Part shown: piece by piece, positions 1 through 64,000 of the stretch
Position numbering within the stretch: position 1 is the stretch's first letter
Layout of the letters: every line of letters begins with the position of its first letter
NCBI GenBank assembly: GCA_051294375.1
Contig: CM119270.1
Span: forward strand, 1,982,787 to 2,046,786
Source of the DNA: Paraspadella gotoi
Taxonomy: Eukaryota > Animalia > Chaetognatha
DNA length: 64,000 bases
Direction of reading: 5' to 3'
The notes under the pieces: generated by a model
The model's database searches: none
The model's input: the letters and a program-made list of their open reading frames with translations, nothing else
What the model was told of the DNA's origin: nothing
Program-made: the position numbers and the translations under genes

Positions 1-12470: not shown

Positions 12471-15400
12471 AGATTGATATGCCCGCTCAGCACCCCGGAT
12501 ATCCTCGTCATCGTGTTTATTGTATACTCTATATTTTTAGATGATGCCTGCCCCGCGTCCTTATTTCGACCTTTATCACGTAACACAACTCATCACTATA
12601 TTGTGTAATTTACTCCTAGTGTTTCATAAATATGTACTCTCGTCACAGTTTATTTCCGTCTCTGTACAGCGAGTATAGCACCCTCTTGCGGACAATATCA
12701 ATCCGCTCACTTTCATAGACTTAGTTTTTTAGTTTGTTTTTGATTTTATATTGAATATGGGCATAGTTTTTATTTGCCGCACACGCTAGAGTATCAAAAA
12801 AATCGCTGGTACTACAAAACGGTGAAAGAGAGAAGGTGGAGACTTTTCAACGAGGACGCGGCTAGAGCCATATAATATCCACTATACAAAAGCAGCGAAA
12901 TCACATTGAATCTACACTAAAAAAAAAGAGCCACAGACAAAAAGCGCAGAATATTCTAGCCAATATTCTTCATTGGAATCCCGCTCGAGTCTAAAGTCGA
13001 CGCCACAATTAGAGAACCACATAGATTATAACGCTAACAGAGAACCGAGAAATCCTCTCGACGCATCAATCTATCACCTTTATAGGAACTAGAAGAGAGC
13101 CTCCAATACAGAGGATCCAGACTTGTAAGAGAGAGACCCAGAGGAGAAGTCAGTATGAGAGTGACGAACGCGTGAGGATAGAACCCAGAAGAAGAGTAGC
13201 CGACGACAAAACTAGACAAGACAGTGCAAGAGCGCCCAACCCTCCACTCGCTCCAGGCGTATTATTTTCTGCTCTTACACAGACAAAAAAAAGTCCTTCG
13301 CAAGTCTCTGACCTCGAAATCGTCGACATTTCGAATGATTGTGAAGAAAACAATGATTATTCGCTTTTCCTATTTCTTATCTTTCTCTTCTTTTTTCTCT
13401 TTTCTTTCTTTTCTTTTCTTTGTGTTTTCTCACTTAGTCCTTGTGATGCAGCTGCTCATTTCTTCTTTCTCTCCGACTTAAAATCGGACACTTCGCTCAA
13501 TATAAAGGAGGACCAGGCCCCGCGTGAGACTGCGACCAGAGCAGATCCCTCCCGACGAGTTCGATCCGACTGAGACCAGAGACGCATCAGCAGACAGAGC
13601 ACGTGCCAGATGAGAGAGTCACAGCTTACTTGACGTTATCGGGTTACTTTCCGCTCGTCGGCTTCTTTGTAATGGATGTGACAAAGGAATTCCGGAGGTA
13701 TCTTACCCATAGCTTCCTATAGCGCAATCAGGTGCCCTAGCGCTCAATAGCTTCATTTAGCTCCGGATAGCCGCTTCTAGGCTGCTTTTTGCATTGCATC
13801 TCGGAGATGCCGTCGAGCGCAGAAAGAGAAGATTTAAAAAGGGGTCTTCCTCTGAGCAAAAAATTTCAAGTTCCTAGTACATCTTTTTGTTTACGATGGA
13901 ATTCTGCCCGAAAATTAAACATTCCATTTCTTCTATAATTCTAAAACAAAGAAAGAAAGGTCTTGTGTTCTTTTACTCTCCTGTGCTGTATTTCTCTTCT
14001 CTCTCTCTCTCTCCGTCCCTCTCTCTCTCTGCGTGCTCTCTTACAGTCTCTCTCTCTTCTCTACTCTGCTCTCTCATACATACGGTCATACTGCGTCTGC
14101 TACTTCATTACGTGCTCTCTCTCTCACTTTTTCTTTCTCATTCCAATTCCCCTTCAGGGGTGAATATAAGTACCGCTTGTGGTAGTTGGATAGAAAGTAG
14201 GGATCGAATGATTGTACGCAGTGATATTGCTCTGCCGAAAAAAAAATTTCCTGTTTTTATTTATAGTATTTAGTTCAACGAGAGTGTGAGATCGAAGAAG
14301 AAAACCACACAGTGTTTTTTTTCTGAAACGAAAGCGTTATTTGTGTCGAGCGACGAAAATATAGGTGCAGGAGTGTGCCTTTCTCCTTGCTAAATGCGCG
14401 GCAACTCGCTTTCACGAGGTAACTTTGCGCTCGCAGTATTAAGCATATTAGTCGCGCCCTGAAATATAGAGGTCTTCTATAGAGAAAAAAAGAAAAACAT
14501 CAGGATTATTTTCTAAGCGCGTGTGTGTTTTATCAGAGATTATCCTTCTTAGAAAAACGACTTTTCGTGTGTTACAGATTAAAACCTAAAAGGTGTGACT
14601 ATTTTCTCGGACTATGCGTCTTATTTTGGCTTTACCAATGTCTATTATAGAAGCTCAGAACCTCCTGGATGATTTAGAAAATTTGCAATTACTTGTGTAA
14701 ATTGATTTAATATTTTCAATTACTTATGAGTACTCTATGTGCCAGACATGAACATCTCTTCTCACGTTATCTTCTCTGCTTTTTTGTTGTTTTCTTTTGT
14801 TTCTTTTATCCATTTTATCTTACCTCCTCACCACTAATATCTCTCTTTTTCTTAATTTTATTCTCCAATATATCTTCCTTGAATAATTTCCTCTTCTACA
14901 AAATTCTATATATAATCACATTCCAGAGATCTGCTCTACTTCTCGGCCCGCCCCAAATAGATAATATTCAATATGCCATTCGACGTTTTCAGGCTCCATT
15001 CACCGAGACGGAAATAGTGCCCTCTCTCTTTTCTCTCTTTCTCTCTTCCTCTTCTCTCGTCTCTCTCGTCTTCTCTCCCTCTCTGCTTCTCATCTTCTCT
15101 CATCCGTTTCTATAACATCTCTCTGCTCTCCTCATTCTCATACTATTTCGAAATCTGAGAATCATCACGTTTCTATATTACATGTGTACGAATACGAACC
15201 CTAGAGCTATTGGTTGGTAGGTGACAGAGTGTATACGCGTCGTATATTGTCACTCAATTCACCTCATTCCTTTGCATTTTTGATTGCTTCCTTCATAGAC
15301 TCTGGGCCTCTCCATTTTTCCAATCCCACTTCCATCTCGGCTTTTTGCCGCACTGTTTATAACACACGCGACAACCATACTAAAAATTGGATTATGCGCC

Positions 15401-16487
15401 TTTTTGATGCCAAAAGAACCATTTCTTGCCTCCTACTATTTTGTCTTTTTCTTTTTCGTCTCGATCTTCACGCAAATAATCTCCCCAATAATACAAGAAC
15501 CAAACATTTGGTAGCGATGATCTTTATAGCTCTCCGCGTGGTTGATATAATATAACAAATATGAAGCTGTAGGATTTAGCGCCAGGAAAATATGGAGATT
15601 AAAATATTTTTTTAAGATTTTAAACTCGGCAGTGTCTCAAAGTATTTATTTTTGAATTTTGGACATTTTTAATCATTGAAAGTATATTAGGAAGGAAAAT
15701 CAAGCCAGCCAGATGTATTAATTGCGTACCTAAGGGAAGGAGATTAGTGTAATAAAAGAGTTGGCACCTTAAAAAAGATTTGATGTGCAAGGGAGGAGAT
15801 TTATCGACAATGATATAAGATTTATCAGAATTGATGGGTGACAAAAGAGATTAGTCGATAAGGGGAGAAAACGTTTATGCGACACTGAGTGATGATATGG
15901 ATTTGACCTCTCAATATAAAAGTAATAGTTATTATACCTGGGATATTTTTTTGACCAAAAAAAATTATAAAATTGTGTGAGAGAGCTAAAATAATTATCT
16001 CATATTAATATGAGTTGATTCTGGTCACCTCGTTTATGAATCGATGATCCAAATTTTCAATTCGGCATCAATCATTAATCTCATTTTTCATTTCCCCGCG
16101 GCGAATAACCACAGCGGGAGTAAAAAGAAAAACACTCATCGACCTTTGTCATCCGCCTCTGCCGGGAATATTACCACAGATAGATATAAAATCGACGCAC
16201 GCAACCGCACTCGGAAGGCCACCCCCAGCATCTCTAACCACAACTCCCCGCTCTCCCCCCAGCCGGTGAGCACTTTAAGCATTATGGCATCAGCAGCAAA
16301 TTCTTGCCCGCTACATTTGCCTACAAGACTAGCCAGGACGACGTTTAGCATTGACCGACGAAGATTTTACCTGCCTTGACTCTCACCCAAGTTGTAAGCA
16401 TTGATCATGCGTAAGAGACACCCGTTTGAACAGATAATGAACAGAAGAAGAATTGTTTATTTGCAGTAAACGGCTGATGGTTGGATT
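11715..16487 (-). repeat. Inverted copy of ~7676-10581 that becomes increasingly noisy and insertion-inflated
   Basis: 11715-12470 is the reverse complement of 9780-10581. Anchors at ~12950, 13340-13500, 13860, 14140, 14310, 15730-15830 and 16340-16487 match successively earlier positions down to ~7676. It ends at a 25-N gap. Confidence 0.8.
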
Positions 16488-16512
16488 NNNNNNNNNNNNN
16501 NNNNNNNNNNNN

Positions 16513-17946
16513 GGACGCATACGACGAAGACGACGACGACGACAAAAACGACGACGACGACAAAAACGACGATGACGACGACGAAGAAGCTCATATCCAT
16601 GCAAGCAGCATTACAAGCAGCATTACAAGCCGCGTTGGAAATCTCCCCCCTGCAGCTTTTACGGATTTCCTAAGAGAGAATTGACGATTTCGAAAATTAT
16701 GACGTCTTCGAGAATCGGTTGGAGATCCGAGAGAGGGGATAGAGGGAAATTGTTGATGTTGTTGTTGTAGTTGATGTTGTTGTTTTTCTTTTTATTATGT
16801 AGTTTGAATGGTTGAATGTTTTTGTTTTTTTGGTATTTTTTATGATGTTTTTTTGTTGTTTGTAATTCTAGTTTTTAATTTCATTTTGTGCTTTTCCTTG
16901 TTTGTTATTTTGCCTTATTTTAGACTTACCTAAACTAAAGTCTCTGGGATTTTTTAATGCTTTGAGTTTAAGCCTATTTAACGATTTAACTTACCCCATG
17001 ACCAAACTACTTTTCGTTTGGTGTGCAGTCAAGGTGAGGCGACTTACCTAAACAGTAAACATTCACTTCTTTGAGTCTGTGTATCCGTTTTTATGAGCAC
17101 AAAAATGGATTCTCTTTTTTTGGATGGAAGGATTGATTATATTCTGTTCTTTTTTGAAAAAAAATTTTAAAAAACCTGAGAACCGTAAATGTTCATTGGT
17201 TTTACGTAAAATATTTCATTTGCAAAAGAAAGGAAAGAAAAGGAAAGGAAAGGAAAGGAAAGGAAAGGAAAGGAAAGGAAAGGAAAGGAAAGGAAAGGAA
17301 AGGAAGGGAAGGGAAACCAATCATTTTTTAAGTTTTTGAAGAAACTAAGAAAGTTATTTTGAGTCCAACTGTTTGAGACGAAAAATGCGTTTTTAATGTT
17401 GATGGAAAAAATTTCGATTTAATTCTTTCGTTTTGAATTTTTTTAAAGGAAATGTTTTTAAACAATAAAGCCTTCTTGGCTAAATGCGTCTATGGCGGAG
17501 AGAGAGGGAGANNNNNNNNNNNNNNNNNNNNNNNNNNNNNNNNNNNNNNNNNNNNNNNNNNNNNNNNNNNNNNNNNNNNNNNNNNNNNNNNNNNNNNNNN
17601 NNNNNNNNNNNNNNNNNNNNNNNNNNNNNNNNNNNNNNNNNNNNNNNNNNNNNNNNNNNNNNNNNNNNNNNNNNNNNNNNNNNNNNNNNNNNNNNNNNNN
17701 NNNNNNNNNNNNNNNNNNNNNNNNNNNNNNNNNNNNNNNNNNNNNNNNNNNNNNNNNNNNNNNNNNNNNNNNNAAAAAGGGTAATTACTCTCAAAATATT
17801 CACTGTTATTTTTCTTTGACTCGTCGACGACGAATTCATCCGAATTAATTCGTCTTCATAACAACAGAAAATTAAACGCGAGTTTCTGGCGGGAAAAAAA
17901 TATTCATTCACTGTTATAATTCTTTCATGTAAATAATACTTTTGAA
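16513..17946 (-). repeat. Inverted duplicate of ~19160-20655, including a (GGAAA)n microsatellite at 17235-17315
   Basis: GGACGCATACGACGAAG... at 16513 is the reverse complement of ...CGTCGTATGCGTTCC at ~20655. The pair is colinear, and this copy is bounded by two 25-N gaps. Confidence 0.9.
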
Positions 17947-18289
17947 NNNNNNNNNNNNNNNNNNNNNNNNNTATGTGTATTTAAGATGGATAGCACATTG
18001 TTATGCCTCGTCGCACCGCCGCTATAATAGAAATTACTTGGAGAATCATAGTATTTGTGTGGTTTCTATTTTTATTTCCTTTTTCCTGAATACTAATATT
18101 TTAGTGAGATACCACATTTTTTCTCGTGGTGTAGGTTTAAAAAAAAAAAAAGTTGCTTTCCTGGTATTAGAAAAACGAGGATCACATATGACAATGATAC
18201 GGACCCATCGCTTATCGTTACCTTATAGGTCCTTCTTGCCAGAGGGTACCTAGGTTCCGTCCATGTATAACCATATCTATCTATCTATT

Positions 18290-19030
18290 CTATTCCCTCT
18301 CTCATCTCTCTCACAACTCGGTCCATCCAACCCACACCTCCAATTTTTCAAACAAAACTCTCTTCCTAATCACATTTTCAAATTCCGCTCAATTTAAAAT
18401 ATCGATGACGCTGACATTTTGTCTTCATTTCATTCCCTAACAAAAAAAAAACCTACTATTTCAAAACTAATAAACATTATTAAACAAATCCCTTTCCATT
18501 TTTCCCCGACGTCACATTTTTTTCCTCGTCACCCACATAATAGTTTTAGCAACGACCCCTTCGAGTGGTCAACTACTTCCTCCGAGCCGCAGAGGACGTC
18601 TCGCTTCCATTTTTAACTCATCCCAATTATTCTTTTCTTTTTGTCTTCTTCGCAGCGAATTTGGAGGTTTTTTTTTTCTCCTCTGGATTTATTCCGTTGA
18701 ACTTTGTTCCTGTTAACATGGAATTTCGGATGGAGAAGAAGGAAAGAGAGAAGAGAGAGAGAGGAGAGAGAAGAGAGAGAAGAGGACGAAGAGACTCGAG
18801 AGATGAGAGAGAGAGAGAGAGAGAGAGAGAAGAGAGAGAGAGGGAAAGAGAGAAAGAATTAAAAGTGAGATGAAATGGAAAAAAACATTAAATAAGTATA
18901 AGAAAGAAATTGATAAGAAAGAAAAAATAAAGCATAGGAAGGAAAAGAAAAAGAAAGCAACAAAAGAAAAGAAAGAAAGACAAGAAAAAAAGAAAAACAA
19001 ACAAGAAAGAAAACAAAGAAAGAAAGAAAG
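18290..19030 (+). repeat. Direct duplicate of ~31590-32300
   Basis: Shared ACGCTGACATTT...AAAAAACCTACTATTTCAAA...CTCTGGATT...TGTTCCTGTTAAC in the same order. Confidence 0.82.
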
Positions 19031-20762
19031 AAGATAGACAAGATAGACCAAGAAGATCGAATAAGAGTCTTATAATCAAATTACTCGATTTTCTTCTTTT
19101 TAAGTTTTATTGTGCTATACAAAGGATACAATAGATGTTCTTTTATAACTTTTTTAAATTAGTTTCAACAAACGTATTATTTAACATGAAAATTATAACG
19201 AGTGAAAGAGAATCATGTTTTAATATAAATAAACGCTGCAGAAAACTTCGCGTTTAATTTGTTTGTTTATGAAGAACGATTAATTCGGATATGAATTGTC
19301 GTCGACGAGTCAACAGAAAAAATAACAGTGAATATTTTGAGAGTAATTACACCCTTTTTTTTTCTCTACCTATCAATTTTATCTTCTATCTATCTATCTT
19401 ATCATTATCTATCTAATACTATCTATCTATCTATTTTCTTCCTCTCTCTCCTCTCTCTCTCTTCTCTCTACTCTTTCTCTCTCCTCCTCTTGCCCATGCT
19501 CTCTCTCACACAACAACACACTTTTACTTCTCCCTCCTCTTCCGCCATAGACGCATTAGCCAAGAAGGCCTTTATTGTTTAAAAACATTTCCTTAAAAAA
19601 AATATTCAAACGAAAGAATTAAATCGGGAAATTTTTTCCCATCAACATTAAAAACGCATTTTTTCGTCTCAAACAGTTTTGGACCAAAATACTTTTTAGT
19701 TTTCTTCAAAAACTTAAAAAATGGATTGTGTTTCCCATTTCCTTTTCTTCCTTTTCCTTTCTTTCCTTTTCCCTTTTCCTTTTCCTTTCTTTCTTTTCCT
19801 TCCTTTTCTTTCCTTTCCTTTCCTTTCCTTTCCTTTTCCTTTCCTTTCCTTTCCTTTCCTTTCCTTTCCTTTCCTTTTCCTTTCCTTTTCTTTCCTTTCT
19901 TTGCAAAATGAAATATTTTACCGTCTAAAACCAATAACATTTACGGTTCTCAGGTTTTTTTAAATTTTTGTTCAAAAAAGTAACAGAATATAATTCAATC
20001 CATTCCATCCAAAAAAAAGAGAAATCCATATTTTTGTGCTTCAATAAAAACGGAAGATACACAGACTCCAAAGGAAGTGAATGTTTACTGTTTAGGTAAG
20101 TTCCGCCTCACCTTGGACTGCACACAAACGCAAAAGTAGTGTCATGGGGGTAAGTAAATCGTTAAATAGGCTTAAACTCAAAGCATTTAAAAAATCCCAG
20201 AGACTTTAGTTTAGGTAAGTTCTTAAAATAAGGCAAAATAACAAACAGGAAAAGCACAAAATGAAATTAAAAAACTAGGAATTACAAACAACAAAAAAAA
20301 ACATCATAAAATACCAAAAAACAAAAACATTAACCATCAAACTACATATAAAAGAAAAAACAACAACATCTCAACTACAAACAAACAACATCAACAATTT
20401 CCCTCTATCCCCTCTCTCGGATCTCCAACCGATTCTGAAGAGAAGCGTCCATAATTTTCGAAATCGTCAATTCTCTCTTAGGAAATTCCCGTAAAAAAGC
20501 TGCAGGGGGGAGATTTCCAACCGCGGCTTGTAATGCTGCTGTAATGCTGCTTCTGCTATGGATATGAGCCTTCTTCGTCGTCGGTCATCGTCGGTTTTTT
20601 GTCGTCGTCGTCGTTTTTGTCGTCGTCGTTTTCGTCTTTTCGTCGTATGCGTTCCTAGTTGTTGGTTAACTCCTTCTTTCGCGGGCCCCTTGATTTCGTT
20701 GAAACGAACACGGAACTCTCTCTCTCTCTTCTCTCTCTCTCTCTTCTTTTTTTTCTCCTTTT

Positions 20763-20832
<70 letters not shown>

Positions 20833-21379
20833 CCCTCTCTCACACGTCCGGCGTCGTTTTAAAACCGCCAAAAAAAAGAACAAAAAAAGAAAGGAAATTT
20901 GGCAACGAGTTTCTTCTTTTTCGCGTTTTTAAGGAAAATTAGTCGAAACATTCCCAAACCTCAAAGATTTCCTCTGAAGACAGCAAAAGTAGTGGGAGAC
21001 GCATTTGGTATGGGGGGACAGACTTGATGGGTTGAGGGGGCGGGTGAAGGGGAGCCGGTGGGGCATTTCCGACTCTCCGACTTCTTTGAGAGCAGGGTTA
21101 ATGGTTAATGGGTTAATGGATATTAGGAATAGTGAAAAGGTTACTCTATGAAGACGTGAGATCAGAATCAAGAATTTCATTGAATTGCCGAACAGTACTG
21201 GAGTTTTTAAATTTTAAAAACCTAATAGAAGGAATTGTATAATTTCCTCTCCAGTTCCATGTACGAAACAAATATTTTCATTATCTAAATAACATCGGAG
21301 GAGAATCAGCTAACCCAAATGCAAAATCGGAATCGAAGGGATCGGCGCGATCTCCGCAGGAATGGATCGCCGAATCATG

Positions 21380-21926
21380 ATTGTCAAGACGGAATCGAAA
21401 TCGTACCAATCAGCTTGAAGAACCAATGGAAACTGTCAAAACAAAACGTTTGCCTTCGATCTTCCTCTCTAGATATAAATAGATTTAGTCTCCTTAGTTT
21501 CATTAGAATTTGATCTGCGGACTCCCTCGTGTGTCTCTCGTCACCTTTATTGTTCTTCGAATTAATCTCGTTTTGATTTCATCCAAGAAATCCAGAGTTT
21601 TTCCCGTTCAATGTTGTAGCAGCGTCCTAAAAAAAAAATATAAAAATGATGTCACCAATAGAGAAAGAAAAAGAATCGTTAGACAACTGAAGTCTAAATT
21701 AAATAAATTTAAATAAAAAATAAACAAATAGAATTTGTCAACGAAAGAAACTAAGTCATGCAAATATTTTTAATTAAAATATTGAAACGTCTAAAAGAAT
21801 GCTAAAAAAAATTTGTTCCGGACTCTAAATAAATCTAAAAAATTGTTAAAGTTAAATAATAACAAAAAAGCTCCAAGTTGAAATGTGGACGAGAAATTCC
21901 GCTCTCTCCTCTCTCTCGTCTCTCTA

Positions 21927-21983
<57 letters not shown>

Positions 21984-22817
21984 CTCTCTCTCTTCTCACC
22001 ACCCAGGGGTCCTCAGGCCTTCAAGAAGGCCGGAAAATATTACTCGCGAATTTAATCCGTCTGCCTCCAAGAATCGACGCACCGGGGACGAAGAACTGGG
22101 GGGAACCTCTCTCCCCGTCTTCTTCTCTCTTCTCTCTCTCTCTCTCTCTCTCCTCTCTCTCTTCTCATCTCTCTCTCTCTCTCTCTCTTCCTAGATCCCC
22201 GACCCGCATCCCCCTATTCAATGGTTTCCGGCTCGACCTTTATATCCAACTCTTGTTATTTCCCTTGTTTCAAAGTCGCAAACATTTATTAAATTAACCT
22301 AATTAAATCTTTCGCTTCAATTCGTTTCCAATTAAGTATTTATTATCTTGTTCTAAAAATTTTTCTTGCCCCCAAAAATTCAAATCGCTCTACAAACGAA
22401 GGAGTAACAAGTCTTATCACTTTCAAAACCAAATCCTTAATCCAAAAAACCCGCAAACAGGAATATTCTAGCCAATATTTCTTCATTTGAACCCCGATCT
22501 CCCTTAAAACCCAATTTCCTAACAAACCAAATCGCCCCAATCTTACCTTTAACCCATTCGTCCCTTAAACCCCAATCTTCCCTTACGACCCAAATGCCCC
22601 AAAACCACAAACGAAGAACCCAACCCTCACCTCGCCCATTTTTTTAACGACGGCTTTCGAATTTTTGATATGAAACCATTTTTCTGCTTTTTACTTCTTC
22701 TTTATCTTTTCTTCTTTTTTCTCTTTTCTTTTCTTTTTCTTTTTCTTTTCTTTTCTCTTCTTTTTATCTTTTCTTTTTTCGACTTAAAAAATCGACATCG
22801 AATAAATATCAAAGGAG

Positions 22818-22864
<47 letters not shown>

Positions 22865-22930
22865 AGAGAGAAGATGAGAGAGAGAGGAGAGAGAGTGAGA
22901 GAGAGGACGAGAGAGAGAGAGAGAAGAGAG
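21380..22930 (-). repeat. Inverted copy of ~9050-10581
   Basis: Reverse-complement colinearity, e.g. CGGAATCGAAATCG...CAGCTTGAAGAACCAATGG versus 10545-10581, and GAATATTCTAGCCAAT versus ~9510. Confidence 0.85.
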
Positions 22931-23210
22931 GAAGAGAGAAAGAAGAGATAGAGAGAAATAGGAGGAGAGAGCAGAGAGAGTAAACGGAAATACCGCGGAC
23001 ACCAGATAGGATACTCAGAGATAACTAAGAGAGAAAGAGGGGAGAAAAGATTGTGAAGTTATTAGGAAAAGTTTTCAGAGATAAAGAAAACCCAAGACAA
23101 AATTGTCTCTCGAGAATTCCCTCTTAAATAATTTCCATTAGCGTTTGAAAAAGTTTTTTTTTCTCTTTTTCGATTAAACCTAAGAGATGAACAGAACTCC
23201 ATTCCTTCTC

Positions 23211-23261
<51 letters not shown>

Positions 23262-23756
23262 ATTTTCTTGTCTGTCTGTTTACGCTTTTGTTTACCTTGT
23301 TTCTTCTTCACAAAAGTCAATTCTAACTGCGTCTATTTTCTTGTCACGAGTTCCTCTTCCTTTTTTTCCCTTTATTTTTCCTTTTTCCTTTTCTTTTATT
23401 CTTGTTTGTTTGTGAATAATCTCAACGTGACTTTGTTTTACTCTCTTTCAGAGTCAAATCCGCAAACGACATCTTTTCCGAGAATTCACTGCCTCATTTC
23501 TCAGAAATCATCTGGTCGTTCACCTGCGACAAAAACGTTCATATTATTCGATTCAATATTAAAAAGATAAACAACAAGGATCAGAATTGCACTTTCCGTA
23601 CAACCACCTGCAGTGGAAACGTTGCAAAAGACGCCAAAATGTTTCATCTCAAACTTCGTCTTTAAGGCCATCAGCCATCATCTGTATCAACGGAATTTGC
23701 GAATTTATAACTTGCAGTCTGTCATCTCGTATATTCAACGGCAGACGTATTTAATA

Positions 23757-23907
23757 AATGGCGCCAACGACTTAAGTCAATCTGATTTATTGCCAAAATG
23801 TACGTTTGAAAGAACTCCCGTCTGCGAAGGCATCGTCTCAATTTTGCCTAGAGGCGCTGTCCACGTCTCATCTCGATCATCGGCCATTTTATAAAAGGCG
23901 CCATCTT
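23757..23907 (+). promoter_or_regulatory. Putative proximal promoter of the TMTC gene: three YY1-like GCCATNTT motifs and a TATAAAAG
   Basis: AAATGGCGCC (~23757, reverse orientation), CGGCCATTTT (23881), TATAAAAG (23890) and GCGCCATCTT (23898) lie just upstream of the ATG at 23921. Motif match only. Confidence 0.35.
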
Positions 23908-23920
23908 CAGGGGGGAAATA

Positions 23921-24403
23921 ATGAGTCGGCACCCCAGCGCCGCCACGCGGAGAATTCCGTTGAACGAAAACAAAAAGGAAAGAACAAAAAAAACAAAGAA
24001 AACTTGTTCGTCGTCGTCAGCGGCGACAGCGACGGCGACAGCGACAGCGACAGCAGCGGCAGCTTCCAAATGCTGCCCTCTGCCTGGAATCGAAACGAAG
24101 AAGGAGAAAAGTCGACTACAGAAAAAGACGGAAGCCTCCTCTCCCTCTTCCTCCTCCTCTCTCCTCCCTCTTCTCCTTCTCTCCCTCGCCATCTTCCTCT
24201 CTTACTCCAACGCTATCGACAACGGGTTCGTCTTCGACGATTCCGCCGCCATTTTGAAAAACCCGGATGTGGTAGGCGTGGCGAGGGGTCCGGATGTAGT
24301 TGGAATTGATTGGGAAGAAGAAGAGGAGGAGGAGGAAGGGGGCGTGATTGGCGGGTGGACGAACGTCTTCGCCAACGATTTTTGGGGAACGAAAATCGAT
24401 TCG
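23921..24403 (+). CDS. TMTC: First coding exon of a TMTC-family (transmembrane and TPR-containing) protein O-mannosyltransferase; paralog not resolvable
   Basis: Hydrophobic TM1 (LLPLLLLSLAIFLSY) is followed by SNAIDNGFVFDDSAAILKNPDV...WTNVFANDFWG, matching the TMTC signature Y-x-N-x-L/I-x-x-x-F-x-F/Y/H-DD-x-x-AI-x-x-N-x-D...DFWG. It ends at a canonical phase-0 donor TCG|GTGAGT after 161 codons. Confidence 0.88.
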
Positions 24404-25076
24404 GTGAGTTTTTTTTTTTCTTTTTGTAAATGGTAACATCGATTCACTATTTATATCAAATTATAATTTTTTTCTCATTAATATAAAAAATAATAGAAAT
24501 CTGAAAAACAATATAAGTTAATAAATAGAATATATTAATAGTATAAGGCATTTTTTAAAAAAAATTAAATTAAAAAAAAAATCCAAGGGAAAAATATTAA
24601 TTATAAAAAAATACAATTTTTTTTTAGCAAAATATTTTTTTTATTTATTTTTTATTTTTAGAAAGCGTTTTACGTGAATTGCAAAGCCACTGGTTTACTT
24701 TTTTCTCTCTTCGGAGGAAAGGAAAGGAAAGACAATGAAGTTGGGCAGATGGGAGAGAAAGAAGTTTGATGGGAAAGGTGGAGCAAGATTTGATGGGAAA
24801 AGAATCGAAGGAAAGTGGGAACTAAAATTGTGGCGGAAATTTGGATCGAAAGGTAAAATTGAAAAGTAAAAAATTTGATCCAAAAAGGCAGTTTTATACC
24901 GAATGGTAAATCGAATGGGAAATGGGAAAAGAGAAAGAAACTATTAGAAGGAAGGAGCTTAAAAAGAGAGAGATGAGAGAGAGAGAGAGAGAGAGAGAGA
25001 GGTAATAGAAGAGAAAGTGAGAGAGTGAAAGTAGAGTATGAGAGAGAGAGAAGAAGAGAAGAGAGAGAGAGAGGAG

Positions 25077-25107
<31 letters not shown>

Positions 25108-25272
25108 TGAGAGTCAAGTCCAGAAAGCGGCGAGGCATAAAGAGGCGAGATATGCTCGGAGAGACTCAGCGATCACAAAGGGACTTATCCCCCGACGCCG
25201 TGTTTAAGCACTCGACAGATTTAGCCGCATGGAGAGAGAGCAGAGAGGAGAGAGAGAGAGAGACGGACGCAC

Positions 25273-25306
<34 letters not shown>

Positions 25307-27599
25307 GAGACGAGAGAGAGAGAGAGAGGGGGAAGATAGTGTCATCTTTCCTTCCCATATTCTTATCTCTTTTTACTTCCTTTTGTTTCCTCTTTTTAAT
25401 TTTCGACTATTATTNNNNNNNNNNNNNNNNNNNNNNNNNATTGCTCATTTGTTACGACCAGAAAAAGAGAGAACCCGCGTACAAAATCTAAGGGACTGCC
25501 TAGACCCGGCCCGCCGTTACAAAAAGAGAAAGGAGCAAATATGAAAACATATATTGAGTTAAGGTATCTCATTCGGCTAGATGAATTAAGTATCTCTCGG
25601 CAAATCTCTTCAAACTCTTTTCTTCCTTACCTCGGGGGCGACATCGGCGGAGTTTCGGATGGTAAAACCAGATACCGGGAGTATATAGGAATAACGTGGA
25701 TGCACCGGACACTATTTTTGCGCTATGAGGTTAACCAAACTCCTCCTTGATTAGAATAGCACCTAGTAAGAGAATTAAAGCTTTTTTTAGTCAAATTTCC
25801 CGTTTTCACGGGTGTTAATATACTTTCTACTCTGTTAGGTCCGGCCACGGCTCCCTCGGATTTCGTATCTGTGATTTGTCCGGGACTGTCGGCACTGGAA
25901 GAACATTTTAAATGTGTGAAATAAAGTCCACCCTGGGCCGAAGGCGCAGAACAGACGCGGGGTAGAATGCGCCGATAATCTTGTCCTAATTGAATGCAAT
26001 AAAAACACGTGTTGTTGGAGGAAATGCGGAGAGAGAGAGGAACCAGTACTATGGGGTCTCGTGCTATAAACCCTCACTTTTGATTAGACGACCGGGACGA
26101 GAGTTTCATAGGACGTTCACCCGTTGGGGATTCTTGGAAAATTCCACGACCTAAATTAACCCCACTCACCCGGCCCCGACCGAGGGAACAATGAAGGATG
26201 AAAGGAGCCTTGGGTTGTTGAAGCTTCGAGCAAATAATGTGCAGATCCCGTCGATATTTCCTGGCTACGGGTCGTCGGACGACATCACTTTCGTTGGACG
26301 TCGGAACGTAGGAGGGAGTCGACTGCCGGGTAGAGTACCTCGACTTCTGTATTCCGGGCCATGCGGCCCGCATTCAGGCCAACGTGTTGTAAATTTTAAT
26401 TAAACAAAACCGACAATAAAAAATGCTACAGACCAACAGCAATAAACCAGCCAGTCCACGGTTGACCAGAAAAAAAAATTGATGAACCTTCAAAAAAAGA
26501 CAATACCTTTGCACTTAGAAATCCAGAGTGAAGGCATGTCTTCGAGCAAGAGGACAATGAAACACGAAGAAAATGATCCCTCCACTATTTGAAACAAAAA
26601 TCGGCCCTCTGGACTCCGTCACCGTACTTGGGGACGCGAGCCATCCCTGCCACACCCGATCCACGAAATCTCATCGGTTCTGGAAGGATACATAGGATTT
26701 ACCTCCTAAAAACCATAACAAGGAAGATAATGAAATACAAGAAGAGTGGTTACACGTAGACACATTCCCGTTTTAACACCTTTAAAATTGTTCCGTCAAA
26801 TCTATTCCAAATGCCTATTCAGAGAGGCGAGAGAGAGAGGGAAGGGAGGGGGAGAGAGAGATTAAATAAGGTATAAGAGAGAGATGAAAGATTTTTGAGA
26901 GAGTTTAACGATGAATGCGTATAGAGTGGACTTGAGGAATACCAGCCAAAGAGCTCATATTTTATGGTCTTCGAAACTTACTCCAGGAAATAATATTAGC
27001 CTCCGGACGAAAAGGACCCATAAACATGCGATGCGAAGAATATCAGACTCTGACAGACTCCAGCCGATCCAGAAACAGGGACAAATCCCACGACCGTCGA
27101 ACCGTTCTCACTTAAGCACCCGACAGATTTAGCCGATGGAGAGTAGAGGACTGAGAGGATGGAGAAGAAGCGAGAGAGCTTAGAGAGAGACTTCCCAAAG
27201 AGCGATCGAGAATAAGAGCTCCTCCAAGTTGCGAGAAGAGAGTGTGCATGAATGGGAGATGGAGAGCAGAGAGACTCGAAGAATGCATGTACGAGAGAAG
27301 CGGCGGGTATATTGTCATTGTCTGTGGTCGACTTCACCATGTTATTATCCGTCGTCTGGTTTAGGCTTCCCTTCTCGTTTCTCCTTTTATATCTTCGACT
27401 ATCTCATTCACGTCCGCGACGGGTGCTCAAAGCTCCTCCGTTCCTGCGGAGAACTCTCAGGCTACTCCCTCTTCCTTTGTGTCTGGTTTCCAATTCCCCA
27501 TTTCGATTTTCTCAACACCAGCTTCCTCTTTGACACAGTGAGAGGCGTGGCGTGCTATCGATTATCAACAAACTAGCACCGTAATTTTTGACGATGTCG

Positions 27600-30500
27600 A
27601 GAAGTTTTTTACTCTTTCACATTTTGACCTTCGACTCCAAATGTTCCGGCCACAATTTAGTTCCCACTTTCCTTCGATCTTTTGCGCCCAATCCAAATCT
27701 TGGCTCCACCATATTACCTCATCAAACTATCTTACTACGTAGCCCAGTCCAATGACAATCCGTCTCAATCGTTCGGAATTGTCTTTCCTTTCCGTGTTCA
27801 TCAGTTTAACGCAGAAGAAAAAAGTTAACCGAGTGGCTTATTGCAGAATTCACCCGGTATAAACATCCGCTTTCTTAAAATAGATATGAGAAAATAAATA
27901 AATAAAAGTAAAAGTTTTGCGCTTTAGCTGGAAAGCTTTATCATACGAAAATTCGTGAAAAGTCAATTGCTTAAAAAAAATAAAGATTACAACATTAACC
28001 CATCAGTGGTAATCATTAATTTATCTAATTTTAATAGTTTTTTTTTTAATTTTCGCAGGTAGGCTATTTATTACGTATAAGTACTATTCGTTTTTATAAT
28101 AATATTCTAAAAAAATGTCAAAATAAAAGTGTGCTTTTTTCCTCTAAATTGTGTGTAAATGTTTTTTGCACGATTTGATATTTTCCTTTATGGTAAAAAA
28201 GTTTTGCATTAAAATTTAAGATAATACAAATTAATTTTTTTAAATAAATAATTACACAACTAATACTAACTATTAACATTATGTAGGATTTCTGATGTTA
28301 AATTATATATTATTAAACTAGTAAAAATACTATGATATGTTTCTATGATTATATCTATGGCTATATGTATTTTAAAAATAAGGTTATTTTTTCAGCTAAT
28401 AATAATAGTAGGGAAAAATTTTTTTATAAATATAATTTTGAACCTCCACATATATAAAATGAAGAGTGGATGAATATTCTCGCTCAAGATTAAGGTAGGG
28501 TCCCTTATAATATTTATCACTAAAAGAGAATAAAAAAATAAATTCAAATCTACCGAATCACTGTGTATTTTCGTTTTCCTCCCACTCAAAAAATCAGTCG
28601 TGAGAAGTCGCAGCTATTCTGCTAATACACAACCCAGCCCTTAAGTAAAACAAGCACCCCCTGGGCTTCCTCCTCTTCCTCTTTGTACATATCTTTTCTA
28701 CAACATTCTCAATTTCAATGACTATAAATCAATCCGGACCCCTCGCGCTAACCCGTATAAACTCTATGCGCGACATCGGTTTTCAACCATATAGGCCGGT
28801 GCGTTAACACTGGAATCCTGTGAAGACGAACCCGTTGTCCTGGATTAAGCAAGTTTATTTATTAGCGAAGTAAAAGTAGTATAGGTATATATTGACAATA
28901 TAGCAGAGAGGATGGGACTTCATTTGAGAGGAAGGAGAAGTAGTGTATGAAGAGGTTGGTTGGTTCCGTGCACTTTTAGAATTTTTGGAAGAGTTAAATG
29001 AGGTTATATTAAGAAATTTTACTAGACGCCTACAGGGACAAATGACGGGAAGAGCATAGGAAGTTACGGTTCCGGGTCTTAATATGTATCATGATATTAG
29101 TTTTTGATCTTCTTTCTGGTATTCAACATTCTTCTCGATTCCACGGAATAGAAGTAGCTAGCATTATTTGTTGTTGACGTGCACCTTGCCTCCTTTTGCA
29201 AGCATCCGCTGCTGTCGCGTTGTCGGCTGATCGCGGCCGTTCTCCGCTGTCGCCGCTGACGACGCGGGCGAACATAGATATATTCATTGTATTATATTTG
29301 TTCTTTCCTTTTTTAGTCGTTCATGACGGGATTAGTAAAAAACATTCTACCAGACGTCTCTAATGATGGCATCAGGCTCTGCTTGGTCGTTTCGGTGTGC
29401 TGGCGACTCATTATTTCCTCTCCCTCTAGAGATGGCCGCCATAAAGCGATATATGTATAAATAGGCACAGATGCATCCGTAATGTATTCGTTTTGACTAT
29501 GTTCGTTTTGCTACAAGGAACAGGAAAATTGAAGAACCCAGATGCCTTCCGCATGACTGTGGAGTTCTTTTCAATTATCGTAAGGCATTTTGGCGTAAAT
29601 CAACAGCTCCAGTGAATATGAAGTGGCTTAAATTAACACAACTTGTTATGGACGCGCCTCATATTTATATATTTTATACCATCTGCACGAATGAAATTGC
29701 ATTTAACCTAATAACCCAACTTATTTCTTCGCTGCAATAGAACTCATGTTTTAACTGTTCCAAATTTAAATAGTTGTAAAATTCGCCCAAAATTCCACGC
29801 TATTGAACTAACAAACCTAAGTAAAATAGACGCGATGAGACCAACATAACAAGCGAACCTCCCTCTCTTATAACCAAGGGATGCACGATACGGGTTACCG
29901 TCCAAGACGCGCTCGAATTTGGGTTTATAGTATTGGAAGGTTTGCTACAGTAATATTCTGCGGCCGTCCTGGTTTGCCACACGGTCTTTCCCCTCCCTTG
30001 TTATCACGGGTCGGTAAGTGTACGGAAAGTGCGAATTCTGAAATTCCGTTTTGTTTGTCTCTATTTCTTTTTAATTATTTGAACTCGCCCATGGAATTAA
30101 ATACGATCAAGCGGATCTAGCTCGCAGAACCAGGGTGAGGTTTCATCCGATGACCGTACCATCCGTATGCCAGCTTTCCGGGCGAGAAAATAATTGCTTC
30201 TAAACAAGTTTGCCGAGCCGTGAATTCTGGAAAAGGATGTCTTTACCAACGGGCATCTTTTGGATTAAGGTCGGAATCTATGATGTAAATTGAGGCGTGT
30301 TTTCGTTTGGCCGGATTTGACTCTCGAAAGAGAGTAGCTAAAAAAAAACTAAAATTAGGAGAGAGAAATGGGCAAATCAATAATCGATAGTTTGAATAGG
30401 TTATTAAAATAGACACCAAGCTAATAGAAAACCAACGGAAACCATAGAGAGTTAGAAGTAAAATAAAATGAAAATATTATAATGAAGAAAGTGGAATCTA

Positions 30501-31450
30501 AAACATCAAAAAAGCGGGAGAGAGGAAAAGAGAAAGGGAAGAAGAAACAAGAGAAAGGAAGGAAGGAGTGAGGAAACATCGAATGAGGACTCAGAAAATT
30601 CGAGCATAAGGTCCGCATGCTACCCTGCATTCAGTATCGGCTAGGTGATATATACACGCTGTGTAAAACTTCTTTTTGCGTGAAGGTCAAAACTAGGATT
30701 ATCGATCCAACCGGGTCTCATCTCCTGGGCGGCCGGCTCAATACGATCTGCTTCAAACCCTAACAGAACGGCTCGGGTAATCGGGATCCACACCTGCCGT
30801 CTTCCAAACTAGACCAAGGGAAATAACTGCTTCATCTCGCCGAGACAGAGGGAGAGAAGCGAACCCGATACGTGGGCGGTGTCCCGGGTGGCTTTCTTTT
30901 TCGATCGGGAGACGTTGCGACAGACGGGATCTCCCGATCGGTTCCTCGACGGCACGACGGCGAGACGCGTCCTGAGAGTGGGAGGACCTCGAGTTCAAGA
31001 GGGCAGAGAGAGGACAGGGCGCCATCCTCATGCCAGAGAGTTTCCGACCGACCGACGAGACGGTCGGCCTCCGGAAAGTGTAAGCTCGCTGACCGATACC
31101 TAGCGACGAGGAGAGACGACCGGCAGTGAGTCGCAGATACGAGAACGAGAAGGAATTGGAGTTCTGTCTCATCTCCTTAGTTTATCGAAAAAGAGAAAAA
31201 AAAAACTTTTCTCAACCGCTATATCGGAAATTATTCTAAGAAGGGAATTCTCGAGATGACCAAGTTTTGTCTGGGTTTTCTTTATCTCTGAAAACTTTCC
31301 TAATACTTCCCATCTTTCCTCTCGGTTTCTCTCTTATTTATCTCGAGTACCTATCTGGTTTGGTAGTTCCGGTTTACTCTCTCCATCTCTCCTTCCGCTA
31401 CTCACCTACCTCTTTCTTTCTCGTTCTCTGCTCCTCTCTCTCCTCTCTCT
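27600..31450 (-). repeat. Very noisy inverted copy of ~22950-24900, including a garbled copy of the TMTC exon (~28550-29440)
   Basis: 31150-31380 is the reverse complement of 22980-23200. GGCGACTCATTATTTCC...AGATGGCCGCC at ~29400 mirrors 23897-23935. 27600-27880 mirrors 24660-24900. Confidence 0.75.
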
Positions 31451-32038
31451 CTCTCTCGTCTCTCTCTCTCTCTCTCTTTGTTCTCATCGCTATCTCTCTC
31501 CCTCTCTCTCTCTCCTCTCTCTCTCTTTCTCTTCTCGTCTCTCTCTCTCATCGCCTTCTCTCTCTCACGTCGCCTCCTAACCACTACTCTCCCAATTCTC
31601 TTCTACAAACACATCTCGTCCCCAATCAACACACCCATTCCAATGATTACAAAACTCATTCTTGCCTAATCTCTTTTCAAATTGCCATTAAAATATCGGA
31701 TTGAACGCTGACATTTCTTCTTCATTCATTCCTACACAAAAAAAAACCTACTATTTCAAACTAATAAACATTCATTGTAAGACATAATCCCCTTCCCAAT
31801 TTTCACCCGCACGTCACGATTTTTTTCCTCGTCACGCCAATCGATAGATATTAAGCCAACGACGCCTCGAGGGTCAACTTCTTCCTCCGACCGGGCAAGA
31901 GGCGTCTCGCTCCATTTAACTCATTGCCCCATTTTTTCTTTTCCTTTTTGTTTCTCCGCGAAATTTGAGGTTTTTTTTCTACCTCTGGATTATCGAGTCT
32001 GAACTTTTGTTCCTGTTAACTTGAATTCGGATGAAAGA

Positions 32039-32071
<33 letters not shown>

Positions 32072-32104
32072 CAGAGAGATAACGAGAGAGATGAGTAGCT
32101 GCAG

Positions 32105-32135
<31 letters not shown>

Positions 32136-33428
32136 GGAAAGAGAGAGAAGAGTAAAATGAGATGAATGGAAACAAAACATTAATAAGGAGAAATTGCGGA
32201 AAAGTATAAAAGCAGTACCTGAAGGAAAAGACAGAAAGAAAAAGAAAAAAAGACAAGAAAAAGAAAAACACAAGAAAGAAACAAAGAAAGAAAGAAGAAA
32301 GAAAGAAAGAAAGAAAGCAGAAGAAAATTAGTGGTGGTCATTGTCACTTAATAGAAACATAAAAGAAGCACTCTTTAATCAAGTCGATGTGAGCGGACGG
32401 AGCATGGCATGTCGGATCTTCTCACATCGAAACCTCGATGCTATACCGAAGATGTTATGAAGCTTGTCGTACGACTTAACTACGAAAAACAACCTCAATT
32501 ACTAGTGTATATACGTCCCCTGTAATACAAATTGTATTACGAATTTTAATTGGGTATTATTATGATAAATTTTGTTGAACGAATTTTTTTGCTTTTATAA
32601 GTTTGACAAGGCTTATGGAGGCCGATTTTGGGCGGAGGACTTTCTTGTCCTTAAATTAAGAACCGCAAACCATTCATTAGTCACGTGGGATCCATGGAGG
32701 ACATCGTTGAATACATGACCCATAAATTATGGAATCTTTTTGCAAACTATCTGTCTACTAGTTATTCATCTGATTTCTCCCTTGTAAAAGTTTCTTTAGC
32801 GGACGCGCTGCCGGATCGCGCCATGACCGGATCGAGGGAGAGCAGAGTTCCTCAGTAGAGCAGTTGCGATAGGACCGCAGTCAGCAGACGAACGCGCAGC
32901 GTCTGGCAACGTCAACGTTGAGTTGCTCTGGACAGGGTGCAGGAGAGAGCGTTGGAGTTTCGGACCAGCTAGCAGACAGTACGGAAGCCACAAGAGCCAG
33001 ATAACGAGAGTATGCGTATGCAGTAACAGGTGCATCGATCTGATGAGCCTCAGCTAGAGGCGACCGCAGGCAAGGATACGACGCTGAGCATTCGCCGTAA
33101 CTTGCATGAACAACGAAGTCAGCCTTTCGTCGTTAGGAGCCACACGAGAGATGTCGAGACGATACATAGATCGGGCGCGAAGGCCACGAGTTGTCGAGAC
33201 TCTAGATCCGCAGACGCGTGTGTGTATGCGAGGTCTGACAGATGAGGCCCGTCCAGTCGGATCCTAGACATCGAAGAGAGCAGTTGGACGGACTGTATGC
33301 CGCGGTCGTGAACAGTGCATGCTCCCGAACGGGGCGGTCGGGGGTCGGTGCCCAAGCCGGTGAGGAAGAAAAGACAAGAAGAAGACAAGAGAAGAAAAAT
33401 TGTGTGAAGATCGCTCGCTTTTCTTTAG

Positions 33429-33895
33429 TCTGGACTCCCGAGAATATGGCGATGGAGACGTTCGCGTTCTGTGTGATGATCACGGATTCCCTCAACGCCA
33501 CCAGAGTCTCCTCATGCCGAGTCCAATCAGGTCGTCGCCACCAACACTTTGCTCAAAGCCTCGGCGACGGCGACGCAGGGGGTTTCGAGAGCTCTCGCGA
33601 GTCCTCGTCCTTTGCTTCAGGTTGAGAGAGAGGAGAGAGAGAATATTGATATTTGAATATGCGATTAATCTGTCTAATCTTCTGTGTTGCCTCTCCTCCA
33701 AGACTCTGCCTTTCAGATCAAATCTCGGAGGATTACAAAGAATTAAAGACTCCTCTCCGCACATTGCTATCAAAACATACACGGCCTCGGAGTTGATTCG
33801 TTTGGCGCCTGCGCAAGCGCTAGGGAGACGACGACGACGCGGCGAGACGACCGATGAAGGGACGACGACGACGGCGGCAAAGTCGCGAGGACGAG
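33429..33895 (+). CDS. Candidate two internal exons (33429-33620 and 33717-33895) of an unidentified gene
   Basis: Acceptor ttttctttag|, donor AG|GTTGAG, a 96-nt intron with CTAAT branch-like site and ctttcag| acceptor, then donor GAG|GTGAAA. The spliced frame is open (LDSREYGDGDVRVLCDDHGFPQRHQSLLMPSP...LSRVLVLCFR|SNLGGLQRIKDSSPHIAIKTYTASELIRLAP...). No homology recognised. Confidence 0.4.
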
Positions 33896-34102
33896 GTGAA
33901 AGGGGGGGGGTTGGAAAGTATTTAGTGAGAGGCAGCGGAAAAGAGGTTAATCGCCGACTTTTGTTTTTTAATTGATTTAAATGTGAGGATAAATAAATTC
34001 TGCTTCTTTTTTTTTTTCTCTCTAGTCTTCCCCCTTTTGCATCTTATCGGATCCTCTCCCTCATTAACTCTTCTCTCTTCCAGCTGAGCGAACGCCTCTT
34101 GA

Positions 34103-34239
34103 AATGAGCAACCAACTATAGGCAAATTATTTGCATTTTTAATGTAAGTGGGACAGACCGTCTGACCGACCGACAGACAGACCGACCGAAAAGTGAATTA
34201 CAGAGTTACTCCGCGAGTACTCGCGGCGCAACTAAAAAA
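34103..34239 (-). mobile_element. HINE/DINE-1-like non-autonomous element, partial copy
   Basis: GAGCAACCAACTATA...GGGACAGACCG(ACMG)n...AGTTACTCCGCGAGTACTCGCGGCGCAACT (30-bp near-palindrome at 34204-34233), followed by an A run. Confidence 0.75.
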
Positions 34240-34869
34240 GAATTTCGCGTTTCACGTTTTCACCTTGCTTCGTCGCTGTCGTTCACGGCGCCCGTTGATC
34301 ACGTGAATAAACCATCATCACGTGATCTATGGTTGGGAGTTCGAGACTCCAGTCACGTGTGAGAGAGTTGGGAGCGTGAGAAGTTAGTGGCTGTGATCAC
34401 CAACCTCGGTTTTTTTTTGGCAGAATCGTCGTATGATAAATTTAGTCAATTTAGTTTTTAATAGTTAACTATTAATCAACAGAGTTTTTTCATAAAACTC
34501 TCTTTTATTAATGAACCATAAAAACCTCGATCAATTCGAGGTTGTGATAAAAACGTGAGTTTGTCAATGACAATCAGGTGAACGAATCTATTTAACCACG
34601 GAGCGCAAAAGAGAGTTTTGTTTACAGCGGTCTTCTCAGTTAATCACAAAACGAAGTAAGAAAAAAAGAATGTTATTCCTCTCTCTCTCTCTCTCTCNNN
34701 NNNNNNNNNNNNNNNNNNNNNNCCTCTCATCAGTCCATCGCACTTTGGTTAAAGAGCCGTCTCTCGGTCTCTCTCTCCGGTTGTCCGTCTCTCCTTCTCT
34801 CCCCTTCTCTCTCTCTCTCTGGGTGTCCCTCGTCTCTCTCAAGAAACTCTTTAAAAAAAATCTCCGGGA

Positions 34870-37800
34870 CATAATGCTCTTTTTCTTTAAAGATGTACTG
34901 TATGATGGGCTACAGTTAATTTGCATTTTCTTGTGAAGAAACTTAAGAAGTTGGCTGGCGACCTCCAAGTGGTAAGTCGCCCGATCTCTTTCTTGGCATC
35001 TTCAACATCCGAAACGATGGGGTGAGAGTTGCCCACTACGAACTTTCGACGTTCTTCCGCCTCTGAGTTCAGAGAAGATTCGACCCATCGAAGGGGACCC
35101 GGCATGTTTGCCACAAGGTGGAGAACCCAACCGCGTAAGTTGACAGCAGTACCCAAAGATCGCTTATAAGAAAGTTACCCCGAGAGAGCTTGCATGTTAG
35201 CGCACATGAAGTAAGGTAAACACAAATCTTTCTGGTCTCTTGTACAATGTCGACAAAAGCGCCGCCGCCCCCATATACGCGGAGGACATCAAACTGGTCG
35301 AAAGGTGAGACATCGTTTTCCCCTGGGATTTCGCCGTTCAAGAGTCGCTAACCTCATTCCGGTCCTGTGACCTCTTGAGTCGTCAACAGGCGTGCGGTCA
35401 GAGATTTTAGCAGTAACGAAACGAAGGCCGAAACTCCCGCCTAAGGGAATATGCTGAAGTAATGCCCCGTTGCAAATAAAAGGTCGTAAAAGGCGTGAGT
35501 CCGATACGCTGGAGAACTCGAGTTTTGTCTCATTGGTGATACGTTTACTCGCGACTCTCATCCAGTCGACCAATGAGGACGCCACATACAAGACCCTTAA
35601 AAGACGAATATGTAGCACATTCAATAGCGCAATAAGTGTACTGTCACCGACCAACCTCGTTAAGGGCCAAGCTGAACGCAATGAAAACGATCCACCAACG
35701 CGCATATACCGTGGAAAAAAGGACGCAATTGACTGATCAAAAGAAATGACAATGACGAATGATGGACGATTGCCCACTGACGTGCAAAGAAGTCAGAGCC
35801 GAAAACGGAAACAGTACTGTCTACCATTTTGGGTTCCGGGCTCAGCCCTTCCCTCTCTTTCATATTCCCTACGGCTGCACAATATTGGAAAATAAGTTTC
35901 CTACTTTTCTCCGCCTAAGTTGTTGAGACATCGACTGAAGGCACATAAGAGCGAGAGCGAATATGTCTTCCCTTCATTCTTTCTTATATATTTGGAGGTG
36001 TCTTCCCCATTCTCCTTCGGGTTGTCAAGGCACATCTTCCCAAAGTAGACAGCCGAGAGGCAACTCCACAAGCCGAATATTCCTGGGGGACGAGAGGAGA
36101 GGGGTTTGTTCTCTGTTCGAGGAGAATTCCGCGTTCGCCTCAGAAGGGAGGGAGGAGGAGAAAGGAGGGGAAATCGGAATGAACGGATGTAAGGGATCGT
36201 GAAGGATCTCCAAAGGCAAGTAGAAGTTAATATAGTAAATAGAAGACGAGGGAGGAACTGCGTTTGGACAGATGGTAGTAGACTAATTCGCGCACGCGAG
36301 TACTCGGCGGAGCAATTTTGGGTCGAGAGTGCCAAGAGGAGGAAGGGAGAGAGAAGAAGCTCCGATCGAAGCTAGTCCGGTCTACTATAGACGGGTTTGT
36401 GGGAAGAGGGGTACAACAGCGGTAGGGGTATCTATTCGGAGGTCTCTTTTATTGTATTGTGTTTACTGGATTTCTTTTCAGGTAGTGAATGGGTACACGC
36501 TCAGTCTTATACGAGAGTTGAATAAAATAATGTAATCCATAGAATTTAGCCTTTATTTTGCTTGTAGGTTAAGTTAAGTTACTCCACTTATAACTCTCGT
36601 CGTAATCTGTTGTTTAAGTTCCTTATTCCGCCCTGTATATCGAGTAAAGAGGCCACGGAAAACACCCGTCACGCTTGAAAAAACCCATTTTCTAGTAACG
36701 TTCTCATATGTACGGACTGGCAAAGTGAAAACAGTGAGGGGCCGCCATTTACACGAAAGAGCAATATGCAAACTAATAGGAATACTTTGGGAGGATATAT
36801 AGGATATAGGAATTTTAATATAGCTTAGGAAGTTGGGAGCATAGTCGTGTGGGTTGCTTATTGACTGTTTGTCCATGATAAAACGTTAGTGATCCTGGAG
36901 TTGACCGGCCGGGCGGCGATACCAAACATATTGTGGATATAGAGCGAAGAGGGTACTCTCTTGTTGATGATTTTGAGCCTTTTCCTGAACTTATCTGTTT
37001 TTCATACCGACCTCCCGATCCCTTTTCCACCCGAACTCTTTTATTTAATTCGTTTGACGTGTTTTTTTTAGATTGTGTCAAATACCCTACTCATGACGTG
37101 CATAAGTGAAACAGGCCGAAAGAGTGAGAAGACCAGTACACAGATGACGACGTAAGCTTATATGAGGAGGGCACTTCGCTGTAGTTTAGTTCCATACTAC
37201 GGGATATGGGATTTCCCAGTTTGTGCACTATGGCAATCGCTCCCTTACTTGGAAATGGCTTGAGTCTTTGAAGTCAATGTTCCGACTGCACACAGAGTAC
37301 ATCGACATCAATCCCACATAAATCTGGACATTTTGATCCCTCGTTCGAACTCTTCTCCGCCAAATTATACACCCCAGGATAAAAACAACAAACCGAAACC
37401 GGCGAGGAACCGGAGAAAAAAAGTACACATCCTTCTGGACTGAAGCTGAATAAACGCAGCGGTCCTGACCGCTCGAGCGTGCCAAGGAATATTCTTGGGA
37501 ACCTCGGCCGTTACGGCGACTCTGTCCACTCCACCGCCCACTCCTACAGCCACCGGCTGCCATCCTCCCAATCTCCATCAATATATTTTACAGCTGGCCG
37601 AAACCAAAAATTCAATGGATTCGTCGGCTTCCACAACTTTTTCTTGTTTTGGTCTTTTCTCTTTTTGGTCTGATTCTTTTTACTTTGTTTTTTAAAGGAT
37701 ATAAAAAGTCGTGTCAGCTCAGGAAGCGACCGGAACGATGATTTAGAATAAGTACTGACGATGAATATCAAGAGGGATGCCACTCGATTATAGATCCAGA
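34870..37800 (+). repeat. Insertion-inflated, low-accuracy copy of ~37820-39130
   Basis: Ordered anchors: GAAGAAACTTAA...GTTGGCTGGCGA (34935 vs 37850), CGCGAGTACTC (36295 vs 38520), TTTCCTGAACTTATCTGTTTT (36980 vs 38800) and CCAATCTCCATCAATAT (37570 vs 38965). Starts after a 25-N gap. Confidence 0.75.
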
Positions 37801-38507
37801 CGATGGGGCACAGGTTAAAGTTCATGTATAGTTAATTTTTTTTTTTTGAAGAAACTTAAAAGTTGGCTGGCGATCCAAGGTAAGCTTTTCTTGGCATCTC
37901 AACCAAACGATGGGTAAGTGACCTCGACGTTCTCGAGCCAAAAGTGTCGCTCACTGTTTCCACAAGTTGAACAACCTTAACTTGACAGCTAAAATGCCAA
38001 CCAATTTTTAGCCACTGAAAAGTAAAAACAACAATTTTTTTTTTAAATTCGACGTCGCTAGGCAACGGTCGACCGTTTCCTGGATTCGCCGTCAGAGTCG
38101 CTACCGTCGTCTCAGGTCTCAGTTTTTACGAAAGGCGAAACGAAAAACTAATTTGTAAAATCGAAAAGCGAAACGACGACGATGACGACGACAAAGACGA
38201 CAACAACGACGATAACGACGACGACACCCGACGACTAAAACGACGAAAAAGACGACAATGACGATCAAAATGACAATGACGATGATGACGATGATGACGA
38301 CGACGTCTGTCTAATTTGTTCCGCTACTTCTCTTCAACCCTTTGAAAATTCATTAGACATTCGCATAAAGGCTTTTTTTTTGTCTTCGTTGTCAGGAACA
38401 ACGCGAATAAACAAGGATTTCTTGGGGGGAGAGAGGGGTTTGTTTGTTCGTGGGGTCGAATGACTTGGATCTAGTTAACATGAATTAAAATTAACGATTC
38501 GTTGCGA

Positions 38508-38800
38508 TTTTACTTTCGCCGCGAGTACTCGCGGAGCAACTTTTTGGTCGGTCCGTCTGTCCGTCTATCGTTTGGTCCATCGGTACGTCTATCCGTCGGT
38601 GTGTCCCACTTACGTTAAAAATGAATAGAATTTAGTTATTATATTAAGTTAGTTACTCATTTGTTAAGACAGAAAAAACCTCAAATCTAAGCGACTGCAA
38701 GCGCCGCCTTCAGGAATTCCTAAAACTGTAAGGAATAAAAAGATGGAAGGAAAATAAAGTTACTGCGGCGCAACACATTGGAATCACCGTTCTTAATTTT
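38508..38800 (+). mobile_element. Apparently full-length HINE/DINE-1-like element (~290 bp); duplicate at ~51012-51338
   Basis: T-rich 5' flank, hairpin CCGCGAGTACTCGCGG, (GTCY/GTCG)n tract, conserved core, 3' subterminal inverted repeat GCGGCGCAAC (38765-38774), weak stem-loop GAATCACCGTTC, T-rich 3' flank. Confidence 0.75.
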
Positions 38801-39759
38801 ATTTTCCTGAACTTATCTGTTTTCACCCTCTCTTTTTTTCAACCATCGCCCACTTGAGACAATCCACTCACATTGATCCACCCTCCACCCACCCGTCTTC
38901 CATTAACACCCCCCTCTACCCCTCCACTCTCCACTCCACCCCTCCACAGCCCACCCTCCAATCCTCCAATCTCCATCAATATATTTTCTGCCCCAAAAAT
39001 TCATGATTCGTCGCTTCCACAACTTTTTTCTTTTTTCTTTTTCTTTTTTGTCTTTTTCTTTTCTTTTTTTTTAAGGAAAAAAATTGTCAGGAGGACGACG
39101 ACCGAAACGATGATGATGACGACGATGAATATGACGATGACGACGAGGATAACAAAAAAAAGGAAGACGATGATGACGACGATGATGAAAACGACAACCA
39201 TAACGACGACAAAGACGATGAAGATGACTACAACCTAGACAATGACGACCATGACAACGACGAAAACGACCAAGACGACAGCGACAAAGATGAGTATGAC
39301 GATGACGATGATGATGACGATGACAGTTAAAGTTAAATATGACATGAACTATGTCTTTACTTTTGTCTGTCGCTCAAATGCTCACATGTTGGTCATTAAT
39401 GGGTTATTTATAATATAAATTCTCGATAAATACAAACCAAAGCAGACGGTAGTTTTTTTTATTATAATCAATAATTTCAAATATTAATCAACATAATCAA
39501 AGTAAAAGTAAACACAACAAATAGAAAATTTATCTGAAAGAAAAAAAAAAGAAATTAATTAATTAATTATTTAATTTTTTCGTTAGTCGAATTTTGTCTC
39601 CACAATATTTAAACGGGTTGACTGGCGACGACAACGATGACGACGATGAAGACGATGACGACGACGATGACGACGACGAGCAAAACGACGCCAACTTTTT
39701 CTCCTGGGTCTCATAAGCGATAAGAACTTTGTCTCCAAGGGAGAAAGCCCTAAGTTTAT

Positions 39760-39820
<61 letters not shown>

Positions 39821-41559
39821 GAGAGAGAGAGAGAATAAATTTGAATGAAAGATTTATAACCTATCGCTGTATATATTTATTTATAGAGGAGAATCTAGAC
39901 TGTAATAATTAACTGAAGGTCGTTAATATATTGAAAGTACGTAAGTTAAAAGGAACAGACTGACAAATATTAATGTTTTTAGGGTTATTAACAAAATGAA
40001 CATCTGCTGGAAACTTTAATCCGTCTGTACATTCGCTCTTCCGTTTAACATTCCCTCCGTCTGAACACATTAAATTAAAACTTTGCTATCATTTCTCTCA
40101 TGTAAAGAGAGGTGGTCCGATGTTTAAAAAAAAAGTACAATGTTTCAATAAATGAGGTGTTGCTGTTCTCAGTATATTTATCGTCTTCGTCGTCGTCATC
40201 TTCGTCTTTGTCCTAATTATCGTCGTTGTCGTCGTCGTTGTCGTCTTTGTCCTGATCGTCTTTCTTGTCTTGATCGTTTTTGTTGTGCTCATCGTCGTCG
40301 TCTTTTTCATATTTCGCGATCCAAAAAAAAGATGTTATGATCGATGAGATGGAACGAAATAAGGTCAAGATATGATCGGACGACGACGACGATTACGAGG
40401 ACGATGATGACGACGACGACGATNNNNNNNNNNNNNNNNNNNNNNNNNGATGATGACGAACGATTTTAGTTGTGTGATGATTATTTGTAGGCGATGATCT
40501 CGGTGGCGAGTTGAGATTCAAGAAACTATTATTTCACAGTGAATTTGAGCGCTTTTAGAAAAAGATAAAGGGAAGAAGAAGATGAACTGAGGGGAAACGT
40601 AAGCAGTAGGAAAAAAATATTTGTTGTACTTTTTTCTTCTTATTAGCAGCAGAAAGTTTATGTATCACTTTAGTATCTGCAAGATGAGAGACGAGAGATA
40701 GGATGATCGACGGTAGCAGGGAGAGAGAGAGAGGCATTGAAGATGAGATGGAGGGACTTACTTCTCTGTTTCTTTTTTTTGTTACTCTCTGTCTTCAGTT
40801 AGGTATCGTCACTTATTTTCTCGGATTTTTAACTTATAATCGATGCGAGTGCTCAGGAATCCATCTTCATCTTCTGTTTGAGGTGCGGCGCGTGCGCGCG
40901 GGCAGGGTCGGTGAGCGACTTAATTGGGTAGTGCGACCACACAGCCATTTTTATATTTTCTATTTACTTGTCTTCAATTTCATTTCTTTCTTTTCCTCCT
41001 TGAAGCTTCCTTCTTTTCTTTGTCCCTCTTGCTTACTTTCCGGATTTACTTTTTAATCCCTTTTTTATTTCTTTTGTCATATGCTACACATTAAACCTTC
41101 TCAAATGTTTTCGAGACACTTTTGAAAACCTTATTCATTTGAGATATTGCCTTAATTTTTTTCTCCCTCGTTCTTTGGTTGACCATACTACATTAGCTCC
41201 TCTCTCTCTTTCCCTCTTCTCTTAAAGCCTTCTCTCTCTCTCTCTCTCTCTTCTCTCGTCTCTATTCTCTTCTATCATGTCTTCTCTCTCTCTCCTCCTC
41301 TCTCTCTATCTCTCCTCTCCACTTTTCATTTTTTCCGTCGTTTTATCTATTTCACTGAAAAGTGTTTCTCCGCGCTCCTAGCTTCTGTCTCTGTCTTAAC
41401 TTTCACTCATCAAAAACTGTCCATCCTCAAAAATTCGCAGTTCTCAATTCTCAACTCTCCCCAAATTCTTTCCAACCGACTCTACTTCATCGTTTCCTTC
41501 TTTGAAAGAAAGAGGGTGGTTGTGACCTCCTTTTGCTTCATTTTCTACCTTCGAAATCT

Positions 41560-41690
41560 GTATCTATCGTATCTATCTAATCTATCTAATCTATCTATCT
41601 AATCTATCTATCTATCTATCTATCTATTCTATCTAAATCTATCTATCTATCTATCTAAATCTATCCATGCCATCTATCCAAGTATCTATT
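41560..41690. repeat. (TCTA)n microsatellite
   Basis: Imperfect tandem TCTA run. Confidence 0.9.
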
Positions 41691-42059
41691 TATTCTAAAC
41701 TTTCTATTCATTACTATTCATTTCCTGTTATCGTCTCTCCTCTCTCTTATCTCTCTCTCTCTCGTCCTCGTCTGGGTCTCTCTCTCACCTTCGTTGAAAG
41801 AGGAATGCAATTAAACATTTTTCCTTCGATCGGACGAAAAGATGAAGGAAAAAAAGGAAGGGAGGGAGGCGAGAAAAGGAAGGAAGAAAAGAAACGAAGG
41901 AAAAGGAAAGAAGATGAATCGGAAGCGAGAAGGGAACGCGGAAATCCGATTTCGGTCACTTTGAGCGAAAGATCCGATTGGCAGAAACTAGCTTGAAATG
42001 AAATAAATAAGGAATAAAACGTGAAAAATTTTGCGAATCAAAACTTATTGACCGATTGA

Positions 42060-42250
42060 ATGGTAGTCCGAAGCGAAAACGAAGACACTTTGCCACTCCT
42101 CAACCAACTTTCTCAGGGCCGCGTCCACTCCACCTCGTGGCGTATGGAGAGCGGACCAAGCGATGTCCCGCTGCGACCCGGACGAGTTCACAGCCACCAT
42201 CCGTCCCAACGACCGTCGAGAAGCGTCCGAATCGCTCGTTCTGCGAAGAA
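42060..42250 (+). CDS. Candidate first coding exon of an unidentified gene (MVVRSENEDTLPLLNQLSQGRVHSTSWRMESGPSDVPLRPGRVHSHHPSQRPSRSVRIARSAK...)
   Basis: GC-rich non-repetitive island with ATG at 42060, an open frame and a good donor AA|GTAAGC at 42251. Contains a [DE]xxxLL-type motif (DTLPLL). No family recognised. Confidence 0.33.
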
Positions 42251-44451
42251 GTAAGCATAAACAAACAAGAAAAAAAATGAAAACAAGTAATCGCGAGTTT
42301 TCGATTAAAAAAGATCGAATATTTGCGAGAGTCGGTGGAAACGGACCGACGACAACGATCATACGTACGCAATCACGGCAGATTACAGAAAATACTATGG
42401 TGAGCGCGATTTTAAAAAAAACCTAGATGTACGAAACCTTTTTGGAATAAACATGATAATGATAATTTCGCGATAATTTTTGCTTTGATAAACTCGGACT
42501 TTGAACATATGGAGGTGATTCATTGATTTCCTTTTCTAACGGGCAACGCAATGAAACAACCTCGAGGCGCTTGAATCTAAAAATGGCTCTTGGTTTATCA
42601 TTTGTTTGCTCGTCATTTGTTCTGTCATTATCTCATCTCTTCTACTTTTGTCATTTATCAAGGCTCCCCACCACTTTTTTAATGGTCTTTGTTCTACTCT
42701 CTTTCTTTTTTCGCGCTAACGGCACCCGGGAGCCATTAGAGGTCAGAGCGGCCGAAACCAGAGAAGCTTGAAAAGTCATAAAGGAAAAAAAAGGAAAAAA
42801 GATTGAGGGGAAGAAAATAAATCAAAGGAAAAAAATGGGGTGACTTCTGTTTTTGTAAATATAAATGACAACAAAAATATACACATTATAAATAAGCCTT
42901 TGAAAAGTTACAAAAGAGATAGACCGCAAACGAGAGAGGGAGAGAGACATGAGTGAGTAAGTAAGAGAGAGAGAGAGACCGACAGAGAGAGAGAGAGAGA
43001 GAGATGAAAAATATAAAGCTCGCGTTCCCAAGTCTATATTTATTTTATTCCGCGCGGTGCATTTTAATCAGCTTGTTATACCTTTGTCATACAACTGTCC
43101 CTTTGACAATAAACATAGAGAAATCTAATTAAATGAAATAAAAGTAAACAAATGGAANNNNNNNNNNNNNNNNNNNNNNNNNNNNNNNNNNNNNNNNNNN
43201 NNNNNNNNNNNNNNNNNNNNNNNNNNNNNNNNNNNNNNNNNNNNNNNNNNNNNNNNNNNNNNNNNNNNNNNNNNNNNNNNNNNNNNNNNNNNNNNNNNNN
43301 NNNNNNNNNNNNNNNNNNNNNNNNNNNNNNNNNNNNNNNNNNNNNNNNNNNNNNNNNNNNNNNNNNNNNNNNNNNNNNNNNNNNNNNNNNNNNNNNNNNN
43401 NNNNNNNNNNNNNNNNNNNNNNNNNNNNNNNNNNNNNNNNNNNNNNNNNNNNNNNNNNNNNNNNNNNNNNNNNNNNNNNNNNNNNNNNNNNNNNNNNNNN
43501 NNNNNNNNNNNNNNNNNNNNNNNNNNNNNNNNNNNNNNNNNNNNNNNNNNNNNNNNNNNNNNNNNNNNNNNNNNNNNNNNNNNNNNNNNNNNNNNNNNNN
43601 NNNNNNNNNNNNNNNNNNNNNNNNNNNNNNNNNNNNNNNNNNNNNNNNNNNNNNNNNNNNNNNNNNNNNNNNNNNNNNNNNNNNNNNNNNNNNNNNNNNN
43701 NNNNNNNNNNNNNNNNTTTCTTTTCTTTTCTTCTCTTTTCTTTTCTTTTCTTTTTTCTCTTCTTTTCTTTTTTCCCCTTTTTTTTCAAGTCGACCTAAAT
43801 TTTGTGACTCTTGATTGTATGGTTGTCGTGAAAGTATTTAAACGAAAGTCGCAATGAATAATTAATTGATTAAATTAATCTTCGCCGAAGCAGCACCCAC
43901 TTCCTCCACCTCCCCCCCTCCGCCCCTCCTTACGCCACCATCACAATTAACCACCATTTCTTTCCACCATCCTACCCTTTCTTTCCTAACTGAACATAAT
44001 CGCTCTCATCGACTTTGTCATTATTTCCAAAATAAGTCATAACTTTCTCCCTTTGTCTCTCCCTCGCTTGGTTTCCTCTTTGAATCTTCTGAAACATCGA
44101 CGTCGTAAAATCTTTGTCGTTGTCTTTATCGTCATCATCGTCGTCATTGTCATCATGATCGTCGGCATCGTCATTATCATAGTCATTATCATTGCCGTTG
44201 TCATCAAAATTTGAATTCATAAACGTAATCGTCGTCGCTTTCTAATAGTTGTATGAATTGTAATAATATACTAATGTCATTATTATCATAATCTTCTTCA
44301 ACGTGTTTGTCATTATTGACATCATTATCACCCTCATCATTGTTGGCATAACATTTATCATCGTCGTTGTCATAATCGTCATATTTTGAAATCACTGTCA
44401 TCATTATCGTGATAGTCTTCGTCATCGCCGTTTTATCCTCTTTATCGTGGT

Positions 44452-44453
44452 GC

Positions 44454-44518
<65 letters not shown>

Positions 44519-44540
44519 GTCGTCGTCGTCGTCGTCGTCC
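44452..44540. repeat. (CAT)n-(CGT)n compound microsatellite
   Basis: About 21 CAT units then about 7 CGT units. Confidence 0.95.
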
Positions 44541-46434
44541 TCGTTTCGCCCGTAAATAACATCGAGCGAAACGTTGAGATTTACTGTCGTCATTATTTTC
44601 TTTTATTTTCTTTTATTTTCTTTTATTTTCTTTTATTTTCTTTTATTCTCATTTCATTTCCCCCGAAAGAAAAGCGACATCTCGGATTTATTTTCATTCA
44701 TGTGAGACTCAAAGAATTTGTTTGTCGCGTTGATTCCAAAATTTCTTTGCTGCTTCTTGACGCTGAAGGAATTTTAGGCTTGTGGATATCAGGAGAGAGA
44801 AAGGGAAAAAAAGTGAAATGGGGAAGGAAGCGATTACTGTGAGTTGGGGGGGGGGAAGGAATGACTAGAGGCGTTGAATAAAATCTCAAGAATCGGCATT
44901 GAACGAGAGAAAGTTCATAGTATATAACTAAAATATGTCATCTCCAGCAAATATAACTTAAAAAAGCGTCAAGAAGCAGATTTGATTGATGTTAAAAAAT
45001 CATAATCATTTGATGACAAAAAAAATGACACGAATAAAACTGGAAAGTAGAGGATGTCAAAATGGTACGATTTGCAGTTCAGAAACAATGTTAAAAAGCA
45101 GGGTCTAATTACATTGAAAGTTAGCAGTATTATAATGTCCATAGGTAGAAACGAAAGATGTCTAGAAACAGCATTAAATCATGTCAAGCTGCAACTTCTA
45201 ACAATGTCAAGAAACGCCTATAAAATATGTACATAAAAATTGACGGGCGAATGTCATTGATAAACAGCATTGAATTATGTCAGGAAGCAACATTGTATAA
45301 TGTCATGTCACGAAACATCAACGAATAACTAATGACACCCATTCGACGACCAGCGGCGACATTCAATCTTGTAAATCGACGCGGAACGATTTTCTCTCGC
45401 TCGATGTACACAAAAGAATTTAATCCTTTAATCGGTTTTTTTTTCCTTCTGTAGACGATGATAAAAAAAAAATGGTTGGGAAGGTAAAAATCATTAAATC
45501 CTGACAGGTAATGGGAAATCGGTCTGGTTTATGTTGCTCGACGCCCATAATAATCGTTTTGCTCCAGAAATCGGAACTTATAAATTGCTCTTCGCTCCTA
45601 ACGTCTGGAAGAAACGGCGGGGGAGGTTAGGAAAAGATTGGGAGGAAGGAAAGAGGGAGGAAGAGGAGGAAGGGAGGGAGGAAGAGAGTGAGGGAGAAAA
45701 GGAGAGGGGGAAAGAGAGGGAGGAAAAGGATGGCTGACTATAGAGGAGGAAGAGGAGGGAGGGGAGAAAGGAGCAGGAGAGGAAGAGGGAGGAAAGGATG
45801 CTGGGATATAGATGGAGGAAGAGGAGGAGAGGAGGAAAGGAGAGGAGGAAGAGAGGGAGAAGGGAGAAAGGGGAGGGAGGAAGAGGAGGAAGAGGAGCGG
45901 GAGGAAGGAGGAAAGGAGAGGGAGGAAGATAAAGAGGCAGGGAGAGGGAGGAAGGAGGAAAAGAGAGGGAGGAAGAGAGGGAGGAAAGGAGGAAAAGGGG
46001 GAAGGAAGTGAAGGAGAGGGAGGAAGGAGGAAAAGTGAGAAAAGGGATGAGGAATGAGAAGGAAAGGAAAAGAGTGAAATATAGCGAAAATATAAGAGAG
46101 TGGTTTTTTATACAATTGAAACATTCTTTGGAACTTTATATTTCATTGTGAGAGAGTCTTGATAGAGAGCATGCAAGGACCTGCTATTATATTATGTTAT
46201 GAAATTGGTACAACCAATATAATTATATTATGAAGGAGGGTTTCAGGCTTCAACCACCGTCCCGTAAAAAAATTGTGAATTGACTGACGACTCTGGGGTG
46301 AAGCGGTTAAAAAAAGGAAGGAATGAAAAAGTGAAAGATGAGAAAAGAAGGGAAGAGTAAAGTAGAAATGATGGTAAAGAGAATGAAAGGAAATTAAAGT
46401 AAATTAAATAGAAAGAAAGAAAAAATAAATATAT

Positions 46435-46701
46435 TGAAGAGGCTGGTTTTACAGGGCGCCACACCCGCAGCGGTATCACCTCGTGGCGACAGCGAGACAG
46501 CATGTTCATGTAGTCCAGAGCTTTGGATCTGGCAGTAGGCCCATGCCTACAGGCGGGTTACCCGGTCCATCCCACTTTCTACATGACAACCTCAGGGCTC
46601 GAACCAGGGACGCACATTGGGATGGTGCATTAGTCCACTGAGCCACTGAGGCGCTGCGAAAGAAACAGCTTTAATCCATCTGTGGTGATAGGACCACCAG
46701 A
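46435..46701 (-). mobile_element. Solo LTR (267 bp) of the tRNA-promoter TRIM, flanked by an ATAT(AT) target-site duplication
   Basis: Same sequence as both direct repeats at 57481-57762 and 57960-58230, with the same flanks (AAATATAT|TGAAGAGG ... CCACCAGA|ATATAT). Confidence 0.85.
46586..46655 (-). promoter_or_regulatory. tRNA-derived type-2 RNA polymerase III promoter inside the LTR
   Basis: Minus strand reads GCCTCAG-TGGCTCAGTGG (A box, 46645-46635)-29 nt-GGTTCGAGCCC (B box, 46605-46595)-TGAGGT. GCCTCAG/CTGAGGT can close an acceptor-like stem. Confidence 0.78.
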
Positions 46702-47199
46702 ATATATTCAAAACTTAAAGCTTCTTAAAATTAGATTTTTTTCCAAAGGAGAAATATTCATAACATCCTTATTCTCACGAGAAGACATTAACTTTATACA
46801 AACTACACTAAGTCTCAAAACTTAATTCCCATATTGAAAATAAAAATGAAGCCAACTGCAAAGTCAAGATATTGAAAAAAAAAGAGGGCTGCCTTCAAAA
46901 GGCAACTCTTAGTCGCCGAACATCAAACTCACTTCAAATCTAAATTTTTTTTTCCCTTTCGTAATTTTTTTTTGTCCCAGCAAATGTTTTTGCGAGAGTC
47001 AATGGTGAACATCAAAGCAAAGTATCTGGAGCAAAACGTTTTGGTGAATGACTTTTAAAAACTGTTTGGCAACCGGGTTTTTTTTTATTAACGTTTGGGT
47101 GAATATTTTGGAAATTAGTAATGAATACGTAAGCGAAGATGTTTAAAAAAATAAAATGTTTAATTAAAGATGGGGGAAAAATGTTTTTAGATAACTTGC

Positions 47200-47318
47200 T
47201 AAATGTTTCTGTGAATGTCTAACTGAATGTATCAGTGAATGTTTTTGCGAATGTCTTACAATGTCTCGTTGAATGTCTCGTTTAATGTCTCAGTGAATGT
47301 CTCAGTGAATGTTTCGGT
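47200..47318. repeat. 12-bp minisatellite (GTGAATGTCTCA)n; duplicate at ~58750-58875
   Basis: About 10 degenerate units. Confidence 0.85.
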
Positions 47319-47398
47319 GAAAAAAAAAACATTTTCCTTTTGACTCAATCCTCGTTTTTCAAGTTTCTGGAAAAACATTCGAAGGAGGATAAATATGG

Positions 47399-47441
<43 letters not shown>

Positions 47442-47934
47442 ACTTTCATCTCTCTCTTCTTTGAATCTCCCGTCTTTGGCAGAGGAAAAAACCTTCAAAG
47501 AAAAAGTCCAGAACGAAAAAAATTCCCGAAGACTTAAAATATTTTGACTCCGAAAAAATGAGATAAAGATAAAGATATTTATTAAATGAATGGATGATTT
47601 ATATATTGGTTATACCAATTACATACTTAAGGGAGTGGTCTTTTCATACAATTGAAACATTCTTTGAAATATTATACCACTTCATCGATAGGGAAGCCAG
47701 GTTGACTGGGAGTGAATAAATAAGACTGTGAGAGAGTCTTGATTGAAAGCTTGCAGAATCCTGCTATGTTATTATCTTGTAAGTGTGATGGAGGCCTTAA
47801 ACCACCAAAGCCTGTCCAAAGTCAGGGACAAGATAGCTTATTTATTAAATGAATGGATAATTTTTATACTGGTTGTACCAATTTCATATAAATATTTTAG
47901 AATTTGTAGTCGATTTTGAAGAAAGAAAAAAAAA

Positions 47935-48136
47935 GGTAGCAGTCTCTTTGATTTGAGGTTTTTCCTGTCTTAACAAATGAGCAACCAACTATATGCAAGT
48001 TATGAGCATTTTTAACGTAAGAGGGACAGACCGACGAACAGACATACTGACGAACCGACAGACCGACCGACCGACGGACCGACAGAAAAAGTGACTCATA
48101 GAATTGCCCCACGAGTATTAGCGGTGCAACTTAAAA
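47935..48136 (-). mobile_element. HINE/DINE-1-like element, diverged partial copy; duplicate at ~59545-59755
   Basis: GATTTGAGGTTTTTCCTGTCTTAACAAATGAGCAACCAACTATA...GGGACAGACCGAC(n)...CCACGAGTATTAGCGGTGCAACTTAAAA. Confidence 0.72.
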
Positions 48137-48862
48137 GGGAAAAAATATAGAATAAATAAAACCGGAAATGAAATGACATTTGAAGTAGAAAGTCGAAGGC
48201 GCGAAGAAAGTCTGACGGTCGGTGTGTGCCCAGTGTGCCCGGTGGGGGTGTAGCGAGTCGGGGTGTGTCAGGCTGGGGTTTGTTTGGCCTGAGAGGGCTA
48301 AGTCATGGTGCGCCAGGTTGGAGGGAACCCGTTGGGGGGATGATCACCGTCTTGGTGTGGCCGATCAAGTGTGTCCATTCGAGGTGTGCCTTGTTGATTT
48401 GTGCCCGGCCAAGTGTGCACATTCGGTCGCGTTCAGTCGACGCGAAAGTTGAGACCCAAATTGATTGGTTTTCAATCTTCCGGATTTTTTTTCCCTTCGA
48501 TTTTTTTTTAGATGTCGAACGACGACGACAAAGATGACGACGAGGAAGACGATGACATTTAGAGAAATAGTGACAATTAAAAAGACGACGCAGAAGATGA
48601 TGACCAAGACAAAGATGACGACGACGACGACGACTATGATCACGATTTTTGAGTATTTTTTTTTTTAGTATTAAGAAGCGAGAACCTTAACTTAATCCAC
48701 CCAATGGAAGTAGTTTAACATAAGTAAACAAGTTAACAAATAGAATATTTTAAAGTACAAATTATGCCAGAAAAACAGAAAAAAGAAAAAAGGAAAACAG
48801 AAAATCGAATAAAATCGCGAAGTAAAAACAAAATAAAAGACAAAACTGATTTTCTTTTTCTT

Positions 48863-49397
48863 AAACAAGAACGGTAATTCAAATGTGTTGCGCCGACATG
48901 ACATGACATGATATGATATGAAATATGACTTGCCATGACTAAAAAAACTTTCTTAGCCCACGAACTGCACCGGAATTACGTCTTTTGTTTTTTTATAATT
49001 TTAGGATTTCCTGAAGGCGGCGCTCGTAGTCCCTTAAATTTTTTCCCTTCTTAACAAATGGTCATTGAGCAACCAACTATATGTAAGTTATGAGCATTTT
49101 TAACATAAGTGGGACAGACCGACGNNNNNNNNNNNNNNNNNNNNNNNNNNNNNNNNNNNNNNNNNNNNNNNNNNNNNNNNNNNNNNNNNNNNNNNNNNNN
49201 NNNNNNNNNNNNNNNNNNNNNNNNNNNNNNNNNNNNNNNNNNNNNNNNNNNNNNNNNNNNNNNNNNNNNNNNNNNNNNNNNNNNNNNNNNNNNNNNNNNN
49301 NNNNNNNNNNNNNNNNNNNNNNNNNNNNNNNNNNNNNNNNNNNNNNNNNNNNNGACCGACAGAATTGATCCGCGAGTACTCGCGGCGCAACTAAAAA
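48863..49397 (-). mobile_element. Full-length HINE/DINE-1-like element with its microsatellite inside the N gap; duplicate at ~60510-61022
   Basis: Hairpin end CCGCGAGTACTCGCGGCGCAACTAAAAA (49370-49397). The other end has the subterminal inverted repeat GTTGCGCCG (48887-48895) and GAACGGTAATTC, as in the 38.5-kb copy. Confidence 0.75.
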
Positions 49398-50242
49398 CAA
49401 AAGATTTTAAAAAAATCCTGTTTTGGAAAATATGTAAAACGAATTTTGAGACTCGATAAATTATTTATAAGTAAAAAACATTGGCGGAAGAGGGAAGCGA
49501 GACGAAGGACGGGAGAAAATTGGCGAAGTGAATATAGGGAATGATGTCTTAGAAAAGGTTATATTACTAGAATATTTATAAGTATAATAGTATTATGAAC
49601 AACATTGATTAAATCAAAGTGAAACGTTATTATAAGAAACTAAACAAAATGAAGATGGATACCTCTTCTCTGTTTCTGGGTTTTATTCCTCTGTAATTAT
49701 ATTATTAATTTTCAAATTTTTCTTTGAATATAGAAAAATAAATATACTTGTAAAATGATATCTGTATTAAGAAATAAGTAGAGCAGAAATATAAGAAAAG
49801 TTTTATTAAAAAAAAAAATATTATGGTTACTGCTTAATGTAAGAGAGAAAATCTTCAGGGAGATGAAGTTTCCCATTTGCTATGTCACCTCAACTCAAGA
49901 GAGAGAGAGAGCAGAGAGAGATGAGAGAGAGTATAGAGAGAGAGGAGAGAGGAGACGAGAGGAGGAGAGAGGAGAGAGATTAGAAGAGAGAGAGCGGAAT
50001 GTGGCCTCGATTCGTTACCCGTCAAACGTCCTGTTTTGGGTCATATGCTTATGTCATCGAATAAAGATTAAAGGTTTTTCGTCGTCGTCGTCTTATTCGT
50101 CGTCGTCGTCTTCTTCTTATTCGTCGTTACTTTGACGTTTTCGTCGTCGTCGTCGTCGTCGTCGTCATCGTCATTGCTGTACTCATCGTTTTTGTCGTCG
50201 TTTTTGACAGCCTTGCCCTCATCTCAACATCCCCGTCGTCGA

Positions 50243-50273
<31 letters not shown>

Positions 50274-53200
50274 TTCATCGTCGTCGCTTGTTTCCTCTTC
50301 GTCATCTTCGTCATCGTCCTCTTCGTTGTCGTCGTCCTCGTCTTCCTCATCGTCGTCCTCTTCCCTCGTATTCGTCATATTGCTCTTCGTTATCGTCGTC
50401 GTCGTCGTCATCGTCATCTCTTCCACACTCAATCAATCTTCACCTTTTTAGACCAAAACGACGAAAATTTTGAAAAATGAAAAATGAAAAACGGAAGAAC
50501 AAAAAATTCTTCTTTTTCTCATCTTTCCTTTTTTCCCCTTTTTTTCCTTTCCTCCTTTTCCTCCTTTTTTCTTTCCTCCTTTTTTCTATTTTCCTTTCCT
50601 TTTTTTCTTTTTTCCTTTCCTTCTTTTTCTTCCTTTTTTCTTTCCCTCCTTTTTCCTCCTTTTTCCTCCTTTTTTTCTTTTTTCTTTCCTCCTTTTTTCT
50701 CCTTTTTTTGACTGACGGCGAAAATATTGTCCGGAAAAAACTACAAAAAAGGATTGAAGACGAAAAGTCGCCACGTTAATTTGTTAAATGCAAATAATTT
50801 GGATAGTGTATTAATTATATCAGGAACAATGTCACGATTGTTGTGAAAATTTCTATGTAACCATTTGCAATCGACTTTAATAATACATTNNNNNNNNNNN
50901 NNNNNNNNNNNNNNTTTCTTGGGAGGGACCGAGGAGGGGTTTTGTTTGTTCGTGGTCGAATGCACTTGATAATCAGTTAACATGAATTTAAAAATTAACG
51001 ATTTCGTTGCTATTTTACTTTTCGCCGCGAGTACTTCGCGAGCAACCTTTCCGCGATTTGGTCTCGACTCGCGGGGCATCTGGTCGGTCCGTTGCCAGTT
51101 TGCATCGTTTGATCCGTCGTGTCATCCAACGTCGGTCTATGTCCACTTAACTTAAAAATGATGAATTATTATTATTTTAGTTTGTTACTCATTTTGTTAC
51201 GACAGAAAAAACCTCAAATCTAAAGTGACTGCCAAGCGCCCGCTTCAGGAATTCCTTAAAACTGTAAGGAATAAAAAGATGGAAGGGAAAATAAAGTACT
51301 GCGGCGCAACAACATTGGAATCACCGTTCTTAATTTTATTTTCCTGAACTTTATTTCATGTTTTCACCCCTCTTTTTTTCCACCATCGCCTCCACTGATG
51401 ACCAATCACTCACATCTATCCACCCTCACACACCACCCGTCTTCCATTAACGACCCCCCTCTAACCCCTTCCACTCTCCACTCCACCCTCCACAAGCACC
51501 CACCCTCCAATCCTCCAATCTCCCTTCAATATATTTTCTGCCCCAAAAATTTCCATATTTCGTCGCTCCACAACTTTTTTCTTTTTCTTTTTCTTTTTTG
51601 CTTTTTCTTTTCTTTTTTTTTAAGGAAAAAAATATCAGTCAGGAGGGACGACGGACCGAAACGATGATGATGACAGACGATGATATGACGATGACGACAG
51701 GATAACAAAAAAAGGAAGCGATGATGACGACGATGATGAAAACGACAACCATAAACGACGACAAAGAGATTGAGATGACTACAAACCTAAGCCAATGACG
51801 ACCATGACACCGACGAAAACGACCATAGACGAACAGCGACACGAAGATGAGTATGACGATGACGATGATATTGACGATGACAGTTAAAGTTAAAATGACA
51901 TGAAACTATTCTTTACTTTTGTCTGTTCGCTCAAATGCTCACATGTTGGTCATTAATGGGTTATTTTTAATATAGAATCTCGATAAATGACAACCAAAGC
52001 AGCGTTTTTAAATAATAATTTCAAAATATTAATCAACATAATCAAGTTAAAAGTAAACACCAACCAAATAGAAAATTATGCTAAAGAAAAAAAAGAAATT
52101 AATTAATTTAATTATTTAATTTTTTTCGTTAGTCGAATTTGTGTCTCCACAATATTTTAAACGGTTTGGACTGGCGTGAAAAACGAAGGGGTGGTGACGA
52201 CGATGAAACGATGACGACGACGATGACGACGACGAGCAAAACGACGCAACTTTTTCTCCTGAGGTACTCATAAAGCGATAAGACTTTGTCTCCAAGGGAG
52301 AAAGCCCTAGAGTTTATACGAGAGAGAGAGAGAGAGCAAGAGAGAGAGAGAGAGAGAGAGTAGATCTCAGAGGAAGAGAGAAGAGAAGAGAGAAGGAAGA
52401 GTAGAGAGAGATGAGAGAGAGAATAAATTTTGAATGAAAAGATTTATAAACCTATCGCTGGTTAATATTTTATATAGAGGAAATTCTAGACTGTAATAAA
52501 TTAACTGAAGGTCGTTAATATATGGAATAGTACGTAAGTTAAGAAGGAACAGACTGACAAATATTATGTTTTAGGGTTATTAACAAATGAAACATCTGCT
52601 TGGAAACTTTAATCCGTACAGCTCTTATACGTTTAACATTCCCTCCGCTGATACACATTTAAATTAAAACTTTGCTATCATTTCTCTACATGTAAAGAGA
52701 GGTGGTCCGATGGTTTATAAAAAAAGTAAAATGTTTTCATAAATGAGGTGTTAGCTGTTCTTCAGTATATTTATCCGTCTTCGTCGTCGTCATCTTCGTC
52801 TTTGTCCTAATTATCGTCTGTTGTTCGTCTGTCGTTGTCGTCTTTGTCCTGATCGTACTTTTCTTGTTCTTGATCGTTTTTGTTGGCTCATCTCGTCGTC
52901 TTTGTCATATTTCGCGATCCAAAAAAAAAAATGTATGATCGATGAGATGGAACGAAATAAGGTCAAACATATTGATCGGACGACGACGACGATTACGAGG
53001 ACGATGATGACGACGACGACGATGCATGATGACGACGATTTTGATTTGTGCATGATTATATTTTGAGGCGTATGAGTCTCGGTTGCAGATGATGATATAA
53101 GAAACTATTATTTTCAACAGTAATTTGAGCTTTTAAAAAAAAAGAAAAGAGAGAGGGAAAGTAAGAGTAGATAGGAAGAGAGAGACGAGAAGAGAGAGAG

Positions 53201-53327
53201 AGGGAGAGAGAGAGAGAGACGCAGGAGACGAGACGAGAGGAGAGGGAGAGAGAGAGAGTGGACGAGAGAGATATTGAGAGATGAGTAGAGAGAGAGATAG
53301 AGAGCAGACGATAGAGAGTGGAGAGAG

Positions 53328-53371
<44 letters not shown>

Positions 53372-56300
53372 GACGAGAGGAGAGAGAGAGAGAAAGTGTG
53401 TCTGCGTTGGGGTTGGACGCGCTAACGGGGCACCCGGGAGCCATTTAGAGGTCCAGAGCGGCCCCGAAACCAGAGAAGGCTGAAAAGTCATAAAGGAAAA
53501 AAAGAAAAAAGATTGAGGGGAGAAAATAAATTTCAAAGGAAAAAAAAAAATTGGGGTTGGGGACTTCTGTTTTGTAAATATAATGACAACCCAAAAATAT
53601 ACACATTATAAAATAAGCCCTTGATAAAGTACCAAAAAGAGATATAGACCGCAAACGAGAGAGGGTGAGAGACATGAGTTGAGTAAGTAAAGAGAAGAAG
53701 AGAGACGCTGAGGCAGAGAGAGAGAGAGTAGAGAAAAATATTAAGCTCGCGTTCCGCAAGTCTATTATTTATTTTATTCCGCGCGGCTTTGCATTTGTAA
53801 TCAGCTTGTATATACCTTGTGTCATACAACTGTCCTTTGACCAATAAACATAGAGAAATCTAATTAAATGAAATAAAGTAAACAAATGGAAAGAGTGGGC
53901 GACGTAGAAAAGAGAGAGAGAGAGAGACGACGATGAGACGAGAGAGAGAGAAAGAGGACGAGATGAGAGAGAGAGCTGACGAGAGAGAGAGAGAGATAGA
54001 GAGAGGAGAGAGGAGGGAGGGATGCGAAAATGATTGGACAGTCCGCCTCGGCAAGATAGAGAGTATTGATTGCGTGGGGTGTGGGAGCAGCATAGAGAAA
54101 GAAAAGAAGAGAGAGAGAAGAGAGAGAGAGGAGAGGAGAGAGAGAGAGGGAGGAGGAGAGGAGGAGAGAGAGAGAGATTCCTCAACTGAAATTATTGTTT
54201 TTTCCAAGTGCGTTAATAAATCAAGACGTTGAAGAGGTAGAAGTGTTAAATCAAAAATTACTCATCTTCTCTTCTCTCTCTTCTCTCTCTTCGTCTCTCT
54301 CTTCTCTCTCTCTCTCCTCTCTCTCTCTCCTCTCTCTCCTCTTCTCTCCACCCGAACGGAATGAAGAGACTCATTTTTAATCTTTTTCTCGGTTTCTTCA
54401 TTAAAAAATCATTTCGTTTCGTTTTTCTTTTTCTTTTTCTTTTTCTTTTTCTTTTCTTTTCATTCTTTTCTTCTTTCTTTTTTCTTTTCTTTTCTTTTTT
54501 TTTCTTCTCTTTTCTTTCTTCTTCTTTTCTCTTTCTTTTCTTTTTTTCCTTCTTTTCTTTTTTCAAGTCGACTAAATTTGTAACTCATTGATTGTAAGGT
54601 CGGTCGTGAAAAGTATTTTAACGAAAGTCGCAATGAATAATTAATTATTAAATTAAATCTTCCCGAAGCAGGCACCCACTTCCTCCCATCCTCCCCCACT
54701 CCGCCCCCCTTACCCCACCATCCACAATTAACCACCATTGTTCCACCACCCATTACCCTTTCTTTACTACTGAACATAATCGCTCTCATCGACTTTTGTC
54801 ATTATTCCAAAATAAGTCATAACTTTTCCCTTCGCTCTCTCCCTTCGCTTGGTTTCCTCTTTTGAATCATTCTGAAACATCGACGCGATAAAAATCTTTG
54901 TCGTGTCGTTTATCGTTATCATTCGTCCGTCATTGCTTTTCATCATGATCGTCAGGCATCGTCATTATTCATAGTCTATTATCCATTGCCGGTGTCATCA
55001 AAATTTTGAATTACATAAACCGTAATCGTCGTCCGCTTTCTATAGTTGTATGAATTGTAATAATATACTAATGTCATTATTATCTAATCTCTTTCAACGT
55101 GTTTGTCATTATATTGACATCATTATCACCCTCATTCATTGTTGCATAACATTTCATCATGTCGTTGTCATAATTCGTCAATTTGAAATCACTGTCTCAT
55201 TTAATCGTGATAGTCTTTCGTCATCGCCGTTTTATCTCTTTATCGTTGGTGCTCATCATCATCATCATCATCTCATCTCAATCATCATCATCATTCATCA
55301 TCATCATCATAATCATCATCGTCGTCGTCGTCGTCGTCGTCGTCCTTCGTTTTCGCCCGTTAAATAACATCGAGCCGAAACGTTGGATTTACTGTCGTCA
55401 TTATTTTCTTTTATTTTCTTTTATTTCTTTTATTTTCTTTATTTTCTTTTATTTCTTCATATTCATCTTCCCTCCAAAGAAAAAAGCGACCATCTCGGAT
55501 TTATTTTCATTTCATGTGAGACTCAAAAGAAATTTGTTTGTCGCGTTGATTCCAAAATTTCTTTGCTGCTTCTTGACGCTGAAGAAATTTTTAGCTTGTG
55601 GATATCAGGAAGAGGAAGAAGCAGAAAAAAAGTGAAATTTGGTGGAAGGGAAAGCCGATTACTGTGAGTGTGGGGGGGGGAAGGAATGACTAGACGGCGT
55701 TGAATAATAATCTCAAGAATCGGCATGGAACGAAGAGGGGAAAGTCATTAGTATTATAACTAAAATATTGTTCATCTCCAGCAAATATAAACTTAAAAAA
55801 GGCGTCAAGAAGCAGATTTGACTTGATGTTAAAAAATCATAATCATTTGATGACATAAAAAAATGACACGAATTAAAACTGGAAAGTAGAGGATGTCAAA
55901 TGGTACGATTTGCAGTTCAGAAACCAATGTTAAAAAGCCAGGGTCTAATACATTTGAAAGTTAGCGTAGTATTATAATGTCCAAGGTAGAAACGAAAGAT
56001 GTTCTAGAAACAGCATTAAATCTATGTTCAAGCTGCAACTTCTAACAATGTCAAGAAACGCCTATTAAAATATGTACCATAAAAATTGACCGGTGCGAAT
56101 GTTCATTGATAAAACAGCATTGAATTATGTCAGGGAGCAACATTGTTATAATGTCATGTCACGAAACATCAACGTAATAACTAATGACACCCATTCGACG
56201 ACCAGCGGCGGACATTCAATCTTGTAAATCGGACGCGGAACGATTTTCTCCGCTCGAGTTACACAAAGATATTATAACCTTTAATTCGGTTTTTTTTTTC

Positions 56301-57480
56301 CTTCTGTAGGACGATTGAATAAAAAAAAAATGGTTGGGAAGTTTAAAAATCATTAAATCCTGACAGGTTAATGGGAAATCGGTCTGGTTTATGTTGCTCG
56401 ACGCCCATAATAATCGTTTTGCTTCCAGAAATCGGACACTTATTTTAAATTGCTCTATCGCTTCCTAACTCTGGAAGAAACGGCGAGTGAGGGAGGAAGA
56501 GAGAGGGGAAGGGGCGAGAGGGAGAGTTAGAGGAGAGAAGGAGTGGATGGGAGGAGAAGGAAAGTGTGGGGGAGAGGAGGCGGGGGAAGGAGCCGGAGTG
56601 TCGAGGAAAGTGCAGGGGCGTGAGAGAGAGTGCAAACTGGTAGGGCCGATATATTGGGATCGGTGAGGGGGTGCTATCACGGGGGAGGCTGACGCTGTGC
56701 GGGAGGTTGCAGGGTCGCGTGTGGAACTGCTGGTAGAGAAGAGGGAACTGGAAGTGAGAGGGTTAGGATAGGATGTCTGGGTTCGAGGTGGAAGAGGAGG
56801 AAGAGGAGGAAGGGAGGGAAGAGAGGGAGGAAAGGAGTGGATATAGAGGAGAAGAGGAGGAGAGGGAGAAAGGACGAGGAGGAAGAGAGCGGAGGAAGGG
56901 AGAAAGGGGAGAGGGAGGAAGAGGAGGAAGAGGAGCGGGAGGAAGGAGGAAAGGAGAGGGAGGAAGATAAAGAGGGCAGGAGAGGAGGAAGGAGGAAAAG
57001 GAGGGAGGAAGAGAGGGAGGAAAGGAGGAAAAAAGGGTGGAAGCGAAGTGAAGGAGAGGGAGGAAGGAGGAAAAGTGAGAAAAGGGAATGAGGAATTGAG
57101 AAGGGAAAGGGGAAAAGAGTGAAATAGCGAAAAATTAAGAGAGTGGTTTTTTTATACAATTGAAACATTACTTTTGAACTTTATATTTCATTGTGAGAGA
57201 GTCTTAGATAGAGAGCATGCAAGGAACCTGCTATTATATATATGTTATGAATGGTACAACCAATATATTATATTATGAAGGAGGGTTTTCAGGCTTCAAC
57301 ACCGTCCCGTAAAAAAATTGTGAATTGACTGACGCACTCTGGGGGTGAACGGTTTAAAAAAAGGAAGGAAATGAAAAAGTGAAGAATGCAGAAAGAAGGG
57401 AGAGTAAGTAGAAATGATGGTAAAGAGAATGAAAGGAAATTAAAAGTAATTAAATACGAAGAAAGAAAAAATAAATATAT

Positions 57481-58230
57481 TGAAGAGGTGGTTTTACAGG
57501 GCGCCACACCCGCGCTCGGTATCACTTCGTGGGCGACAGCGAGACAGCATGTTTCATGTAGTCCAGAGCTTTGGATCTGGCAGTAGGGCCATGCCTACAG
57601 GCGGGGTTACCCGGTCCATCCCACTTTCTACATGAACACAACCTCAGGGCTCGAACCAGGAACGCACAGTTGGGATTGCGCTCATTTATGTCCACTGGAG
57701 CCACTGAGGGCGCTGCGAAAGGAAACAGCTTTAATCCATCTGTGTGAAATAGGACCACCAGACAGCGCCCCCAGGACTTCTCGGCATTCATGAGAGTACG
57801 AAGCAGGGGGATGAAGGCATGGTCTCTCCGCTGAACCTCTCTTCATTCTGGTGGCCTTGCTTTTGAGTTGGCAGCTGGCGTAGCTCAAAACCACATCAAG
57901 GGCAGAGGAGTATTATCATGCCCGGTGTGCGGTGTTCGGGATCACGTCGGGCTCACCATTGAAGAGGCTGGTTTTAACAGGGACCCCACACCCGCCAGCG
58001 GAAACACCTCGTGGCGACAGCGAGACAGCATGTTCATGTAGTCCAGAGCTTTGGATCTGGCAGTAGGGCCCATGCCTACAGGCGGGTTACACCGGTCCAT
58101 CCCACTTTCTCACATGACAACCTCAGGGCTCGACCAGGACGCCACATTGGGATGGTGCATTAGTTCACTTGAGCCACTGAGCGGCGTAAAGAAACAGCTT
58201 TAACCATCTGTGTGTGATAGGACCACCAGA
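57481..58230 (-). mobile_element. Terminal-repeat retrotransposon in miniature (TRIM, 750 bp) whose LTRs contain a tRNA-derived Pol III promoter (Helenus/TRIMp3-like architecture)
   Basis: Two ~270-bp direct repeats (57481-57762, 57960-58230) flank a 197-bp non-coding interior. The minus-strand LTR ends in CA. One nt later comes the PBS TGGTGAGCCCGACGTGAT, complementary to the tRNA-Trp 3' end. A short G-run (CTGGGGGCG) precedes the 3' LTR. Flanks are ATAT. Confidence 0.85.
57941..57958 (-). other. Primer-binding site for tRNA-Trp
   Basis: Plus strand ATCACGTCGGGCTCACCA versus the metazoan tRNA-Trp 3' end ATCACGTCGGGGTCACCA (17/18, tRNA sequence recalled from memory). Confidence 0.85.
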
Positions 58231-58979
58231 AATATATTTCAAAACTTAAAGCTTCTATAAATTAGATTTTTTTTCAAAGGAGAAATATTTCATAACATCC
58301 TTATTCTCCACGAGAAGACATTAACTTTATACAAACTACACTAAGCTCTCAAAACTTTAATTCCCATATTGAAATAAAAATGAAGCCAACTGCAAAGTCA
58401 AGGATATTGAAAAAAAAAGAGGGCTGCCTTCAAAAGGCAACTCTTAGTCGCCGAACATCAAACTCACTTTTCAAATCTAAATTTTTTTCCCTTTCGTAAT
58501 TTTTTTTCTGTCCCAGCAAATGTTTTTTTGCGAGAGTCAATGGTGAAATCCAAAGCAAAGTATCTGGAGCAAAACGTTTTGCGTGAATGACTTTCTTTAA
58601 AAAACTGTTTGGCAACCGGGTTTTTTTTATTAAGTTTGGGTGATATTATTTTGGAGAATAGTAATTGAATACGTAAGCGAGATGTTTTAAAAAAATTAAA
58701 ATGCTTTAATTAAAGTATGGGGGAAAAATGTTTTTAGATAACATTGCTAACATGTTTTCTGTGAATGTCTAACTGAATTTTATTCAGTGAATGTTTTTTG
58801 CGAATGTTCTTTACAATGTTCTCGTTGATGTGCTCGTTTAATGTCTCAGTGAATGTCTTCCATGAATGTTTCGGTGAAAAAAAAAAACTTTTTCCTTTTG
58901 ACTCAATCCTCGTTTTCAAGTTTCTGGGAAAAACATTCGAAGGAGGATAAATATGGCATCTCTCTCTCTCTCTCTCTCT

Positions 58980-59045
<66 letters not shown>

Positions 59046-62000
59046 TGACTTTCATCTCTCTCTTCTTGAATCTCCGTCTTTGGCAGAGCGAAAAAACCCT
59101 TCAAAGGAAAAAGTCCAGAACGAAAAAAATTCCACGAAGACATTAAATTTTTGACTCCGAAAAATCGAGATAAAGATAAAGATATTTATTAATGAATGAT
59201 GATTTATATTTGGTATAACCAATTACATACTTAAGGGAGTGGTTCTTTTCATACAATTGAAACATTCTTTGAAAATATTATACCACTTCATCGATAAGGG
59301 AAGCCAGGTTGACTGGGAGTGAATAAATAAGACTGCTGAGAGAGTCTTGATTGAAGCTTGCAAATCCTGCTATGTATTATTCTGTGTAAGTGTGATGGAG
59401 GCCTTAAACACCAAAGCCTGTCAAAGTCAGGGACAAGGATAGCTTATTTATTAAATGAATGGATTAATTTTTATACTGCGTTGTTACCAATTTCTATAAA
59501 TATTTTTAGAATTTGTTAGTCGATTTGAAGAAAGAAAAAAAAAAAGGTTAGCATCATCTTTTGATTTGAGGTTTTTTCTCCTGTTCTTAACAAATGAGCA
59601 ACCAACTATATGCAAGTTATGAGCATTTTTAAACGTAAGAGGACAGAATCGACGAAAGGACATACTGACGAACCGACGATACGAGCCGACCGACGGGACC
59701 GACAGGAAAAGTGACTCATAGAATTGCCCCACGAGTATTAGCGGTGCAACTTAAAGCGGAAAAAATATAGAAATAAATAAAACCGGGAAATGAAATTGAC
59801 ATTTGAAGTAGAAAGTCGAAGGCGCGAAGAAAAGTCTGACGGTTCGTAGTGTGCCCAGCTGTGCCGGTGGGGCTGTAGCGAGTCGGGTGTGTCAGGCTGG
59901 GGTTTGTTTGCACTGAGAGGCGCTAAGTCATGGTGCGCCAGGGTTGGAGGGAACCCGTTGGGGGATGATCACCGTCATGGGATGTGCCGATCAAGTGTGT
60001 CCATTCGTAGGTGTGCCTTTGTTGATTTGCTGCCAACGCCAAGTGTGCAACATTCGTTCCGTTCAGCGACGCGAAAGTTGAGACCCAAATTGATTGGTTT
60101 TTAATTCTTCGGATTTTTTTTTCCCGTTCGATTTTTTTTAGAGTGTCGAACGCGACGCGACAAAGATGACGACGAGGAAGACGATGACACTTAGAGAAGA
60201 ATAGTGACAATTAAAAAGACGAGCAGAGATGAGACCAAAACAAAAGATGACGACGACGACGACGGACTATGATCAGATTTTGAGTATTTTTTTTTTTTTT
60301 AGTATTTAAGAAGCTTGAGAACCTTACTTCAATCCACCCCAATGGAAAGTATTTACATAGGTAAACAAGTTACAAATAGAATATTTTAAAGGTACAAAAT
60401 TTATGCCAGAAAAACCAGAAAAAAGGAAAAAAGGAAAACAGAAATCGAATTAAAAATTCCGCGAAAGTTAAAAACAAAATAAAAGGACAAAACTGATTTT
60501 CTTTTTTCTTAAACAAGAACGTAATTCAAATGTGTTTAGCGCCGGACATGACATGACATGATATATATGAAATATGATCTTGCCATGACTAAAAAAAACT
60601 TTCTTAGCCCACGACTGCCCCGGAATTACGTTCTTTGTTTTTTTTAATTTTAGGATTTCCTGAAGGCGGCGCTACGTAGTCCCTTAATTTTTTCCCTCTT
60701 AACAATAGGTCATTTGAGCAACCAACTATAGTAGTAAGTTAACAATGGCGACCGGAAGCACGACCGAAGCGACGGCGACGACGATCCGACGAGTTACCTT
60801 GCGAACATCGCCGACCACCGAAGCCGACTACAATCGAGCCCGACGAATCGGTCACGACCGACACGGAAGATCGACCGACCGCCGACCCGCACGCACCGAT
60901 CCGCACGACCGACCGGACCGACCGACCGACCGACGACCGACGACCACCGACCGACGCGACCGACCGACCGACCGACCGACCGACACGAATTGATCCGCGA
61001 GTACTCCTCGGCGCAACTCAAACCAATCAAAGATTTTAAAAAAATCCTGTTTTGGGAAAATATGTTAAAACGATTTTGAGACTCGATAATTATTTATAAT
61101 TAAAAAACATCTTGCGGAGAGGGAAGCGAGACGAAGGACCGTGAGAAAATTGGCGAGTGATATAGGAATGATGTCTTAGAAAAGGTATATATTACTAGAA
61201 TATTATTAAGTCATTTAAATAGTTATTATAACACACATTTGATTAAATCAAAGTGAAACGTTATTATAAGAAACTAAACAAAATTGAAGATGGGGACCTC
61301 TTCTCTGTTTCTGGGTTTTATTCCTCTTGAATTATATTATTAATTTTCAAATTTTTCCTCTTGAATATAGAAAAATAAATATACTTATGTAAAATGATAT
61401 CTGTATAGAAATAAGTAGAGCAGAAATATAAGAAAAGTTTTATTAAAAAAAAAATATGGTTACTGCTTAATGTAAAGAGAAAATCTTCAGGAGATGAAGT
61501 TTCCCATTTGCTATGTCACCTCAATCAGGGGAGAGGAGAAAGTAAGAGAGAGAGGAAGAGAGACGAGAGGAGAGAGAGGAGAGAGATTAGAAGAGAGAGA
61601 GCGGATGGCCTCGTATTCGTTACCCCGTCAAACGTCCCTGTTTTGGGTCTGCTTATTCGAATAAGATTAAAGGTTTTTCGTCGTCTGTCGTCTTATTCTT
61701 TCGTCGCGCTTTTTTTCGTATGAGTTTGTGTCGTCGCGCGTCTTCTCTTCTACTCATCGTTGCGGTTTTTGACCTGCACACTCCCGTGTGATCGTCGTCT
61801 CGCGCTGTCTCGTCACTCGTCGCTTTCCTTCGTCATCTTCGATCGTTCGTGTCGTCTCGTCCCATCGTCGTCCTTTCGATGCTTGCTCGTACGTCGTGTC
61901 TGTCGTGACGTATCGTCTTCACTTCATCGTTTTGTTTCGTCGTTTTTGAACAGCCTTGCCCTCATCTCAACATCCCCGTCGTTCGCGTCGTCGTCTCGTC

Positions 62001-62661
62001 GACGTCGTCGTCTCTTTCAATCGGTCGTGCTTGTTTCCTCTTCGTCATCTTCGTCATCGTCCTCTTCGTTGTCGTCTTCCTCGGTCTTCCTCATCGTCGT
62101 CCTCTTCCCTGTATTCGTCAATTTGCTCTTCGTTATTCGTCTTCGTCGTTGTCGTCATCGTCATCTTCTTCCACCTCAATCAATCTTCACCTTTTATAGA
62201 CCAAAACGACGAAAAATTTTTGGAAAAATGAAAAATGAAAAAAACGGGAAGAACAAAAAATCTTCTTTTTCTCATCTTTCCTTTTTTCCCCTTTTTTTCC
62301 TTTCCTCCTTTCCTCCTTTTTCTTTCTTCCTTTTTCTATTTTCTTCCTTTTTTTCTTTTTTCCTTTCCCTTCTTTGTTCCTTTTTCTTTACCCCTCCTTT
62401 TCCTCCCTTTTTCCTCCTTTTTTCTTTTTTCTTTCCTCCTTTCTCCTTTTTTGACTGACCGGGCGAAGAATATTGTCCGGAAAAAAACTTACAAAAAAGG
62501 GACTGAAGACGAAAAAGTCGCCACGGTTAATTTGTTAAATGCAAATTAATTTGGGATAGTTGTATTAATTATATCGAAAACAATGTCACGATATGATTTG
62601 TGAAAATTTCTAGTATACCATTGCAATCGACTTTAATAATACATTTGATGAGAGAAGAGAG

Positions 62662-62722
<61 letters not shown>

Positions 62723-62880
62723 AGAGCATGGAGAGTGTGGTGTGAGCTGTGTTATTAAAATTGAGAAAATTGAATATAAAACTAAAATTCTAAAAGAACG
62801 TGAAATTAGTTTTTGCTAATTCGCATCATTTCACAAAATAATCAAATAATGGTACAGGCTTCTTTAATTGAAAAAAGTAA

Positions 62881-62940
62881 ATTGATGATTGATTGATTGA
62901 TTGATTGATTGATTTATCGATCGATTTAATGATTGATTAA
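62881..62940. repeat. (GATT)n microsatellite
   Basis: Tandem GATT run. Confidence 0.9.
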
Positions 62941-63328
62941 ATGAATGTTTTCGACTCCAATAAATGTTTAATCTTTAATGTTTAATCTCTTGATGAGTGC
63001 ACAAACATAAAAAAATAAATCAACCAAGAACGCATGAGAATATTAACTTACTAGTTACTACAACAATAATTATCATTCTTATCATTTTTATCACTATTAT
63101 CACAACAATTACAGGGATATCACCGAAGGTAATGACAACACAAAACAGCTGCAATCGAAAACAAAATCTAATTTTGGTTGAGTTTTTTTCCTCTTTTCTC
63201 GTAGCTTTTAACAATTTCTTTCTTTTTTTTTCTCTTTCATTTTTAATCCGATTATTTCCTCTTCTTGGGATTATTTTACCAAAAACCTTTTTCCCTTTTT
63301 TCGTCACGGCTTGCCGGTTTTCCGTCAG

Positions 63329-63364
63329 TCTGTCTGTTCATCCATGGCCATTATGTTTAATGAG
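63329..63364 (+). CDS. Candidate 36-nt micro-exon (SVCSSMAIMFNE), or a first exon starting at ATG 63344
   Basis: Pyrimidine-rich upstream sequence, acceptor ttttccgtcag|, strong donor GAG|GTAAGA and ccATGG context. Signals only. Confidence 0.22.
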
Positions 63365-64000
63365 GTAAGATTATAAAGTAAAATTCGTTACGAAAAAAAG
63401 CACTGTGGTCAATATCGCGCTTTTTTGGACGATCCAATGAGAAACTAGAAAGAATAATCTTTGATTCTTCGCGTATCCAATCAGAAAGAAGCGTAGAGGA
63501 GGAGGAAGAGGAGGAGGAGGAGAAGGAGGAAGAAGAGGAAGATAAAAACGAGGAGACTGAGTTAAAAAGTTAAAAAGTTATTGAAGAGAAATTGAAATTA
63601 AATTGTTTGCTAACAACAGGTTTTTATTCAAAATTAAACGGATATGTTTAGACTGTTAACACAAGGTTCAAAAGTTAAAAAAAGCATAAAATAAACAAAT
63701 AATAGATAAGAAAGTCAAGAAAGGAATTAAGTGTTGAAAAAGGAAACTGTAAGTTGCAACTGTTCAGTGCAAAAACCTTTTTTTGGGGGAGTGGGTTGCT
63801 CGATTTTTATTTAATAAAGAATGAGGCTTTGTTTTTCTTTGTTTAGCGATATTTATTTATAAAAAAACCTTTATTATCCTATGATATCGTATCCCATTCT
63901 AACCTCTCTAGCCATTTAGCCGGGGAAATGTTAATTATCAAATAATTGAGATTCATACAAAATATAAAAATGTCAATTATTTATACTTTTTTATCTACTA

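Follow-up and report, generated by a model that had tools for sequence, protein, structure and literature searches.

A candidate twister ribozyme in the LTRs of a Helenus-type TRIM from the chaetognath Paraspadella gotoi

Introduction

How can a tRNA-type promoter that lies inside an LTR yield an RNA with usable ends? This question is raised by a 750-bp element at 57481-58230 of the 64,000-nt stretch of Paraspadella gotoi DNA analysed here (hereafter, the window). The initial annotation, made from the letters of the DNA, had described it as a miniature LTR retrotransposon (TRIM) with a tRNA-derived Pol III promoter in each LTR, primed by tRNA-Trp, starting with TC and probably belonging to a family not yet described. 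The TRIM interpretation stands, in that the element is a multi-copy TRIM of the already known Helenus type, and so do the Trp primer-binding site (PBS), the TC start and the lack of a matching published family. What had been overlooked is a twister ribozyme motif in each LTR. Its presence shifts the likely RNA intermediate from a terminally redundant transcript to a self-cut unit, and an LTR ribozyme would be a concrete answer to the question of the RNA ends.

Results

The element is protein-free and lies on the minus strand in an LTR-PBS-interior-LTR layout. The 5′ LTR (58230-57960, 271 nt as written) starts with TCTGG and ends with CTCTTCA; it is followed by a non-coding interior of 197 nt (57959-57763) and by the 3′ LTR (57762-57481, 282 nt). 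When the two LTRs were aligned, 249 of 289 columns were identical, with 15 mismatches and 25 gap columns. The longest ATG-started frame in the element comprises 89 codons for amino acids, and Pfam gave no hit in the nine scanned frames that overlap it, in agreement with the earlier description of two direct repeats of about 270 bp around 197 bp free of credible ORFs. Over 150 selected frames of the 230 in the window Pfam returned nothing credible, and no autonomous Gypsy helper was seen among them. Elsewhere in the window, the open frame 23852-24436 (plus strand) has an end that we take to resemble exon 1 of a gene for a TMTC-type O-mannosyltransferase; it had no match in Pfam, in a protein search or in the PDB. 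Rfam microRNA and snoRNA matches below the gathering score (e.g., 54099-54345 and 22718-22869) were dismissed as low-complexity artefacts, three alignments among the matches listed falling on GA/CT microsatellites.

One A after the LTR end CTCTTCA, the minus strand carries an 18-nt PBS (57958-57941) identical at 17 of 18 positions to the tRNA-Trp site of Kojima's Fig. S2 (PMC10886601). At the remaining position it has the G variant that PMC2582038 lists for the CsRn1 clade, and the next best PBS-like site in the window has four mismatches. The Trp-type PBS placed 1 nt past the LTR by the initial annotation was thus confirmed. The polypurine tract (57785-57763, minus strand) is weak, just as had been noted: within this noisy segment it shows a G5 run (57772-57768), has 8 purines among the last 15 interior bases, and ends in TG just before the 3′ LTR.

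The segment holding the full element consists of noisy, indel-rich long-read sequence, and the window contains a 12-kb tandem duplication (38418-50889 and 50915-62645, joined by 25 N), the copies of which are 85-89% alike, with differences dominated by indels. For comparison we used contigs from four of the nine listed sequencing runs: X1 and X2, which come from one sample, possibly the source of the assembly, and X5 and X9 from two other studies. The X1 contigs flanking the element have a depth of 85-100, and six other listed X1 contigs have 64-110. The flanks are thus covered as deeply as other single loci, which makes the duplication a probable artefact of assembly, introduced by gap filling. 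The first copy is accurate, as 92% of its sampled words were found in run X1. It holds a clean single LTR (46701-46435, minus strand, 267 nt) between the same two flanks as the full element, which served us as the reference reading of the LTR sequence. With the duplication likely artefactual, this single LTR is either a short-read collapse or a solo-LTR allele. Dating of the insertion by LTR divergence was rejected, because the LTR differences are mostly read errors. The window also has blocks (9038-12470, 16515-17511 and 19529-22927) of 0.5-1.6-kb repeats with 83-92% identity, in direct and inverted orientation and often beside N gaps; they represent either another repeat family or further assembly duplication.

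Given this sequence quality, the two-LTR structure at the locus might itself be a long-read or gap-filling artefact, with just a solo LTR really present. The cleaner copy of the locus does have one LTR between the same flanks, and the full element, lying in indel-rich sequence, is spanned as a whole by no contig of X1, X2, X5 or X9. Against this, both LTR-interior junctions were found at high, nearly equal depth in the two further studies: the interior/3′ LTR junction contig has a depth of 2222 in X5 (where a flank contig has 7.85) and of 210.6 in X9, and the LTR/PBS junction contig has 226.2 in X9, figures that are not copy numbers and are read here as “many copies”. Low-depth contigs of these two runs range from about 6 to 41, and long contigs show LTR parts within unrelated flanks. 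These data clearly show that we deal with a dispersed multi-copy family and not with a read artefact, whatever the locus itself holds. Moreover, the depth at the LTR start is about twice that of the interior (4414 vs. 2222 in X5, 447 vs. 211-226 in X9), which suggests that solo LTRs are few and favours short-read collapse at the clean copy. An artefact confined to this locus is therefore highly improbable. In X9 the depth is higher over the twister part (872.5 vs. 447 at the LTR start); this run is possibly RNA, and the difference was not counted as evidence.

The family also includes older members, since truncated, diverged copies, about 85-87% alike, are present within unique flanks in contigs of X1 and X5. 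In metagenome contigs, the LTR/PBS junction had no matches. A motif search of the published Helenus data file, where line breaks may hide single motifs, revealed no family sharing the three diagnostic motifs of the element, in keeping with the proposal that the family is undescribed.

The termini of the element are TC...CA, within an AT-rich duplicated target. ATAT is present on both sides, as annotated: the downstream copy (57480-57477) adjoins the 3′ LTR, and the upstream copy (58235-58232) is separated from the 5′ LTR by an extra T (58231) that is absent from the clean copy. There, ATAT abuts both LTR ends, before TCTGG and after CTCTTCA, and at this one locus ATATAT fits equally well. The oddity remarked upon earlier, TCTGG in place of a TG start, turned out to be real: an X5 contig with a depth of 562 begins exactly at 58230, a second X5 contig diverges from the reference at TCTGG, and at least five X1 and at least four X2 contigs have loose ends at TCTGG whose plus-strand sequence opens with A, not with CA. 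These contig ends indicate that the TC start extends beyond this one locus. A TT...AA/TATA register was rejected, because TC opens the X5 contig and an X9 flank contig runs only as far as CA. Among 235 published Helenus/Ajax LTR entries (data file of PMC10886601), 226 start with TG, eight with TA, one with G and none with TC. A TC start is rare but not new, since TCCA is included in the LTR_retriever motif list (PMC8220671) and non-TGCA ends account for about 1% of plant LTR elements (PMC9804982). In one noisy read-out, TG precedes the 3′ LTR at its inner edge; speculatively, the helper integrase might trim this inner-side TG, thus producing the TC end.

Each LTR contains a tRNA-like segment on the minus strand. 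In the 5′ LTR (58183-58120, with the predicted +1 at 58183), the A box lies at 58176-58166 and the B box at 58135-58126; in the 3′ LTR (57710-57641), they lie at 57703-57693 and 57657-57647. The clean LTR has its A box at 46645 and its B box at 46605. Box A starts at LTR position 57 and box B at 97, with 41 nt between them as counted, and such a pair, defined by a consensus pattern, appeared in none of 20,000 dinucleotide shuffles. An acceptor-like stem can form between the seven bases before box A and seven bases behind box B (517 of 200,000 random draws did as well). The A box quoted in the initial annotation is found letter for letter in the clean copy, and both LTRs of the element have one extra base in it; the B box of the 5′ LTR is one T short of the quoted form. 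The boxes and the 7-bp acceptor-like stem thus uphold a tRNA-like segment, but neither ARAGORN nor Rfam (at E up to 10) found a tRNA in the LTR. A functional tRNA was rejected for this reason, and the segment is best viewed as a remnant whose Pol III activity is presumed from its sequence. A 5S/Cassandra or Ajax type was rejected for the element.

Directly behind the B box of this remnant, at LTR positions 116-196, we found a circularly permuted, P5-type twister motif. It lies on the minus strand at 58117-58034 in the 5′ LTR, at 57635-57554 in the 3′ LTR and at 46586-46506 in the clean LTR; cleavage is predicted at 58089/58088 in the first and at 57609/57608 in the second. Its parts come in this order: P5 (8 bp), the GA strand, a linker of six bases, the UAA site, P2, the hairpin of P3, P4 (5 bp) and the L4 loop. 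The catalytic G and A, the UAA site, both pseudoknots and helices P3-P5 are intact as judged from sequence and pairing. P1 is missing, with the 6-base linker in its stead, P2 has 3 bp and a bulged U in comparison with the 4-bp norm, and P3 is long. The 5′ LTR motif matched both a loose sequence pattern and a descriptor comprising the catalytic G and A, both pseudoknots, P2 and P4. The 3′ LTR as written fails the descriptor by an extra P2 base (place 57603); of the depth units, 891 of 898 (X9) and 5965 of 6082 (X5) lack this base.

In the window, besides the 5′ LTR, the descriptor matched the clean LTR and, as a third site, an unrelated repeat (47783-47826). Among controls, it recovered five of seven phage P5-type twisters and none of 239 loci fitting only the loose pattern, a negative set taken from viral contigs and consisting mostly of chance matches. 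By chance, it appeared in none of 20,000 LTR shuffles and once in 30 shuffled windows; these figures are favourable, since the P2 criterion was widened to a 3-base strand after the motif had been seen. In the LTR copy itself, Rfam recognised no twister even with E allowed up to 10. Hammerhead and HDV ribozymes in the LTR were rejected, the former for want of a core and of an Rfam match. In searches of open-access literature, where most listed papers were judged by title and the start of the abstract, no twister within an LTR element came up.

The unrelated repeat carries a second P5-type twister motif (47774-47836, plus strand; a noisy duplicate lies within 59149-59526). With Rfam Twister-P5 it reaches 25.6 bits (on 91 bases, E 0.0005), short of the 37.6 set for gathering. 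Like the LTR motif, it has a P2 strand of three bases and a bulged U, and the two differ by compensatory changes in P2, pseudoknot 2, P4 and P5. This covariation comes from two families of one genome and was taken from the descriptor, as MAFFT misaligned the second family because of its different P3 length. Its linker is fully palindromic: a linker duplex would comprise 8 bp (−11.7 kcal/mol), and between the LTR copies of the element 4 bp (−8.1 kcal/mol). The motif resides in a unit of about 260 bases bounded by 50-base direct repeats (47576-47625 and 47839-47888). A simple scan of this unit found no A/B boxes, and partial relatives are present at 46093-46198 and 57135-57234; it is possibly a non-LTR ribozyme repeat.

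Is the LTR twister active? It could be an inactive passenger of an ordinary Helenus-type TRIM, for instance brought in when a SINE carrying a ribozyme inserted into the LTR; Kojima does suggest SINE insertion as the origin of Helenus (PMC10886601). Pol III would then read from +1 through the 3′ LTR and on to the first T-run of the flank; the transcript would have an R region of 218 bases, and strand transfer would be normal. In line with this, the clean LTR has no T4 run downstream of +1, a T6 run occurs 10 bases into the flank, and the single T4 of the interior is one T shorter in contig loose ends. The absence of T4 is unremarkable in itself, as 68% of shuffles are also T4-free, and selection against T runs was rejected on this ground. 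The unconstrained ViennaRNA fold recovers P3, P4 and the 8-bp P5, and puts P2 in another register with a probability of 0.63, thereby tying up the catalytic G, a point in favour of the passenger reading; the program ignores pseudoknots. On the other hand, the pseudoknots and catalytic bases are intact, and the odd P2, common to the unrelated family, argues against decay. Flaws in P1 and P2 are reported to be tolerated, while those in the pseudoknots or catalytic bases are not (PMC11662667), and cutting without P1 is described as inefficient (PMC8501958). We consider activity of the LTR twister plausible from its sequence and an inactive passenger unlikely.

Discussion

In this work, we propose that the element is a Pol III-transcribed TRIM whose transcript cuts itself twice, and whose excised unit closes into a circle that a CsRn1-like Gypsy helper copies from a tRNA-Trp primer. 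We assign this reading a probability of about one half. Pol III would likely transcribe from the 5′ LTR, starting at LTR position 50, and the twister would cut once per LTR, after LTR position 142. The predicted cuts lie 480 bases apart in the window, or about 460 allowing for inserted errors, and the double cut would release an LTR-plus-interior unit of about 460 bases that has no terminal repeat. Two LTRs can be restored from a unit of this kind only if reverse transcription reads it as a circle, as has been proposed for plant LTR retrozymes. Circularisation of the unit would likely follow, with tRNA-Trp as the primer and the CsRn1-like helper carrying out both copying and insertion. Speculatively, the short self-complementary linker may pair both LTR copies, such that full elements would be cut well and solo LTRs would not. 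Taken together with this pairing and the TC...CA ends, the element would be an animal twister-based LTR retrozyme: a Pol III TRIM with a P1-less ribozyme that cuts best upon LTR pairing, a circle of about 460 bases and Trp-primed Gypsy copying. This fuller version we put forward tentatively, at less than even odds.

The twister might instead cut merely to trim the end of a linear RNA, with no circle involved, as in RTE-associated twisters. One case is Perere-3 of Schistosoma, whose RNA is trimmed at the 5′ end by twister variants (PMC8501958), and inefficient cutting would leave singly cut RNAs that retain terminal redundancy. The motif is present in both LTRs, however, and a double cut removes all redundancy, which would make a circle the simplest template, as judged from what is described for retrozymes (PMC4918200, PMC7761336). 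Linear trimming thus appears rather improbable.

If the twister-based cycle is true, LTR retrozymes, so far a matter of plants and hammerheads, would extend to animals and to a second ribozyme class. Genomic twisters would acquire a role, and a further source of abundant non-coding circular RNA would be recognized. Along with the hammerhead core in wasp Helenus-2 LTRs described below, this would make ribozyme-generated circles a recurrent way to define RNA ends in TRIMs with tRNA-type promoters. Without the twister, the element would be one more Helenus-type family with an unusual end.

Among known systems, the element is closest in design to Helenus/TRIMp3 (Kojima 2024, PMC10886601), which it resembles in size, layout, A/B boxes in the LTR and a Gypsy-type PBS. 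The boxes of Helenus/TRIMp3 are given there as TRGCY..YGG (A) and GGTTC (B), and the animal families have target site duplications (TSDs) of 4 bp, a length compatible with the flanks of the element (ATAT, though ATATAT fits them too). The Helenus features that we tested (a short non-coding element with two LTRs, PBS, boxes and dispersed copies) are all present except for the usual TG start. Pol III transcription is described in that source as unvalidated in Helenus itself. The element differs from Helenus in lacking shared diagnostic motifs, in its TC start, in a more eroded tRNA segment and in the twister-type ribozyme. Particularly alike are Helenus-2_SyJa and Helenus-2_SyUm from Synergus, which have a tRNA-Trp PBS and a tRNA segment near the start of their 277-bp LTRs with a ribozyme core behind it. 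By eye, in Data S1, Helenus-2_SyJa-LTR and Helenus-2_SyUm-LTR each show behind the tRNA segment a hammerhead core with three plausible stems, as judged against the hammerhead consensus. In the text of PMC10886601, twister is unmentioned and hammerhead occurs solely in a reference title.

Plant LTR retrozymes (PMC4918200, PMC7761336) are also non-coding, with a self-cleaving motif per LTR, a PBS and a polypurine tract, a 4-bp TSD and dependence on Gypsy, features that the element, as seen or as predicted, would share. Their unit forms a circle, from which a Gypsy enzyme, starting at the PBS, makes copies of more than unit length. They differ in having a type III hammerhead, a tRNA-Met PBS and a longer unit, whereas the element has a twister, a tRNA-Trp PBS and promoter boxes of its own. 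Circles have been shown for plant retrozymes, and that of the element is a prediction made from sequence. Animal retrozymes are said to have no LTRs, PBS or polypurine tract (PMC7761336). The element falls outside LTR retrozymes as defined, having no hammerhead and no Met PBS, yet it likely would work like one.

With type-P5 twisters (Rfam RF02684), the LTR motif shares the order of its parts, the GA strand, the UAA cut site, the L4 loop, both pseudoknots, P4 and P5, and it departs from them in the linker replacing P1, the 3-bp P2 with its bulged U, the long P3 and the absence of an Rfam score. The CsRn1 clade of Ty3/Gypsy (PMC2582038) resembles the element in the Trp PBS, including the G variant, and has a 4-bp TSD, which the ATAT flanks of the element would fit; its members differ in being autonomous and starting with TGT. 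The ant PbTRIM (PMC3532108) is likewise an animal TRIM, with ATAT as its commonest TSD, but it is Leu-primed, has TG...CA ends and carries a TATA-type promoter, unlike the Trp-primed element with its TC...CA ends and its tRNA-like promoter segment.
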